A stretch of 64,000 nucleotides of DNA from Planctomycetota bacterium (GCA_012960845.1 DUAN01000191.1:5699-69698), one strand, 5' to 3'. Counted from the first letter of the stretch, positions 1 through 64,000 are shown. Program-made: numbers and translations. The notes: a model not told the origin generated them from the sequence alone.

Positions 1-76
1 AACCGACGATGCTCTTGATTGCGCGAGCTTCCCACCCTGCCCCTAGTCTCTAGCGGGTAGCAAACGGATGCCTCTG

Positions 77-117
77 CGAGAGGCCTTTTCCATCCGGGAA
101 AGGCCTCTCGCTTTTTT
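77..117 (+). terminator. Putative rho-independent terminator
   Basis: An 11-bp perfect inverted repeat, gcgagaggcct (77-87) and aggcctctcgc (101-111), is followed by a T-run (112-117). It probably terminates a gene lying upstream of the window, or acts bidirectionally. Confidence 0.4.
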
Positions 118-437
118 CATCGAGGATATTGACCGATGGCTCAGCTCTATTCCCCCACCGAGGCTGGGCTCCATCGCACCCTCTGGAGTCGCCACGCCGA
201 CTTCGTTGAACTTCTCTTTCCTGCCACCTGTTGCATTCCGCAACAGGTCATTCGCAACGGTTCAGTGGAGAGTTTACGATCGAACCCTGAAGAGACATTG
301 CCCGATGAGACGATGAGACGAGGAGACTTGGGCCCGCTGGATGGCCCCGGTCACATTATTCAAGTGCGCCGTGACAGATATTAGTTGAACTTCCAGAACC
401 GCTTATCGGTCTGGTCCATGCTGAATTCCGGTCCCCC

Positions 438-2441
438 ATGAATTCTAAAAATTTCCGCATCGCTGTTCTCCTGCTCACCTTGATCTCCTCCACCAGCGCC
501 GGCTGGACACAATCTGTACCTCGGGGCTGGCTCACCGCTCCAGCGGGATCGGGAAGCAGTTACTTTGTCGATCCCGCCGATCTGCTGGCGGGTCCGACTC
601 CGTTGCAAGGAAGTTCAGCCCTGGGCATCTGCCTGGTCCCTGAACCCAATCCGTGGAGTGTCGATGCTGTGATCGTGATCGACATCTTCAGTTTCGAGAA
701 CTGGGTCTATGATGCCGTGACGCTGGACCCTCTCGATACGATCCTCAATCCAACCCCTCCCGGGGCTCTGACCACCGGAATCACCACCGATGGAACCACT
801 CTCTTCTGGGCGATCGTCACTGCCACAGGCACTAGCGACCTCTGGAGAACCGATCTGGACGGAGGGAATCCGGCACTGGTCGGGACGATGGGACTTCAGG
901 GGCCGGCGTTCGCAGGAGGCCTCGCATGGAATGGCTCGAATGGAATCTGGGCAAACAATATTTCCGGCGATCGGTACGACCTGATCTCGACCAGCGATGG
1001 CAGTTACCTGGGAGCGAGCATCTTTCACCCCGATGGGTCTGGACCTGGCAACGGAGTGGCCTGGCGATCGGATTGTGAAAGACTGGAAGTTCCTCACGGA
1101 CCTGCGAGAGCGAGTCGGGTCACTAGCATCTCGATCATCGATCCGTTGACCGATGTCGCCCTCGCTCCGATGGCGGTGGCGGCTACCGCCTACTTCATCA
1201 ATGGCATCGAGACTTCTCGCTCTGCAGCCGCTGCTGGTTTCGATCCATTTGGGGTCTATTCGATCTGGGTCGTCGACAATGGATCCAACTCCTTGATCGT
1301 CCTCGAGGGGCGCCAACAGTGCCCCGAAGCACTCGATCCCATCAACGCTATCGAGTACCGAGCAACAACGAATGGCGAGATTGTCGTCACCTGGGAAGCG
1401 GATTCCTCGCTCGACAGCGTCGATATCCGGATCGATGGGGAGTTGCAAGACAGTCTCGATGGAGCCAGCGGTCAATGGAGCGGGATCTCCCCGATCCTAC
1501 CGGGCCTGGTGACACTTCAGATCAACGGGCATAGCGGAAACTCATGGACTCCCACCAGTTCCAGTGAGCTACTGGTTCCCGGCTGTTCTGACGGGTCGAT
1601 TCAACTCTCACACCTCGATCTGCCAGACCTCTTTGAACCGGGCACTCCCGTCTGTGGCTCCGGCTTGGCCCACTTATCTCAATCTTACTGGCGCACCTTC
1701 AATCATTGCGAAGCTCCATTTTCTCAAACCGAAGGGATGTGGGTCGAGTCGATTCGAGTGGCAGTGGAGAACTCAGAACCGGGCCCGGGCTTCATCACCC
1801 AACCGGTAATTCTTCGGCTCTATGAGGATCCCAACCGAGATTCCATCGCACCTGTGGACACCTTGCTGGAACTCCACGAGCAGCAATTTCAGATCCCTCC
1901 CCTGGTTCAGCAACATTTCTGCCTCAACCTGAACTCACCGTTGGCGGTCGAGTGTGGTACCCAGTTGGTCGTCGAACTGGAACTGGTGGATGGATCCTTT
2001 GATGAACATCTCTTCGTTCTGGGATCGAACTCGCAGGGAGAAAGTTCCGCAGGAAATTACTCGGCCGCTTCTTGCGGCATAGCCGAACCGGTCCCCTTCG
2101 CTACCCTCGGGTGGGGAAGCGTGCACATCGGAATCGATCTGATCGGTCGCAATCTCTCGCGCCCCTTCATCCGTGGCGACAGCAATGGAGACGGTTCTCG
2201 AAATCTCGCCGATGCGATCCGGATTCTCGAGGTGCTGTTTATTCCCGGTTCGATCGGGTTCGACTGTTCCGACGCGGCAGATTGTAATGACGACGGCTCC
2301 GTGAACCTGGCCGATGCTGTGACCCTTCTGTCCTATCTATTTATCCCTGGAACCCCACCAATCGCCGATCCCAGCAGTTGTGGGATAGATCCTCCGCCAC
2401 CGGACTCGCTCCTCTGCGAAGAAAATGCCGGTTGTCTGTAA
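438..2441 (+). CDS. Secreted hypothetical protein (667 aa) with an FN3-like Cys-clamped 'RIDGE' module and the shared dockerin-like C-terminal module
   Basis: N-terminal signal peptide MNSKNFRIAVLLLTLISSTSAGW. The C-terminus reads RGDSNGDGSRNLADAIRILEVLF...DCNDDGSVNLADAVTLLSYLF...SSCGIDPPPPDSLLCEENAGCL. This tandem D-x-N-x-D-G dockerin-like repeat and Cys tail is the same as in eight other proteins in the window. Confidence 0.7.
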   Translation: MNSKNFRIAVLLLTLISSTSAGWTQSVPRGWLTAPAGSGSSYFVDPADLLAGPTPLQGSSALGICLVPEPNPWSVDAVIVIDIFSFENWVYDAVTLDPLDTILNPTPPGALTTGITTDGTTLFWAIVTATGTSDLWRTDLDGGNPALVGTMGLQGPAFAGGLAWNGSNGIWANNISGDRYDLISTSDGSYLGASIFHPDGSGPGNGVAWRSDCERLEVPHGPARASRVTSISIIDPLTDVALAPMAVAATAYFINGIETSRSAAAAGFDPFGVYSIWVVDNGSNSLIVLEGRQQCPEALDPINAIEYRATTNGEIVVTWEADSSLDSVDIRIDGELQDSLDGASGQWSGISPILPGLVTLQINGHSGNSWTPTSSSELLVPGCSDGSIQLSHLDLPDLFEPGTPVCGSGLAHLSQSYWRTFNHCEAPFSQTEGMWVESIRVAVENSEPGPGFITQPVILRLYEDPNRDSIAPVDTLLELHEQQFQIPPLVQQHFCLNLNSPLAVECGTQLVVELELVDGSFDEHLFVLGSNSQGESSAGNYSAASCGIAEPVPFATLGWGSVHIGIDLIGRNLSRPFIRGDSNGDGSRNLADAIRILEVLFIPGSIGFDCSDAADCNDDGSVNLADAVTLLSYLFIPGTPPIADPSSCGIDPPPPDSLLCEENAGCL

Positions 2442-2707
2442 ATTCCCTGGTTAACCCCTGCAAGAACTACCTAAATGAACTTTCTGGTCCTTGACCCGGC
2501 CCGTTGTCCCGGTAAATTTGACTTATAGGGCTGAATCCCTCTTCCTTTTGATTTCTGGGTCAATTGTACCCCAGGTTCAAATGGGTCTGAGATTATCGGG
2601 GTTCAACCAACGGGTCCAAATTCACAGTTTTCGATCTTGAGGTATCTGCGAAACAAGCCAACTGGCTGGGACAAATTCGTCTCCGTTTTCGCTCGGAAGG
2701 GATTGAG

Positions 2708-5700
2708 TTGATGCGTCTTCTTATTCTTGGACTGGCATTCACATTTGCATTGCCAACCTATGTTTACTCACAACCTGCAAATGATGAGTGTGCCGGTGCG
2801 GAAGTGATCCCTTTTAGCACTGGGGTGACACTGCAAGCGATCGACACCACCACCGCCACGACCAGTGCGAATCCTGTGGTTGGGGCACCCTGTGCAGGAT
2901 CTGCCATCGGCACCTGTGAGTTCGATGTCTGGTACAGCTGGACACCTGCCGTCGATGGGCTGGTCCAGATCTCAACCTGTAACCTGATCGACTTCGACTC
3001 CGACGTGCTGGTCTACAGCAGTGGATGTGGAACTCTGGATGAAGTCGCTTGTAACGGAGACGGCGGCGGTTGTGCCGGGTTCTCCTCACTGATTGCTGGA
3101 TTCACGGTGCTCGGAGGTACCGAGTACCTCATCCGAATCGGTGGCTGGGACGCAGGCTCTTCCGGAGTCGGTGACCTCGAGATCACATTTTCAGACTTAC
3201 TTCCGGTCTCCAACCTCATTTGCACGCCGGACAACTCGTCCGGAATCAATGAAGTGACCGTTGCATGGGACGAAGACGTCTTCTACAACAACGTCAATCT
3301 TTACCTCGATGTGGTCGATCCAGCCAACTTGATCGCAACCGTTCCCGGTGGCGGAGCGGGTGCTACGGGTTCGTTCCTGTACTCGCCAGCTGCCGATGGT
3401 GGACACTCCATCATCGTCGAGGCGGAGTCGGGAGGGACTTTTGCCCCGACTGCCACCTGCACTTACTTCTTCTCTGCCCCCTGCCCGACCACCAACGGTG
3501 CGACCATGGTCCCGGTAGCCACCAACTTGCCGCTGGGCGGCGCCGTTTCCTGCAACGCAGGAGGCCTCCACGCAGACAACTCCTACTACCGTGCCTTCGA
3601 TCTCTGTAACAACTACTCGATCACCAACAACATCGATGTGCGCTGTGTCACCACGGCGTTCGCCTCGACCCCCGCTGCGGGCACCCCCACCCAGCCGGTT
3701 CGTGTACGCCTCAGCGTCGACACCAACGGCGGTGCTGTCGGGCCGTTGACTGCGCTGACGCTGGTCTACGAGGAAGAGTTCCAGGTGCCAGTGGTACCCA
3801 ATGATATCTACAGCTTCGTCATGGGCACCGGATTGGTCGACCCGGACGGAACCCTCGCAGGCACGGCCTCGACCGTGATCGGCTGCCTCGATGGCGAAAC
3901 CCTCGTGGTCGAAATCTTCACCCCCGACGGACAAGCCGCTGGGCACAGCCTGTTCATGGGGATCCCAGATCCTGCGCAAACCAACCCGGCCACCGACCAG
4001 ATCGGTGCCAGTTACATCTCGGCAGCGGCCTGTGGATTGACCGAACCGCTGGACATGGTCAACCTTGGATTCCCGACCAACATGTGGGTGATGGATGTCG
4101 CCTGGGATGACGCCGGACCTTGCGTCTGTGGTGGTGGGGTTTCCAACCTGATCTGTCAGCAGACCCCCGGAACCACCCAGTGGGACATGGCCTGGACCCC
4201 GGTCGGACCCATCGGATCCTACGAGGTCGAGATCGACGGAAACATCGAGGCGGTCCTCGATGGAACAGCCACCAGTTACCAGACACCTGCTGTGACCGCA
4301 TACGAGGTTCAGCAGATGTTCATCACCGCCTATGACGGTCCCGGTGCCACCGGATCGATCATCAACTATGCCGGTTGCGACACCAACACCGCACCCGCCA
4401 ACAGTTGGTTCGAAGGTGCCGAGGCGATCGCCATCGGAAATACCGATTTCAGCATCACCAATGCGGTGCTGACCACCGGACCCGATCTCGATGCTGCAGT
4501 GTGCGCCATGAACATCGGAAATGATGGCATCTTCAATGACCTGTACTACTGCTTCACTGCAGGGAGTACCGGCGAAGTGCTGGTTTCCACCTGTGGCGGC
4601 GCCACCTTCGACACCCGTCTTGCGGTTTACACCGGCTGCACCAGTGACGATCCTGCCGGCGTGATCAGCTGTAACGATGACGCTGCCACCGGCGGTACCA
4701 CTCCAGGTGGAACGGCTCCCGGCAGTACCAACCTTGCCTGCACCAACTTCGCTGCGGAATTGACCTTCGAGGCCACTCAGGGCGAGACTTACATGATCCG
4801 CGTCGGAACCTTCAATCAGGCGGGACTGGGCGACGGCACCCTGACGATGAACGACTGCATCCCACCGGGGAATGCCACCGGAAGTGCCGATTGTGCTACT
4901 GGCGATGTCACCCTTTCGTGGGACTCCAACCCGAACTTCGTCTCGATGGAAATCACTCGCGACGGTGTCTCGATCGGCAACCCGGATCCAGCGGACACCT
5001 CGTTCGTCGATCCATCTGTGGCCAACGGAAACTACCTCTACGAGATCAGCGGAGACTGTGGAAGCGGTCTAAATCCGGCACCAGTCAATGTCTCGGTACT
5101 GACCTTCAGTGGCCAGACCGATATCATCCTGGCGATGGAAGGACTGCAGACCAACGGTGCCCTCGGCGATACCGATAGTGGCCAGGCCCTGCTCGACGCG
5201 CTGATCGCCGCCGGAAGAGACGCTGGCATGGTCAGAGCTTCGGTTCTCGATTACCCGTGCATCAATGAGAGTAGCGTCGAGAACATCTGGGTGATGACCG
5301 GAACCGTCCCCTTCGACTACCGCATCACTGCCGGTGAAGGAGATGCCCTGGGACAGGCCAGCATCGACGGTAAGAACATCTACTTCGAGGGTGGGGACCA
5401 CTTCGGTTTTGTTCACCAGGCTTCCCTCTTCGATTCGCGTGACGGGGTCGACGATTCCACCTACGACACCGGCGATGGAGATGACACCTTCACCTCGATG
5501 AATGGTCTCGATAGCGGTCAAGGACTCGACCTCAGCGGTTACCAGGCTGTGGCCTACATCCAGGACCTACCGCTCGACAATGAGTGGACCGATCAGTTGA
5601 CCCCGGCCACCAGTGACGGCAGTGGACCCAATGCTGCCGCCATCTGGGAAAACCAGGATGACGGTCTCTCCGGCGGGGGCGTTCCCTCGGCCGGCGCCGA

Positions 5701-6124
5701 AGGAAACTACGTCACCACGGTCTTCTACAACACCGACGATGGTGGAAGAACGATCAGTAGTGGCTGGGAGTTCGGCGGTTTCTCTGGAGACCAGACGATT
5801 CTGGCACAGGACTACCTCGGAGCGTTCGCCTCTGGCCCGCCCCAGGTGCTCTTCAAGCGGGGCGACAAGAACATGGATGGCGGATTCAACATCGCCGATG
5901 AAATCTACCTGCTGGCGGCCTTGTTCTCTGGCGGCTCTCCGTGCGCGTGCCCCGACTCTTGCGACGAGAATGATGATGGTTCGGTCAACATCGCAGATGC
6001 CATCTATGGCCTTGCTGCCCTCTTCTCGGGTGGAGCCGCACCTCCGGCTCCGGGTCCGAACACCTGCGGTCCTGACCCGACCGACGATGCTCTGGCAGAC
6101 TGTGTTTACACCGGTGCCTGCTAG
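2708..6124 (+). CDS. Giant secreted multidomain protein (1138 aa): PPC-like (pre-peptidase C-terminal-like) domains, an FN3-like module, a ~245-aa module shared with the next gene, and the dockerin-like C-terminal module
   Basis: Signal peptide MMRLLILGLAFTFALPTYVYSQP. Repeated PPC-like signature D[VI]W[YF]x[WFY]TP..G...ISTC....DSD..VY.G.CG.L..VACNGD.G.C.GFSSL....V.GGTEYLIRIGGW....G.L.I. C-terminus KRGDKNMDGGFNIADEIYLLAALFSGG...CDENDDGSVNIADAIYGLAALFSGGAAPPAPGPNTCGPDPTDDALADCVYTGAC. A terminator hairpin follows the stop codon. Confidence 0.75.
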   Translation: MMRLLILGLAFTFALPTYVYSQPANDECAGAEVIPFSTGVTLQAIDTTTATTSANPVVGAPCAGSAIGTCEFDVWYSWTPAVDGLVQISTCNLIDFDSDVLVYSSGCGTLDEVACNGDGGGCAGFSSLIAGFTVLGGTEYLIRIGGWDAGSSGVGDLEITFSDLLPVSNLICTPDNSSGINEVTVAWDEDVFYNNVNLYLDVVDPANLIATVPGGGAGATGSFLYSPAADGGHSIIVEAESGGTFAPTATCTYFFSAPCPTTNGATMVPVATNLPLGGAVSCNAGGLHADNSYYRAFDLCNNYSITNNIDVRCVTTAFASTPAAGTPTQPVRVRLSVDTNGGAVGPLTALTLVYEEEFQVPVVPNDIYSFVMGTGLVDPDGTLAGTASTVIGCLDGETLVVEIFTPDGQAAGHSLFMGIPDPAQTNPATDQIGASYISAAACGLTEPLDMVNLGFPTNMWVMDVAWDDAGPCVCGGGVSNLICQQTPGTTQWDMAWTPVGPIGSYEVEIDGNIEAVLDGTATSYQTPAVTAYEVQQMFITAYDGPGATGSIINYAGCDTNTAPANSWFEGAEAIAIGNTDFSITNAVLTTGPDLDAAVCAMNIGNDGIFNDLYYCFTAGSTGEVLVSTCGGATFDTRLAVYTGCTSDDPAGVISCNDDAATGGTTPGGTAPGSTNLACTNFAAELTFEATQGETYMIRVGTFNQAGLGDGTLTMNDCIPPGNATGSADCATGDVTLSWDSNPNFVSMEITRDGVSIGNPDPADTSFVDPSVANGNYLYEISGDCGSGLNPAPVNVSVLTFSGQTDIILAMEGLQTNGALGDTDSGQALLDALIAAGRDAGMVRASVLDYPCINESSVENIWVMTGTVPFDYRITAGEGDALGQASIDGKNIYFEGGDHFGFVHQASLFDSRDGVDDSTYDTGDGDDTFTSMNGLDSGQGLDLSGYQAVAYIQDLPLDNEWTDQLTPATSDGSGPNAAAIWENQDDGLSGGGVPSAGAEGNYVTTVFYNTDDGGRTISSGWEFGGFSGDQTILAQDYLGAFASGPPQVLFKRGDKNMDGGFNIADEIYLLAALFSGGSPCACPDSCDENDDGSVNIADAIYGLAALFSGGAAPPAPGPNTCGPDPTDDALADCVYTGAC

Positions 6125-6186
6125 AGTTTGAACTGCAGCGAGGGAATGTCGAGGTGGCCCCCGTGGTGACCTTGACTGACTGGAAG

Positions 6187-6232
6187 CCGAGGGGCGGTGA
6201 GGAATACCTCTCACCGCCTCTCGGCCTTTTTT
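6187..6232 (+). terminator. Rho-independent terminator downstream of the 2708..6124 gene
   Basis: Stem ccgaggggcggtgagg (6187-6202), loop aatacc, stem tctcaccgcctctcgg (6209-6224, two G-U wobbles), then cctttttt (6225-6232). Confidence 0.6.
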
Positions 6233-6495
6233 CGAGAAAAACCTGTCGACTACGACTTCGCAGAATTGAGCCGGTGCGTGCGGATCGGTATCCAAGAAGA
6301 AACCAAGACTTACAACTCGTCGTTGGTTTCAAGATCAAGTGATAAAAAGTCTCGTCCAGAATTGGATCAATTTGGCGGCTGCGTTGCGAGAGCCATTTGT
6401 TCCGAATACGCTGACATGCTGGAAGTGTGAAAATCCCTTTCGTTTCCTCCGATCCCGAGGCCGTGTCTCGTGGATTGGCACTGGAGGTCAATGAC

Positions 6496-9400
6496 ATGAA
6501 ATCGCTCTCTTTTGCAGTCCTCATGGCACTGCTTATCACTGTTTTCCCCGGTGCTCTTTCTGGCCAGGTGGTCATCAACGAGGTGCGCATCGATCAGTCC
6601 AGTACTGACACCGATGAGTACTTTGAACTGGCAGGCCCTGCTGGCCAATCGTTGACCGGGCTCTCCTATATAGTGCTCGGCGACAGTTCCGCTGGAAGTG
6701 GCTCCGTCGAAGCGGTGGTCACGCTGTTTGGCCAGACGATTCCTGGCAGCGGATTGTTTGTCGCGGCAGAGGCGACCTTCACCATCGGCGTGGCAGACTT
6801 CACCACTGACCTGAACTTCGAGAACAGTGATAATGTAACTCACATGCTCGTATCCGGTTTCACCGGTGTCGTCGGAGACGATCTGGATACTGACGACGAC
6901 GGAATCCTCGATTCCACTCCATGGAGTTCCATCGAGGACGATTTCGCCCTGCTGGAAAATCCGATCGATCCCATCACTGGCAACACCTCAGCCGGCGAAC
7001 TGGTTTACAGTCAAAACACCATCGGACCCGATGGAACCTTCACCCCCGCCCATGTGGTGCGCTGCCCCGATATTTCGGGCGACTGGGAGATCATGCCATT
7101 TGCTGATCTGGGTGCTCCCTTCGACACCCCAGGATCTTTCAATACCTGTCCTGAAGTTTGTGACAACGGTGCCGATGACGATGGGGATGGAGATACCGAT
7201 TGCGCCGATCTCGATTGCGCAGGAGACCCCAGCTGCGCCCCCACTCCACCCAACGATGATTGCACCGCGGCCACCGCGCTGATCGAGGGTGTCTTTGGCT
7301 TCACCACCCTTGGATCATCCACCGACGGCCCGACCAACTGTGGTGGCAGCCTGCTCAACGACATCTGGTTCCTCTACACCGCGTCCTGTAGCGGCACCGT
7401 CACCTTTTCCACCTGCAACTCAGCCAATTTCAATCCGCAGATGGCCATCTACCCCGGTAGCAGCCCCTGCCCGCCGGCAGTCGACTCCTTCATCGCCTGC
7501 GATGCAGGAAGTTGTAGTGGCTCGGGTGAACCGGAAATCTTCCTCGATGCCATTGCTGGTGAGGACTACCTGATTCAGATCGGTGGATTCAACGGAGAAC
7601 GCGGCGACGGGACACTGACCATCAGCTGTCCACCTGCAGATTGTCATCAGTTTCCCAACCCCAACATCGAGTATGACGGATTCGTCGGGACCTTGGTGAG
7701 CAATGCTCCCGCCGCTCCCATCACTGATACCGCACCCGCCTTCGACCTGATCGACGTCACCAGCGGTGGTACGATTGCCGATCTGGATGTGGGCGTTGAG
7801 ATCACCCACGCATTCATCGGGAATCTCGACATCGATGTGGTCGCCCCGTCTCAGACACAGATCCGTCTCTATCAGAGTGAAACCAATTCCGATGACGACA
7901 TGTCACTCATCTTTGACGATGAGGGTGTCGATTACGGCACTGTAACCACCTGGAGCGGCTCTCGAATGCAACCGTATGAGTTGTCACAGGGCACCGGCTC
8001 CCTCGCCAACTTTGACGGGGAACCGGCCAACGGGACCTGGGGTATCATCATCGCCGACATCTTCGCGGGATCCGCTGGAGGTACTCTGGACCAGTGGTCC
8101 CTGCAGATCAGCCAGCCACTGGCGATCCCCGATGGAACCTCCTTCTCCGAGAACCAGATCCTCATCGATCCGATCGATACCACGGGGATTCTTGACCTCG
8201 ATATCGACATCGACATCACCCATGGCGATGCATCCGATCTCGAGGTCGACCTGGTCTCCCCTCAGGGGACCTCGATCCGACTACACGACCATGGGGCTGG
8301 AACCGATCTGCTGGGACGCTTCGACGATGCCACCGGTTCCAACGACGGCTTCGGCGGGCTGATCCCCTCGGGCCCTGGAACACTGGCTGACTTTGATGGT
8401 GAAGCGGTGGGAGGCGCCTGGACGCTGACCGTTGCAGATACCATCTCCGGCATCGAGGGCTCCCTCAACGGTTGGGCTCTTCAGGTCTGTCCGGCAGACT
8501 GCGCCCCACCGACGGACTTGCTGTTGACCAGTAACTGCGGCGACGGCACCGTCAGCCTCTCGTGGATCAACAACTCACCCTACGACAGCATCCAGATCGA
8601 TCGAGATGGAGCGCCCCTCGATACCGTGGCGGGTACAGCCTCCGACTACACCGACCTCACCGCCTCCGACGGATTCCATGACTACACCGTTCGAGGAATC
8701 TGTCCGGTCGGTGCGGCTTCCGTCGAGGAATCCATCACTCACTACTCCTACAATGGAGAGGACACCATCGTGGTGGCGCTCGAAGGGCTGTTCGATGGAG
8801 GCGATACCGGAGCCAATGATTCAGGCCAAGCGATCCTCGACAGTTTGCTGGCTGCAGGGGCCAATGCTCGCCTGATCCGCACCCAGATCGATGAGTACGC
8901 CTGCCTCGATCCGCAAACAGTGTCCCAGGTGTGGATCGCATGTGGCACCTACCCGACAGACTTCAACCTCACATCGGAGGAAGCGAACCTCATCGCCGAC
9001 CTCGCCGCTGCGGGTGTAGCGATCTACTTCGAGAGTGCAGATCACTGGAGCTTCAACCACCCCATCTCCTCTTTCGATGATCGAGATGGAGTTGCGGAGC
9101 CGTATGCACAGGATGAGAACGACTCGTTGACATCGATCGACGGAGTCGATTCGGGTCTAGGGATCGACATGTCCGGTAGTCAGAACGTGAGTTACAACCA
9201 GGATTCCACTGGCAATGATTACAACAACTACCTGATTCCTGCATCGGCAGAACTCGCAGGTGGAAATGCTGGTCTGGTGTGGCAGTACGACGATGCCATC
9301 GGGAATATCGATCCGAACCTGGGTGTCACCACGGCATATCTGCCGGCCACCGGTGCTCCGGTCATCTGCTCCTCCTTCGAACTGGGGGGCATGGGAAGTG

Positions 9401-9744
9401 CCGCAGATCGAGATGCCGCAGTTGCTGCCTATCGGGCCTTCTTCGGCGGAGGTCCGCCTCCACCGACCGGAGGCTTCCAGCGGGCTGATTGCAACGCAGA
9501 CGGAGCATTCAACATCGCCGACGCCGTCTTCACACTGGCGAATCTCTTCTCCGGTGGACCCGAGAGTACCTGCGTCGACGCCTGCGACTCCAACGACGAC
9601 GGCAGCATCAACATCGCCGATGCGGTCTTTGCTCTGGCGACTCTCTTCAGTGGAGGTCCCAATCCTCCAGCACCGTTCGGGGACTGCGATGCCGATCCGA
9701 CCTCCGACTCCCTCGAGTGCGTGGAGTACAACAGCTGCCCCTGA
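6496..9744 (+). CDS. Giant secreted protein: lamin-tail domain (LTD), MopE-like Cys-rich linker, PPC-like domain, two tandem proprotein-convertase P-domains, FN3-like module, the ~245-aa shared module and the dockerin-like C-terminal module
   Basis: The track ORF starts at 6427, but the signal peptide MKSLSFAVLMALLITVFPGALSGQ starts at 6496. LTD motif VVINEVRIDQSSTDTDEYFELAGPAGQSLTGL. P-domain signatures DLDVGVEITHAFIGNLDIDVVAPSQTQIRL and DLDIDIDITHGDASDLEVDLVSPQGTSIRL...GAWTLTVADTISGIEGSLNGWALQV. C-terminus QRADCNADGAFNIADAVFTLANLFSGG...CDSNDDGSINIADAVFALATLFSGGPNPPAPFGDCDADPTSDSLECVEYNSCP. Confidence 0.75.
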   Translation: MKSLSFAVLMALLITVFPGALSGQVVINEVRIDQSSTDTDEYFELAGPAGQSLTGLSYIVLGDSSAGSGSVEAVVTLFGQTIPGSGLFVAAEATFTIGVADFTTDLNFENSDNVTHMLVSGFTGVVGDDLDTDDDGILDSTPWSSIEDDFALLENPIDPITGNTSAGELVYSQNTIGPDGTFTPAHVVRCPDISGDWEIMPFADLGAPFDTPGSFNTCPEVCDNGADDDGDGDTDCADLDCAGDPSCAPTPPNDDCTAATALIEGVFGFTTLGSSTDGPTNCGGSLLNDIWFLYTASCSGTVTFSTCNSANFNPQMAIYPGSSPCPPAVDSFIACDAGSCSGSGEPEIFLDAIAGEDYLIQIGGFNGERGDGTLTISCPPADCHQFPNPNIEYDGFVGTLVSNAPAAPITDTAPAFDLIDVTSGGTIADLDVGVEITHAFIGNLDIDVVAPSQTQIRLYQSETNSDDDMSLIFDDEGVDYGTVTTWSGSRMQPYELSQGTGSLANFDGEPANGTWGIIIADIFAGSAGGTLDQWSLQISQPLAIPDGTSFSENQILIDPIDTTGILDLDIDIDITHGDASDLEVDLVSPQGTSIRLHDHGAGTDLLGRFDDATGSNDGFGGLIPSGPGTLADFDGEAVGGAWTLTVADTISGIEGSLNGWALQVCPADCAPPTDLLLTSNCGDGTVSLSWINNSPYDSIQIDRDGAPLDTVAGTASDYTDLTASDGFHDYTVRGICPVGAASVEESITHYSYNGEDTIVVALEGLFDGGDTGANDSGQAILDSLLAAGANARLIRTQIDEYACLDPQTVSQVWIACGTYPTDFNLTSEEANLIADLAAAGVAIYFESADHWSFNHPISSFDDRDGVAEPYAQDENDSLTSIDGVDSGLGIDMSGSQNVSYNQDSTGNDYNNYLIPASAELAGGNAGLVWQYDDAIGNIDPNLGVTTAYLPATGAPVICSSFELGGMGSAADRDAAVAAYRAFFGGGPPPPTGGFQRADCNADGAFNIADAVFTLANLFSGGPESTCVDACDSNDDGSINIADAVFALATLFSGGPNPPAPFGDCDADPTSDSLECVEYNSCP

Positions 9745-9773
9745 TGACAGGATCAGTTCCGAGATGAAAATGC

Positions 9774-9815
9774 ACTGGCGGGTGAGGTCGAGTCGATCTC
9801 ACCCGCCAGTTTTCT
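9774..9815 (+). terminator. Rho-independent terminator downstream of the 6427..9744 gene
   Basis: Perfect 13-bp stem actggcgggtgag (9774-9786) and ctcacccgccagt (9798-9810), followed by tttct. Confidence 0.6.
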
Positions 9816-9864
9816 GATACCATGCTCCTGCCGCGGCGGCGACAGCGTAGCCGCAGAGGAAGGG

Positions 9865-11454
9865 GTGTCCTTGACAGCAACGGACCGATCGGTGACGAGG
9901 GATAGTAGCAGTCGTGCCGGATCGGTGACGGGGGCACTGCTGATCTCGCGGCTGCTCGGCCTCGGTCGCGATATGGTGCTGAACATGTTGCTCGGTGCGG
10001 GCCCCACCTCCGATGCCCTCCGAGCGGCGCTGAAGATCCCGTCGATGTTCCGTGACCTGGTCGCAGAGGGAAGCGTCTCGGCAGCTTTCCTGCCCTCCTT
10101 CGAGGAGCAGAAGGTGACCGGCGGATTGAATGCCGCCCTTCGTTTCTCACGAGCGGCTCTGACCCTCCTCCTGCTCGGTTCCACCCTGATCGCCGTGCTG
10201 CTATGGCATTTCGCCCCTGCCTGGATGCAGCAACTGGCACCGGGGCTGGAAAAACCGCAGTTGGCGCTGCAACTGTTCAACGGATTGCTCCCCTTCCTCC
10301 TGATGGTGCCCTTTCTTGCCATCCTTCGAGGACTACTCCTGGCGGCAGACCGCAACCGCTCCGCCATGGCCGCCCAGGCCCTCCAGAATGCGACCCTGAT
10401 CGGCGCAGGACTATGGATGGTGACCGAGGTGCAGACTCCCGAGCTGGTCGCCTCCGGTTGGACCTGGGCGTTCCTGATCGGTGCTGCGGGCAGTGTCGGC
10501 ATGCTCGCCATCTCCTGTCGCACCGTCCACCCGATTCCACTGCCCACCCTGGGGCTCCGCGCTGCTGGTACCGGCCGATTCTGTCGAGATCTGATCTTCC
10601 AGCTGCTGGCCAGTTCGGTCACCTACATCAACTCGTTGATGGCGATCCACTTCGCCACCCTGATCGGAACCGGCGCAGTCACCTACCTCGACAATGCCTT
10701 TCGATTTCACTTCCTCCCGGTAGCCCTCATCGGAGTCGCTCTCGGGACCATTGCAGGGGTCGACGCCGCCAGGCTGGTGGCGAGAAAACAGTCGAGGGCG
10801 CTGGCGATTCGTATCGGACGAAACTTGCGTAATGCCCTCTTCATCTCACTCCCAGCCGCCGTCGGCCTGGCGATCCTGGCTGACCCGCTGATCCGTGTCC
10901 TGCTCCAGCGGGGACAGTTCACCGCTGCCAACACCACCGAGACGGTTGCGGTGTTGAAGATATTCTGCGTGTCGATTCCGTTCGCCTGTCTGTGCCCTGC
11001 ACTGATCCGCACCAGTATGGCGCTGGGACTACGAACGCTGCTGATGCCCGCATCCGTAGCAGCCTTGCTGGTCAACTGGACACTGTTGGCGTCGCTGGAA
11101 GGTCGCTGGGGAGTGCCCGGGCTGGCCGCGGCTTCGGTGATCTCCACCATCACCAGCTGGATCATCTTCGAGGTCGGGCTTCGAAAGCACCTGGCACTGC
11201 CGAGACCCCGTTTTGCTGCGGTGCTCCGCAATGTATGCGTGGTGGTGGCAGTCGCATCGGTGACCGGTGTTGTCCTGCAACTGTCCCGGTCACTTCCGGG
11301 ACCGACATGGGTAGCCGACCTCTTCTCCCTCATCGCAGGAGTTTCCCTGGGGATGGGCATCACCATCGTGGTCGGACGAGCCACCGGTGCGCCGGAGGTA
11401 CGGGCACTGCAGAAATTACTCCGGTCCGTCGTCAGGGTGTTTCACCGCAGTTGA
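9865..11454 (+). CDS. murJ: Lipid II flippase MurJ (MviN family)
   Basis: A 529-aa polytopic membrane protein. N-terminal MurJ signature ...LISRLLGLGRDMVLNMLLGAGPTSDALRAALKIPSMFRDLVAEGSVSAAFLPSFEE. About 14 predicted TM segments. Confidence 0.8.
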   Translation: MSLTATDRSVTRDSSSRAGSVTGALLISRLLGLGRDMVLNMLLGAGPTSDALRAALKIPSMFRDLVAEGSVSAAFLPSFEEQKVTGGLNAALRFSRAALTLLLLGSTLIAVLLWHFAPAWMQQLAPGLEKPQLALQLFNGLLPFLLMVPFLAILRGLLLAADRNRSAMAAQALQNATLIGAGLWMVTEVQTPELVASGWTWAFLIGAAGSVGMLAISCRTVHPIPLPTLGLRAAGTGRFCRDLIFQLLASSVTYINSLMAIHFATLIGTGAVTYLDNAFRFHFLPVALIGVALGTIAGVDAARLVARKQSRALAIRIGRNLRNALFISLPAAVGLAILADPLIRVLLQRGQFTAANTTETVAVLKIFCVSIPFACLCPALIRTSMALGLRTLLMPASVAALLVNWTLLASLEGRWGVPGLAAASVISTITSWIIFEVGLRKHLALPRPRFAAVLRNVCVVVAVASVTGVVLQLSRSLPGPTWVADLFSLIAGVSLGMGITIVVGRATGAPEVRALQKLLRSVVRVFHRS

Positions 11455-11497
11455 TTCGACCCGCTGAGCATCGGTTCGCACCATGAGAGAGGGTCGA

Positions 11498-12748
11498 TCA
11501 GGTGACCGAGAGTGACTGGCTGGCCACATCTTCACCGGGCCAGATGGGTGGTTCTGGGATCGCCTCGGATGGGATGGACCGCTTCTCCAGCAACCGTGGT
11601 CCCAGCGTCACCGAAGCGATGATCTCGGCGATCTGCACGCCGGCGGTTCCATCTCCGTACGGGTTGACCATCCCCTCGAGAGACGCACGGAATCGTGGAT
11701 CACGCACCTGTCGAATCCCTTCGAGGATGGCGGCCTCGTTCGCAGGGACATCGATGATACAGCGACTTCGCTCCCGGCCCTGTTGCCTGCGACCGATGTT
11801 GAGGGTCGGCAATTTCAAGGCAGGAGCCTCCATGATGCCACTCGAAGAGTTGCCCACGATGGCACAGGCGTGTTCCAGCAACGACCAGTACAGGCGGTGC
11901 TCCAGATTCACGTGAATCCGAGCATCCTCTCGAGTTTCACAAAATCGTCTGGCACGATCGCGGATCGCGCGACTGCCGGCATCGGAATTGGGAAAGCAAA
12001 ATACGATGGGACCGGAGACCTGTTCGATGGCCGTGAAGAATGGATCCGTTTCCTTGCTGACTTGCTCGTCGAGCGTCACCGGATGCCAGACCACCACAAG
12101 CGGCGGTACCTCGAGGCAGAGATCGATCCGTTCACACAACTCCTCTGCCGAAGGGATGTCGCCGCTGTACAGATGATCGATGCTGGGGGCACCGACCTGG
12201 TGAACTCTCCACGGCTCCTCTCCCGCCATCAGCAATCGCCGCTTGGCGGTCTCCGTCGGCACCAGGTGAAGATGTGCAATCGAGGTCAGGGCCTGACGAA
12301 CGGCGTGATCGACCGCCCCTTCGGAGACCTCTCCCCCCTCGATATGGGCGACCGGAATCCTTAACGATAGGGCTACCGCCGCAGGAGCCAGCATCTCGTA
12401 ACGATCTGCGATGAGCAGCAATAAGTCCGGTCGCTGTTGCGAGAGGATCTCGGTCAGGGAAAGGATCGCCACTCCGATCGTCTTCGCCATCCCGACATCG
12501 GTGTCGCTGCTGAGCAGGCACTCGATGCGATGATCGACCTGGAATCCCTCCCGTTCGATCTCATCGACGGTCATACCAAACTCCGGCGACAGGTGGGCAC
12601 CCAGCACCGCCAGTTGGAGGTCGATGTCATCGCGATCGCGTAGCTGCGTCAGCGGCGAGGAGAGGTGTCCCCAGTCTGCTCGGCTGGTGGTAAGGGCCAG
12701 AACCCTACGTGGCGAGGAACTCACTCTTCCGCTTCCAGGTCGAGCCAT
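11498..12748 (-). CDS. neuC: UDP-N-acetylglucosamine 2-epimerase, hydrolysing type (NeuC-like), nonulosonic-acid pathway
   Basis: Motif HIEGGEVSEGAVDHAVRQALTSIAHLHLVPTETAKRRLLMAGE...VHQVGAPSIDHL, where HIEGGE is characteristic of the hydrolysing NeuC family. The track ORF runs to 13075, but its N-terminal 109 aa are Arg/Gly-rich and overlap the upstream gene. The start is probably the Met at 12748 or nearby. Confidence 0.7.
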   Translation of the reverse strand: MARPGSGRVSSSPRRVLALTTSRADWGHLSSPLTQLRDRDDIDLQLAVLGAHLSPEFGMTVDEIEREGFQVDHRIECLLSSDTDVGMAKTIGVAILSLTEILSQQRPDLLLLIADRYEMLAPAAVALSLRIPVAHIEGGEVSEGAVDHAVRQALTSIAHLHLVPTETAKRRLLMAGEEPWRVHQVGAPSIDHLYSGDIPSAEELCERIDLCLEVPPLVVVWHPVTLDEQVSKETDPFFTAIEQVSGPIVFCFPNSDAGSRAIRDRARRFCETREDARIHVNLEHRLYWSLLEHACAIVGNSSSGIMEAPALKLPTLNIGRRQQGRERSRCIIDVPANEAAILEGIRQVRDPRFRASLEGMVNPYGDGTAGVQIAEIIASVTLGPRLLEKRSIPSEAIPEPPIWPGEDVASQSLSVT

Positions 12749-13605
12749 GTCGCCCAGGTACCCGGCTCCAGCCTGCTCTCCACCACCCAGGCGCGGACCC
12801 ATTCGGACGCCGAGACTCCGACCGCCTGCCCATGCTTGAGGATCTGGGTTTGCTCGAGACAGTAGTGAGCCACGGTATAACTCCACGCCCTGACTTGCTC
12901 GGCACTGCTGGTCGATCCGATCACCTCGAGCTCCCGCTGGCCGAGGGCACAGAGACCGCGAGTGGCCAGCCCGCGGGTTCCATCGGTCGCTTCCCAGAGG
13001 CGAAAGTCGATCCAGATTCGCAAGGGGAGACGGTCCGGAGTCATCGACTGACATGATTCCACGAAAGCAGGCCATGCATGGATGGTCGTGGAGGAGTCCC
13101 AGTAGACCCCCACTGCAGCAAAGGCATCTCCAAGAACCTGCGAGACTCTCGTCAACAGTAAGGCTCGCTGAACCGAGAACCCGATCTCATCCTCATCCAG
13201 AGGTGGAGCCGAATCGAGTGGAGCCGATTCGGGTGGAGCCAATTCGGCTGCTGCCGACTCCATCTCGACTCCGGACTCTGGCATCTCGGAGGTCGCCACG
13301 TCCTGCTCTTCTTCCGTTGTAGACTTCTGGCAGATGACGATCAGGTGAGAGGCGTGAGATAAGAAAACTTGCCGAGCCTCTGGCCAGTACCAGGCATTCT
13401 CGATGGGACCGTCAAGAAGTTCATTCGGAATCGGATGATCCCTTCTTGAGACCTTGACCACGACTCCAGCCACTTCAGCGATGGTGGTGATTCCGTCATC
13501 CCCCAGGCGGACGATCGTGTCTTCCCCCAGCAATTCGCGCAACCGATCCCCGATCTCGTGGGTCTGGTCAACGATTTCCGATTTCAATGCAAGTATGGAG
13601 ATCAT
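12721..13605 (-). CDS. Hypothetical protein (294 aa) with an acidic low-complexity linker
   Basis: Its start codon overlaps the stop of the upstream metallophosphoesterase gene (ATGA at 13602-13605). No recognisable family. It contains the in-frame 15-nt tandem repeat encoding ...ELAPPESAPLDSAPPLD... Confidence 0.5.
   Translation of the reverse strand: MISILALKSEIVDQTHEIGDRLRELLGEDTIVRLGDDGITTIAEVAGVVVKVSRRDHPIPNELLDGPIENAWYWPEARQVFLSHASHLIVICQKSTTEEEQDVATSEMPESGVEMESAAAELAPPESAPLDSAPPLDEDEIGFSVQRALLLTRVSQVLGDAFAAVGVYWDSSTTIHAWPAFVESCQSMTPDRLPLRIWIDFRLWEATDGTRGLATRGLCALGQRELEVIGSTSSAEQVRAWSYTVAHYCLEQTQILKHGQAVGVSASEWVRAWVVESRLEPGTWATWLDLEAEE
13203..13247. repeat. In-frame tandem 15-nt repeat, 3 copies (gtggagccgaatcga / gtggagccgattcgg / gtggagccaattcgg)
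   Basis: Seen directly in the sequence. Lies inside CDS 12721..13605 and encodes a Pro/Ala/Glu-rich linker. Confidence 0.6.
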
Positions 13606-15497
13606 TTTCTTGTCGCTTGCCTGTCCAGAAGAAGACGATCAAAGAGCCGTCCTTCGGTATCAAATGCAGAGAGCTCCATCTGGTCACCGTTGACATTCAC
13701 CATCATGAAATGATGTCCGACTCGCTTGTTGGAACTGAACCAGGTCCTGTTGGGAGCAAAGTTCTCGAGGCTTCCTCCGCCTCCACCCGTGGTGATGTAA
13801 ACCACGCCTTTGCCATTTCCGACGGTTTTCCCGCCTTCAATCGGCCAGGTCCTTTCGTACAGATGAATGTGCCCGTTGAAGACAACATCGACATGGTACT
13901 TCTCATAGAGCGGCACCAGGTATTCCTGCACCGGGGGATAGCCCTGGGTCGACGAACCCTTCCAGGTATCGCCGTAGTCATTCTCATCCGAACTCCAGGC
14001 GGGGTGATGATGATAGACCACCTTCCAGGTCGCATCGCTGGCTGCGAGGGCTCCCTCGAGCCATGTCACCTGGTCACAGTTCGCAGTGATGGTCTTGTTG
14101 GTATCGAGTACGAAAAAATCGGTATTACCCCACCGATACTGGTAGTGATATTCGGGATCAGGCATCGTGAAGTAGTCGTAGTAGAGAGCCGCATTCTGTT
14201 CATGATTTCCCAGCGTTGGAAACATCGAGTAGCGACCGAGGATTCCGGCAGCGGCAGAGAAGAACTCGTGGACCCATTCACGCTTGTTGGATCCGGTCCC
14301 GACCAGATCTCCGCAATGGACGATGAAGTTGGGACGATGACCCCACGCCAGGTCGCTGACCGCCTTGGTCACCACCGGATTGTTCTGGGTGTCTCCCACG
14401 ACCAGGAACCCGAAAGCAGTCTCATATCCCGCCGCAGTCTGGAAGGTCAAGATCTCACTACCCACCGCTTCCAACGTGTCTCCCGATTGACCTGCCGGTC
14501 GAGCACTCACGCGGTAGAAATAGGGAGTTCCTTCTTCCAGATCATCGATCCGCAAATGGTGCAATTTCGCTTCAGGTCCGGTCGCCGTCATCCCCAACTC
14601 CGCTGTTCGCCCGTATTCCACCACCGGCACCGTCGGACGAGAAGTCTCGAAGCACACGGTGATCTCGCTGCGGGTTCCCCACTGGAGATAAGGGGCCACC
14701 ACCATCGTCAAAGGTGGTCTTGGAGGATCGGACGCCACGCAGCCAGGTTTCGCCATCGATACACTCTTTACCTCGGCGACAGAGAGCGCAGTGGTCCACA
14801 TCCTCAGATCCTGAATCGCGCCGACATGGGGATTGTGCTCGTTGTCATCCTTGTAGGCTCCGATCACCAGCGGTGCCTCTTGCGGATACAGGATCGGGCC
14901 TGACTGGAGGTCGCTCTCTCCCACCAGTTGGCCGTCCAGATAGATGCGCATCGCCTTTCCATCGTAACTGCCGGCAATGTGATGCCACTGACCCAGATCC
15001 ATCGTCTGATCTCCCTCGAGATAAGTCATCATTCCATCGCCATCGTCACTGCCGACACTCGCCACGGCGATGCAGGGTGCTCCTTTACGAGTCCCCACCA
15101 ACCAGCCCTTCTCGAACCCACCATTATCCTGGAGGCATCCGAAGATCGAACCCCATTCCATCTTCTCTTCCAGCACGATCCAGGCGCTGACCGTGAAATC
15201 CTGGCGCGGAAGATGCTCCAGAACATCCCGATACTGGCGAGCCAGCAGTAACATTCCATTGGCCCCACCTCCCAGCAACAGCGGCCCACTTCCTCCATCC
15301 GCCAGACCCAGGTCTCCCGAGAGTTGCCCCTGCATCTTTCCTTCGACCGAGCCGACAACCCCCGAAGCCGAGATGAATGAATCCCTGAAGTCCCAGCGAA
15401 GCGCCGGCACAGGAGCGTCTGCTGCCAGTACGACCGTAGATGAAATCCACACGGCACAGAGTATATGCAGCGAGAATCGGGAATGGCTCGGTCGCAT
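13602..15497 (-). CDS. Secreted LamG-domain / purple-acid-phosphatase-like metallophosphoesterase (631 aa)
   Basis: Signal peptide MRPSHSRFSLHILCAVWISSTVVLAADA. N-terminal concanavalin/LamG-like region. PAP N-terminal FN3-like domain (VVAPYLQWGTRSEITVCFET...YFYRVSARP). Calcineurin-like motifs GDTQNN, GDLVGTGSN...W..FF, GNHE, GHIHLYER. Confidence 0.75.
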   Translation of the reverse strand: MRPSHSRFSLHILCAVWISSTVVLAADAPVPALRWDFRDSFISASGVVGSVEGKMQGQLSGDLGLADGGSGPLLLGGGANGMLLLARQYRDVLEHLPRQDFTVSAWIVLEEKMEWGSIFGCLQDNGGFEKGWLVGTRKGAPCIAVASVGSDDGDGMMTYLEGDQTMDLGQWHHIAGSYDGKAMRIYLDGQLVGESDLQSGPILYPQEAPLVIGAYKDDNEHNPHVGAIQDLRMWTTALSVAEVKSVSMAKPGCVASDPPRPPLTMVVAPYLQWGTRSEITVCFETSRPTVPVVEYGRTAELGMTATGPEAKLHHLRIDDLEEGTPYFYRVSARPAGQSGDTLEAVGSEILTFQTAAGYETAFGFLVVGDTQNNPVVTKAVSDLAWGHRPNFIVHCGDLVGTGSNKREWVHEFFSAAAGILGRYSMFPTLGNHEQNAALYYDYFTMPDPEYHYQYRWGNTDFFVLDTNKTITANCDQVTWLEGALAASDATWKVVYHHHPAWSSDENDYGDTWKGSSTQGYPPVQEYLVPLYEKYHVDVVFNGHIHLYERTWPIEGGKTVGNGKGVVYITTGGGGGSLENFAPNRTWFSSNKRVGHHFMMVNVNGDQMELSAFDTEGRLFDRLLLDRQATRK

Positions 15498-15704
15498 GGA
15501 ACACCTCCTCGGTCAGGGAACAAGGTGGCCATCACCTCTTCACCTGTGGATGAATGGTATTCGACAATATTGCTCGATCAAAAAAACTTTACTCCCAGAG
15601 CCTCAATCCGGGGTTAATTTGGATACATGCCCTGGCGATGGAGCCGAAATGGTTCCAGCCGGCGATAGATTCGAGGTACTTGGATGACGGTCCTCCTGCT
15701 CCAG

Positions 15705-15749
15705 ATACTCGCCCTCAGAATACTGGCCCTCAGTATACTGGCCCTCAGT
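15705..15749. repeat. In-frame tandem 15-nt repeat x3 (atactcgccctcaga / atactggccctcagt / atactggccctcagt)
   Basis: Seen directly in the sequence. Encodes ILALRILALSILAL within a signal-peptide-like region. Confidence 0.6.
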
Positions 15750-15835
15750 AGCGGGTTAGAACTGCTCCCGCTGGAGCAGCCGCCAGCGCTTCCAGAGTCC
15801 GCGATACAGGCCTCCCAGGTGCCGGGCGTCAAAAC

Positions 15836-15866
15836 CGATTCCCCGGCAGATTCCCCGGCAGATTTC
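15836..15866. repeat. In-frame tandem 12-nt repeat x2.5 (gattccccggca)
   Basis: Seen directly in the sequence. Encodes DSPADSPADF. Confidence 0.55.
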
Positions 15867-16016
15867 CGGAGTCAATATCCCGCCGGAGTCGCCTGGTGGG
15901 GAACCTGGGAAGGGGCCACCGGGGAAGCCCGTCGCAGCGGCAAGCCGATCTTGCTGCTGTCGGCGGCACCTCAGTGTCATGGCATTCCCGGCATCTGGTG
16001 ACCGGGGAAACAAGAG

Positions 16017-16808
16017 ATGGATCAGAGTCTCTGGTCCGACCCACTCGTCATCGAAGCGTCACGAAAGTTTGTCTGCGCTCGCCTGGCCACCTACGAAGAT
16101 GCGGGAGAAGGCAAGTTTCTCGAGGGGATCTACCGCGGCCGCTCGGGTCAGCTGGAGAACACTGTTTTTGTGATACTCACTTCCGATGGGAAGACGCGGT
16201 TGAGTCGATCGGGTCGTAGCCCGACGATGGTCTTTGGTGGAGCGGTCGGCTGGGAGGGCACCGTACTGGCCCTCGAGATGGATAATATTGCTGAAGCTCA
16301 CCCTCCACCCAAGGATCACAAGAGCGCCGATGGCCCAGCACTTCCCATCGCCAAGAGTGTCCGCCTCGCCGTCAACATCGCCGCATGCGACCGACTCCCG
16401 CTGGTGATCAGCAGCGGACTCGATGATGCGCAACTCCAGTCCCTTGCAACGGTGGGCTGGAAAGAACCCTACCTCGGACGCTTATGCTGGGCCTCCACCG
16501 ACGAGCCAGCACAACTGAAGAAGGTGGGAATCGAGAAACCGTCCGCTGGAATCTGGATCGTCCAGCCCGGCAACTTCGGACTTCAGGTCGAGGTGATCGC
16601 CAAGGTGGCCGCCGACGCCGACCAGCAGACGATTGCCAGAGCTCTCGACCAGGCGCTCGAAACCAGCCGCCGCGCACAGAAATATACCCGCGCCCATGTC
16701 CAGCAGGGACAGCGCCTCGGCAAGAAGTGGCAAACCGAGATCCCGGTCACCGATCCAGGTATTCCGCCGCAAGGTCGAGGGAGGCCGGGCCGTCGACCAG
16801 GAGGATAA
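16017..16808 (+). CDS. Hypothetical protein, possibly the C-terminal part of a thioredoxin-fold (DUF255-like) protein
   Basis: MDQSLWSDPLVIEASRKFVCARLATYEDAGEGKF loosely matches the region after the CxxC motif in DUF255 proteins (ESF.D.EIA..LN..FV.IKVDREERPD). It is in frame with the upstream ORF across one TGA. Confidence 0.45.
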   Translation: MDQSLWSDPLVIEASRKFVCARLATYEDAGEGKFLEGIYRGRSGQLENTVFVILTSDGKTRLSRSGRSPTMVFGGAVGWEGTVLALEMDNIAEAHPPPKDHKSADGPALPIAKSVRLAVNIAACDRLPLVISSGLDDAQLQSLATVGWKEPYLGRLCWASTDEPAQLKKVGIEKPSAGIWIVQPGNFGLQVEVIAKVAADADQQTIARALDQALETSRRAQKYTRAHVQQGQRLGKKWQTEIPVTDPGIPPQGRGRPGRRPGG

Positions 16809-16826
16809 ACCGGGCAAGAGCATCAC

Positions 16827-17345
16827 TCAGTAGGCGTAGTCATCCTGAAACGGCTGCAATCGAACCGAGGCAGCATCGGCGTGCCAGCGGGCGATCTGAG
16901 ACAGGTGTGCCAGATCGTGGGCGACCCACGCCAACAGAAGATCGCCCGCGCGCAGCGCCCCGAGGGGGTGATCCTTCTCCGCATGCCAGTCCGGATCATC
17001 CAGTGCTCCGAGCCACGAGAGCGATCGCTGCCGCTCGTCCTGGAAGAGCCGAAGTAGCTCCTGGACCGATCGATCTCGATAGTGGCGCTCATCGACCCAG
17101 CCTTGCGGGTCGATGGCGGGCCACGGAGCACAAGGATCATCGAAAATCAGTTCGATCCTTGCTCGAAAGTCTTCACGTTCTTCATCGAGCAGGTGCCCGA
17201 CCACTTCGACGAGAGACCAGTGGTCATCTTCGTGTCGTACTCGTGCAGCCTCATCGCCAACTCCTTCGACCAGAGCCGTGATGGAGGAGAGAGTACGACC
17301 CAGACTTCGGGCCGCTTCGATTTGCGGAGGCACTTGTGGATCCAT
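16827..17345 (-). CDS. DinB/YfiT-like (DinB_2) family protein
   Basis: MDPQVPPQIEAARSLGRTLSSITALVEG...HWSLVEVVGHLLDEEREDFRARIELIF...LAWVAHDLAHLSQI. The track ORF extends to 17618, but its Arg/Gly-rich N-terminal 91 aa overlap the LOG gene. The Met at 17345 abuts the LOG stop. Confidence 0.6.
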   Translation of the reverse strand: MDPQVPPQIEAARSLGRTLSSITALVEGVGDEAARVRHEDDHWSLVEVVGHLLDEEREDFRARIELIFDDPCAPWPAIDPQGWVDERHYRDRSVQELLRLFQDERQRSLSWLGALDDPDWHAEKDHPLGALRAGDLLLAWVAHDLAHLSQIARWHADAASVRLQPFQDDYAY

Positions 17346-17896
17346 CAAGACTCTCCCTTCAGTAACTGCTGCAACACCTCCAGTGCTGCCGTTCCGTCCA
17401 CCGCCTGGCGAATCAGTTCCTGATACCCGGTCGGTAGCATCCGCTGGGCGAACATCTGCTCGATCTGGTTCCACAGTGGATTCCAGAAGCCGTTGAGATT
17501 GGCCAGCACCACCGGTTTCCGGACCAACTCGAGTTGATTGAGAACCAGCATCTCGGAGACCTCCTCGAGGGTGCCGAATCCACCGGGCAGGGTGATGACG
17601 CCATCGCTTCGCTCCCACATCATCCGGCGCCTTTGCTGCATGTCATCGGTGATGTGGACCTCGGTCGATCCTTCGTAAGTGAGCCCCCGCTCGTGGAAGA
17701 AGCGAGGAATCACCGAGATCACCTGGGCCCCGGCAGCGATGGCTGCCTCGGCGAGTGCCCCCATCGAACCGATGTTGCCGCCGCCATAGACCAGTTGATG
17801 CCCACCCACGCCGATCGCAGTCCCCAGCGCAGCGGCATCCTCTCGAAAAGTGTGATGAGCCTCATCGCTGGAGGCGCAATAGACGGCAACACGCAC
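17345..17896 (-). CDS. LOG family protein (cytokinin riboside 5'-monophosphate phosphoribohydrolase / TIGR00730)
   Basis: GGGNIGSMGALAEAAIAAGAQVISVIP...LPGGFGTLEEVSEMLVLNQLELVRKPVVLANLNGFW. Classic PGGxGTxxE motif. GTG start. Confidence 0.85.
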   Translation of the reverse strand: MRVAVYCASSDEAHHTFREDAAALGTAIGVGGHQLVYGGGNIGSMGALAEAAIAAGAQVISVIPRFFHERGLTYEGSTEVHITDDMQQRRRMMWERSDGVITLPGGFGTLEEVSEMLVLNQLELVRKPVVLANLNGFWNPLWNQIEQMFAQRMLPTGYQELIRQAVDGTAALEVLQQLLKGES

Positions 17897-17905
17897 AAAT
17901 CCCCC

Positions 17906-18883
17906 TCAATGGTTGGTTCTGCGAATTCTCCACTGATCGATGGCCACCGCCAAGATGATGATGTGCCCGACGATCATGTGTTCGACGAAGTCTGGCCAGC
18001 CGGCCGCAGTGCAGCGATTACTCAGTACGGCCATCAGTAATGCTCCTGCCAACGTTCCACTGATCGAGCCCTGCCCACCGGAAAGACTGGCCCCTCCGAT
18101 GACGACTGCAGCGATGACCTTGAGTTCAATTCCAACCGCAGCGGTCGAATCTCCCACGGTCAATCTTCCAAAGAGCATGACGCCTGCCAGCCCTGCCAGC
18201 AGTCCCGCGATGGCATAGATCACGATCTTGGTTCGTTTGATCTGAACCCCGCACAGACGGGCAGTCAACTCGTTGGAGCCGATCGCCACGGTGTGACGCC
18301 CGAGAACGGTCCAGCGCAGCGCCAACGCTCCCAGGATGGTGATGATCAGCAGCAGCCACACTGCAGGGGGTAGCCATTGTCCTTCGCTACCATTCTTGAC
18401 CCAGTTGGCGATCCCATCGGTGGTGGAGATCCCTTGAGCATCTTCGGGTCGCACCGATCCATTGTTGGCGACCCACAGCGCCACCCCCCGAAAAAACCCC
18501 ATCGTCCCGAGTGTTGCGATGAAGGGAGGAAGTCGCAGGCCGACGATGAGAATTCCATTGTAAACTCCACACACCGCTCCAGTGGCCAGCGCAACAGTGA
18601 TCGCTCCGATCGCTCCCCATCCGGCATCTACCGCAAGGGCTGCACTGACTCCCGACAGGGCGATCACCGATCCCACCGACAGGTCGATCCCGGCGGAGAT
18701 GATCACCCAGGTCATTCCGACTGCGGCCAGACCGACCACCACGGTATGGGTCGCCACTATCTGCCAAGTCTTGAGAGTCATCGGCTGACCTGGGTACAGA
18801 ATCCAGAAGACCAGAACCACCGCCAGCACTCCGAGAAAGGGCGCCAGGGTGGCAAACCAGTGGCGTGGAATGGTGAACTTCAT
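17906..18883 (-). CDS. Sugar ABC transporter permease (CUT2 family, BPD_transp_2)
   Basis: A 325-aa polytopic membrane protein. Its start overlaps the ATPase stop by 4 nt. Confidence 0.85.
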   Translation of the reverse strand: MKFTIPRHWFATLAPFLGVLAVVLVFWILYPGQPMTLKTWQIVATHTVVVGLAAVGMTWVIISAGIDLSVGSVIALSGVSAALAVDAGWGAIGAITVALATGAVCGVYNGILIVGLRLPPFIATLGTMGFFRGVALWVANNGSVRPEDAQGISTTDGIANWVKNGSEGQWLPPAVWLLLIITILGALALRWTVLGRHTVAIGSNELTARLCGVQIKRTKIVIYAIAGLLAGLAGVMLFGRLTVGDSTAAVGIELKVIAAVVIGGASLSGGQGSISGTLAGALLMAVLSNRCTAAGWPDFVEHMIVGHIIILAVAIDQWRIRRTNH

Positions 18884-20379
18884 GCCGCCTCTTCCCCCCC
18901 CACCGCGCAGACCATCAAGGAATGCTCATCCCACTTCTCGACCTCACGAGGTTCTCCCAGAACCCCGCGGTGCATCACCTGAATCCGATCGCAAATGCCC
19001 AGTAACTCCTGCATCGATGAGGAAACCACCAGCACCGCTTTTCCTGCAGCGGACATCTCACTGATCCAGCGGAATACTTCCGTCTTCGATCCAACATCGA
19101 TGCCACGGGTCGGTTCATCGAGTAGCACCGCATCGACATCGAGGTGCATCAGACGCGCCAGCACCACCTTCTGCTGGTTTCCGCCGCTGAGTGTCCGTAC
19201 TGGCTGATCGGGACCCCGGGTTCGAATCGAGAACCGATCGATCCACCACTCGACCTGGCTCCGTTCCTTCTTCAATCCAAGGAGTGAGAAGAAGGGGCGT
19301 GCCGAGGAGGAGCCGAGGGTCAGATTGGTCGCCAGGGACAGATCGGTGGCCAGTCCTTCCTCCTTGCGATCTTCACTGGCAAGACCAATCCCTGACTCGA
19401 TGCTACGGGTCGGATCCAGACGATGCGATCGCCCCGCAACCTGCACCGAGCCCGAATCGATGGGGTCGAGGCCATAGATTCCACGGAGCAGTTCCGATCG
19501 GCCAGAACCGATCAAGCCGGCGATGCCCAGCACCTCGCCGCGGTGCAAGGTGAGGTTTGCATGCTGGAGACCGGTTCGTGTCTTCAGATCGCTCACCTCG
19601 ATCAAGGCGTCGCCTCGCTGGTGGGGAATCCGAGGGTACATCTCGTCGAGCTGACGACCGATCATGTGGCTGACCAGCTGCTCGGTAGTGGTGCTGGATA
19701 TCCATCCTTCCCCCACCACTTCACCGTCGCGCAATACGGTCCAGCGATCGGCGATACGCTGCACTTCCTCGAGGAAGTGAGAGATGTAGACCACTGCCCG
19801 ACCATCATCTCGCAAGCGACCGATCACCTCGAACAGATGCTCAATATCCTGGGCCCCGAGGCTGCTGGTCGGCTCGTCGAAAACGATGACCGGAGCGTCG
19901 TGAACCAGCGCCCGGGCGATTTCAACCAGTTGACGCGCCGCGACGGAGAGTTGTGAGACGGGAGTCGAGGGTTGGATTTCACTGCGGCCCAGCAGGGTCA
20001 GCGATGAAAGGACACGATCTCTCATGCGAGAAGGAAGATACAATCCAGCGCTGCTCGGCTCCGCTCCCAGTAGCAGGTTCTCCTCGACAGTGAGATCCTC
20101 CACCACCGCAAGTTCCTGGTGGACCATCGCGATTCCACCATCTCTGGCCTGCTGCGGATTGGCCGGCGAGAAGAGTTCTCCCGAGATCCGGATGGTGCCC
20201 GAGTCGGGAGTCTCCACACCGCTGAGGATCCGCATCAGAGTCGACTTGCCCGCACCATTTTCACCGATCAGAGCGCGCACCTCGCCCGCCTCGACGCGAA
20301 GGTGGGCACCCGAGAGAGCCACTGTCGCGCCGAAGGCCTTATCGACCGCCGTCATCTCCAGTAGTGGAGGTTGCGTCAC
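18880..20379 (-). CDS. Sugar ABC transporter ATP-binding protein with two ABC domains (RbsA/MglA type)
   Basis: Walker A GENGAGKST. Signature LSGGNQQK / LSAARQLVEIARAL. Two nucleotide-binding domains in 499 aa. Confidence 0.9.
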   Translation of the reverse strand: MTQPPLLEMTAVDKAFGATVALSGAHLRVEAGEVRALIGENGAGKSTLMRILSGVETPDSGTIRISGELFSPANPQQARDGGIAMVHQELAVVEDLTVEENLLLGAEPSSAGLYLPSRMRDRVLSSLTLLGRSEIQPSTPVSQLSVAARQLVEIARALVHDAPVIVFDEPTSSLGAQDIEHLFEVIGRLRDDGRAVVYISHFLEEVQRIADRWTVLRDGEVVGEGWISSTTTEQLVSHMIGRQLDEMYPRIPHQRGDALIEVSDLKTRTGLQHANLTLHRGEVLGIAGLIGSGRSELLRGIYGLDPIDSGSVQVAGRSHRLDPTRSIESGIGLASEDRKEEGLATDLSLATNLTLGSSSARPFFSLLGLKKERSQVEWWIDRFSIRTRGPDQPVRTLSGGNQQKVVLARLMHLDVDAVLLDEPTRGIDVGSKTEVFRWISEMSAAGKAVLVVSSSMQELLGICDRIQVMHRGVLGEPREVEKWDEHSLMVCAVGGEEAA

Positions 20380-21371
20380 TCGCCGAGATACTTCTTCAGG
20401 GGAGGAGTGAGCAGATCGACGATCTGTGGTTCATCGATATTTTCACCGGTGACCAGTTTGGCACCGGTATCGACCAGCGTCTCGACCTTTTCACCGCGTA
20501 GAACCGCCAATGCAGTCTTGACTCCCAGTTCCCCCATCGCGACCGGATCTTGTACCACCAATCCATGGATCTCGCCGGCGCGCATTCCTTCGACGAGGCC
20601 GTCACTGGCATCGAACCCGACCAGGAACACCTTTCCCGCCATTGCCCTGGCCCGCAAAGCGAGCAACATTCCAAAGGTAGCAGATTCGTTGGAGCAGAAG
20701 ATCCCTGCATAGTCGCTATCGGCCTCGAGCAAGTTCTCTGCGGCCTGGCGAGCACTCTCCCTGGTCGACCCGGCGTAGCGCCCAGGATCGACCACTTCAA
20801 TCGCTTCGAAACTCTCGAGGACCTCGACAAATCCCTGTTCGCGCTGGGTGGTACTGCCCGAGCCTTGCTGATATCTCAGCACCAGTACTCGCCCCTTCCC
20901 CCCGGTCAACTCGGCGATGCGCCGACCGGCGATCCTGCCACCCTCAACATTGTCGGTTGCGATGTAGGAAGCGTAGTCGGTACCGGCCACTCCCTGGACC
21001 CCGCTGTCGATGACGATGACAGGGGTTCCCCCCTGATTCGCGATAGAGATGGGAGAAGCGAGGGCTCGATCATCGGCGGGAGCGATGACGATGGCACTGA
21101 TCCCCGAAGCGACGAAATTCTGCACCAGATCGACCTGCTGGCTCTTGTCATTTTCCCGTTCTGGACCGCGCCATACCAACTCGAAGCCGCCCACCTCCTG
21201 GCGCGCCTTTTCGGCTCCCGCATGGATCGATTTCCAGAACTCGTGGCTGGTTCCCTTGGGGATCACTGCGATCTTGGGGGTCGCACTGGTCACTCCCGAG
21301 GTGCAGCCGATCCCCAGAAGGAGCAGCAAGATCCACGAATATCTGCATGAAAGTTGTCGAACACTCATCAT
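20376..21371 (-). CDS. Periplasmic sugar-binding protein (Peripla_BP_4, CUT2 ABC)
   Basis: MMSVRQLSCRYSWILLLLLGIGCTSG signal/lipobox, then KIAVIPKGTSHEFWKSIHAGAEKA.... The track ORF to 22502 is an antisense artefact across the SDR gene. Confidence 0.85.
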   Translation of the reverse strand: MMSVRQLSCRYSWILLLLLGIGCTSGVTSATPKIAVIPKGTSHEFWKSIHAGAEKARQEVGGFELVWRGPERENDKSQQVDLVQNFVASGISAIVIAPADDRALASPISIANQGGTPVIVIDSGVQGVAGTDYASYIATDNVEGGRIAGRRIAELTGGKGRVLVLRYQQGSGSTTQREQGFVEVLESFEAIEVVDPGRYAGSTRESARQAAENLLEADSDYAGIFCSNESATFGMLLALRARAMAGKVFLVGFDASDGLVEGMRAGEIHGLVVQDPVAMGELGVKTALAVLRGEKVETLVDTGAKLVTGENIDEPQIVDLLTPPLKKYLGE

Positions 21372-21509
21372 CGGCTCCTCACTGAAAGACCACCTGTCCC
21401 CCGAGTATCCTGACCCAGGACGGCTCCCGGTCAAGGTGGGCCCGCTCCCCGAGGGGGAAGATGCGTGATATCCTCCTCGCTTCGAAGAATCGTGGAGAAG
21501 GGAGACAAG

Positions 21510-22289
21510 ATGGCACTCGAGGGTCGCCTGACCGACAAGATTGCGGTCATCACAGGAGCGGGATCTGGCATCGGACTCGCCATCGCGGGCCGATTTGCCG
21601 AACAGGGTGCTCGGATCGCCCTGCTCGACATCGATGCCGAGAGCCTGGAAGCCGCACGGCAGCACTTCTCCAGTGGCGGGATCATCGTCGAGACGATGGT
21701 CTGTGATGTGGCGCAGAAGAGCTCGGTGGCTGAGGCATTTCGAAGGGTCGATGACACCCTCGGCAGCCCGCAGATTCTCGTCAACAATGCCGGCATTGCC
21801 CATGTTGGAAATGTCCTCAACACCGAAGAGGAAGATTTGGATCGGCTCTATGCGGTCAACATCAAAGGGGTCGCATTCTGTGCTCGAGAAGCGGTTTCCC
21901 GCATGCTCGAGAGATCGGGGGGAGTGATTCTCAATCTCGCCTCCATCGCCAGTCATATCGGGCTGGAGGATCGTTTCGCTTACTCGATGACCAAGGGGGC
22001 GGTATTCACCATGACTCGCTCCATCGCGACCGACTACATGAAGCAAGGGATTCGCTGCAATTGCGTGGCACCCGCACGGGTGCACACTCCCTTTGTCGAC
22101 GGATTCATCCGGGCCAACTATCCCGGCAAGGAAAAAGAAAAGTTCGAGGAGTTGTCCCAGTACCAACCGATGGGCCGAATGGCCCGACCAGAGGAGGTCG
22201 CGGATCTTGCGCTCTTTCTCTGCAGTGATGAATCCGCCTTCATCACGGGGCATTCGTTTCCCGTCGATGGCGGCGTGATGGTGATCTAG
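21510..22289 (+). CDS. SDR family oxidoreductase (candidate 2-keto-3-deoxy-sugar-acid dehydrogenase)
   Basis: TGAGSGIGLAIA Rossmann motif, NNAG, catalytic YSMTKGAV. The start is probably at MALEGRLTDKIAVITGAG (21510) rather than at 21465. Confidence 0.85.
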   Translation: MALEGRLTDKIAVITGAGSGIGLAIAGRFAEQGARIALLDIDAESLEAARQHFSSGGIIVETMVCDVAQKSSVAEAFRRVDDTLGSPQILVNNAGIAHVGNVLNTEEEDLDRLYAVNIKGVAFCAREAVSRMLERSGGVILNLASIASHIGLEDRFAYSMTKGAVFTMTRSIATDYMKQGIRCNCVAPARVHTPFVDGFIRANYPGKEKEKFEELSQYQPMGRMARPEEVADLALFLCSDESAFITGHSFPVDGGVMVI

Positions 22290-22294
22290 GAGGA

Positions 22295-23155
22295 TTGATG
22301 AAACTGTTTCGATTTGGAAAACCTGGCCATGAAACTGCTGGAGCAGTGCTCCCGGATGGCACTCGGGTCGACTGCTCCGCCTTTGGCGAGGACTGGAATG
22401 AACAGTTCTTCGGCTCGGGTGGATTGTCACGACTTGCCTCCTGGATCGAACGAGATGGCCCCACTGCTCCCCGAGTGGCGGATGATGTTCGGCTGGGCGC
22501 ACCCATCTGCCGCCCCAGCAAGATCGTTTGTATCGGCCTCAACTACCGCGATCACGCCGCAGAGACGGGAGCAGAACTGCCGGCAGAACCGGTGATCTTC
22601 TTCAAGTCCACCACTGCCATCGTCGGACCCAATGACGATGTCATTCTCCCTCCCGAGAGCAAGAAATCGGACTGGGAAGTCGAGTTGGCCGTGGTGGTAG
22701 GTGCCACCCTCAGCCACGCAGACCGCCAGACTGCGGCCAACAGCATCGCCGGATACTGCCTTCACAATGATCTCTCGGAGCGGGAGTTCCAGCTGGAGAG
22801 GTGTGGTCAGTGGGTCAAGGGCAAGTCGTGCAACACCTTCGCACCTCTCGGCCCCGAACTGGTCACTCCAGATGAACTGCCCGACCCGCTACACCTCGAC
22901 ATGGGACTGAAGGTCAATGGCGAGCCATTACAAAAATCCAACACCCGAGAACTCCACTTCGATGTCGCGGCGATCCTCTCGAGCGTCAGTCAGTACATGA
23001 CCCTGCTCCCCGGTGATGTGATCTCTACCGGTACACCTGCAGGGGTGGGACTGGGTCTCGACCCTCCTCGATTTCTCAAGGCCGGAGATGTGATGGAGCT
23101 CTTCATCGAAGGACTCGGATCCCAACGACAAGAAGTGTGCGCGTTCGACCAGTGA
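22295..23155 (+). CDS. Fumarylacetoacetate hydrolase (FAH) family protein (candidate 2,4-diketo-3-deoxy-sugar-acid hydrolase)
   Basis: ICIGLNYRDHAAETGAELPAEPVIFFKSTTAIVGPNDDVILPPESKKSDWEVELAVVVG. This is an FAH fold signature. Confidence 0.85.
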   Translation: MMKLFRFGKPGHETAGAVLPDGTRVDCSAFGEDWNEQFFGSGGLSRLASWIERDGPTAPRVADDVRLGAPICRPSKIVCIGLNYRDHAAETGAELPAEPVIFFKSTTAIVGPNDDVILPPESKKSDWEVELAVVVGATLSHADRQTAANSIAGYCLHNDLSEREFQLERCGQWVKGKSCNTFAPLGPELVTPDELPDPLHLDMGLKVNGEPLQKSNTRELHFDVAAILSSVSQYMTLLPGDVISTGTPAGVGLGLDPPRFLKAGDVMELFIEGLGSQRQEVCAFDQ

Positions 23156-23375
23156 TGGGTGGATCTCACTCAAGAGATGTTCGACGCCAAGGTCGACATC
23201 GCATCGGTCGGTATCGGGGGTGGCATGAATACCATCCAACCGCAAATTGAATTTCGGCACGAGTTACGACTCGAGTTCCAGCGAGATGTCGGGAAGACAA
23301 CGGGAACAGCGATCGACGAGGAGCTCATGAACCGAGCGATCATCGCTTCCGGGTGACCCGCCACAGCCCTGCACT

Positions 23376-23705
23376 TCAATCCTGATGAAAAACCTCTTCG
23401 AGGGTCAACCACCACTCCCCTGCGGGTCGATCTTCCCGCGGAAGTTGCAACGGCTCGATGGTATCCCACCACTCTCGCATCCGTGGTGAAGCGGCCAGTT
23501 GCTCCATCCGCTGCGAATACTCCTCATCGGGGCCGTGATACTCGAAGTAGCCGAACAACTGATTTCCGTCGAGATAGATCGAGTAATTGCAGATTCCCGC
23601 CTCACGAATCGCTGATTCGATCTCGGGCCAGATCTTCTGGTGAAAGCTACGGTATCTCTCGACCCCAGATGGATCGATGCCGATCACCTGACCAAAGCGT
23701 CGCAT
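23376..23705 (-). CDS. rhaM: L-rhamnose mutarotase
   Basis: A 109-aa protein: YRSFHQKIWPEIESAIREAGICNYSIYLDGNQLFGYFEYHG...MREWWDTIEPL...EVFHQ. Matches the rhamnose mutarotase family pattern Y..H..IWPE.E......G..NY.IyLd...LF...E......M..WW. Confidence 0.75.
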   Translation of the reverse strand: MRRFGQVIGIDPSGVERYRSFHQKIWPEIESAIREAGICNYSIYLDGNQLFGYFEYHGPDEEYSQRMEQLAASPRMREWWDTIEPLQLPREDRPAGEWWLTLEEVFHQD

Positions 23706-23714
23706 CGGCCCCCA

Positions 23715-26700
23715 TCAATTACAGGAGTTGTACTGAGCACAATCCAGTGCAGTTCCTGCCGGATCGGGTCCACACGACCCGCCGAAGGGCGCCGGTGGTG
23801 GAGGACCTCCCGAGAAGAGATACGAGAGCAGGTATACCCCATCGGCGATGTTGGAAAGTTCATCATCGTTGGTATCTGCGGCATCCATGCAGTTGATCAC
23901 TCCACCGAGGAACAGCGCATCGAGAACCGTGATCGCATCGGCAAGATTGATCAGCGAATCGTCGTTGACATCGGATCTCACGAACCCACCACCCACCGCT
24001 GGAGTGAGAGTGATCGTTCCAGCGACCCCGACGGCACCGAGGGCGCCGGAGTTCACCACCACCACCACCTGGACCGGAGGAGTGCCTAGGTTGCCCGAGA
24101 TCGACAAGGTGGTCAGCACATCACTCGACGATCCAGCGAGTGCGCCAGGAACCGTATCGTAGCTGGCGATCGCCAGGTCGATGGGCGTGGCGAACTGGAT
24201 GGTGCCGGTTCCCAGGAAACTGTAGACGCAGCCCATGGTGAAGCCATCGGTGAACAGATTCACATCGATGAAGTCTGGTCCGGTGGAGCCATTGAGAGCG
24301 TCGATCACTGGCCCACCGGCAGCAGCGTTCACCGTCAAGAGCGCAGGATCATGCTCCACTCCAAAGGAGAATCCCTGGGTATCGTTGGGATATCCGCCAT
24401 TGCCGGGATCTTCTTCCAGGGTCAAGGAAGCATCAAAACTAGCCACTCCAGTCGACTCCGAGAAACCCACCGTCTGATCAACGGCGGAGAGGATGAAGCC
24501 AGAAGGTGTCAGAGTCACGATCGCTCCGGTCGGAACCACTCCCACGGCAATCCCCGAATCGGTCGAGATCACCGCCTGCACCGGAGGCACCCCCAGAGAG
24601 TCGGTGAAATCGAGCGCGGAAATCACGGTGCCGGTAGTGGTGTTGAAGACTCCGGGTAGGGAGTCGTAGCTGACCGACGCCAGATCGGTATCGGAGATCA
24701 TCTGGATCGTCTCTGCAAAGGTGAAACTGTAAACACAGCCCACCGTGATGCCATTGGCATAGATGGCAGAGTCGAAGAATTGCGGACCGGCTCCGCCATC
24801 GAGTTGGGCCACCGATCCCGCCGGCGCCGCATCGATTGCGGCGAACAGATCAGGATTGTGTGCCAGGCCAAAAGAGAATCCTGCGGTGTTGGTCGGGTAT
24901 CCCGGGTGATCGGTGAACTCCCGGCCAGTGATGGTGGTCTCGAACTGGACTCCCGCTGCGCTGTAACCAGCAGTGACATTCTGCGACACCAGGCTGAAGC
25001 CGGCGGTCTGGGTGACCGTGACCGAACAGATCACCTCGGGGGCTTGCTGACTGCCTCCGCAGATTCCGGTCACACCGTAAACGTGATCACCAAGAGATGG
25101 TGATCCATCGGAGAATCCGGTAGCCGTACCCGACAAGGTCTGGATCAACAGACCATCTCGACGCACCGCAATCTCGCTATAAGTTTCACCGTTGAGCCAT
25201 GAGAGGTTCACAGTGGAGCCGATTCCCTGACTACACGACAGTGAGATCACTGCACTGCAAACACAGTCCGGATCGCCGATACAATCGGGATCCTCGCAGT
25301 CGGTCAGTCCATCCAGATCGTCATCGATCCCATTGGAGCAATTCTCGGGCGGTGGAGGAGGCGTGGCGGAGCCAATCTCCAGTGTCCCCGTTCCATTCGC
25401 TGTTACATTCCAACCACCCACTCGGATGCGATAGAGCACTCCGCTGGTCATCGGCATCTGAACCAGGCTACTGAATCCTCCACAACCGGGGCCGTCCCCG
25501 TTACAGCCGACCTGGGTCAGCGCTCCGCAATCACCCTGATAGATGACGATGTCAGAATCGAAGTTGATGGTGTCACAGGTGGAAATGGTGTAATCGCCAC
25601 TCAGGTCCGGAGTGAAGTCATACCAGATGTCACTGGTCATCTCACCGAGGAAGGTGCCGGGACAGCTGTTGGAATCGAAAGGATCGGCACTCTGGGTCGC
25701 GGTGGTAGTGTCGACCGGGTTCGACCCGAAGACAGCCACCGCTGCCGAGACACATTCATCTCCAGCAGCCACCGGCACGCAAGCGGGGTCCGTGAAACAA
25801 CCGGGATCCTCACAGTCGATCAGACCATCTCCATCATCATCGACACCATTACTGCAGTTCTCGACCGGTCCCGACGGGGTGAGGTCCAGCAGCAATGCGC
25901 CTGGGCCCGGATCTCCATTGCCTGGATGCGGTGTTCCCCAGGCTCCGACGCGGAACCAGTAGGTCTCCCCTGCAGTGACGCTGGCGGTCAATTCTGACCA
26001 GTACTGCTGACACACTGTCGAAGGTGCCTGACTCACATCCCCGTTACAGGCGAGCAGGATCAATGAGTTACAGGACCCCGTGTACATCACCAGGTCGGAG
26101 TCAAAACTGCCCGGCTGGCAAGTGGAGACAAACAGGCTTCCTGACTGGTCCGGAGTGTAGGTGAACCAGATATCTCCGATCATCGACCCGAGGCCATCAC
26201 CGCACAAAGCCGGAGTGGGAATCGGATCGGTTCCTGTGGTCGCAGCGGTGCTGTCGAACGGATTCTCACCCAACACCGCCGCTTCAGCAGAGACGCACTC
26301 GTCCCCCGGAGGAGGAGGAACACAGGCGGGTGCAGCGGCGCAATCCAGATCCTCGCAGTCGATCAACCCGTCGCCATCGTCATCGACGCCGTTGGTGCAG
26401 TTCTCCACCGCTCCTCCGCCACCGCCGACAAAACCGACATCCAGTTGCCCGGTGCCGGTCGTTCCGTCACTCCAGGAAGCGACCCGAATTTGATAACTCA
26501 ATCCGCCACTGACCGGAATGTTTTCGATGAGCGAAGTGAAGGTGGAACAACCGCCGGTATCACCATTGCAGGCGATCTGGGTCAAGGATCCACAATCACC
26601 GCTGTAAACCAGCACATCGGTATCCCAGGTGGCGATGTCGCAGGTACTGACCGAAAGCAATCCATCTTCCGGAGGAACAAAGGAGTACCAGATATCGTTC

Positions 26701-28520
26701 CCGACATCTCCGAGGAAGGTGCCGCTACACTGGCTCGCATCGGCCGCTGGCCCACCGGAGGTGGCGTTGTTGCTATCGATACTGTTGAGTCCCACAAATA
26801 CCGGCACCGAACCGGAGCAGTCATCGTTGGCCGGAGGAGGCCCCGGGGGAGCCTGTCCACAGACCAGTTCCGACATCCCCACGGCCGTCATCGCAGCCGC
26901 GACTTGATCAGCATCCGATTGCGTGAAGGTCGCACCGGCCGCGCCGGTGCGGGGATCATTGGGCGCACTTCCGACCAGGTCGGCAGCGGCCTGATTCATC
27001 AGCGTATCCGCCACCGGGAAGGTGGTTCCCGATGTCATGTATACGGTCAAGGCCCGGAAGTACACGGCGATCGCCTTGGTCATGCCAATCGCCGATACGG
27101 TCTGACCGTTGTAGGTCTTTCCATCGACGAGCATGGCGAAGGAGTGATTGAACACTCCACTACCGATGTGGACCCCGCCATTGTCAAATGGACCGCAGGC
27201 GTTCTGATTGTAGAGCGGGTCGGTGGTACTGGGAGGATCGCTGAAGCACTCGGGGAACCACATGTCTCGAATCGCTCCGAGGCTGGTTTGCTCCCCCATC
27301 TTCCAGCGAGTAGATCCATCATTGCAAGATGTTCTGGTGTTGTTGGGTGTATCCATTCCGCCGCCGGTGGTTCCTCCGGGCCATGGAGTGCCGCCGGGGG
27401 TTCCCACTTCCGATGTGTTGCCGTTCCACAGATCGATCGCCTCGCCGAAGATATCGGAATAGGATTCGTTCAACTGACCCGACTGGTTCTGATAGATCAA
27501 ATCTGCCGAGAACTGGGTGAGCCCGTGGGCAAATTCATGGGCGATCACATCATCCGTGGCCAGACCGTTGCACAGTGCAATCTGATTGCCGTTCCAGATG
27601 GCATTGGGGCAAATTCCATCGTTCCAGTGCACCGTGGCAGTCATCGTCGAGCCATTCCCATTGAGGGAATCGCGTCCCAGTCCATCGAACAGCAGGCGAT
27701 AGAAGTCTCCTGCGGTGTCGTATCCCTCATCGATGTCGGTGTCGCCGCTGGGGGCGGATCCTTCCGAGCGGGCCAGGCTCCCTGGCAAGGTGCCGCCTCC
27801 ACCGTCGTAGATCTCCCGGAACATGGCACTGTGGACCGCCGGCCAGCGATCGAGCAGTTCGCCGCTGCTGGCGTCGATCAGCACATGCTCGGCGAGCATC
27901 TCAGCGCCTTCGAGAATCATGTGATGCGCCAGTACTGGCCGAGGAAGGGGAGCATCTCCCCACCAACCGGGATTCACCACGGCCAGTTCAGGTTCCATCG
28001 TCTGCACCAAAAATCGCTGTTCTAAAACCGCTTCAGCGATGACGAGAGCCTCTTCCGCAGAGAGCAGCGGCGTCACCGACAACTTCTTCGGTAAGCGGAA
28101 AAAGTCACCGTTGATGGAGAGCGGAGTTCCATCCGCTTGCAGGTGAACCTTGATCACAGCGGTGAAGACTTCCACTCCCAGATGAATCTGCTGAAAGGTG
28201 TGGTGAATCATCCCGAGAGAGCATCGCTCGGTCTTGATGATCTTCAGCTGTTGCTCGGGATGCTGGATTCCGAAGCGAGCGCCGTGATAGCGTAATACCT
28301 GGTATGGATCTTTCAGGTCCGGGGCGACACCCTCCGGAAACGGCAATGGTTGGCCGTCGACTCCTGAAATCATGTGGATCCTGCTCCCCGGGGTCGAGTT
28401 CTCGACCACTCCCTGGAGCCACGACTGACCCGATCCAGTCGTTGGAATCATGCACTGAATCAGCAGAACGCACACAGCGATCATGGCTCGCATGGATGCA
28501 CCTTTCTCATTGGATTTCAC
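23715..28520 (-). CDS. Giant secreted M4 (thermolysin-like) zinc metalloprotease (1601 aa) with three PPC-like domains, three MopE-like Cys-rich linkers, an FN3-like module, two ~130-aa Ig-like repeats and the dockerin-like C-terminal module
   Basis: Signal peptide. M4 active site VIAHEFAHGLTQ...GQLNESYSDIFGEAID (HExxH plus downstream E). Three copies of CxNG[VI]DDD[GL]DGLxDCEDxDC. C-terminus VRSDVNDDSLINLADAITVLDALFLGG...DTNDDELSNIADGVYLLSYLFSGGPPPPAPFGGSCGPDPAGTALDCAQYNSCN. Confidence 0.85.
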   Translation of the reverse strand: MKSNEKGASMRAMIAVCVLLIQCMIPTTGSGQSWLQGVVENSTPGSRIHMISGVDGQPLPFPEGVAPDLKDPYQVLRYHGARFGIQHPEQQLKIIKTERCSLGMIHHTFQQIHLGVEVFTAVIKVHLQADGTPLSINGDFFRLPKKLSVTPLLSAEEALVIAEAVLEQRFLVQTMEPELAVVNPGWWGDAPLPRPVLAHHMILEGAEMLAEHVLIDASSGELLDRWPAVHSAMFREIYDGGGGTLPGSLARSEGSAPSGDTDIDEGYDTAGDFYRLLFDGLGRDSLNGNGSTMTATVHWNDGICPNAIWNGNQIALCNGLATDDVIAHEFAHGLTQFSADLIYQNQSGQLNESYSDIFGEAIDLWNGNTSEVGTPGGTPWPGGTTGGGMDTPNNTRTSCNDGSTRWKMGEQTSLGAIRDMWFPECFSDPPSTTDPLYNQNACGPFDNGGVHIGSGVFNHSFAMLVDGKTYNGQTVSAIGMTKAIAVYFRALTVYMTSGTTFPVADTLMNQAAADLVGSAPNDPRTGAAGATFTQSDADQVAAAMTAVGMSELVCGQAPPGPPPANDDCSGSVPVFVGLNSIDSNNATSGGPAADASQCSGTFLGDVGNDIWYSFVPPEDGLLSVSTCDIATWDTDVLVYSGDCGSLTQIACNGDTGGCSTFTSLIENIPVSGGLSYQIRVASWSDGTTGTGQLDVGFVGGGGGAVENCTNGVDDDGDGLIDCEDLDCAAAPACVPPPPGDECVSAEAAVLGENPFDSTAATTGTDPIPTPALCGDGLGSMIGDIWFTYTPDQSGSLFVSTCQPGSFDSDLVMYTGSCNSLILLACNGDVSQAPSTVCQQYWSELTASVTAGETYWFRVGAWGTPHPGNGDPGPGALLLDLTPSGPVENCSNGVDDDGDGLIDCEDPGCFTDPACVPVAAGDECVSAAVAVFGSNPVDTTTATQSADPFDSNSCPGTFLGEMTSDIWYDFTPDLSGDYTISTCDTINFDSDIVIYQGDCGALTQVGCNGDGPGCGGFSSLVQMPMTSGVLYRIRVGGWNVTANGTGTLEIGSATPPPPPENCSNGIDDDLDGLTDCEDPDCIGDPDCVCSAVISLSCSQGIGSTVNLSWLNGETYSEIAVRRDGLLIQTLSGTATGFSDGSPSLGDHVYGVTGICGGSQQAPEVICSVTVTQTAGFSLVSQNVTAGYSAAGVQFETTITGREFTDHPGYPTNTAGFSFGLAHNPDLFAAIDAAPAGSVAQLDGGAGPQFFDSAIYANGITVGCVYSFTFAETIQMISDTDLASVSYDSLPGVFNTTTGTVISALDFTDSLGVPPVQAVISTDSGIAVGVVPTGAIVTLTPSGFILSAVDQTVGFSESTGVASFDASLTLEEDPGNGGYPNDTQGFSFGVEHDPALLTVNAAAGGPVIDALNGSTGPDFIDVNLFTDGFTMGCVYSFLGTGTIQFATPIDLAIASYDTVPGALAGSSSDVLTTLSISGNLGTPPVQVVVVVNSGALGAVGVAGTITLTPAVGGGFVRSDVNDDSLINLADAITVLDALFLGGVINCMDAADTNDDELSNIADGVYLLSYLFSGGPPPPAPFGGSCGPDPAGTALDCAQYNSCN

Positions 28521-28715
28521 GAATAACAGTCTGGATTGGATTCAGAGCCCAAAAACATCAATTCGGTCCAGCGGGACCAGAACTCAACGCCCATCTCCAC
28601 CTCCTTCGATGGTAGCCACCGCAACTCTCGATGGCAACGAGCGGATCCCCACCCAGATCGGATCCTGGTCCTCCAGTTGTGGAGCATCCGGCAATCGATA
28701 CCGGAATTTCACCAT

Positions 28716-28751
28716 ATCCCGGAGAACCTCAGCATCCCGGAGAACCTCAGC
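28716..28751. repeat. Perfect tandem 18-bp direct repeat x2 (atcccggagaacctcagc) about 200 bp upstream of the M4 protease start
   Basis: Seen directly in the sequence. It is intergenic, between the 28865..30301 gene end and the protease start at 28520. Confidence 0.6.
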
Positions 28752-28779
28752 CGTCGTCGGGTGGTGCCACTGGAGACCG

Positions 28780-28823
28780 ACAAAAATCCAGGGCCGCGAG
28801 TCCCGCTGGACTCGCAGCCCTGG
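28780..28823 (-). terminator. Rho-independent terminator of the 28865..30301 gene
   Basis: On the minus strand, hairpin ccagggctgcgagtc / gactcgcggccctgg (28788-28823, one mismatch) is followed by TTTTT (plus-strand aaaaa at 28782-28786). It lies about 40 nt after the stop. Confidence 0.5.
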
Positions 28824-28864
28824 ATCGATGAAAAAGGGTCCATCTACCCGTCAACCCAATCCCC

Positions 28865-30301
28865 TCAGGAACAGGAGGTGTAATCCTCACACCCGAGCGC
28901 ACCGGGAGTGGGATCGGGAGCGCAACTACCGGTTCCAGGAGGCATCGGGCCGCCGTTGAACAAGGCAGCCAGCATGTGCACGGCATCGGCAATGTTCCCC
29001 TGGTTATCGTCATTGCTATCACAAGCATTGGCACAAACGATGACTCCACCGAGGAAAAGGCCATCGAGCAGGGTGATCGCATCTCCGATATTGAAACTGA
29101 AATCGTCGTTGCAATCTCCACGATTGAATCCACCGATCGCCGTGAGCAATACGCTGCCCGCTTGACCGGTCATGTCGATCGATTGCCCATCGACCACCAT
29201 CACCATCGTGACTCCTGTCGGCCCGAGGCCGCTAGTCGGTGTCAACGTGGTCGAGATGCTAGCTCCCGGAGGCGTGCCGACCAGCGCTCCTGGGACCGTG
29301 TCATACTGGACCAGCACTGCTTCTGTCGGTGTGTCAAAGCCGATGAAGGCCCCCCCTTGAAAATCGTAGATGCAACCGACGGTGATTCCACCGCTGATGA
29401 TCCCGACATTGAAGAACTCCGGACCGGTTCCTCCTTCAAGGCTCGCCAACGATGCGCCATAGTCGACTGCGGTGGCCTCGAGTACGGCTGCGTCATGGGC
29501 CACTCCCAGTGAGAATCCCTGGGTCTCTGCGGCAGTATCTCCCGGCTCCACGTCCTGATCGATCTGCACGGTTCCTGTGAAGGATCCGACCCCTGTGGAG
29601 GAACTGAAGGTTGCTGCCTGATCGACACAGATCACCTCGAAGGCCATCGGAGGAGCGGCCTGAAAGGTGATCGAAAAGGGCATTCCAGTGGTCGGCGCCG
29701 AGGAACCGGCTCCGATCACCACGACAGTGGTGGCGGGCGGAGTTCCGAGGTCGCTGGCACTGCTGATGGTCGTGACCACATTTCCGGTCGATCCCGAGAG
29801 GGCTCCCGGAATCGTCGCGTAATCCACCTCGATCATCGGGAGTGGAGTACCGAAGGTGATGACCTGGCTCTGGTCGACGAATGCGTAGATCACTCCGACT
29901 GTGAAGCCATTGGTGAACACCTCACCCTGGATGAAATCCGGTCCTGTGCCGCCATTGAGCGCGGCCAGTGACCCGACAGGAGTCGGGATATAGGGGTTCG
30001 ATCCCACCACTTCCAGCAAGGTCGAATCGTGACCGTAGGCCATCGAAAACCCCTTGGTCTCTTCGAGTGCACCCGTGACCTGCACGATGCTGAAGGTTGC
30101 GCTGAATGTTGCAGAACCTCCGCCCGCAGGAACCATTTGATCTGGGGAGGAAATTTCAAAGGTCTGACCCCACGCCGCAGAGGCGGTGAAGAGCACAAAC
30201 AGTAAAACAAAAATACCGAAAATTAGGCCACCATGTCGCATCGAAACACCTCTTCCTGACACCTGGATGTCACCTCGGGCCACAAAGAAACCCGGAAGCA
30301 A
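28865..30301 (-). CDS. Secreted protein (478 aa) made of two Ig-like ~130-aa repeats homologous to the C-terminal repeats of the adjacent M4 protease, plus the dockerin-like C-terminal module
   Basis: Signal peptide MRHGGLIFGIFVLLFVLFTASAAWGQ. Repeats GFSLGVAHDAAVLEATAVDYGASLASLEGGTGPEFFNVGIISGGITVGCIYDF... are similar to protease GFSFGVEHDPALLTVNAAAGGPVIDALNGSTGPDFIDVNLFTDGFTMGCVYSF.... C-terminus NRGDCNDDFSFNIGDAITLLDGLFLGG...CDSNDDNQGNIADAVHMLAALFNGGPMPPGTGSCAPDPTPGALGCEDYTSCS. Confidence 0.7.
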   Translation of the reverse strand: MLPGFFVARGDIQVSGRGVSMRHGGLIFGIFVLLFVLFTASAAWGQTFEISSPDQMVPAGGGSATFSATFSIVQVTGALEETKGFSMAYGHDSTLLEVVGSNPYIPTPVGSLAALNGGTGPDFIQGEVFTNGFTVGVIYAFVDQSQVITFGTPLPMIEVDYATIPGALSGSTGNVVTTISSASDLGTPPATTVVVIGAGSSAPTTGMPFSITFQAAPPMAFEVICVDQAATFSSSTGVGSFTGTVQIDQDVEPGDTAAETQGFSLGVAHDAAVLEATAVDYGASLASLEGGTGPEFFNVGIISGGITVGCIYDFQGGAFIGFDTPTEAVLVQYDTVPGALVGTPPGASISTTLTPTSGLGPTGVTMVMVVDGQSIDMTGQAGSVLLTAIGGFNRGDCNDDFSFNIGDAITLLDGLFLGGVIVCANACDSNDDNQGNIADAVHMLAALFNGGPMPPGTGSCAPDPTPGALGCEDYTSCS

Positions 30302-30522
30302 AGCTACCGGAGGATACAGGGATGATTGTGGTCATTCCCGAGCGAACCAAAGTATACAAATCGTTAATTACAGCGAACCATGAGTTTACCGGAGGGGATG
30401 AGCGACTCGTAGTAAAAACCCACTACGCCCCAGTCCTCTATATTAGGATACCGCTGCTATTCCAAACCTCAACCATCGGATCAAAGGTGTTGCGTGTCAT
30501 TCCTGCACTAATGCACTCTCCA

Positions 30523-31800
30523 TCACCAATCCTCTCCCTTGCTGATTCGAAACTCTCTCAGACTCTCGCTCTGGATCTTCCAGAAGCCGGCACTGCGTCG
30601 CATCAGTCGGCTCACCAGGCGCCCGTTGAGGTAGACACCAGGCGTGCCCCTGACCCCTAACTTGCGTGCCAGAGAAATATCCTGGCCGATTCTCCTCGTG
30701 ACCTGGGCACTTTGCATATCCTTGAGGAATCGATCGGCATCCATCGCCAGTTCGGTGGCCGCCTTGCTCCAGTTGACGACCCCCAGCGATTGGCGCCGCG
30801 GCAGCAGCCAGTCCCTCAACTGCCAGAACTTGCCCTGTAATCGCGCCGCTTCAAGTGCTCTGGCTCCCGGCATCGCATTCGGATGCTTCGAGGTGTTGGG
30901 GAAGTGTTTCCACACCACCTCCAGGTGGCCGTTCCAGATGGGAAGAATCGTCTGCTTGAGATATTCATCGAAGCGCCCGCAATTGGGACATTCCACATCG
31001 GAAAAGATCACCAGTTGATAGTGATACCCACCCACGTCATCGATGATGGGATCATCGTCGCGAACTTCGATGACGTTCTTTTTCTCGAGCCGGTGCACCG
31101 TGTCCACTTTTTCAACATCGCTGGCGAATACCCTCAGTTCGAGAACTTCCTCTTCCAGTGACTGGAACCGGGCGCGCTCCTGGCCAGCCTCGAAGACCCC
31201 CCACTGGGCCACGCAAGCCAGCAGCAGCGTCGCTGCACTCGCCGCCAGCAACCGATTCGAAGGCGATCCGCCACCACGGGGCTCTTTTTGCCTCGGCCTC
31301 AATAACCACGAGACGATGAAAATTCCGATATTGCAGGCGTGCGTGAGAAGGCACAGGGTACAGACAGTTCCGATGGCAAAGAAGATGAGCGAGGTGTAGA
31401 TGATCGACCCCACAACGCCGAGCGCGTTGAGGTAGAGCACCATCCGAGACAACCACATTCGCCCCGGGTCGGGAATGCCGATCAACAGGTACCAGCTCGC
31501 CAGCAGCGCATAGTAGAGAAAACCCAGCGCTGCCACCGGAAAACCATCGTGGGGTCCATCTGACCCCTTTTCCCCCGGAGGCAACACTCCCCAGCGACTG
31601 TTGACCACCGAGGCGCAGCCATCCTCGGTTGCAGAGCAGACCGCTGCCAGCAGTCCAAGGTCGGCATCTTTCTCGGCATGGAGTAGCAGTAGCGAGCCGC
31701 TGGTCCAGGCTGCGATCAGCGCCAGCACTCCCGCGACCCAGACCAGATGCTTTTTCGACTTCATCAGCAACCTCCGTCGCATCAGTGTGTCGATTTCCAA
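30523..31800 (-). CDS. VKOR (vitamin K epoxide reductase homologue) fused to a DsbA/thioredoxin-like domain; disulfide-bond-forming protein
   Basis: N-terminal VKOR membrane domain with loop cysteines CSATEDGC and active site CTLC (TVCTLCLLTHACN). C-terminal thioredoxin-like domain with CPNC (VIFSDVECPNCGRFDEY). The start may be an internal Met (31782 or 31764). Confidence 0.8.
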   Translation of the reverse strand: MEIDTLMRRRLLMKSKKHLVWVAGVLALIAAWTSGSLLLLHAEKDADLGLLAAVCSATEDGCASVVNSRWGVLPPGEKGSDGPHDGFPVAALGFLYYALLASWYLLIGIPDPGRMWLSRMVLYLNALGVVGSIIYTSLIFFAIGTVCTLCLLTHACNIGIFIVSWLLRPRQKEPRGGGSPSNRLLAASAATLLLACVAQWGVFEAGQERARFQSLEEEVLELRVFASDVEKVDTVHRLEKKNVIEVRDDDPIIDDVGGYHYQLVIFSDVECPNCGRFDEYLKQTILPIWNGHLEVVWKHFPNTSKHPNAMPGARALEAARLQGKFWQLRDWLLPRRQSLGVVNWSKAATELAMDADRFLKDMQSAQVTRRIGQDISLARKLGVRGTPGVYLNGRLVSRLMRRSAGFWKIQSESLREFRISKGEDW

Positions 31801-32742
31801 TCACTTCATCAAGACACACCTCTCGACGGGAACCTGCAAGCAGGTGAAGATCTCGAACGGAAGGGATCTGCCTTGAAGATCGATGCCCACCAGCACTTCT
31901 GGCGCCACGACCCGGCCATCCACACATGGATGGACCACCGGATGCAAATCCTGCAACGCGACTACCTGCCGGATCAGTTGCTACCGCTGCTGCAAGCGCA
32001 GCAGATCGACGGCTGCGTCGCCGTCCAGGCCGATTCATCCTGGCGCGAAAATGACTTCCTGCTCGAACTCGCGGCAGATCACCCCTGGATCCTCGGGGTG
32101 GTCGGTTGGGTCGACCTTCAGTCCGATCAGTTAGAATCCCAGCTCGATCAGCTGTGCCAGCACTCCAAAGCGGTCGGAGTGCGTCACATCGTCCAGGATG
32201 AACCGGACGATCGCTTTCTCGATGGAGTCGCCTTCCGCCGTGGGGTGAAGTCACTGCCAGCGAGAAATTTGACCTTTGATCTGCTCATCTACGAGCGCCA
32301 GCTCCCTGCAGCCATCGATTTCGTGCGGGCCCTACCCGATGTTCCGATGGTGCTCGATCACATCGCCAAGCCGAAAATCGCCGAGGGGCAACTCGATCCC
32401 TGGGCCGAGAACCTGAAGGAACTGGCTCGCTCACCTCACCTGATGTGCAAACTCTCCGGCATCGTGACCGAGGCCAACTGGCTCGAATGGACCCCCAGCG
32501 AAGTGGCTCCCTACATCGAAACCGCCATCGAAGCGTTCGGGCCCGATCGATTGATGCTGGGAAGCGACTGGCCAGTCTGTTGCCTGGCAGCGGATTACTC
32601 GCAAGTCAGAAGTCTCGTGGAACCGTTTCTCCAGCCACTCTCTTGGACCGAAAGAAGTGCCATCGAAGGAGGGAATGCGAGCCGCTTCTACCAGCTCAAA
32701 GGACACCCACAAGCCGATGCCCAACAAGCCGATGAGGGATGA
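31747..32742 (+). CDS. Amidohydrolase-2 family protein (sugar-acid lactonase-like, e.g. L-rhamnono/L-fucono-lactonase type)
   Basis: KIDAHQHFWRHDPAIHTWMDHRMQILQRDYLPDQLLPLL...VQADSSWREN. Typical amidohydrolase-2 IDaHqHfW start. The real start may be TTG at 31873 (LKIDAHQHFW). The ATG at 31747 would overlap the divergent VKOR gene. Confidence 0.7.
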   Translation: MLFRLHQQPPSHQCVDFQSLHQDTPLDGNLQAGEDLERKGSALKIDAHQHFWRHDPAIHTWMDHRMQILQRDYLPDQLLPLLQAQQIDGCVAVQADSSWRENDFLLELAADHPWILGVVGWVDLQSDQLESQLDQLCQHSKAVGVRHIVQDEPDDRFLDGVAFRRGVKSLPARNLTFDLLIYERQLPAAIDFVRALPDVPMVLDHIAKPKIAEGQLDPWAENLKELARSPHLMCKLSGIVTEANWLEWTPSEVAPYIETAIEAFGPDRLMLGSDWPVCCLAADYSQVRSLVEPFLQPLSWTERSAIEGGNASRFYQLKGHPQADAQQADEG

Positions 32743-32748
32743 GCTCGC

Positions 32749-35700
32749 CTAGGGGCACCCCAACACCCCGACACAGTCGAGCAGGTCCGCGGTCGGATCC
32801 TCGCCACAGGTGGGGAAGGGGAGCGGCGGGGTAGCGCCTCCACTGAAGAGGAAGCCGAGCAGGAAGACCGGATCGGAGATATCCCCCGAACCGTCATCGT
32901 TGGCGTCGAGCGCATCGACACATCCACTGCTTCCGCCACCAAACAGGAAGTTCAACATTCCCACGGCATCGGAGATATCGATCGAGCCGTCGCCATTGGA
33001 ATCGCTGCGGACAAACTGCCCGATCGGATCATCGACAAAGATGCCCGCAGCATCGGGACCGCCGAGAGCCGCGATCGCCGCGTCTCCCATCCGCGCATCG
33101 ACGATGGCGAGGTTGGCGCAGCGCACCAGCGACACATCGGAATCGGGCCCGTTGTCACTCAGCATCCAGACCGGTAGGCCGCTTCCTTGCGAGTAGAGCC
33201 AGTCGGGGGCGACCAGTTCATCATCTCCCAGCACCTTGATGCCATTGACAAACAGCGCCGAGGTGTTGTTCTGGTAGTCGACCCGCTGGGCGATGCGAAC
33301 CCACTCACCGAGGTTCCAGGAGCCCGCGCCAACATAACCATTCCCTGCGTTGTAGAAGGCCCCATCGCTACATCGGAGAAACAACTCCGCATCATTATTA
33401 TTGGTCGCATTGCCCTGCCACAGCGCCTGTAACTGGGTCTGGCTGCTATCGAGAAAGACATCGAAGATCAGCGTGAAGTGATAGGCATCACAGCAACCTC
33501 CCCCACCATTGCCGGGGGCGTTGAAGTAGGTCTCGAGACCTCGCCCCGATCCGAACACGTTGTCGAGCCAGAGGTAGTCCACCGGTTGCTGATCGATGTG
33601 GGGTACCTCGCTGCCATCGCTGATTCCGGTTCCCCACTCCACATCGTGAAACATCCCCCGTGGAGTCATCACCGAAGAACCCAGTTGCGCCACCAGCGCC
33701 AGGTCATCGGCGGGAGACCCATCATCGAATCTCCACTCGGTAGTGAACTGGGTCGGATAATTCAGATCGGTGGTGAAACTCCACGTCGGACCCTCGGTCA
33801 CCTGGGAGCCGAGATGGGAATCGATGCGCCAGAAGTAGCTGGTCATTTCATCGAGGAGACCGGGATCGAAAGTGGTCGCGAGTTGATTGCCCTGGAAGTC
33901 GCCGGCACCGAGGGTTGCGGTGCTGCCCAGGTACACGTCGTAGGAATCGGCCGGATCGCAGGGGAACCACTGCAACAGTGGAGTACTGGAGACGTGGAGA
34001 TCGCCATCGGCGGGGATCGGTGCGGATGCGCCGGCAGTGGAATCTCCGACCTGAAAGGTCGTTTCCACCGACCAGTCGCTCCAACCGAGACTGCGATCGC
34101 GATAGCGCACCCGCCAGTACACCGAGGTGCAACCAGGCAGTGCAACATCCAGGCAAGTATGGGTCATGTCCGGATCCACCACGGTGTCGATGCTGATTCC
34201 AGGATCGACTGCCGGGGTGCGGTACCAGTTCTGGAAGCGTCTCCACTGATCGACCACCGGGTTGTTGTAATCTCCCGAGGTGAGAGACACCTGCCATTGA
34301 CTCTCGATGTGGTCATGGCCATCTGGATCGAGGTAAGGACTGGCACTGAGAATCACACCGTCCCCCGGGATCACACCTGAACCGGGACCCGGAGAGAGGG
34401 GGATCGGCGTCTCAGGGGAGGTGTTGTAGCGCTGGATGTAGATGTCATCGATGATCTCGTTATCGCGGAAGATGTAATCATTGCCGCGACTGATCCTCCT
34501 CAAGCGGAATGCTGGATCTGCCCCCGCCTCGACATCCATCAGCACGAATCCCCACTCCGGAACGCTGAACTCGAACTCCTGGTAATCAGCATTGGGATAG
34601 AGGCCCCAGTAGTCGAGCGATCCCATGGCACTGGCCACGTTCACCATGGTGTGTGAATGGTCGCGGCTCTGGCCCCGCGAATATCCATGGGTATGGCCGA
34701 AGAAGTGAATCGATGGCTTGCCGGTCATTGTGCTGAATTGCTCGACCATGCTGACCATCTGGCTGCTGAAAAGGGTTTCGCCCGGGGTCCAGATCTCCGA
34801 CTTGTGAGGGTGGTGAAACTGGGCAAAGACGAAATCGATCCGGTCATCGATGGAAGCATCTTGCAGAACCAGAGCGAGCCAGTCCAGCTGTTCCTGGATG
34901 CGATAGCCAGGATTGGTATCGAGTGTGATGACCCGGACATTGCGATGATCGAGATAATGCCAGTGCTCCTCGTAGCCAGCGCTACCGTTGGTCGGCAATT
35001 GCAGGTAATCGAAGTAATACTGCGCATCCGCCTCATGATTTCCCAGCGCAGGAATCAGCGGCACATGCCGATAGAGCAGTTTCGCCTGACCAAAGAAGTG
35101 ATCCTGCCAGTGCGAATGATTGGATCCGGTCGAGACCAGATCTCCCGGTACCAGTGAGAAGGAGAGACTTCGATCGAGGGGCAACCCGTACTCCTGTGCG
35201 CAGAAGGAAATCACCCCTTCATCGATCACCTCGCGATGCTTGATGCCGTTACTGCCGTACTGGCAATCGGAATAGGCGATGAAACGAAACGGGGTCTCAT
35301 CGGTGAGTGGCGGTGGAGTGCTGAAAAAGTGGGTCGCACTGATGATGCTTCCGCTGATCACCCGGTAGTAATAACGGGTATCGGGAGTGAGACCCGACAG
35401 TTCCACATGGTGAATGAAGGCTCCGCCACCACTGGCGATGCTGGTACCGCTCGACTGCTGACCCAGGGCACTGGTGAGACCATACTCCACCAGACTCTGG
35501 CTACTCACCGCAGTCTCCCAGCCGATCACCATCGAGGAGGGGGTCGGGGACTGCAGGTACGGCTCCACCAGCAGGTTCCCGACCTGAGATTGTGCCGGCG
35601 TCGACAGCGCCAGTAGCAGTAGCAGCGGAAGTGCCAGGGAAGGTTCAAATGAAGGTACAAATGAAAGTGCCTGCGCTGTTCTTCTCATCCTTGCCCTTCC

Positions 35701-35808
35701 CGGTTCATCGATGGCAGACCGTTGATCGGCGAGCGCCCGGCACCGGTGAAAGGAACGCCTCTCGAAGTGCCGGAGCAGATCTGTAGGATTCCAATTCTCC
35801 CCATCCAC
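32749..35808 (-). CDS. Secreted purple-acid-phosphatase-like metallophosphoesterase (1019 aa) with C-terminal LamG-like region and the dockerin-like C-terminal module
   Basis: PAP N-terminal domain LVEPYLQSPTPSSMVIGWETAV...YYYRVISG. Metallophos motifs GDLVSTGSNHSHWQDHFF, ALGNHEAD, FAQFHHPHKSE, GHTHGYSRG. C-terminus VRSDSNGDGSIDISDAVGMLNFLFGGG...LDANDDGSGDISDPVFLLGFLFSGGATPPLPFPTCGEDPTADLLDCVGVLGCP. Confidence 0.8.
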   Translation of the reverse strand: MDGENWNPTDLLRHFERRSFHRCRALADQRSAIDEPGRARMRRTAQALSFVPSFEPSLALPLLLLLALSTPAQSQVGNLLVEPYLQSPTPSSMVIGWETAVSSQSLVEYGLTSALGQQSSGTSIASGGGAFIHHVELSGLTPDTRYYYRVISGSIISATHFFSTPPPLTDETPFRFIAYSDCQYGSNGIKHREVIDEGVISFCAQEYGLPLDRSLSFSLVPGDLVSTGSNHSHWQDHFFGQAKLLYRHVPLIPALGNHEADAQYYFDYLQLPTNGSAGYEEHWHYLDHRNVRVITLDTNPGYRIQEQLDWLALVLQDASIDDRIDFVFAQFHHPHKSEIWTPGETLFSSQMVSMVEQFSTMTGKPSIHFFGHTHGYSRGQSRDHSHTMVNVASAMGSLDYWGLYPNADYQEFEFSVPEWGFVLMDVEAGADPAFRLRRISRGNDYIFRDNEIIDDIYIQRYNTSPETPIPLSPGPGSGVIPGDGVILSASPYLDPDGHDHIESQWQVSLTSGDYNNPVVDQWRRFQNWYRTPAVDPGISIDTVVDPDMTHTCLDVALPGCTSVYWRVRYRDRSLGWSDWSVETTFQVGDSTAGASAPIPADGDLHVSSTPLLQWFPCDPADSYDVYLGSTATLGAGDFQGNQLATTFDPGLLDEMTSYFWRIDSHLGSQVTEGPTWSFTTDLNYPTQFTTEWRFDDGSPADDLALVAQLGSSVMTPRGMFHDVEWGTGISDGSEVPHIDQQPVDYLWLDNVFGSGRGLETYFNAPGNGGGGCCDAYHFTLIFDVFLDSSQTQLQALWQGNATNNNDAELFLRCSDGAFYNAGNGYVGAGSWNLGEWVRIAQRVDYQNNTSALFVNGIKVLGDDELVAPDWLYSQGSGLPVWMLSDNGPDSDVSLVRCANLAIVDARMGDAAIAALGGPDAAGIFVDDPIGQFVRSDSNGDGSIDISDAVGMLNFLFGGGSSGCVDALDANDDGSGDISDPVFLLGFLFSGGATPPLPFPTCGEDPTADLLDCVGVLGCP

Positions 35809-35944
35809 AGCGCCAGAGTCAACTGCTCAAATTGTGAGGGAATCCGGTCTCTTCCCTTCGATCCCGACATACTGGACAATCCGCCTCAGAGGTGACGAAT
35901 CCCACGGCATCGAGCCGAACGAACCGAACACGGAGGCCCCTTCG

Positions 35945-37177
35945 ATGACCACTCTCGAGATCCCGGAAGACGAATATGCACGACGCAGAGCCCGCGTTCT
36001 CACCGATCTTGCCGGGGCCACGGGCCTGCTCTTCGCCGGTTCAGGCGGTGGACTGGAGGAGGACTTTCGGCCCGATCTCAACTTCCAGTACCTGACTGGA
36101 ATCATCGACGAGCCGGGAGCGGTCCTGCTACTGGATCCCAGCGCAGTGCAAAGTTCTCGCCAGCAGATCCTGTTTCTCACTCCTCACCTGCCGGAAGTGG
36201 AACGCTGGGATGGTTGGCGCGGCCCGATCGACGCCGCCCTGAAACAGAAGTGCGGCTTCAAGACCGTCATACGCACCAGCCACTTCGCCGGCGCATTGTT
36301 GCAATCTTGCAAGCGATCGAAGAAGGCCGCGTGCCTCCACCCCCTCTCCAATCACGTCACCCCGATCGGCCCCGATCTGGAAGTGTTGCAGAAGTTGCAG
36401 CAGCGAATCCCGGGACTGGTGATCGACGACAGCAGTTTGATCGTTCCACGACTGCGGGCGGTGAAATCGGAACCCGAGCTGGCGATGATCCGTCGCTCCG
36501 CCGAGATCACCGAGGAGGGGTTCAGTTCCATCCTGTCGATGCTCAAACCGGGAGTCTCCGAGTTCGATGTTCAGGAGGCCGCAGAACATGGTTATCGGAG
36601 CCATGGATCGAGGGGACCCTTCTACGGCACCATCGTCGGGGCCGGATTCAACGGCACCATCCTTCATTACCGTGCCAACTCAAAAATCATCGGCGAGAAC
36701 GACCTGGTCGTCATCGATAGCGGAGCCCGCTACGGCAGTGGTGCCTGTGGATACGGTTCCGATGTCACCCGCACCTATCCAGCCAGTGGAGTCTTCACCG
36801 AACGGCAGAAGGAAATCTACCAGATCGTGCTCGACTCTCTCGAGACCACCATCGCTGCAGTCAAGGCAGGCGTGCAGTACTCCGAACTGGATGCGATCTC
36901 CAGAAAGATCATCACGGATGCTGGATACGGCGACTATTACCCCCACGGTGTCGGTCACCCGATCGGCCTCGAGGTCCATGATGTACAACCGGATCCGACT
37001 GCTCCCGAGGGTGCCGTGATCACCATCGAACCGGGGATCTATTTGCCCGATGAGAACTTCGGCGTTCGCATCGAGGACGACATCCTGGTCACCGCAGATG
37101 GACACGTGAATCTGACCGGCAACATCCCCAAGACCATCGATGAGATCGAATCCTCGATGGCGACTTATCAGACCTGA
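35945..37177 (+). CDS. Xaa-Pro aminopeptidase (M24B family)
   Basis: HGVGHPIGLEVHD signature and DSGARYGSGACGYGSDVTRTYP. The start is probably MTTLEIPEDEYARRRARV (35945), inside the longer track ORF. Confidence 0.8.
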   Translation: MTTLEIPEDEYARRRARVLTDLAGATGLLFAGSGGGLEEDFRPDLNFQYLTGIIDEPGAVLLLDPSAVQSSRQQILFLTPHLPEVERWDGWRGPIDAALKQKCGFKTVIRTSHFAGALLQSCKRSKKAACLHPLSNHVTPIGPDLEVLQKLQQRIPGLVIDDSSLIVPRLRAVKSEPELAMIRRSAEITEEGFSSILSMLKPGVSEFDVQEAAEHGYRSHGSRGPFYGTIVGAGFNGTILHYRANSKIIGENDLVVIDSGARYGSGACGYGSDVTRTYPASGVFTERQKEIYQIVLDSLETTIAAVKAGVQYSELDAISRKIITDAGYGDYYPHGVGHPIGLEVHDVQPDPTAPEGAVITIEPGIYLPDENFGVRIEDDILVTADGHVNLTGNIPKTIDEIESSMATYQT

Positions 37178-37181
37178 TCCG

Positions 37182-37739
37182 ATGGAAGAAGGAATCGCCT
37201 TGAATCGAACTGAAGCGAGGGAAATCCTCGACTCGATGATGGAATCTCCCGCTCTGCGAGCCCACGTGAGATCGGTCGAAATCGTCATGGAAGCCTACGC
37301 CGAAAAGTTCGGAGAGGACCCGGATCAGTGGGCCATCACCGGCCTGCTCCACGACGCCGATTACGAGAAGTATCCCGATCAACATCCACAGGTCATCACT
37401 GGCATCCTCGAAGAGCGAGGTGAGCAAAAGATTGCCCATGCGATCCATTGCCACTACACCCGGTGGGGCTACACCTGTGAGAACCTGCTCGACAAGGCGC
37501 TCCTCGCATCGGATGAACTGACCGGGCTGATCATCGCTGTCGCTCGTCTTCGCCCCAACAAACTGCAGGATTTGACTCCGAAATCGGTGAAGAAGAAGTT
37601 GAAGGACAAGAACTTCGCTGCAGGAGTCGACCGTGAAGAGGTGCGGATCGGCGTCGAATTGCTCGAACAAGAGTTGGACAACCACATCCGATTCATCATC
37701 GATGCTCTTCGGCCACATGAGAGCGAATTGATCGTTTGA
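37182..37739 (+). CDS. HD-domain phosphohydrolase
   Basis: LRAHVRSVEIVMEAYAEKFGEDPDQWAITGLLHDADYEKY...AHAIHCHY. The start at MEEGIALNR (37182) comes just after the upstream stop at 37177. Confidence 0.65.
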   Translation: MEEGIALNRTEAREILDSMMESPALRAHVRSVEIVMEAYAEKFGEDPDQWAITGLLHDADYEKYPDQHPQVITGILEERGEQKIAHAIHCHYTRWGYTCENLLDKALLASDELTGLIIAVARLRPNKLQDLTPKSVKKKLKDKNFAAGVDREEVRIGVELLEQELDNHIRFIIDALRPHESELIV

Positions 37740-37831
37740 TTGGCTTCCAGTCTCTTTCCTGGACGCTACTGGTCCGACAGAATGGGCGTGCGAGAAAAGG
37801 CTGCATCACCACTGGATAGGACTGGCTGCAA

Positions 37832-40669
37832 ATGGTTCGAATTGGCTCACTGGTTCCGCTGATCTGGATCACGCTGATCGGCACGCTGATCAGCACACTG
37901 ATGATCCACACAGCTGCCAACACACCAGCCAGCGCACTGGTGGCGGTTGCCGATGAACTGGCACCACCTACCGAAGAGACGTCGACACCTGGAGATTCCC
38001 GATCGGCTCCCGCCCCTCGCTGGTGTGACCTGCCGCTGGTTCGTCCTTCGATTCCGCAGGTTCAATCGACCACGCTGGCGATTCGCTCCGATCTCGATCG
38101 TATCTGGCTCCATCGGCTTCAGTCGATGGGACTGGAACCTGCTCCACCCGCTTCCGAGGTGGACCTGATTCGACGACTCCATTACACCCTGACCGGCCTG
38201 CCCCCTTCCCCCGAACAGGTAGAAAGCTATCTCGCCGATGACACCCCCGATCGGTGGCAGCGGTTGGTCGATCGACTGCTGCAAGATGAACAGTTCGGTG
38301 TCCACTGGGCGCGCCACTGGCTGGACCTGGTCCGCTGGGCAGAAACGGACAGTTATGAACGAGATCGTCTGAAACCAGGGGCGTGGAGATATCGCGACTG
38401 GGTCATCGACAGTTTCAATGCTGACATGCCCTACGACCAGTTCCTCACCATGCAGTTGGCCGGAGATGAACTGGATGATGAAACCATCGACCACCACATC
38501 GCCACCGGCTTCTTGCACCTGGGGATCCGCGATGACGAACCGGCAGATCCAGTGCAGGCGGTTTACGACGATTTCGATGGAATGCTCGATACCACGTGTC
38601 GAACGATGCTCGGAATCAGTATCGGTTGCGCACGCTGCCACGATCACAAGGGAGACCCGATCCCGACCCGCGATTACTACCGGCTGTTGACCTTCTTCGA
38701 GGGGCTCAAGCCGTACAAGAGTGGCGGTGGCAACGGAATCTCCACCAACAACTTCGTCCGTACCCTTCCGGTCGACCTGGGACGCTCGAATTACCAGGCC
38801 ACCGTGCAGCAGTGGAAGACCGAGCGAAGTGAGCGGCTGTCAGAGGTCAACAACCTGTTGACCGAGGTGAAGGAACGCTGGGGCGAAGATGTTCTGCAGC
38901 AAGCGCGGTCCTCACTGTGGCGAGGCCAGCTGCTGCACCTGCCCTTCTCCGGTGAAGAAAGTGCGTTGAAGGAAGATCGTGACAGTTCCCGCGGACCAGG
39001 ACGTCATGGGGAAGGATTGGTGCTCGACGAAAATGATCGACTTCTCATCGATCGCCCCGTTCAGGACGACTTCTCCATCTCCTTGTGGTTCCGTACCGAT
39101 CGTCAAGGCGCCGGAGGAAATACTGATCTCCGCTGGTTCCGCGGCACCGGGCTGGTCGACGGTGAAATCGGCGGAGTCGTCAACGACTTCGGAGTCTCAC
39201 TGGTGGGAGAGCATGTCTGTGTCGGCACCGGCAATCCTGAAGTCTTCATTCATGGGCCCCAGGGGATGGCCAACGGTCAGTGGCATCACGTGGTCTTTAC
39301 CCGCCACCGAAAGAGCGGAGAAATCGTTCTCTGGATCGACGGCAGCCGAGTCAGTTCGGGAAGCGGCGGAAAACAAGCACTCGACGCTCCCGAGCAACTC
39401 AGCATCGGCAGGATGTTGCCGGACCACCAAACACTGCAGGGATCGCTCGACGAGATCCGCTTCTGGGATCGAGTCCTCGATGCCAGTGAAGTGCTCGATC
39501 TTGCCATCGATGGAGGAGCCCTTCCCGCTCACCAGCAACTGGTGGAGGAGCGTCTCGGAACGGCGGAAGCGCTTCGCCTGAACGCTGCAGTCACGAGGCT
39601 CGGTCAACTCTCTCCCCCCACCCGAGAGGAAGTACAGGTACTCTCCGCTCAGGAGTTGCCGACCCCTGCCATGGGCCATGTTCGGGTTCGCGGCACCGCA
39701 TCGGTCAAGGGAGAAGCAGTGACTCCCGGATTCCCGCAAATTCTCGGCGGCCAGGAAGCCACCATCGTCCCCCCTTCGGATGGTCAGAGTTCAGGACGGC
39801 GACTGGCGCTGGCCAGCTGGATCACATCCCCTGACAACCCGAGAACTTCACGAGTCATCGCCAATCGCATCTGGCAGCATGTCTTCGGCCGGGCAATCGT
39901 CGAGTCTCCCAATGACTTCGGCAAACTGGGCCTGCTTCCCCATGACCAGCAATTGCTCGACCTGTTCGCCACGGAGATCGAAGCACAACAGTGGAGCATC
40001 AAGTCGGCCATCCGACTGCTGGTCTCCTCATCGATGTTCAGGATGTCGAATCAGTTCGACGAGGAATCGAACCGGGTGGATCCTGAAAACAACCACCTGT
40101 GGCGTTTTCGTAGCCGCCGTCTCTCCGCCGAAGAGGTTCGCGATTCGGTGTTGGCGGTCAACGGCTCACTCAATCGCTCCCTCGGGGGACCAGGTGTCTA
40201 CCCGCCGATGCCAAGCGAAGTGCTCGCCACCGCATCTCGCCCCGGCCAGGCGTGGGGCCGATCGAGTCCAGAAGATGCCGCTCGCAGGAGTCTCTTCATC
40301 CATGTGAAGCGATCACTCCTGCACCCCTTGTTACTGGCTTTTGACATGGCAGATACCGATTCACCCTGCCCGGTCAGGTTCAACACCATTCAACCAACCC
40401 AGGCGCTGACCCTGCTCAACAGTGATTTCATCGGCAAGCAAGCTCGCCTACTGGCTCAGAAGATGAGCCGCCGAGAAACAACACTGTCACGGCAAATCGA
40501 ACAGATCCTCTACCTCATCTCGCAGCACCCCCCGGATGCGCAACGAGTCGAGAGGAATCTGGCTTTCGTCGAGAGTTTGAAGACCGAACACCAACTCGAT
40601 GAGAACCAGGCGCTGGAAATCTTCTGCTTGATGGCATTCAACCTGAACGAGTTCATTCATATCGATTGA
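37832..40669 (+). CDS. PSCyt2 (DUF1549) / PSD1 (DUF1553) family protein with an inserted LamG/concanavalin-like domain (945 aa)
   Basis: DUF1549 block RRLHYTLTGLPPSPEQVESYLADDTPDRWQRLVDRLLQDEQFGVHWARHWLDLVRWAETDSYERD. PSD1 motif CARCHDHKGDPIPTRDYYRLLTFF. LamG-like insert ...DRPVQDDFSISLWFRTD...GQWHHVVFTR.... Confidence 0.85.
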   Translation: MVRIGSLVPLIWITLIGTLISTLMIHTAANTPASALVAVADELAPPTEETSTPGDSRSAPAPRWCDLPLVRPSIPQVQSTTLAIRSDLDRIWLHRLQSMGLEPAPPASEVDLIRRLHYTLTGLPPSPEQVESYLADDTPDRWQRLVDRLLQDEQFGVHWARHWLDLVRWAETDSYERDRLKPGAWRYRDWVIDSFNADMPYDQFLTMQLAGDELDDETIDHHIATGFLHLGIRDDEPADPVQAVYDDFDGMLDTTCRTMLGISIGCARCHDHKGDPIPTRDYYRLLTFFEGLKPYKSGGGNGISTNNFVRTLPVDLGRSNYQATVQQWKTERSERLSEVNNLLTEVKERWGEDVLQQARSSLWRGQLLHLPFSGEESALKEDRDSSRGPGRHGEGLVLDENDRLLIDRPVQDDFSISLWFRTDRQGAGGNTDLRWFRGTGLVDGEIGGVVNDFGVSLVGEHVCVGTGNPEVFIHGPQGMANGQWHHVVFTRHRKSGEIVLWIDGSRVSSGSGGKQALDAPEQLSIGRMLPDHQTLQGSLDEIRFWDRVLDASEVLDLAIDGGALPAHQQLVEERLGTAEALRLNAAVTRLGQLSPPTREEVQVLSAQELPTPAMGHVRVRGTASVKGEAVTPGFPQILGGQEATIVPPSDGQSSGRRLALASWITSPDNPRTSRVIANRIWQHVFGRAIVESPNDFGKLGLLPHDQQLLDLFATEIEAQQWSIKSAIRLLVSSSMFRMSNQFDEESNRVDPENNHLWRFRSRRLSAEEVRDSVLAVNGSLNRSLGGPGVYPPMPSEVLATASRPGQAWGRSSPEDAARRSLFIHVKRSLLHPLLLAFDMADTDSPCPVRFNTIQPTQALTLLNSDFIGKQARLLAQKMSRRETTLSRQIEQILYLISQHPPDAQRVERNLAFVESLKTEHQLDENQALEIFCLMAFNLNEFIHID

Positions 40670-42153
40670 TGGAGACCTACATGACCGACCAGCCACAAGC
40701 CAAGGGCCAATTTTGCGGCAGAACTCGCAGGGAATTCCTCTGGGAATCAGGGGCGGGATTCACATCTCTGGCTCTCGGAGGCTTGCTCGGTAACGGCTTC
40801 TTCGCTGGCCAGAGCCTCGCTGCAGATGGCTTGACTCAATTCAAGAGCCCACTGACTCCGCTGCCGGCGATGCTCGCCGCACGAGCAAAATCGGTGATCT
40901 TTCTCTTCATGTATGGCGGTCCCAGTCATATGGACACCTTTGATTACAAGCCTGCTCTTTACCCGCTCGATGGTAAGACCATCGATGTCACGACCTTTGG
41001 TCGAGGGGGTCATCGCAAACAGGGTCGAGTGGTCGGCCCGAAGTGGAACTTCAAGCAATACGGAGAATGTGGCAAGTATGTCAGTGATCTGTTTCCCAAT
41101 GTCGGCTCGATGGTCGATGACATCACTTTCCTCCACTCGATGACTGCCGATTCTCCATTGCACGGCTCTGCCATGCTGATGATGAACTCGGGAAAGTTAC
41201 TGAGTGGATCCCCCTGCCTCGGATCGTGGGTCAACTATGGCCTGGGCACCCTCAACGAGAATCTTCCCGGATTCGTGGTGATGCTCGATCAAACCGGCGG
41301 ACCCATCTCCGGGGCCAAGAACTGGTCGAGTGGCTACATGCCCGGCCAGTACCAGGGCACGGTGCTACGGTCGGAAGACCCTCCCATCCTCGATCTCCAG
41401 CCACCGCCAGCGCTGGGAGGTGGAATCCAGCGCTCGGTACTCGATCACCTCCGAACAGAGAACGCTGAACATGCCATCGAGCGACTGGGGAATCCCGATC
41501 TATCGGCGAGGATCGCCAGTTACGAACTCGCCTATCAGATGCAAAGTTCTGCGCCCGAAGCTGTTGATCTCGCAAAAGAAGATGAGGAAACCCACTCCCT
41601 CTATGGCATCGACCAGGCCAAGACCCAGGACTTTGGCAAGAAGTGCCTGATGGCGAGGCGATTGGTCGAAAGAGGCGTTCGCTTCGTCCAGATCTACTCG
41701 GGAGGCAATCACAACGACAACAACTGGGATGCCCACGGGGACCTGAAACTCAATCACGATAAACATGCCGGAGCGACCGACCTCCCCATCGCCGGGCTAC
41801 TGAAAGACCTCAAGAGAAGAGGGATGCTCGATGAGACTCTGGTGATCTGGGGTGGTGAATTTGGAAGACAACCCACGGCAGAGTATTCAGAGGGAACCGG
41901 ACGCGATCACAACGCGTATGGATTCACGATGTGGATGGCTGGCGGCGGAACCAAGGGCGGAACCAGTATCGGCCAGACCGATGAACTCGGATCCGCTGCA
42001 GTCGAGAGTCCTTTGCAGGTCAAGAATTTGCACGCCACAGCACTACATTTGATGGGGCTCGATCCAAATCGGCTCACCTATTTCCATGCCGGACTCGATC
42101 GAAAACTGGTCGGATTCGAAGATGAACAACCGATCTGGAATGCGATCTCCTGA
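40666..42153 (+). CDS. DUF1501 family protein (sulfatase-like fold), Tat-secreted
   Basis: Twin-arginine signal GRTRREFLWESGAGFTSLAL. FLFMYGGPSHMDTFDYKP. ATGA overlap with the upstream DUF1553 gene, which is the classic planctomycete pair. Confidence 0.85.
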   Translation: MMETYMTDQPQAKGQFCGRTRREFLWESGAGFTSLALGGLLGNGFFAGQSLAADGLTQFKSPLTPLPAMLAARAKSVIFLFMYGGPSHMDTFDYKPALYPLDGKTIDVTTFGRGGHRKQGRVVGPKWNFKQYGECGKYVSDLFPNVGSMVDDITFLHSMTADSPLHGSAMLMMNSGKLLSGSPCLGSWVNYGLGTLNENLPGFVVMLDQTGGPISGAKNWSSGYMPGQYQGTVLRSEDPPILDLQPPPALGGGIQRSVLDHLRTENAEHAIERLGNPDLSARIASYELAYQMQSSAPEAVDLAKEDEETHSLYGIDQAKTQDFGKKCLMARRLVERGVRFVQIYSGGNHNDNNWDAHGDLKLNHDKHAGATDLPIAGLLKDLKRRGMLDETLVIWGGEFGRQPTAEYSEGTGRDHNAYGFTMWMAGGGTKGGTSIGQTDELGSAAVESPLQVKNLHATALHLMGLDPNRLTYFHAGLDRKLVGFEDEQPIWNAIS

Positions 42154-42266
42154 GCAAAGGGAGTCATCTCCGCTTTGATGGTGATACAGGTCTGGACAGT
42201 CGGCGGGTGCTGTTGTAGCACTGTGAACGACAGTATCATTGCTGGTAAGGGCCGAAGGAGGTCAAC

Positions 42267-43244
42267 ATGCCAGTTTCAGATTCACGGTCATCTCTCCTGT
42301 TGCTGTGCGGTTGCTTGTTGCTGCTGTTCCTTACCCTCCCCACTTTCTGCCAGGCGCAATTCACTCCAACCCTGTCGACCACTCTCGATAATCTCGATTC
42401 AGGACAAGCGAGTGGATTCATCCAGGATGGGTTCTTCTTCGAGGGTCAAGAGGGACCCTCTTCGATGCTGATTCAATTCGACCGCGGCTCCTTCGACTTC
42501 TCCGGATATGCTCCAGGACAACTGGTGGGAAGTCTGGTCGTCGAGGTCTTCGTCAGTGTAATTTTCGTCACCATTTCAGGGGACATCATTGCGGATGTTC
42601 AGGTGACCTCGGTCGGTCCCGATACGATGCAGGCGATCGCAGTCATCACCGACATCACGGGAAATGTTTCGGCAGGTCTGTCGCTGCTGGGGATTGATCT
42701 CAACATCGGCGATACCGCATTCGATGTACTCTATACCGATCTTGCCGGAGACACCGGAGCCACCATGAATGTCACCGACGCAGGATCCCTGCCGCTGAGT
42801 GGCAATCTCGATTTTGACATTCCGCTGACCTGGGCAACTGCTCCGATTCTCACTCACTCCCCCTTCGGAGGAGATCTCGTCGTCGAAACGCTACTCACCT
42901 CGACGACTGGCATCGAGTCCTCCTTCAACGAGGTGTTCCCGCTCACTGGGGGTACCACTCCTGACCCGGATCTGTTTAACCGAGGAGATGCCAACCAGGA
43001 CGGTACTTTTGATATCAGCGATCCGATTACGATGCTCGGATTCTTGTTCAACAACCTCCCGGTTTCGTGCGTACTGGCCTCGGATGCCAATGACGATAAC
43101 AGGGTCGACATCGCGGATGCGGTCTTCTGCCTGAGCGGACTCTTCGGCAGCGGAGCTCAGCCTCCCGCTCCCCATGGTGCATGTGGCGAGGATCCGACTC
43201 CTGGATTACTGACCTGTCTCCAGCAAAACAACAACTGCCCCTGA
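42267..43244 (+). CDS. Small secreted protein (325 aa) with the dockerin-like C-terminal module; paralogue of the next gene
   Basis: Signal peptide LLLLCGCLLLLFLTLPTFCQAQF. GGAGG RBS. C-terminus NRGDANQDGTFDISDPITMLGFLFNN...SDANDDNRVDIADAVFCLSGLFGSGAQPPAPHGACGEDPTPGLLTCLQQNNNCP. Confidence 0.65.
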   Translation: MPVSDSRSSLLLLCGCLLLLFLTLPTFCQAQFTPTLSTTLDNLDSGQASGFIQDGFFFEGQEGPSSMLIQFDRGSFDFSGYAPGQLVGSLVVEVFVSVIFVTISGDIIADVQVTSVGPDTMQAIAVITDITGNVSAGLSLLGIDLNIGDTAFDVLYTDLAGDTGATMNVTDAGSLPLSGNLDFDIPLTWATAPILTHSPFGGDLVVETLLTSTTGIESSFNEVFPLTGGTTPDPDLFNRGDANQDGTFDISDPITMLGFLFNNLPVSCVLASDANDDNRVDIADAVFCLSGLFGSGAQPPAPHGACGEDPTPGLLTCLQQNNNCP

Positions 43245-43262
43245 TTCGTCGGGTATGAGGAG

Positions 43263-44231
43263 GTGAACATCGAACATTTTCGATCGGCCACAACAATTCT
43301 GGGCCGTGTGGTTCTGCTGGCATTGCTGGCGATAGCCACTCCCTGTTCAGCACAGTTCAACCCATCGGTGACCACCTCCTTCGACAACCTCCAGGCCGGC
43401 GCTGCGAGCAGCTTCAGTCAGACACTGCTGTTTCCCGAGGGAAGTGAGGGGCCATACAGTTTGCTGATTCAGTTCAATGAGGACACTTTTGATTTCTCCG
43501 GCTTCGTTCCCGGCCAACAGGTCGGCGGAGCGGTCATCGATATCTTCATACAAACCCCCGTCGTCACCGTCGCAGGGCAGATCATCGCAGAGGTGCAGAT
43601 CAACACCGTTGACCTCGAAACTCTCGAAGCAGTGGCGATGGTCACCGAGATCACCGGAAATGTAGCGGCGGGTCTCGCATTGCTCGGATTCCCCAACCCG
43701 ACCGGGCAGATCGCATTCAATGTCACTTACACGAAACTACCCGTTGTCGGAGCAACGATGAATATCGTCGATGCAGGCAGCCTACCTCTTTCTGGAATTC
43801 TAGATTTCGATGTTCCGTTGGTCTGGACCACCGAGCCACTGCTGAATCACTCGCCCGCAGGCGGAGTTCTGGTGGTAGAGACCACCATTACCTCCTCCTC
43901 TGGAGTAACCATGCAGTTCGAGGAGTTGTTCCCGTTGTCAGACCCCCTCGGTGCCCAGTTTCAGAGGGCCGATTGCAATGCCGATGGTTCCTTCAACATC
44001 GCCGATACCATCTTCACCCTTGCGTCATTATTCAGCGGTGGGTGGGCAGGAACCTGTACCGATGCCTGTGATTCCAATGATGACGGCAGCGTCAACATCG
44101 CCGATGCCGTCTTCTCACTGGCGGCCCTGTTCAATGGGGGCACCCTTCCAGCGGCTCCCAGTCCCGGCACCTGTGGCTGGGATGAGAACGACACCGATAC
44201 CCTCGATTGCGAGTCCTTCGGCTCGTGCTGA
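43263..44231 (+). CDS. Small secreted protein (322 aa) with the dockerin-like C-terminal module; tandem paralogue of 42267..43244
   Basis: The N-domain aligns with the upstream gene: QFNPSVTTSFDNLQAGAASSF...LLIQFNEDTFDFSGFVPGQQVGG against QFTPTLSTTLDNLDSGQASGF...MLIQFDRGSFDFSGYAPGQLVGS. C-terminus QRADCNADGSFNIADTIFTLASLFSGG...CDSNDDGSVNIADAVFSLAALFNGGTLPAAPSPGTCGWDENDTDTLDCESFGSC. GTG start. Confidence 0.65.
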   Translation: MNIEHFRSATTILGRVVLLALLAIATPCSAQFNPSVTTSFDNLQAGAASSFSQTLLFPEGSEGPYSLLIQFNEDTFDFSGFVPGQQVGGAVIDIFIQTPVVTVAGQIIAEVQINTVDLETLEAVAMVTEITGNVAAGLALLGFPNPTGQIAFNVTYTKLPVVGATMNIVDAGSLPLSGILDFDVPLVWTTEPLLNHSPAGGVLVVETTITSSSGVTMQFEELFPLSDPLGAQFQRADCNADGSFNIADTIFTLASLFSGGWAGTCTDACDSNDDGSVNIADAVFSLAALFNGGTLPAAPSPGTCGWDENDTDTLDCESFGSC

Positions 44232-44439
44232 TCAATACACTGGGCGACATTTCAATCGGATGATAGTTGAGACTGTTCGCCTTTGAATCTGACGCATTTC
44301 CATCGTCACCCGTTCCGCAGCGGCATCGAAGCCATCCGTTGGGTGCTCGATTCGCTCTCGCCAACGGCCTTCTACGGTTCGCTTCACTGCTGTTGAGAGA
44401 AAATGATGTTCGGAGAACCGTTGCTCAGAAAACGGGTAT

Positions 44440-47013
44440 TCAGAAACAGGTGAGCGAATCCGCAGTCGGATCGGGACCGGGCGCGGGGAACGGTGGTGCA
44501 GGAGGTGCACCTCCGCTGAAGAGGTAACCGAGTACGCTGATCGCATCGGCGATATTGATAGTCCCCGAATCGTTGGAGTCGACAGCGTCCGGACAACTGG
44601 GCTCAATTCCCGAGACAAACAAGTAGTCGAGAGTCGTGATCACATCACCAAGATTGAGGACCTGATCCTGGTTGGCATCTCCTCGGAGGAAGATCGGGGC
44701 CGTCGACCCCACATCCACCAAACAAGACACTGGATCCGACTCGAGTCCATCCCTCAATGCGAGCAAGACATACTCACGATTCCCCGCAACAGCACCGGTG
44801 TCGAGAAAGGAAACTGCTTGTCCCGGCTGGATCGAGAGCAGTGCACCATCGCGATAGATCTCGATCACGTCATAATCCAGATCTCCATTGACCCACGAGA
44901 TCTGAACTCCACCGGGATCATCGACGCACGTCAAATTGTTCACCGGAGATGGAGGCGGAGAGCCTGGAGAGTTGTCAGAGATGCAGATGGATGGAGCACT
45001 CTCGAGGCCGCCTCGAATCGCCGTGACGGTGTATTCCAGCAAAGCCTGTGGAGCAAAAATGTCGGTGTACTGGGTAAGGGAACCGGGCAGGTTGGTGACG
45101 AAAGCACCATTCCTGGTGACCTGGATCAGGTCATAATCGAATGCGCCGACAATCCATGAAAGAATGACACCCGCCGGATCTGCAGGACAGGTCAACGCCT
45201 CGACCGGCGGCGGCGCCGTACTCACGGGTGAGTTGTCGACCTGGCACGAGACGGGAATGCTCGTGAGAACACCGCGAATCGCCACGATGCTGTAGTCTAG
45301 CAGCGACTGGGGAGCCAGATCGTCGACAAAGCTGGTCGCTCCTCCGGCGAGGTCGATCAACAAGGCACCGTTGCGTGAAATCTGGATCTGGTCGTAATTC
45401 AGGTTCCCCAGCGTCCAGTTGAGCTGGACTGATCCCGAATTGACGGTGCAGGCCAGAGCTTCAACCGGGTCGGGTGGTGTCGACGGTCCTCCACCGAGAA
45501 GATCGATGACGAGGTTTTGATCCGAATTGATCAGCACTGCAACAAGGGTGACAGGATCCAATCCGCTTCCTGGAAGCGGGGTGGCGGTCACATCATAGGT
45601 CCCAGCCACCTGACGAAGTGCGAAGGCACCCAGCCCATCGGTGTCATTCCCGTGGACATAGATGGTCGCTCCGGTGGTGCTATCAGTGAGGGTAATTTCT
45701 ACTTCCCCCACCGGTGTGACCCCTGCGAGGACGGTTCCCGTGATGGCGAAGCCATCGGGAACCACCACACTTCCCAGATCGACATTGCTCGAAACGTTGA
45801 CCACTTCGATCACCAGAGGAGCGGCACCACTCGAGAATTTCGGCCTGAAGGCGATGTCATAGGTATCGGGTACTACCTGGACGGAGAATACCCCCGAAGA
45901 ATTGGCGTTGTCATGGGCAGTAGGGATCTCTACTCCCGTAGCACTGATATAAAAGTCCAGATCGGTCTCCGGAACCGACTGCCCCGAGGAGTTGATCACC
46001 TCTCCAAAGACAGAGAAACCATCGGGTAGGGTCAGAACTCCCAGAGTGGTGCCACCCACCGCGATCGAGATCGGCGTCAGGATCGACACCAGGGTAGAGC
46101 CCTGAGGAGGATCGATTTCCAGCTGGAAATCTCCAGCGGGCACCAACACACTGAAAATTCCAGATCCATTGGTATTATCTCCCGGGGTGAGGATCTTCTC
46201 TCCAGTGATGGGATCTCGGACATCGATGTCTCCCGCAACTACCGGAGATCCTCCCATATCGAGAACGGTTCCGGTCAACGTGTAGCCATTTCGCAACACC
46301 ACGTCACCCACGTCTACAATGGTAAATAACGCAAGGTCTGAAAGCATTACTGGCACCAGCGGAATCGAACTACTCGAAGGATCTGCAACGAATCGAACAT
46401 CCCAGAATGCGGTCGAGACCTTGACCAGGAATTCTCCCGCGGCATCCGTTGTATCGCCGGAGAACGGAACGGCCTGACCGCTGATCGGAATGAAGAAATC
46501 CAGGTCCACCAGTTCCAGCGGCTGCCCCAACTCAGTCACCACACGCCCTGAAATGATTCCGGCATCCGCCAGTTGGATGGCTCCAAGATTGGTGCTACCA
46601 GAAAGGGTAACTGTCTGGAGAGTTCGATCGAAGAATGGAACCGTTGCGGGCGCTTGAAATGTGATGTCGAAGAAACCGGAGGGCACGGACTGACAGATCG
46701 CCAGTGAGAAACTACCATCGGCCAGGGTGAAATCCTGGCTTAAAGCCATCGGCTGTCCGGTCGAGAGCTGGGTGATGTCGATGTCGACCCCGCCGACTCC
46801 CTGCCCGTTGCTATCGACCACCACACCAGAGATCACCCAGGAAGAGGGTGTACATTGAGCGGTGAGATCCCCTGAGGATGGGGCCAAACAGGCCAGTATC
46901 AGGCACACGCCCCATACAACTCTTCCGACATCATTGAACACGAGAACGACTCCTCCACGAATTCCTGGCAATTCAACAGATTGCCCGGAAACCAACTGTA
47001 ACTTCAGCCACAT
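44440..47013 (-). CDS. Secreted protein (857 aa) with repeated carboxypeptidase-regulatory/Ig-like beta-sandwich domains, three FN3-like Cys-clamped 'RDG/RNG' modules and a variant dockerin-like C-terminal module
   Basis: Three tandem modules, C...G.V.LSW.....YD.IQI.RNGAL...L.G.ATSF.D......Y.V.AIRG.L.S.P.SC. C-terminus LRGDANQDQVLNLGDVITTLDYLFVSG...VDSNDSGTINIADAISVLGYLFSGGAPPAPPFPAPGPDPTADSLTCF. The tail is truncated relative to the others: it ends after the second-to-last Cys. Confidence 0.7.
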   Translation of the reverse strand: MWLKLQLVSGQSVELPGIRGGVVLVFNDVGRVVWGVCLILACLAPSSGDLTAQCTPSSWVISGVVVDSNGQGVGGVDIDITQLSTGQPMALSQDFTLADGSFSLAICQSVPSGFFDITFQAPATVPFFDRTLQTVTLSGSTNLGAIQLADAGIISGRVVTELGQPLELVDLDFFIPISGQAVPFSGDTTDAAGEFLVKVSTAFWDVRFVADPSSSSIPLVPVMLSDLALFTIVDVGDVVLRNGYTLTGTVLDMGGSPVVAGDIDVRDPITGEKILTPGDNTNGSGIFSVLVPAGDFQLEIDPPQGSTLVSILTPISIAVGGTTLGVLTLPDGFSVFGEVINSSGQSVPETDLDFYISATGVEIPTAHDNANSSGVFSVQVVPDTYDIAFRPKFSSGAAPLVIEVVNVSSNVDLGSVVVPDGFAITGTVLAGVTPVGEVEITLTDSTTGATIYVHGNDTDGLGAFALRQVAGTYDVTATPLPGSGLDPVTLVAVLINSDQNLVIDLLGGGPSTPPDPVEALACTVNSGSVQLNWTLGNLNYDQIQISRNGALLIDLAGGATSFVDDLAPQSLLDYSIVAIRGVLTSIPVSCQVDNSPVSTAPPPVEALTCPADPAGVILSWIVGAFDYDLIQVTRNGAFVTNLPGSLTQYTDIFAPQALLEYTVTAIRGGLESAPSICISDNSPGSPPPSPVNNLTCVDDPGGVQISWVNGDLDYDVIEIYRDGALLSIQPGQAVSFLDTGAVAGNREYVLLALRDGLESDPVSCLVDVGSTAPIFLRGDANQDQVLNLGDVITTLDYLFVSGIEPSCPDAVDSNDSGTINIADAISVLGYLFSGGAPPAPPFPAPGPDPTADSLTCF

Positions 47014-47091
47014 TCCTTACTATACCTGACATCAGGACAAGATCCGCTCGAAATGTCGACTCGGTCGATCCCGTTGAACTTCAATTGCTGA

Positions 47092-48174
47092 TTGGGATGG
47101 AATCATTTGATCAAGTATCTTGGCTCCAAGAGGGTGCTGATCCCCGCCATTGCAGGCCTGCTCGGGAACATTCCTGACTCCCGTAGCATCATCGATCTGT
47201 TCAGCGGGACCTCGAGAGTCGGCTGTGCCTTGAAATCGATCGGTTGGAGAGTGGTATCGAACGACTGGAATCATTACGCCAGGACACTGGCGATGTCTCA
47301 TGTGGTGTTCGACTCCGATCGTCTCGCAGAAGCCACGACCATCCTCGATCACCTGCGCCAGGTCGCCCCGGTCGATGGTTGGTTCACTGAAACCTATTGC
47401 CGTAAGAGTCGGTACTTCACCCCAGAAAATGGCGCTCGCATCGAGGGAATTCGACAAGCGATCGATCAACTCGATCTCGACGATGAACTCAGGTGCGTCG
47501 CTCTCACCTCCTTGATGGAGGCAGCGGATCGGGTCGATTCGACGGTCGGAGTCCAGATGGCCTACCTCAAGAGCTGGGCACCGCGAGCACTTCAACCGCT
47601 CCAGTTGCGGGATCCTGAGCCGCTCCCGAGGAGTCCTCACGGTAAGGCGGAGGCGCACCGGCTCGAGGCGCGTGAGGCTGCCGCCACACTGGAAGCCGAT
47701 GTGGCTTACCTCGACCCGCCCTACAACCAGCACAAGTATCTGGGCAACTATCACATCTGGGAAACCCTGGTGCTGTGGGATCAACCAGAAGTCTACGGCG
47801 TGGCATGCAAGCGGATCGAGTGCCAATCGCGCAGGAGTGATTTCAACTCTCGGCCAGGCATTCGTGCAGCGATGGAACAGATGGTCGAGCAGCTGTCCGC
47901 TCGCTACTTGCTGGTTTCCTTCAACAACGAGGGATACATCGATCGATCGGAGATGGAGCAGATTCTCTCCAGCCGTGGTCCAGTTCAGACTCTTTCACGA
48001 CCGCACCCTCGCTACGTCGGAGCGAAGATCGGCATTCACGACCCTTCCGGGCGCAAGGTGGGGAAGGTCTCTCATGTCAAAAATATCGAGCACCTGTTCC
48101 TGGTCGGCGAGGTCTCAATCTCCGATGAACTGTTGCAGGAGGTCGGATTGACCAGAGAACACTCCCTTCTCTGA
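47092..48174 (+). CDS. D12-class (Dam-like) N6-adenine-specific DNA methyltransferase, apparently orphan
   Basis: N-terminal LIKYLGSKRVLIPAI...IDLFSGTSRVGCAL...VVSNDWN (AdoMet motif). Catalytic DPPY motif in AYLDPPYNQHKYLGNYHIW. No adjacent restriction endonuclease candidate. Confidence 0.8.
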   Translation: MGWNHLIKYLGSKRVLIPAIAGLLGNIPDSRSIIDLFSGTSRVGCALKSIGWRVVSNDWNHYARTLAMSHVVFDSDRLAEATTILDHLRQVAPVDGWFTETYCRKSRYFTPENGARIEGIRQAIDQLDLDDELRCVALTSLMEAADRVDSTVGVQMAYLKSWAPRALQPLQLRDPEPLPRSPHGKAEAHRLEAREAAATLEADVAYLDPPYNQHKYLGNYHIWETLVLWDQPEVYGVACKRIECQSRRSDFNSRPGIRAAMEQMVEQLSARYLLVSFNNEGYIDRSEMEQILSSRGPVQTLSRPHPRYVGAKIGIHDPSGRKVGKVSHVKNIEHLFLVGEVSISDELLQEVGLTREHSLL

Positions 48175-48225
48175 CAATTCCCGATGGGAGCGATGGTCGT
48201 TGAAGAGACCTCGGCAATGATCGAA

Positions 48226-49044
48226 TCACTGAACTCCCAGCATTTTCCGAACGCGACTCACCTGGATCCGATCCCCCTCGGGGCAACTCAGTTCCCAGCG
48301 TTGAAGAGCTTTACTCAGTTTCTCCTCCGGTTCGGGCACTCCATGATTCAAAAATCTCAAGGCGCGCCAAGTTGCTGGATATTTCTCCAGCAAGGGCAGC
48401 CACTGCACGGCGACCACTCGAAGAAGATCTCGATCCTGCGGGTTCTGCTGAAGTTGACTCTGATGCTCCAGCCTCCACTTCTTGAAACGGATGCCCTTCT
48501 CCAGAGTACCCTTCTCGATCAGATCGTCGGCATACTGCTGTAGATGGGCAGCGTAGGAACTCCAGTTGGGATGGGGCGGATGGTCCTTCCAGCGCTTCGC
48601 CATCTGTCGCAGTGTGAAGATGCTCGCCGCTTCGCAGACGGCTTCTTCGAGCCAATGATGCGGATCGGGATCTTCATCGAAGCCGCACAGAATATGCCCC
48701 ATCTCGTGCCCGAACTGATAGGCCATCTGGGCCCAGCGCCGACCTTGGACCGCCAGCCGAACGCGGATGGCACCGTCAGGCCCTCTCCGATGTAGAACGA
48801 TCGGTCCACCGCTGGGCTCGACTCGTATCAGCGGAAGTTGTGGCGATCCTGCAGCCTGCCACAGCGGTTCAGCGGCCGAAAGCAGCACCGCATGGACGTC
48901 GACCAGGGTGGCATTCCCCCACCCTTCCTCGACCAGTTCGATGCGCAGGTCCGCCGCAACCACCGGTGACGCACTCCCGAGCAGCACCCAGAATAGAATC
49001 CCACAGGCGATCGATCGGACGGATGGAGTCGTCACAGTGATCAC
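48226..49044 (-). CDS. Secreted hypothetical protein with an HExxH motif (possible zinc-dependent hydrolase)
   Basis: Signal peptide ...ACGILFWVLLGSASPVVAADL. QFGHEMGHIL. Its stop overlaps the POT transporter gene start. Confidence 0.5.
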   Translation of the reverse strand: MITVTTPSVRSIACGILFWVLLGSASPVVAADLRIELVEEGWGNATLVDVHAVLLSAAEPLWQAAGSPQLPLIRVEPSGGPIVLHRRGPDGAIRVRLAVQGRRWAQMAYQFGHEMGHILCGFDEDPDPHHWLEEAVCEAASIFTLRQMAKRWKDHPPHPNWSSYAAHLQQYADDLIEKGTLEKGIRFKKWRLEHQSQLQQNPQDRDLLRVVAVQWLPLLEKYPATWRALRFLNHGVPEPEEKLSKALQRWELSCPEGDRIQVSRVRKMLGVQ

Positions 49045-51131
49045 TCCGGGATCTGTTCCTCCGGGGTTTGTTCCCCCGGTGGCGCATCTTCACCCTGGAT
49101 GTAGTCCTTCGGCCTGTAGAAGTAGGCCACCCCCATGAAGACGAACGCCGTGCCCAGCATCAATTGGGTGAAGAACCAGAAGTAGGGCGCACCCTGGAGA
49201 GTGGTCGCTCCCCCGACGTGAGCCAGGACATCCCCCTTGAAGGGCTGGACAGCAATATTGGCGGCCACGATCGGAGTGCGAACGGGCAGGAAGTCCTCGA
49301 CCGAAAGCGTGCCTGCTCCCTCGGTGCCACTCGCCTTCTCCAACTCGATCTGGGCCTTACGCCGCTCGATCCAGGAGTACCTCGGGGTGGCATCTGCATC
49401 TGTGGCGCTCTGGCGACTGGCCGCTTCCTGCTGCGATGCCACCGACAGGCTGGCGACCTCGACCCCGATCCAGGCATCGAAGGGGGTGTGCTGGATACCA
49501 TCAGGGCCATCGCTGGAGATGAGGAAGTTCTGGCGGCTGATCAACTGGTATCGCAGTGGATTTCCCCAGGGGTCCTTCAAGGCGCCAACGATTCCCCCTC
49601 CATCAGAAGTCAGTGGCAAACGATCTTCCTGTTGCCAGTACTGATCGATGAGACCCAGCCCCTGTTCCAGAATCGCCGTCTCTGCCAGCACCAGGCCACT
49701 CTTGCTGCCACTGTTAGTGAACTGCACCCGGATGTCATCGGCAGGGTCCTCGACCGAGAATCCCGGAAGAAGCAAGATGAAGCCCTCACCCTCTCCCTGG
49801 GAGTAGGTCATGTGGGCTTTTGTGGCGAGTTTCATTCGCTCGGGTTCTGTTTTCAATTCCTTGACCTCAGCCGCCACTTCCACGGCTACTGCGATCGTAT
49901 CGGGAACCACGATGTTGTGATTGACCGCCGCCGTGAAGTAGTTACCAAGAGAAACGCTCATCAGGAAGAGCGCCATGATCACCGACTTCATCTTCTTCGG
50001 CGCCTGGGTATAAGCAAACTCCAGTCCTGTGATGGAGACCATCACCTCGGCCGCGGTGAGGATCGAGTAGGCGAGAATTTGCCAGCCGATGGAGGGGCGT
50101 TCTCCGGCATCGATGAGCCCCTGGGCGATCGCCACCATGGCAAAGCCTCCGACCATCACGAATAACCCGAGAGAGATCTTTCTCACCGGTGTCAGTTTCC
50201 ACACCCGGTTGATGGCGGGGTAGACCAGAAACTGAAAGGTCGGGATCAAGAGCAGGATCATCACCGGGTTGACCGCCTGGATCTGCGATGCCAGCCACGT
50301 CACCCCGAGCCAGTTGCGATCCATATCCTGCGCCTGTAGCACCCAGGAGGAGCCGGTCTGATCGAACAGTGCCCAGAACACGGCGATGAAGATGAAGATG
50401 ACACTGACCTTGAGCATCGACTGGATGCCGACTGCGCTGAAGGTCTCACGAAACCAGGCTTTTCCACCCGGAGGGATGTGAACGAAGACATTTCGGCCCA
50501 TCCAGAAGGCAAAGGTGGCGATCGCCATCAAGATTCCTGGAATCCCGAAGGCCAGATGTGGGCCGTACCACTCCAGCAACCAGGGGGTCAGCAAGGTCGA
50601 CAGGAAGGCACCGGTATTGATGGAGAAGTAGAACCAACCAAATGCTTTGGTCAGAAGGTAGGAGTTCTTGATTCCAAATTGATCTCCGACGTGGGCAGAA
50701 ACACAGGGCTTGATTCCGCCGGAGCCGAGGGAGATCAGCAGCAGCCCGATCCACAGCGTCTGGAAAGGGTCGAGAGAAGCATGAATGCCCATCAGAGCGA
50801 GCACCCCATGCCCCGCACAATAGACCATGCTCAGCGCCATGATGGTCAGGTACTTGCCGAGGAAGATGTCGGCGATCAGCGCCCCGAAGATGGGGGTGAA
50901 ATAGACCGCAGTGGTAAACAGGTGGTAATTCTCGACCGCTGTGGCTCTCGCCATCGGATCGCCGCCGCTGGCCCCTGGCATCAAGAAAAGGAACTGCGTC
51001 ATGAAGACGACCAGGATCCCCTTCATGCCGTAAAAACTGAATCTTTCAGCCGCTTCATTGCCGATGATGTAGGGGATCCCCTTGGGAATCTCGGTGGTCA
51101 GGGGGGGCGTGGAGAGATGACTCGACGACAT
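49041..51131 (-). CDS. Proton-dependent oligopeptide transporter (POT/PTR2 family) with a ~200-aa non-membrane insertion
   Basis: ERFSFYGMKGILVVFMTQ and GALIADIFLGKYLTIMALSMVYCAGHG PTR2 signatures. 696 aa against ~500 aa typical. Inserted hydrophilic region EVKELKTEPERMKL...PFKGDV lies between TM bundles. Confidence 0.85.
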   Translation of the reverse strand: MSSSHLSTPPLTTEIPKGIPYIIGNEAAERFSFYGMKGILVVFMTQFLFLMPGASGGDPMARATAVENYHLFTTAVYFTPIFGALIADIFLGKYLTIMALSMVYCAGHGVLALMGIHASLDPFQTLWIGLLLISLGSGGIKPCVSAHVGDQFGIKNSYLLTKAFGWFYFSINTGAFLSTLLTPWLLEWYGPHLAFGIPGILMAIATFAFWMGRNVFVHIPPGGKAWFRETFSAVGIQSMLKVSVIFIFIAVFWALFDQTGSSWVLQAQDMDRNWLGVTWLASQIQAVNPVMILLLIPTFQFLVYPAINRVWKLTPVRKISLGLFVMVGGFAMVAIAQGLIDAGERPSIGWQILAYSILTAAEVMVSITGLEFAYTQAPKKMKSVIMALFLMSVSLGNYFTAAVNHNIVVPDTIAVAVEVAAEVKELKTEPERMKLATKAHMTYSQGEGEGFILLLPGFSVEDPADDIRVQFTNSGSKSGLVLAETAILEQGLGLIDQYWQQEDRLPLTSDGGGIVGALKDPWGNPLRYQLISRQNFLISSDGPDGIQHTPFDAWIGVEVASLSVASQQEAASRQSATDADATPRYSWIERRKAQIELEKASGTEGAGTLSVEDFLPVRTPIVAANIAVQPFKGDVLAHVGGATTLQGAPYFWFFTQLMLGTAFVFMGVAYFYRPKDYIQGEDAPPGEQTPEEQIPE

Positions 51132-51282
51132 GTATCAACACCTCACAGATTCAGCAGAATATCTGGAGGAAACCAACGCGGCTTCCCCGACCTCCGGAAG
51201 GCGAGGCCATCCGACTCGGGAGTGTGACAAAGGAGACCCCCGTTCGCAACCGGGCGAGCAGCGACAGAAAGCCGATTCAGAC

Positions 51283-52872
51283 TCAGTCGACAGCGAGCAG
51301 GTCCGAGACCCGTTGGATGTAGTCGGGAATCCTGAAGGGTTTCTGGAGGAAGTTCACCGATGGGGCAACCTCCTGAAGGACCGATTGATCATAGCCACTG
51401 ACCGCCAGCACTTTGGTATCGCCAGCGTGGTCCGAGAGGTAGCGCAGCAACAACTTGCCCCCATCCAGAGGCATCACCACATCGGTCACGACCAGATCGT
51501 ATGGGGACTCAGATTTCTGGATCATCTCTATCGCCTCCGCTCCTGAACTGGAGGTGTCCACCACGAAATTCTCACCTCGAAGAGCTCCAGCGGTCAATTC
51601 GAGGATCAGCGGCTCATCGTCGACCAGTAGAACCCTGTAGGATTCTTGCTCCGGAATCGATTCCTCGGCCTCGGTATCCAAGGTCAGTTCCAAGGTCGTC
51701 AGCGGAAAGAAAAGTTCAAATCGAGTTCCGACTCCAACGGTACTCTGCACGACAATTGAACCCTTGGACTGCTTCATGATCCCGTGAGCGATCGCCAGCC
51801 CGAATCCCTTTCCCCGCACGGGATCCTTGGTCGTGAAAAATGGTTCGAAAATCTGCTCTCGTATCGATTCTTCGATTCCGCACCCATCGTCTTCCACCGC
51901 CAGAACGACGTAATCGCCCGGGGGAAGATCTTGACCATGGCCCTCATCATTGGTGAGTGTGCGAGAGTTGAGTTCGATCCACAAATCCCCCTGCGGCTCC
52001 ATCGCCTCTCGAGCATTGATCACCAGATTGGTCACGGCCATCACCAGTTGAGTGGGGTCGACCTTGACCACGAGACCTGGAATATCAAACCCACGCGGGT
52101 GGAGTTTGATCGCCTTACTGGCCACCAACTCTTCCAGAACCGAGTAGAAGTCCTGCATTTTGGCGGCAACGTCCACGACTGTGTAGCGCATCACTTGCTG
52201 ACTGCTGACTGTCATCAATTGCTTGGTCAACTCTGCCGCTTGATTTGCCGCTTTCTGGATCCGATTCGCTTCGAACTTCGCATCTGACAGATCTCGGGTC
52301 TGATCTCTCAGGATACGATCGGAGCCGCCCAAGATGATCGCAAATAGATTATTGAACTCATGTGCAATCCAACCAGATACTCGACCGATGGCGTCCATCT
52401 TCAGCGACTTGCGAAGGATCTGCTCGAGTATCCTGTTCTCGGATACATCGATCAGGAATCCCTGATATTGCCCATCAGGCCGTTTTGCAGCCTGGAACTT
52501 CAGGCTGCAATGGCCAGACGAGGACTTGCGAAGTCGGATCTCGATGGGAGTCTTGATTTCTTCGATCGGGTCCATCAGATCTCGATCTTCCGGATGACAG
52601 AAATCGACCAGTCTCTGCCCGATCACGTCATCCACCTCATCGCCGAGTAGATGTGTCCATGCCTGATTTGCGTAGATAATGCACCCAGCATCGTCATAGA
52701 GAACAACGATGTTTGGCATCGACTCCAGAAGATGGCGATAACGATTTTCTGAAACTTTCAGGTGCTCGAAAATCTTGTTTTCGATCTGGATGTGAATCTC
52801 TAGATCATTCTCCGGATCAGAATCGGTCACACTGAGACTCCCACGGAATCCAGGAATTGCTGAGAGGTCCAC
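51283..52872 (-). CDS. Hybrid sensor histidine kinase / response regulator (PAS-HisKA-HATPase_c-REC)
   Basis: H-box [20 protein letters not shown]. HATPase G-boxes. C-terminal receiver [15 protein letters not shown]...[14 protein letters not shown]. Confidence 0.85.
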
Positions 52873-53438
52873 ACATCTGCGTAAAGTGGAAAGACATTTT
52901 CGCAGTAAAACTGCTGTTCGAAGGCGTTCATTCCACAGGTCGCATCTTTGAGAATCGACACCTTGTAACCAAGGTCAAGGGCGGATCGCCCCGCTGTATC
53001 CACGCAGATGGAAGTCACCACTCCTGCAATGCAAACGCGTTCCACATTCGCTTCGCCAAGTCGATCCGCAAGATCGGTGTTGGAAAATGCATTCAGTCCT
53101 CGCTTGCCCGAAACCACTTGGATGCGATCTCCATACTTCTTGAACTGCTCGATGATCTCGGATCCCACGGTTCCACTCTTGAATGCCCCAGCCTCTTTGA
53201 TCACCTTCATGATTCCGATGGGCTCGTGAAGTTCTTCGTAGTTTTCGCTGAAAACTATCGGAGTATTTAGCATCACCACTGCATCGTCATCGACGCTTTC
53301 GATGATGTGGAAGACGTTTTTCAACATCTTCTCGAATCCGTCGGTATCCTCGATGGCCCCGTGAAGAAGTCCATCTGGATGCATGTAATCGTTCTGAAAT
53401 CCGATCAGTAAAAGTGCCGTTCTTGGTGATTCTGACAT
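52827..53438 (-). CDS. Isochorismatase-family cysteine hydrolase
   Basis: MSESPRTALLLIGFQNDYMHPDG.... ATG at 53436-53438, with GGAGG 8 nt upstream. The track start at 53468 is an upstream extension. Confidence 0.8.
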   Translation of the reverse strand: MSESPRTALLLIGFQNDYMHPDGLLHGAIEDTDGFEKMLKNVFHIIESVDDDAVVMLNTPIVFSENYEELHEPIGIMKVIKEAGAFKSGTVGSEIIEQFKKYGDRIQVVSGKRGLNAFSNTDLADRLGEANVERVCIAGVVTSICVDTAGRSALDLGYKVSILKDATCGMNAFEQQFYCENVFPLYADVWTSQQFLDSVGVSV

Positions 53439-53448
53439 CTCTAAACCT

Positions 53449-53496
53449 CCTCTATTTATCCCCAACAACTCCTATTTATCCCCAGCAACTCCTGGG
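53449..53496. repeat. Imperfect tandem ~20-22-bp direct repeat x2 (cct(c)tatttatcccca[a/g]caact) immediately upstream of the isochorismatase RBS
   Basis: Seen directly in the sequence. It is AT-rich relative to its surroundings. Possible operator or duplicated promoter element. Confidence 0.45.
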
Positions 53497-53646
53497 ACTG
53501 GTCATAACTTCCAGACGGTCTGAGAAGGGAAAACCCTTCAAGCAACCTCTCTGATATTCTGGTTCACTAGAGGAACAACGCCAAACAGTCCCTGACAGAT
53601 CCTGGTTGCTGAAATCTGCCTACCACTGAACTCTCGAAGTAGCGCT

Positions 53647-54312
53647 CTAGCCATGAAACAGGACGATCTGGACCCTTCCTGGCCCATGAACCCCGGTGAT
53701 CAGCACCCCTTCAATATCGGCTGTTTTCGAAGGACCCGTGACCAGGGTCATGCAGGAAGGGAGATCCTCCGGCGAGGTGGAGAGGTCGAGAAGATCTTCT
53801 ACGATTCGAGAATCGGCAAGCAATACCAGGTGGTTGGGCGGGACCAGCGATGTCAACCGCGACTCCTGATCGGAGCCGGTGACCACCACCGACCCGGTGC
53901 TGGCGACGGCTGCCTTCGCCATGGTGATCCCGCACTCGATCTCCTGATACATAACATCCAGTTCGACATCCTCTCCGGCCACCCGGATCGAAGATTCATT
54001 CATCTTCTCGACGAGTTCCTGTTCGATGATGGGATCACTGGAAATCTGGACCGATGTAATCGCCGCTTCGGTGAGAAAGTTCGCAGCCACCTTGGCCACT
54101 TCCGCTCGCGGACAGATCAAGACATCCATCCCCACTGCGCGAGCTCGATCGACGAACAGAGCCCGCAGATTTTCTCTTTCATCCCCTGAGCCTGGCAATG
54201 AAGGTCGCACCATGTCGTGATCGACCACCAGCGGCTCCACCGATTGTCCAGGGGATCGACCCAGAGCCGCTCGAATTCGATCGAGAAATATATTCCTGGC
54301 GGTGCCCTTCAT
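53647..54312 (-). CDS. lutC: Lactate utilisation protein C (LutC/YkgG, LUD domain)
   Basis: Last gene of the lutABC-like operon. MKGTARNIFLDRIRAALGR... start (54312) overlaps the LutB stop (ATGA). The track ORF to 54447 is a 5' extension. Confidence 0.65.
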   Translation of the reverse strand: MKGTARNIFLDRIRAALGRSPGQSVEPLVVDHDMVRPSLPGSGDERENLRALFVDRARAVGMDVLICPRAEVAKVAANFLTEAAITSVQISSDPIIEQELVEKMNESSIRVAGEDVELDVMYQEIECGITMAKAAVASTGSVVVTGSDQESRLTSLVPPNHLVLLADSRIVEDLLDLSTSPEDLPSCMTLVTGPSKTADIEGVLITGVHGPGRVQIVLFHG

Positions 54313-55829
54313 CGAACCGCCCCTCCTCGATCTCGCCATCGTTTTCGAAAACTGCGACTTGCAGGAAGGATCAAATCCCGATCTCTGGTCCATCCAGACA
54401 AGGGACCTGGCGCACTTCTGAGGCGATCCGATCCTCCGGAGAAACAACGCAACAAGTACCGGTGAATCGTTGCGGCGATTCGATAGTAGCGATCAGAAGA
54501 GAATGCCATCCGCATTCCCCACAGTGCCATCCTCTCTCCGGTGGTTCCGCGGCGCTTGCGAGTTTTCCGACGCAGTGCCACGAGCATCCGCGGCAAATCG
54601 ATGTTGACGGGGCACGCCTCGTAACATGCACCGCAGAGGCTAGACGCCTCCGGTAGAGTGGGATTTCGGTCGAGACCTTGCAGCAGTGGAGTGATCACCG
54701 CTCCGATCGGACCGCTGTAGACTGACCCGTAGGCGTGTCCGGTGGCCTTGCGATAGACCGGACAAGCATTCAGGCATGCTCCACAGCGGATGCACCCCAG
54801 AGACTCCCGGAATTGCGGGTCTGCCAGGATTCGAGTCCTCCCGGCATCGACCAGAACCACATGCATCTCCTCGGGACCATCGAGATCGTCCGGACGACGG
54901 GGTCCGGTCAAGACCTGGGTGTAACAGGTCAACGGCTGTCCGGTCGCCGATCGTGCCAGCAAGTGGAGTAAAAACCAAAGATCCTTGAAGGCGGGAACCA
55001 GTTTCTCGATGCCCACTACCGCGATGTGCGTAGGGGGTGCGGAGGTACAGAATCGTCCATTGCCCTCGTTGGTACACAGCACCAGCGATCCACTCTCCGC
55101 CACCAGAAAGTTGCCGCCAGAGATCCCCAGATCTGCTCGACGATACTTCTCCCTCAGATGTTCACGAGCGATGCGAGTCAGTTGTTCCGGCTCCTCGGTG
55201 TACTCGGCACCGAGTTCTCTGACAAAGGCCCGGGCCACCGACTTTCGATCCTTGTGGATCATCGGCATCACGATGTGACTGGGAGCATCATCGTCGATCT
55301 GGATGATGAACTCACCGAGATCGGTTTCCACCGTCTCGACTCCAGCGGCCTCCAACTGGGGAAGAAGATGGGTCTCCTCGGTCACCATGCTCTTCGACTT
55401 CACACATAATTTGGCATTCTTCTCGCGTGCAATTTCCACCACGATTCGATTCGCCTCTTGATGATCGCTGGCGAGATGGACTCGTGTCCCGGCCGCTTCT
55501 GCCCGTTCAATCCAGGTTTCGATGTAGTGATCCAGATGATCGATGGTATGACGCTTGATCTCGCCTGCGATCGATCGGATTTGATCGACATCGTCGCCAA
55601 ATGCTTCCTTGAGAACATCCCTGCGAGCCTGATCCTTGAGGGTTGTGGCTTCTCTCACGGCCGATTGAAGAGACTCATCCTCGAGGAACTGCTGGGCTCG
55701 CGGGCGGATGTCATGGACCCCTCGTGGAAACAGAATCGGCTCACCATCGACACTGGTGGGAGGAGTTGCGGGATCCTTCAACGGGTATCCTGCTCCCTCG
55801 ACTGAAGTCCCAGTGCCTGACAGAACCAC
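54309..55829 (-). CDS. lutB: Iron-sulfur lactate utilisation protein LutB/LldF
   Basis: Two 4Fe-4S motifs CIRCGACLNACPVY and CGACYEACPV. DUF3390-like C-terminus. Confidence 0.85.
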   Translation of the reverse strand: MVLSGTGTSVEGAGYPLKDPATPPTSVDGEPILFPRGVHDIRPRAQQFLEDESLQSAVREATTLKDQARRDVLKEAFGDDVDQIRSIAGEIKRHTIDHLDHYIETWIERAEAAGTRVHLASDHQEANRIVVEIAREKNAKLCVKSKSMVTEETHLLPQLEAAGVETVETDLGEFIIQIDDDAPSHIVMPMIHKDRKSVARAFVRELGAEYTEEPEQLTRIAREHLREKYRRADLGISGGNFLVAESGSLVLCTNEGNGRFCTSAPPTHIAVVGIEKLVPAFKDLWFLLHLLARSATGQPLTCYTQVLTGPRRPDDLDGPEEMHVVLVDAGRTRILADPQFRESLGCIRCGACLNACPVYRKATGHAYGSVYSGPIGAVITPLLQGLDRNPTLPEASSLCGACYEACPVNIDLPRMLVALRRKTRKRRGTTGERMALWGMRMAFSSDRYYRIAATIHRYLLRCFSGGSDRLRSAPGPLSGWTRDRDLILPASRSFRKRWRDRGGAVR

Positions 55830-56602
55830 TCCGCCACGTGCTGGATCTCGACTGGAGTTCCTCGACGCGAGAGCCGACCCTCGATGTTGATGGTGCAGCC
55901 GGTGTCATTGCACAGCAAAACAGGTGCATCGCTCTCTTCCAGCGCCGCACAGCGATCCTCTGCCAAGGCTCCCGAGATCGCTCCGAACTTGCTGGCGAAG
56001 GTGCCGCCAAATCCGCAACACTGCTCCTCCTGGCGCAATCGCTTCACTTCCAGCCCCGGAATCGACTCGAGAAACCGACCGGATGCATCGAACCGGTTCA
56101 ACTCCCGTAAGTGGCATGAAGGGTGCCAAGCGACCACCGAGGCGGCATTCCCCGGATCCCCGACGATCTCATCGGGAGCCAGCCCCAGTTCTTCTTCGAT
56201 GAACTGCACCAGTTCTCGGGTGCGACGCGCCAACGACTGCACTTGGGCCGGAACCACGCTCTCCGACCCGAACAATTCCACCGCATGGCGAGTGATCATC
56301 GCGGCGCACGATCCAGAGGGTGTCACGATCCACTCATCCCCCTCGAAGATCCGGGCCATCCGCAAGACCATGGCCCTTGCGGCTTCTTCGTCGCCGGAGT
56401 TGCGATGCGCCTGACCACAACAGGTTTGCCCTTCGGGAAAGATCACCTCACAGCCCAGATGCTCCAGCAACAAGGCGGTCGCCTCCGCCGCTTTAGGGGC
56501 AAACTGGTCCGCAAGGCACGGAATAAACAGCAAGATGCGCAAGCTCTGGCCTCCTCCATCCGCCTCCTCCGATAAAATCGGCCTGAAGACACTCTTCGCC
56601 AC
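55778..56602 (-). CDS. lutA: (Fe-S)-binding lactate utilisation protein LutA (CCG-domain protein, GlcF-like)
   Basis: LFIPCLADQFAPKAAEATALLLEHLGCEVIFPEGQTCCGQAHRNSGD and a second CCG domain ...VAWHPSCHLRE. Confidence 0.85.
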   Translation of the reverse strand: MAKSVFRPILSEEADGGGQSLRILLFIPCLADQFAPKAAEATALLLEHLGCEVIFPEGQTCCGQAHRNSGDEEAARAMVLRMARIFEGDEWIVTPSGSCAAMITRHAVELFGSESVVPAQVQSLARRTRELVQFIEEELGLAPDEIVGDPGNAASVVAWHPSCHLRELNRFDASGRFLESIPGLEVKRLRQEEQCCGFGGTFASKFGAISGALAEDRCAALEESDAPVLLCNDTGCTINIEGRLSRRGTPVEIQHVAEWFCQALGLQSREQDTR

Positions 56603-56750
56603 ACCGAGAAGATCACCTCGCAGCGGCTCCCGGGCAAGTCACTGCATCCCTGATCCTTGACACCCAGCGCTCACCAGAGGACTCTCATACCATCGTGGAG
56701 GACCACCTCCGACGAGAAATTCTGGCCGCTCATTCCCGAGGAGGTAAACC

Positions 56751-57803
56751 GTGGCGTCCATTCAGGGCCCAGCGCTGTTTCTGGCGCAATACATGGCCGA
56801 TGAGGCCCCCTTCGACAACCTCGACACCATCGTCGACTGGTGCAAGGATCTCGAATACACCGGCGTGCAGATTCCGACCTGGGATCCCCGTTGTATCGAT
56901 CTCGCCCAGGCCGCTGAATCTCAGGGTTATTGCGACGACTGGAAAGGTCGGCTCGAACAGAAAGAGATGGCCGTCACCGAACTGTCGACTCACCTTCAAG
57001 GACAACTGGTGGCTGTCCATCCCGCTTATGACTCGATGTTCGATGGATTCGCTGCAGACGCAGTGAAGGGAAATCCTGCCGCTCGAACTGAATGGGCCAT
57101 CGAACAGGTCAAGCAGTGCCTGAAGGCAAGCCAGCGGTTGGGGCTGACATCGATGGTCACCTTCAGCGGAGCGCTCGCATGGCCCTATGTCTATCCGTGG
57201 CCACAGCGCCCCGCAGGACTGATCGAGGAAGCGTTCTCGGAACTGGCCAGGAGGTGGAAACCGATCCTCGATTATGCCGACGAGTGTGGGGTCGATTGCT
57301 CCTACGAGATCCACCCCGGCGAGGATCTCCATGACGGGGCCTCCTTCGAACGCTTCGTCGAGGCGGTCGGCGGTCATCCACGTGCCTGCATCAACTACGA
57401 TCCGAGTCATTTCGAATTGATGGCCCTCGACTATGTCGACTTCATCGATATCTACCATGACCGGATCAAGAGTTTCCATGTCAAGGATGCAGAGCTGGTG
57501 CGCTCGGGAAGGACCGGTGTCTACGGTGGCTACCTCGACTGGAAGGATCGCTCCGGCCGCTTCCGCACCCCCGGTGAAGGCGCCATCGATTTCTCTGCGA
57601 TCTTCACGGCCCTGACTCGCCACGGTTTCGACGGCTGGGCAGTGGTCGAATGGGAATGCCCCTACGAACACTCCTCGGTCGGAGCAGCCAAGGGCGCCGA
57701 GTTCGTCAATGCTCACATCATCCAGGTGACGGAGAGTTCCTTCGACGATTTTGCCGGCGGTAGCGATCCGGCAGAGAATCGCAAGATCCTGGGACTGGAC
57801 TGA
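56751..57803 (+). CDS. Sugar phosphate isomerase/epimerase (xylose-isomerase-like TIM barrel)
   Basis: YEIHPGEDLHDGASFERFVEAVGGHPRACINYDPSHFELMALDYVDFIDIYHDRIKSFHVKDAE. Confidence 0.8.
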   Translation: MASIQGPALFLAQYMADEAPFDNLDTIVDWCKDLEYTGVQIPTWDPRCIDLAQAAESQGYCDDWKGRLEQKEMAVTELSTHLQGQLVAVHPAYDSMFDGFAADAVKGNPAARTEWAIEQVKQCLKASQRLGLTSMVTFSGALAWPYVYPWPQRPAGLIEEAFSELARRWKPILDYADECGVDCSYEIHPGEDLHDGASFERFVEAVGGHPRACINYDPSHFELMALDYVDFIDIYHDRIKSFHVKDAELVRSGRTGVYGGYLDWKDRSGRFRTPGEGAIDFSAIFTALTRHGFDGWAVVEWECPYEHSSVGAAKGAEFVNAHIIQVTESSFDDFAGGSDPAENRKILGLD

Positions 57804-57816
57804 GGAGGATCGAATG

Positions 57817-58953
57817 AGTACTCGGGTTCGGATCGGAATGATCGGCGGTGGCCAGGGAGCATTCATCGGTGGAGTGCACCGCATCGCACTTCGGATGGAT
57901 GATGCCTTTGAACTGGTCGCGGGCTGCTTCGGAAGAGATCCCAACAACACCCAAGCCACCGGTGCAGAACTGGGGCTCGATCCCGATCGCTGCTACCCCA
58001 CCTGGGAACGGATGATCGAGGCGGAATCACAACTTCCCCCCGAACAACGCATCGAGGCGGTCAGCATCGTCACCCCCAATCATGTCCACCACGGCCCGGC
58101 AAAGGCCGCGCTGGAAGCGGGATTCCATGTCATCTGCGACAAGCCTCTCTGCATCTCGCAGGAGCAAGCGGACGATCTGGCCGCTACCGTCGAGAAGACC
58201 GGCATGGTCTTCGCCCTGACACACAACTACTGCGCCTCTCCGATGGTGCGTGAAGCGCGGGAGAGGATCGCCCGAGGAGACCTGGGAACGATTCGAAAGG
58301 TCTACGTCGAGTACCTGCAAGGCTGGCTCTCCGAGAAGCTCGAGGACTCCGGTCAGAAGCAAGCGGACTGGCGAACCGATCCTGCCCGCTCCGGGCCGGT
58401 CGGTGCCCTCGGTGACATCGGCACCCATGCGCACCAGTTGCTCGAATTCGTTTCTGGAGATCGAGTGACCTCCATCTACGCAACCCTGCAGACCTTGGTC
58501 GAGGGTCGAGCCCTCGACGACGACGACATGATCCTGCTCAAGATGGCCAGTGGAGCCACCGGAACCCTGTGCTGCAGCCAGGTATGCTTCGGCAAGGAAA
58601 ACGGTCTCAAGCTGCGCATCTTCGGTACCGAGGGAGCCATCGAGTGGGACCAGGAACAGCCCAATGATCTGAAGGTGATCGGTAGCGATGGAGCGGCGAC
58701 GACAATTCGCACGGCGACCGAAGCTGCCGGCGAAGCGTCCGCCACTCTCACCCGGACACCCGCCGGACACCCGGAGGGTTACCTGGAAGCATTCGCCAAC
58801 ATCTACAGTGCATTCGCCCGAGCGATTCGCCAGCAAGAGCAGCCGGTGGCCGACCCGTTCCCGACCGTCGATGACGGAGTCCGTGGAATCCGTTTTGTCG
58901 GTGCGGCACTCCTCTCCAGTGCAGAAAATCGCTGGGTAGACATCCCCGAATAG
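57817..58953 (+). CDS. Gfo/Idh/MocA family oxidoreductase
   Basis: MSTRVRIGMIGGGQGAFIGGVHRIA Rossmann start, about 14 nt after the upstream stop. ...VSIVTPNHVHHGPAKAALEAGFHVICDKPL. Confidence 0.85.
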   Translation, partial: STRVRIGMIGGGQGAFIGGVHRIALRMDDAFELVAGCFGRDPNNTQATGAELGLDPDRCYPTWERMIEAESQLPPEQRIEAVSIVTPNHVHHGPAKAALEAGFHVICDKPLCISQEQADDLAATVEKTGMVFALTHNYCASPMVREARERIARGDLGTIRKVYVEYLQGWLSEKLEDSGQKQADWRTDPARSGPVGALGDIGTHAHQLLEFVSGDRVTSIYATLQTLVEGRALDDDDMILLKMASGATGTLCCSQVCFGKENGLKLRIFGTEGAIEWDQEQPNDLKVIGSDGAATTIRTATEAAGEASATLTRTPAGHPEGYLEAFANIYSAFARAIRQQEQPVADPFPTVDDGVRGIRFVGAALLSSAENRWVDIPE

Positions 58954-58964
58954 GAGACCGCCAG

Positions 58965-60140
58965 ATGACCGACTCGTACGCACCCAAGCCTGAAGACCGA
59001 TTCACCTTCGGCTTGTGGACGGTGGGAAATCCCGGAAGGGACCCGTTCGGTCCGGCGGTTCGCCCGACTCAGGACCCCTGCGACCTGGTGAGAAAGTTGG
59101 GCGAGATCGGTGCCTGGGGGGTCAACCTCCACGACAACGATCTGGTCCCCTTCGGTGCCAGCGCATCGGAGCGCGACACCATCGTCGGCAACTTCAAGGC
59201 CGCCTGCGAGGAGAGCGGCATCGTCGTTCCGATGGCCACCACCAACCTGTTCAGTCATCCGATCTTCAAGGACGGCGCCTTCACCGCCAACGATCCGAAG
59301 GTCCGTGCTTTTGCCCTTCGTAAGACGATGGACGCCATCGATCTTGGAGTCGAGTTGGGTGCCCAGAACTTCGTCTTCTGGGGCGGCCGCGAAGGTACTG
59401 AAGCGGACGCATGCAGAGACCCACGCACTGCGATCAAACGCATCCGTGATGGCATGAACTTTCTCTGTGAATACGTCAAAGACCAGGGATACAGTCTTCG
59501 TTTCGCCCTCGAAGCGAAGCCCAACGAACCGCGCGGCGACATCTACTTCGCCACCACCGGTCATATGCTGCACTTCATCGAGACCCTCGATCATTCCAAG
59601 ATGGTCGGAGTCAATCCAGAAGTGGCCCATGAAACGATGGCGGGACTCTCCTTCGTCCACGCCGTCGGCCAGGCGATGGAAGTGGACAAATTGTTCCACA
59701 TCGATCTCAACAGCCAGAAGATCGGCCGCTACGACCAGGACTTCCGCTTCGGCGCTGAAGATCCGAAACAAGCTCTGCTGCTGATTCGATTGCTGGAAGG
59801 CACCGCCGGGGGTGAGCGCTGGGAGGGCTCGCGACACTTCGACGCCCACGCCTATCGCACCGAAGACATCGACGGCGTGTGGGACTTTGCCAGCGGTTGC
59901 ATGAGGACCTACAACATCCTCAAGGAACGAGCTCACGCCTTCGACAGCGATCCGGAGGTCCGGGAGTTGATCGCAGACATCCGCGACCCAGAAATCGATC
60001 CGTTACTGAAGGACTACTCCCCAAAGAAAGCAGCATCCCTGCGGCAACTCTCCATCGATCCGGATGCCATCGGTGCGATCGGACTGGCATGGGAACGCCT
60101 CGATCAGATCTTGATCGAACACCTGCTCGGAACGAGATAG
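58965..60140 (+). CDS. xylA: Xylose isomerase, class I (short, actinobacterial type)
   Basis: PEDRFTFGLWTVGNPGRDPFG N-terminus is essentially the Streptomyces/Arthrobacter XylA start. FHDNDL, FWGGREG, and EAKPNEPRGDI signature blocks. Confidence 0.9.
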   Translation: MTDSYAPKPEDRFTFGLWTVGNPGRDPFGPAVRPTQDPCDLVRKLGEIGAWGVNLHDNDLVPFGASASERDTIVGNFKAACEESGIVVPMATTNLFSHPIFKDGAFTANDPKVRAFALRKTMDAIDLGVELGAQNFVFWGGREGTEADACRDPRTAIKRIRDGMNFLCEYVKDQGYSLRFALEAKPNEPRGDIYFATTGHMLHFIETLDHSKMVGVNPEVAHETMAGLSFVHAVGQAMEVDKLFHIDLNSQKIGRYDQDFRFGAEDPKQALLLIRLLEGTAGGERWEGSRHFDAHAYRTEDIDGVWDFASGCMRTYNILKERAHAFDSDPEVRELIADIRDPEIDPLLKDYSPKKAASLRQLSIDPDAIGAIGLAWERLDQILIEHLLGTR

Positions 60141-60146
60141 CCGCAA

Positions 60147-63050
60147 ATGCCTGATCAAGAACAGCCCGATCTGGAGAACATTTCCGTGGAATTTCCCGGA
60201 CATGAGGTCCTTTCCCTCCTCGGCGAAGGTGGCTTTGGCGAGGTCTACCGCTGCAAGGAGTTGACAGGCCTCGGTCGCGAGGTCGCCATCAAGGTGATTC
60301 GCCTCGGCATGGGAACCCGTGAAATCCTCGCCCGATTCGATGCAGAGATGCACGCCCTGGCCAAGATGAACCATGAAAATGTCGCCCGGGTCATCGGCAG
60401 TGGTTCCACCGAAAAGGGTCGCCCCTACTTCATCATGGATTTCATCGATGGACCCACCCTCGCCAACTGGGTCGACCAGCATTCTCCCTCGCTGGCGGTG
60501 CGGCTGGAGATGATGCAGCAGATCTGCTCTGGAGTTCAGCACGCGCACAGCAAGGGAATCATCCACCGGGACCTGAAACCCGGCAACATCATCATCACCG
60601 AGCACGAAGGAAAGCCGCGGGCCAAGGTGATCGACTTCGGACTCGCCAAGGCGCTCTCCGATCCACTCACCGACAAGACGCTGATGACCGGCGATCGTTA
60701 CGTGCTCGGCACCTGGGATTACATCAGCCCTGAACAGGCGTGGAGTCATGGATCCGATGTGGATATTCGAAGCGATGTCTACTCCCTCGGCGGCATCCTG
60801 TATCGATTACTGACTGGACAGGCTCCCCATGAAGGACTTCGAGGCCATCACGAAACTGAAATCCTGCGGATCCTCAAAGAAGAGACTCCAGGCCGTCCGA
60901 GCCGAAGACTTCGTGAGTCGTCAGACCGCTACAACTCCGAGGCTTCTCCCGCTCTGCGAACCGAACTGGACTGGATCATCCTGAAAGCACTGGAGGTGGA
61001 ACCGGATCGACGCTATTCGACGGTCCAGGCACTTTCTGAGGATATAGAACGCCACCTCCTCGGCACCGAACCGGTCGTCGCTCGCCCCCCCAGCATCGCC
61101 TACAAGTGGAACAAGTACATCCGCAGGCACCGCAAATCACTGGCAGCCACAGCGCTCGTCATCATCGCTCTGAGCGCTGGAATCAGTTGGGCCCTGATCG
61201 AGCGAAATCAAGCCCAGGCACGAAGCCAGGAACTGGAACAGCTGACACGGTTCCAATCGGAGCAACTCGGATCGCTCGATGCTCACGCCATGGGGATCAC
61301 CCTCAGGGAAGGACTCGCTTCGAAACTGGCGGGACTTGCCCAGAGAAATGGGCTCGATGCCGAAGAGACCGCACAACTGCTCGAGGGATATGAAACTCTC
61401 GTTTCGGGCGCAGACTTCACCGGACTCGCCCTCGAATCCCTCGACACGCACATCTTCAAGAAAACCGAGGAGGCGATCGCCGAGGAGTACACAGACCAGC
61501 CGCTACTGAGGGCTCGCCTGCTCCACACCCTCGGCAGGGTGATGTTCAGCACCGGTCTCCTCGAACGAGGCATCGGTCCTTCCACCGAAGCACTGAGCAT
61601 TCGAAGCAACTTGCTCGAAGAGGGAGACGATCAGCTCCTGAAGTCGAAGCGATTGCTGGGACAGGTCTACACCAGGTTGGGCAAGATCCCCGATGCGCTG
61701 ACTCTACTGACGGAGGCATACGAAACCAGCCACAGGATCCACGGCCCTGACCACGAGCAAACCATCGAATCGATGAGTAGCCTTGGAGATTTCGAGGCGA
61801 GACGCGGAAACTTGCCCCGCGCCGAGGAGTTACTGACCAGCGCTTTCGAGAGTTTGCTGCGGAGCCGCGATGAGGAAGATCATGACACCTATCTGGCGAG
61901 AGGGCGTCTCGCCTGGCTGCTGGCGATGCAAGGTGATTTCAAGCGCGCAGAGGAGCTGATCCGTCAATCGATCGACGGCCTCCGCTCCGTCGTCGGGAAT
62001 GACCACATGGATACGCAGTCTGCCCTGACCGTTCTCGGAAACCTGCTCGGCATGCAGGGCAGGTACGACGAGATCACCCCCTTGTTCGAGGAGGTGCTCG
62101 AGACCCGACGACGCATCCTCGGAAATGAACACCCACAGACACTGATGGCGATCAACAGCATGGGGCATCTCCTGCACCGCCAGGGAACTCTCGATCAAGC
62201 GGTGGTGCTCTACAAGGAGAGCCTCGATGGTTGCCGGCGCAACCTCCCCAACGCCCATCCCGATACGATGCTCGCTGCCAACAACATCGGTGTCCTGCTG
62301 CTGGACCTGGGAGAGCTGGAAAAAGCAGAGCCTTACCTGCTCGAAGCCCGTGAAGGCAGGGAGAAGATTCTGGGTCTCGACCATGTCGACACCCAGACCT
62401 CCAGGAATGATATCGGCATGTTGCGGTTGGAGCAGGGGGATCTCGCCACCGCAGAAGATCTGCTCCTTTCCAGCCACCGCTGGTTGCTGAACCATCACGG
62501 GCCAGGGCACCTGGTGCCCTTCGAATCTCTCGACCGATTGAGGATCCTCTACGAGGAGACCAACGAGCCCGATAAGTTTGTGCAGTTGTGGCACGAAATT
62601 CATGACCCCATCACTGACACTCCCGCGGCATCATCCCCTGCAGCCCTGGCTTCATTGACGAGATTTGGTTCCCTGCTACTGAATCAGGAGAAGTTCAGCG
62701 AAGCACGGGGGATCCTGGCACCCGCTGAGGAATCAGCGGCCAAGATCTTGCTCACCGAAGATCCTCTCCGATGCGCAGAGTTCCTCTGCTCCCTCTGCCT
62801 CGCCCTGCTCGGCGATGAGTTCGATGGTGCATACGACAAGATCGAATCGAGGCTGAACGATGCCCATCAACTCGCGCTGGAGGCGGAAGGTCGGTCCGAT
62901 CCGGTGAGTCTCTCGTGCCAGCGAGCATTGATCTTGCTCTACTCGAAGTGGCACGATGCCTCCCCCGATGGAGGGTTCGCAGAGAAACTCGCCCAATGGC
63001 AAGACACTCTTCGCGATTCGATGGAGGCCGCCGAACCCACTAGCGACTGA
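60147..63050 (+). CDS. Ser/Thr protein kinase with a transmembrane segment and a long TPR-repeat C-terminal region (967 aa)
   Basis: Kinase subdomains GEGGFGEVYRC, AIKVI, HRDLKPGNIII, DFGLAK, SPEQ. TM helix LAATALVIIALSAGISWALI. Multiple TPR-like repeats follow. Confidence 0.85.
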   Translation: MPDQEQPDLENISVEFPGHEVLSLLGEGGFGEVYRCKELTGLGREVAIKVIRLGMGTREILARFDAEMHALAKMNHENVARVIGSGSTEKGRPYFIMDFIDGPTLANWVDQHSPSLAVRLEMMQQICSGVQHAHSKGIIHRDLKPGNIIITEHEGKPRAKVIDFGLAKALSDPLTDKTLMTGDRYVLGTWDYISPEQAWSHGSDVDIRSDVYSLGGILYRLLTGQAPHEGLRGHHETEILRILKEETPGRPSRRLRESSDRYNSEASPALRTELDWIILKALEVEPDRRYSTVQALSEDIERHLLGTEPVVARPPSIAYKWNKYIRRHRKSLAATALVIIALSAGISWALIERNQAQARSQELEQLTRFQSEQLGSLDAHAMGITLREGLASKLAGLAQRNGLDAEETAQLLEGYETLVSGADFTGLALESLDTHIFKKTEEAIAEEYTDQPLLRARLLHTLGRVMFSTGLLERGIGPSTEALSIRSNLLEEGDDQLLKSKRLLGQVYTRLGKIPDALTLLTEAYETSHRIHGPDHEQTIESMSSLGDFEARRGNLPRAEELLTSAFESLLRSRDEEDHDTYLARGRLAWLLAMQGDFKRAEELIRQSIDGLRSVVGNDHMDTQSALTVLGNLLGMQGRYDEITPLFEEVLETRRRILGNEHPQTLMAINSMGHLLHRQGTLDQAVVLYKESLDGCRRNLPNAHPDTMLAANNIGVLLLDLGELEKAEPYLLEAREGREKILGLDHVDTQTSRNDIGMLRLEQGDLATAEDLLLSSHRWLLNHHGPGHLVPFESLDRLRILYEETNEPDKFVQLWHEIHDPITDTPAASSPAALASLTRFGSLLLNQEKFSEARGILAPAEESAAKILLTEDPLRCAEFLCSLCLALLGDEFDGAYDKIESRLNDAHQLALEAEGRSDPVSLSCQRALILLYSKWHDASPDGGFAEKLAQWQDTLRDSMEAAEPTSD

Positions 63051-63123
63051 CTCGAGGCGATCGCCGACACCACCAGATGGTCAGGTACCCGGGAATATAG
63101 TTTCCTGAAGAAACGAGGCATCG

Positions 63124-64000
63124 ATGCACATCGTTACGAGAATAGTTCTGCCGTTGCTCCCTCTACTTCTGATCTTTCCTTCCGGTTGCCAGACCACCGA
63201 CCCGCCCATGGTCGGTCCCGGAAACGACGGTCACTGGGTCCCCACCCGGCAACTGATCCGACCGGCGGGGCAAACGGTGCAGTTCTCCGGTAGACCGGTC
63301 GATCTCGTGGTCCATCCGACCGGCGACTTCATCTACATCAAGGATCACCGTGGAATCGTCGTCCTCGATCGAGCGATGAAGGCCCCACTGCAAGAACTCC
63401 GATTTCCCAGCGGTGGCGGATCGATGCATGGCATCGCCATCGACGGCAGCGGCACACGGCTGTGGGCGACCAATGCACAGTCGAACCTGCACGAGGCTGC
63501 CATTGCAGAAAACGGAACCATCTCATGGACAAGGTCCATCCCCCTACCCGGACCCGATGGCAAGGGGGACTCTCACTCCACCGGTATCGCAATCACCAGG
63601 GACGAGAAGACCGCATTCGTCTGCCAGTCGAGGAACAATTCTCTTGCCGTGATCGACCTCGCTACGGGGAAGCGAACTGCTGAAATCGCCGTCGGTATCG
63701 CTCCTTACGATGTGATCCTCTCCCCCGATGAAAAAACCGCCCATGTCTCCAACTGGGGTGGTCGTCGAGCGGGAACAGAAGACCTGACCGCGGATTCTTC
63801 AGGAACCGAGGTCATCGTCGATGAAAGAGGCGTCGCCGCCAGCGGCTCGGTGTCGATCATCTCCCTGACAGAGACAAGACGAGAAGTGCTGGTCAACATC
63901 GAGACTGGACTACACCCATCCGACATGGTTCTCACCGCCGATGGCTCGACTCTCTACGTGGCCTGCGTCAATTCCGACCGCGTCGACATCATCGATACCG
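63124..64000 (+). CDS. Lipoprotein with YVTN-type beta-propeller repeats (partial, runs off the window end)
   Basis: ATG at 63124. Lipobox LLLIFPSGCQ. Repeats of the ...VHPTGDFIYIKD... / ...TGIAITRDEKTAFVCQSRNNSLAVIDLATGK... / ...YDVILSPDEKTAHVSN... / ...MVLTADGSTLYVACVNSDRVDIID type. No stop before 64000. Confidence 0.6.
   Translation, partial: MHIVTRIVLPLLPLLLIFPSGCQTTDPPMVGPGNDGHWVPTRQLIRPAGQTVQFSGRPVDLVVHPTGDFIYIKDHRGIVVLDRAMKAPLQELRFPSGGGSMHGIAIDGSGTRLWATNAQSNLHEAAIAENGTISWTRSIPLPGPDGKGDSHSTGIAITRDEKTAFVCQSRNNSLAVIDLATGKRTAEIAVGIAPYDVILSPDEKTAHVSNWGGRRAGTEDLTADSSGTEVIVDERGVAASGSVSIISLTETRREVLVNIETGLHPSDMVLTADGSTLYVACVNSDRVDIIDT

What the first reader, a model, noticed from the sequence alone, without database searches (positions are those of the whole stretch)
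23715..28520. 1601-aa thermolysin-family protease carrying three PPC-like domains, three MopE-like Cys motifs, Ig-like repeats and the dockerin-like C-terminal module
The catalytic M4 core (HEFAH...NESYSDIFGE) occupies only about 500 residues. The C-terminal part of the protein is built from (i) three ~100-aa PPC-like beta-sandwich domains, each preceded by (ii) a Cys-rich CxNG[VI]DDDxDGLxDCEDxDC element; (iii) an FN3-like Cys-clamped module; (iv) two ~130-aa GFSFG..HDP..L...GxTGPxF...GxTxGCxYxF repeats; and (v) the shared C-terminal module. An M4 protease of this size and architecture is unusual. It suggests a surface-tethered proteolytic enzyme rather than a freely secreted thermolysin.
Basis: partly seen in the sequence, partly recalled or inferred. 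Interest (0 to 1): 0.6.

Follow-up and report, generated by a model that had tools for sequence, protein, structure and literature searches.

The report
Protease carrying cohesin and dockerin modules
This is a real, conserved secreted zinc protease of an uncultured marine planctomycete whose long tail carries two cohesin modules and a dockerin module, the plug-and-socket parts that build cellulosomes, so it probably joins a multi-enzyme protein-degrading complex rather than acting as a free enzyme.

Summary
The ORF is real: 23715..28520 (-), 1601 aa from GTG. The conserved start is more likely the ATG at 28493, giving 1592 aa. Eleven independent Planctomycetota MAG assemblies hold the same single ORF, so it is not a misassembly.

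The N-terminal third is a complete thermolysin-family (M4) zymogen. It has a signal peptide, an FTP propeptide, HEFAH, the NESYSD glutamate, and the Tyr157, Asp226 and His231 equivalents.

- The "PPC-like" domains are PF23759 galactose-binding-like beta-sandwiches, with no PPC hit.
- The "MopE-like" motifs are NCBIfam acidic double-disulfide repeats.
- The "Ig-like ~130-aa repeats" are two ~170-aa cohesin modules. This rests on an AlphaFold model (pLDDT 92) whose top 37 Foldseek PDB hits are all cohesins.
- The C-terminal module is a dockerin-type EF-hand pair with a four-cysteine tail.

The window encodes nine such dockerins and four cohesins. The adjacent gene is a cohesin-cohesin-dockerin adaptor, and this synteny is conserved. 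The cohesin family (~1,700 clusters) is invisible to Pfam and almost always ends in a dockerin.

Best reading: a component that is both cargo and scaffold in a "planctosome"-like proteolytic assembly. Binding is untested.

Verdict: new variant of a known kind; interest 0.55.

The parts
23715..28520 (-). Whole ORF: 1601 aa from GTG at 28520, with the stop codon at 23715-23717. The probable true start is the ATG at 28493 (1592 aa).
   Evidence: Single-ORF orthologues in L002, L003, L005-L009, L011, L013, L014 and L016.
28425..28493 (-). Signal-peptide-like N-terminus (MRAMIAVCVLLIQCMIPTTGSGQ). It has no conserved lipobox cysteine.
   Evidence: Orthologue alignment. Read directly from the sequence; no predictor was run.
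27834..28400 (-). Propeptide containing the FTP (fungalysin/thermolysin propeptide) motif.
   Evidence: Pfam PF07504, E=1.9e-9, residues 91-140. It also aligns to the thermolysin precursor 5a3y.
26886..27833 (-). M4 catalytic domain. Motifs: HEFAH (328), Tyr in LIYQNQ (341), NESYSD Glu (351), DNGGVH Asp/His (446).
   Evidence: Pfam PF01447 and PF02868. PDB thermolysin E=1.9e-30. Motifs invariant in 11 orthologues.
26427..26831 (-). Galactose-binding-like beta-sandwich module 1 (6 Cys).
   Evidence: Pfam PF23759 GBD_T9SS_assoc, 31.2 bits (GA 27).
26316..26414 (-). Acidic double-disulfide repeat 1 (CxNGxDDDxDGxxDCxDxDC).
   Evidence: NCBIfam NF033662, 94.6 bits, 3 stretches. Own HMM scan.
25893..26306 (-). 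Galactose-binding-like beta-sandwich module 2 (divergent).
   Evidence: PF23759 at 15.6 bits, below GA. Paralogous to modules 1 and 3.
25773..25871 (-). Acidic double-disulfide repeat 2.
   Evidence: NF033662, best stretch 886-914. Weak PDB hit to the teneurin-4 Cys-rich region, E=0.0033.
25371..25766 (-). Galactose-binding-like beta-sandwich module 3.
   Evidence: PF23759 at 29.5 bits. AF2 model pLDDT 88.9, all-beta.
25257..25355 (-). Acidic double-disulfide repeat 3.
   Evidence: NF033662. Own HMM scan.
25011..25268 (-). FN3-like module flanked by cysteines. It recurs in other window proteins (2708-6124, 6427-9744, and three copies in 44440-47013).
   Evidence: AF2 model with 7 strands. Foldseek hits to FnIII tandems. 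HMM scan. No Pfam hit.
24498..25013 (-). Cohesin module 1.
   Evidence: 40% identical to cohesin 2. Own orthologous class in 13 loci.
23994..24506 (-). Cohesin module 2.
   Evidence: AF2 pLDDT 92.1. Foldseek against the PDB: top 37 hits are all cohesins, best 5lxv_A at E=3e-10, target TM 0.6-0.78.
23718..23993 (-). Dockerin-like module. It has two EF-hand loop-helix repeats (DVNDDSLINLAD / DTNDDELSNIAD) plus a proline- and Cys-rich tail. The four Cys are at 1544, 1583, 1594 and 1600.
   Evidence: Profile of the 9 window copies against the PDB: type I dockerins at E=3.9e-5 to 1e-2. Three helices in the AF2 model. Homologues P0012 and P0016 pass the Pfam Dockerin_1 GA.
28865..30301 (-). Adjacent upstream gene: signal peptide, cohesin, cohesin, dockerin adaptor (478 aa).
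   Evidence: Synteny (1-3 such adaptors immediately upstream of the M4 gene) is conserved in L001-L017.
30523..31800 (-). VKOR-DsbA/thioredoxin fusion (disulfide-bond formation) next to the adaptor. A plausible helper for these Cys-rich secreted proteins.
   Evidence: Pfam VKOR, Thioredoxin_4 and DSBA. The same gene lies upstream of the adaptors in L001.
32749..35808 (-). Purple-acid-phosphatase-like metallophosphoesterase with the same C-terminal dockerin. A candidate cargo.
   Evidence: Pfam. HMM scan, with conserved position upstream in L005, L008, L009, L012 and L013.
6427..9744 (+). Dockerin-bearing protein with a weakly LTD-like N-terminus, an acidic repeat, a GBD module, two proprotein-convertase P-domains and an FN3-like module.
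   Evidence: Pfam P_proprotein E=8e-25. LTD only E=0.16. HMM scan.
438..2441 (+). Dockerin-bearing secreted protein, otherwise unannotated.
   Evidence: (Dockerin_1 at 21.2 bits).
2708..6124 (+). Dockerin-bearing protein with two GBD modules and an FN3-like module.
42267..44231 (+). Two tandem paralogous genes of about 325 aa (42267-43244 and 43263-44231), each an unknown ~230-aa domain plus a dockerin.
44440..47013 (-). Dockerin-bearing protein with CarboxypepD_reg-like repeats and three FN3-like modules.

Best explanation
The gene encodes a secreted thermolysin-family (M4) zinc endopeptidase made as a zymogen: signal peptide, FTP propeptide, then an intact catalytic core.

Its roughly 1,050-residue C-terminal extension is a modular arm with these parts, in order:
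- three Cys-rich galactose-binding-like beta-sandwiches, probably for substrate or particle binding;
- acidic double-disulfide repeats between them, probably Ca2+-binding rigid linkers;
- one FN3-like spacer;
- two divergent cohesin modules;
- one C-terminal dockerin-type EF-hand pair locked by a four-cysteine tail.

I propose it is both cargo and scaffold in a non-cellulosomal cohesin-dockerin assembly of marine Planctomycetota (a 'planctosome'-type complex). Its dockerin would plug, Ca2+-dependently, into a cohesin on an adaptor such as the neighbouring cohesin-cohesin-dockerin protein, or on another copy of itself. Its own two cohesins would recruit other dockerin-bearing proteins. Eight of these are encoded within the same 64 kb, including a phosphatase and a P-domain protein. 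The outcome would be a multi-enzyme, protein-degrading complex on cells or particles, feeding peptide uptake.

Shown: the identity of every module, intact catalytic residues, conservation of the whole architecture and of the adaptor synteny, and conserved cohesin and dockerin classes.

Inferred: actual cohesin-dockerin binding, which pairs bind, Ca2+ dependence, substrate, and how or whether the assembly is attached to the cell.
For: **M4 identity and competence.** Pfam FTP, M4 and M4_C score above their cut-offs. Thermolysin and neutral protease are the top PDB hits at E~1e-30, with aligned HExxH, NExxSD and DNGGVH. These motifs are invariant in 11 orthologues.

**Cohesins.** The AF2 model of residues 1340-1601 has pLDDT 92.1. 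Its top 37 Foldseek PDB hits are all cohesins, with E down to 3e-10. Family member P0019 passes the Pfam Cohesin GA.

**Dockerin.**
- A profile of the 9 window copies hits type I dockerins at E=3.9e-5.
- Homologues pass the Dockerin_1 GA.
- The Ca-ligand positions (D1, N3, D5, D12 of both loops) and the LF core are invariant across all classes.
- Loop position 2 and helix position 11 are class-specific.

**System context.**
- The window holds 9 dockerins and 4 cohesins.
- Adaptor genes with 2 or 3 cohesins plus a dockerin lie directly upstream of the M4 gene in 16 related loci.
- Cohesin and dockerin sequences cluster by protein type and position across species, as expected for distinct maintained specificities.
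- Family relatives fuse Coh-Doc to S1, S8 and M10 peptidases.
- Neighbours include VKOR-DsbA, an M24 aminopeptidase and a POT peptide transporter.

**Precedents.** R. bromii Amy4 carries both a cohesin and a dockerin and binds itself experimentally (PMC4611034). A 'planctosome' peptidase complex was hypothesised for freshwater Planctomycetes (PMC6461901).
Against: - No binding has been shown, and no multimer prediction could be run.
- The window's four cohesins give no hit to Pfam Cohesin even at E<=10. None of the 24 aligned family members, which include those four, hits it at E<=1. Cohesin profiles also find no PDB sequence. The cohesin assignment therefore rests on a predicted fold plus one marginal homologue.
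- This protein's own dockerin has no Pfam hit.
- No cohesin-bearing protein with a recognisable cell anchor was found. 134 of 146 family representatives (92%) also end in a dockerin, and the remaining 12 mostly look truncated or frameshifted. The classical anchored-scaffoldin logic is therefore not evident, and surface tethering is unproven.
- The short Coh2-Doc linker leaves open cis-binding or a purely structural role.
- Many M4 proteases shed their C-terminal domains on maturation (general knowledge of vibriolysin-type enzymes).
Confidence: 0.6

Rival explanations
1. It is a freely secreted thermolysin-like protease. The C-terminal beta-sandwich modules only aid folding, secretion or substrate binding. 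They are partly or wholly cleaved off on maturation, as with PPC-type extensions of other M4 enzymes. The cohesin- and dockerin-like folds are not used for assembly.
For: The M4 core and propeptide are ordinary. The nearest non-orthologous M4s (44-48% identity) carry other, unrelated C-terminal domains, so C-terminal arms are interchangeable in this clade. The cohesins are undetectable by Pfam.
Against: The full arm, including both cohesins and the dockerin, is conserved as one ORF at 65-96% identity in 11 assemblies. The dockerin Ca-ligand residues are invariant. Nine dockerins, four cohesins and dedicated cohesin-only adaptors sit in the same region. That is hard to explain without cohesin-dockerin pairing.
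Confidence: 0.15
2. The shared C-terminal dockerin-plus-Cys-tail module is primarily a sorting or cell-surface attachment tag, functionally like a T9SS CTD or an SLH-type anchor. It would bind a Ca2+-dependent envelope ligand. The cohesin-like modules would bind something other than dockerins.
For: The module sits at the extreme C-terminus in 9 of 9 window proteins and 123 of 146 family representatives. Every cohesin protein also has it, so there are always at least as many dockerins as cohesin proteins. The conserved tail PPxPFxxCGxDPTxDxLxCxxYxxC is class-independent. The GBD modules belong to a Pfam family named for T9SS association.
Against: There is no hydrophobic or charged anchor sequence. 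Dockerins are also typically C-terminal in cellulosomal enzymes. Dockerins fall into conserved classes differing at positions that include canonical recognition position 11, which fits several partners better than one common ligand. Cohesins have no known ligand other than dockerins (general knowledge).
Confidence: 0.15
3. It self-polymerises. The protease's dockerin recognises its own cohesin(s) in trans, or in cis as an auto-capped state. This would give homo-oligomeric protease chains independent of the adaptors, as with R. bromii Amy4.
For: One polypeptide holds both cohesins and a dockerin. Amy4 is an experimental precedent. Coh-Doc is the minimal recurring C-terminal unit across many enzyme types in the family.
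Against: M4 cohesin classes and the M4 dockerin class are distinct from those of the adaptors and are conserved, but nothing indicates which pairs match. The conserved adaptor synteny suggests hetero-assembly. This is a sub-variant of the best explanation rather than a true alternative.
Confidence: 0.08
4. The long ORF is an assembly or annotation artefact that fuses several genes.
For: In one related MAG (L001, GCA_045565955.1) the collinear region is split over three or four reading frames.
Against: Eleven independent assemblies carry the same uninterrupted ORF of 1257-1712 codons stop-to-stop, with the same module order. A 1602-aa cluster representative exists in the protein library. The L001 breaks are frame shifts within collinear homology, which points to sequencing errors or a pseudogene there.
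Confidence: 0.01

Closest known systems
Thermolysin / bacillolysin-type M4 metallopeptidases (e.g. PDB 5a3y pro-thermolysin, 1npc neutral protease)
   Same: FTP propeptide, a two-lobed catalytic domain, HExxH plus the Glu of NExxSD as zinc ligands, and the Tyr157, Asp226 and His231 equivalents.
   Different: A ~25-residue Gly/Thr/Pro-rich insertion follows the third zinc ligand. A ~1,050-residue C-terminal arm of 10 further modules is absent from the characterised enzymes.
Type I cohesin-dockerin pairs of clostridial cellulosomes (e.g. 1ohz, 2ccl, 2vn5)
   Same: The cohesin beta-sandwich fold. The dockerin is a duplicated EF-hand loop-helix with near-symmetrical repeats. Dockerins are C-terminal on enzymes and there are multi-cohesin non-catalytic proteins.
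   Different: - Sequence identity to known cohesins is 9-18%, with no Pfam or PDB sequence hit.
- The dockerin carries four invariant Cys and a conserved Pro/Cys tail.
- The cargo enzymes are peptidases and phosphatases, not glycoside hydrolases.
- Nearly every cohesin protein also ends in a dockerin, and no SLH- or sortase-anchored scaffoldin was seen.
Ruminococcus bromii Amy4 of the 'amylosome' (Ze et al. 2015, PMC4611034)
   Same: A secreted enzyme that carries a catalytic domain, a cohesin and a C-terminal dockerin in one chain, so it is both scaffold and cargo. For Amy4, self-recognition and recruitment of other enzymes were shown.
   Different: Amy4 is a GH13 amylase from a Firmicute with one canonical cohesin. 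Here the enzyme is an M4 protease with two divergent cohesins in Planctomycetota, and there are no binding data.
'Planctosome' hypothesis for freshwater Nemodlikiaceae (Andrei et al. 2019, PMC6461901)
   Same: Planctomycete cohesin/dockerin proteins are linked to Zn peptidases rather than cellulases. P-domain, lamin-tail and Ca-binding acidic repeats appear in the partner proteins. It is a genomic inference only.
   Different: - That model uses M12B and M14 peptidases that carry only dockerins, an LTD/P-domain anchor ending in a cohesin, and a Doc-HYR-Coh adaptor.
- Here the peptidase is M4 and itself carries two cohesins.
- The P-domain, weakly LTD-like protein ends in a dockerin.
- The adaptors are Coh2-3-Doc.
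- Whether the lineages are related was not tested.
Cellulosome-like complex proposed for Ca. Stygibacter (Cloacimonadota; PMC8542988)
   Same: Dockerin-bearing peptidases (S8/S53, C25) and a proposed role in polypeptide degradation outside the Firmicutes.
   Different: That system has a 3,755-aa cohesin/CBM scaffoldin with a T9SS-type CTD anchor. The enzymes there do not carry cohesins.
M4 proteases with C-terminal PPC/PKD domains (vibriolysin-type; general knowledge)
   Same: An M4 core followed by beta-sandwich accessory domains of the galactose-binding-like superfamily.
   Different: No PF04151 (PPC) match here at E<=10. The modules belong to PF23759, are Cys-rich, and are followed by cohesin and dockerin modules.

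Membership tests
Peptidase family M4 (thermolysin) | HExxH zinc-binding motif with the catalytic Glu | tested here: met
   HEFAH at 328-332 aligns to thermolysin HELTH. It is invariant (HEF/LAH or HEFTH) in 11 orthologues.
Peptidase family M4 (thermolysin) | Third zinc ligand: the Glu in NExxSD about 20 residues after HExxH | tested here: met
   NESYSD at 351 aligns to thermolysin NEAISD. The NE(S/A)xSD motif is conserved in all orthologues.
Peptidase family M4 (thermolysin) | Transition-state residues equivalent to Tyr157, Asp226 and His231 | tested here: met
   LIYQNQ (Tyr343) and DNGGVH (Asp446, His451) align to thermolysin LIYQNE and DNGGVH.
Peptidase family M4 (thermolysin) | Sequence-model membership (Pfam PF01447 and PF02868 above the gathering score) and an FTP propeptide | tested here: met
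   PF02868 92 bits (GA 24.4). PF01447 36.2 bits (GA 22.4). PF07504 37.6 bits (GA 21).
Peptidase family M4 (thermolysin) | Zinc-dependent endopeptidase activity inhibited by phosphoramidon or chelators | not testable with these tools
   Needs expression of residues ~33-555 and an azocasein or FRET-peptide assay.
Cohesin (PF00963) | Nine-stranded flattened beta-sandwich (jelly-roll) cohesin fold | tested here: met
   AF2 model pLDDT 92.1. Foldseek against the PDB: top 37 hits all cohesins (types I, II, III, C. perfringens and the A. fulgidus non-cellulosomal cohesin). E is 3e-10 to 1.8e-5 and target-normalised TM is mostly 0.6-0.78, with lower values where the PDB chain is much longer than one cohesin.
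Cohesin (PF00963) | Match to the Pfam cohesin sequence model | tested here: not met
   No hit at E<=10 for the four window cohesins. None at E<=1 for the 24 aligned family members. Only the remote homologue P0019 reaches 26 bits (GA 24.1), over positions 5-55 of 139.
Cohesin (PF00963) | Specific, high-affinity binding of a dockerin | not testable with these tools
Needs ELISA, ITC or AF-Multimer.
Dockerin type I (PF00404) | Tandem duplication of a ~22-residue EF-hand-like Ca2+ loop (D-x-N-x-D-x(6)-D) followed by a helix | tested here: met
   DVNDDSLINLAD...LF and DTNDDELSNIAD...LF. D1, N3, D5 and D12 are invariant in the 9 window copies and >=90% conserved in 58 family copies. The AF2 model shows three helices in dockerin order.
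Dockerin type I (PF00404) | Sequence-model membership | tested here: inconclusive
   This copy has no Pfam hit. Window paralogues score 21.2-21.3 bits against GA 22.9. Homologues P0012 (30.8) and P0016 (25.1) pass. The profile of window copies hits PDB type I dockerins at E=3.9e-5.
Dockerin type I (PF00404) | Ca2+-dependent cohesin binding | not testable with these tools
   Not measurable here.
   No PF04151 hit at E<=10 for any of the three modules. They match PF23759 GBD_T9SS_assoc instead. A profile against PDB sequences finds nothing. Fold hits are generic CBM or galactose-binding-like domains.
   NF033662 at 94.6 bits (cut-off 41), 3 stretches. No Pfam MopE-motif hit at the thresholds used, so 'MopE-like' is a resemblance only.
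Fibronectin type III-like module | Seven-stranded Ig-like beta-sandwich of FN3 topology | tested here: inconclusive
   The AF2 model shows 7 strands with pLDDT ~95. Foldseek hits include many FnIII tandems, but with low whole-model TM (0.25-0.37) because the query has two domains. No Pfam FN3 hit.
'Planctosome' as proposed by Andrei et al. 2019 | Dockerin-bearing Zn peptidases plus cohesin-bearing adaptor proteins in a planctomycete, without cellulases | tested here: met
   Planctomycete hallmark genes PSCyt2/PSD1 and DUF1501 are in the window. Relatives are all Planctomycetota MAGs.
'Planctosome' as proposed by Andrei et al. 2019 | An LTD / P-domain / TSP3 anchoring protein that ends in a cohesin, with M12B and M14 cargo | tested here: not met
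   The window's P-domain protein (6427-9744) ends in a dockerin and its LTD match is only E=0.16. The peptidase here is M4. No M12B or M14 protein with a dockerin was seen among the window ORFs scanned.

The most novel reading that the evidence does not exclude
Marine Planctomycetota may use a scaffoldin-less, recursively branching cohesin-dockerin network.
- In this Pfam-invisible cohesin family (~1,700 clusters), essentially every cohesin-bearing protein also ends in a disulfide-locked dockerin.
- Peptidases (M4, S1, S8, M10), phosphatases and 2-5-cohesin adaptors could therefore chain onto one another in a defined hierarchy set by conserved cohesin and dockerin classes.
- The product would be an extracellular, Ca2+-stabilised proteolytic mesh on cells or sinking particles.
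- This 1.6-kaa M4 enzyme would be a branching node: one plug and two sockets.
Probability: 0.3. Interest if true: 0.75.

Novelty: new variant of a known kind. Interest (0 to 1): 0.55.

Why it matters
Cohesin-dockerin assembly is the textbook mechanism of cellulosomes. Outside the Firmicutes it is known mostly from domain counts, plus one unvalidated 'planctosome' hypothesis.

This locus offers a compact, testable system in abundant but uncultured marine Planctomycetota. It has four cohesins and nine dockerins within 64 kb, conserved in 16 related loci from other MAGs. The cargo is peptidases and phosphatases rather than glycoside hydrolases.

If binding is confirmed, it would show three things:
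- Multi-enzyme complexes are used for marine protein and organic-phosphorus degradation.
- There is a large cohesin family (about 1,700 clusters at 50% identity) that current domain databases miss.
- There is an assembly logic in which every scaffold is also a cargo.

The disulfide-locked dockerins and orthogonal cohesin classes could also supply new parts for designer enzyme scaffolds. If binding is not confirmed, the protein remains an ordinary M4 protease with an unusually long accessory arm.

Tried and rejected
**Labels and readings tested and rejected**
1. PPC assignment. No PF04151 hit even at E<=10. Rejected in favour of PF23759.
2. MopE/Cu-binding label. No Pfam hit. NF033662 fits.
3. 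Misassembly. Rejected by 11 intact orthologous ORFs. The split version in L001 is frameshifted but collinear.
4. Lipoprotein anchoring through the Cys in the signal peptide. The Cys is not conserved (L005 and L013 have Phe) and position -1 is Gln. Rejected.

**Searches that led nowhere**
5. Sequence-profile detection of the cohesins in the PDB. Profiles of 4 and of 24 sequences gave no hit at E<=10. Only the fold comparison worked.
6. GBD profile against the PDB: nothing meaningful.
7. The search for related loci with alignments A3 and A1 failed because no stretch was conserved enough. The single-protein query worked.
8. The look-up of encoding contigs for the window protein: not on record.
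9. The homologue search with GBD3-ACID3-FN3 returned only one protein, so the second AF2 job used a shallow 17-row alignment.

**Limits of the tools**
11. M4 length distribution. The word-indexed protein search returned no protein longer than 972 aa in any list. It could not be used to judge how unusual 1,600 aa is. The representative library did contain long members.
12. Cis-docking of the dockerin on cohesin 2 could not be assessed. Model coordinates and PAE are not exposed, and pTM 0.68 alone is uninformative.

Full report
**1. Observation**

The ORF exists as described: 23715..28520 on the minus strand, 1601 codons from a GTG with no internal stop. Alignment with eleven orthologues shows that sequence conservation begins at the Met ten residues in (MRAMIAVCVLL...). 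The likely start is therefore the ATG at 28493, giving 1592 aa. The N-terminus looks like a type I signal peptide without a conserved lipobox. Residue numbers below use the 1601-aa frame.

**2. The protease**

- Pfam finds FTP (91-140), Peptidase_M4 (270-336) and Peptidase_M4_C (339-519), all above their gathering scores.
- phmmer against PDB sequences puts pro-thermolysin (5a3y, E=1.9e-30) and Bacillus neutral proteases at the top.
- The alignments pair HEFAH (328) with HELTH, LIYQNQSGQLNESYSD with LIYQNESGAINEAISD, and DNGGVH (446) with DNGGVH.
- The zinc ligands and the Tyr157, Asp226 and His231 equivalents are therefore all present. They are invariant in all eleven orthologues.
The enzyme is predicted to be a competent zymogen.

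**3. The accessory arm, module by module**

- *Beta-sandwich modules.* Three ~135-aa Cys-rich modules (564-698, 739-876, 919-1050) match PF23759 GBD_T9SS_assoc, two of them above the cut-off. None matches PPC even at E<=10. A profile of ten such modules finds nothing in PDB sequences.
- *Acidic repeats.* Each module is followed by a 33-aa acidic four-Cys repeat. NCBIfam recognises it as NF033662, the acidic double-disulfide repeat (94.6 bits against a cut-off of 41, three stretches). The only PDB echo is the Cys-rich region of teneurin-4 (E=0.003).
- *Model of 915-1172.* An AF2 model (pLDDT 88.9) shows an eight-strand sandwich, a poorly structured acidic linker and a seven-strand sandwich. Foldseek returns CBM or galactose-binding-like domains next to FN3 (CtXyl5A, Endo-A/D) and fibronectin FnIII pairs. 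'FN3-like' is therefore reasonable, and 'PPC-like' holds only in the loose sense of a beta-sandwich.
- *The two long repeats* (1170-1341, 1339-1509; 40% identical to each other and 28-30% to two repeats in the neighbouring gene). They have no Pfam or PDB sequence hit. An AF2 model of 1340-1601, built on 24 homologous segments, reached pLDDT 92.1. Its top 37 Foldseek PDB hits are all cohesins, with E down to 3e-10 and target TM mostly 0.6-0.78. They include types I, II and III, the C. perfringens cohesins and the non-cellulosomal A. fulgidus cohesin. One remote family member (P0019) also passes the Pfam Cohesin threshold. The 'Ig-like repeats' are cohesin modules.
- *The last 92 residues.* These hold two EF-hand-type loop-helix repeats (DVNDDSLINLAD..LF and DTNDDELSNIAD..LF) and a Pro/Cys-rich tail. 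A profile of the nine window copies hits type I dockerins (2y3n_B at 3.9e-5, CelS at 1.5e-4). Homologues pass the Pfam Dockerin_1 cut-off. The model shows the three-helix dockerin layout.

**4. Context in the window**

- The dockerin module ends nine ORFs in the 64-kb window.
- The nine are this protease, the adjacent 478-aa cohesin-cohesin-dockerin protein, a purple-acid-phosphatase-like enzyme, a protein with two proprotein-convertase P-domains, a CarboxypepD_reg/FN3-rich protein, a GBD-rich protein and three unannotated proteins.
- Only the protease and its neighbour carry cohesins, two each.
- A VKOR-DsbA fusion lies next to the adaptor, which fits the 49 cysteines of the protease.
- An M24 aminopeptidase and a POT-family peptide transporter are nearby.
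- PSCyt2/PSD1 and DUF1501 genes mark the genome as planctomycetal.

**5. Relatives**

- *Orthologous loci.* A scan of GTDB species genomes found 16 loci covering essentially the whole protein at 65-96% identity. Thirteen are titled Planctomycetota, Planctomycetes or Planctomycetia, including UBA1146. One is titled 'uncultured bacterium' and one is labelled Bacillota.
- *Conserved architecture.* My HMM scan of stop-to-stop ORFs shows FTP-M4-(GBD-ACID)1-3-FN3-COH-COH-DOC as one intact ORF in eleven of them. It is always preceded by one to three adaptor genes with two or three cohesins and a dockerin. This rules out misassembly. The number of GBD-ACID units varies from one to three.
- *The exception.* In one MAG (L001) the collinear gene is broken by frameshifts.
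- *Classes.* Cohesins cluster by position and protein type across species (M4-C1, M4-C2, A2-C1, A2-C2 and others). Dockerins do the same: the M4 class holds 13 of 13, the adaptor class has an extra Cys pair, and the phosphatase class has a DISD motif.
- *Dockerin conservation.* Across classes the Ca ligands, the LF core and four Cys are invariant. Loop position 2 and helix position 11 are class-specific. This is the pattern expected if several specificities are maintained.

**6. Size and rules of the family**

- A cohesin profile searched against 1.84 billion cluster representatives gave 1,695 proteins at E<=1e-3 and 1,103 at E<=1e-10.
- Of the 146 newly returned proteins among the best 150 hits, 134 (92%) carry the dockerin, 123 of them at the very C-terminus. 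The 12 without one mostly stop at a cohesin boundary or have frameshifted tails.
- The commonest forms are COH-COH-DOC (90) and COHx3-DOC (23).
- Long members include two further M4-...-COH-DOC proteins, two trypsin-like (S1) peptidases with GBD x3-COH-DOC, an S8 subtilase with two cohesins, and a protein with a weakly LTD-like N-terminus, a choice-of-anchor-I domain and five cohesins.
- An M10 peptidase with COH-DOC was also seen.
- None of 24 family cohesins hits Pfam Cohesin.
- The nearest non-orthologous M4 enzymes (44-48% identity, from Planctomycetes and Phycisphaerae) have other C-terminal domains. A few carry canonical dockerins.

**7. Interpretation**

The simplest reading is a non-cellulosomal cohesin-dockerin system for extracellular protein (and organic phosphate) degradation. 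In it this protease is both cargo, through one dockerin, and scaffold, through two cohesins.

Two precedents exist:
- R. bromii Amy4 has a catalytic domain, a cohesin and a dockerin, with self-binding shown experimentally (PMC4611034).
- The purely genomic 'planctosome' hypothesis for freshwater Nemodlikiaceae (PMC6461901) has since been cited but, in the papers I searched, not tested.

The present system differs from the published planctosome sketch in three ways. The peptidase family is M4, not M12B or M14. The enzyme itself carries cohesins. The P-domain protein carries a dockerin rather than a cohesin.

It differs from cellulosomes in the cargo, in the Cys-locked dockerin, and in the apparent absence of an anchored, dockerin-less scaffoldin.

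**8. What is not shown**

No cohesin-dockerin binding, Ca2+ dependence, pairing specificity, substrate, processing or cell attachment has been demonstrated. The cohesin call rests on a predicted structure.

Three alternatives remain open and are scored as rivals: a free protease that sheds its arm, the dockerin as a sorting or anchoring tag, and self-polymerisation.

**9. Verdict**

The key feature, two cohesins, was missed.

The finding is a new variant of known kinds (M4 protease; non-cellulosomal cohesin-dockerin systems). It is moderately interesting (0.55), mainly because it exposes a large cohesin family that domain databases miss and a compact system that can be tested experimentally.

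Noticed in passing
window 438-2441, 2708-6124, 6427-9744, 23715-28520, 28865-30301, 32749-35808, 42267-43244, 43263-44231, 44440-47013: Nine ORFs in 64 kb end with the same ~90-aa dockerin-plus-Cys-tail module. They fall into at least seven sequence classes, some with an extra Cys pair bridging the two Ca loops (RxDCNxDG ... DACDSNDDG).
   Followed up: yes
window 30523-31800 (-): A VKOR-DsbA/thioredoxin fusion gene lies directly upstream of the cohesin adaptor. The same gene is in the same position in L001. It may form disulfides in the Cys-rich secreted modules.
   Followed up: partly
window 6427-9744 (+): An 1105-aa dockerin protein with an N-terminus resembling a lamin-tail domain (VVINEVRIDQ...EYFELAG; Pfam LTD only E=0.16), an acidic repeat, a GBD module and two proprotein-convertase P-domains. 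The same N-terminal domain heads P0156, a 5-cohesin protein. It is a possible envelope-binding element.
   Followed up: partly
window 2708-6124 and 6427-9744, C-terminal ~235 aa before the dockerin: The two proteins share a ~235-aa domain (…ALEGL..GG.TG..DSGQA.LD.L.AAG…) with no Pfam hit at E<=1. Function unknown.
   Followed up: partly
window 42267-43244 and 43263-44231 (+): Tandem paralogous genes of about 325 aa. Each has a signal peptide, an unannotated ~230-aa domain and a dockerin. No Pfam hit.
   Followed up: no
window 32749-35808 (-) and 13602-15497 (-): Two purple-acid-phosphatase-like metallophosphoesterases. The first carries the dockerin and keeps its position upstream of the adaptor/M4 genes in several related loci. 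The second has a Laminin_G_3 domain and no dockerin.
   Followed up: partly
window 35834-37177 (+) and 49041-51131 (-): An M24 (aminopeptidase P-type) peptidase and a POT/PTR2 di/tripeptide transporter. Both are consistent with a peptide-scavenging lifestyle downstream of extracellular proteolysis.
   Followed up: no
window 37832-42153 (+): A PSCyt2/Laminin_G/PSD1 protein followed by a DUF1501 protein. This gene pair is typical of Planctomycetota and supports the taxonomic assignment.
   Followed up: no
L001 6125-10777 (GCA_045565955.1, 1.18-Mb contig): The orthologue of the protease is collinear but split over three or four reading frames (called as 876-, 356- and 259-aa genes). This points to indel errors or a pseudogene. 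The 259-aa 'Coh-Doc' protein P0004 is therefore probably a fragment.
   Followed up: partly
L005 (QNYK01000105.1): A full-length orthologue at 77% identity sits in a MAG labelled 'Bacillota bacterium'. Given all the other hits, this is probably a mis-binned or mislabelled planctomycetal contig.
   Followed up: no
window 26445-28025 (+): A 526-aa ORF lies antisense to the M4 gene. It is almost certainly a spurious open frame in GC-rich coding sequence.
   Followed up: no
protein-search outputs: None of the listed homologues from the word-indexed protein search exceeds 972 aa, although 1,200-1,700-aa orthologues exist in genomes and in the representative library. Long proteins seem under-represented in that tool's results.
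   Followed up: partly
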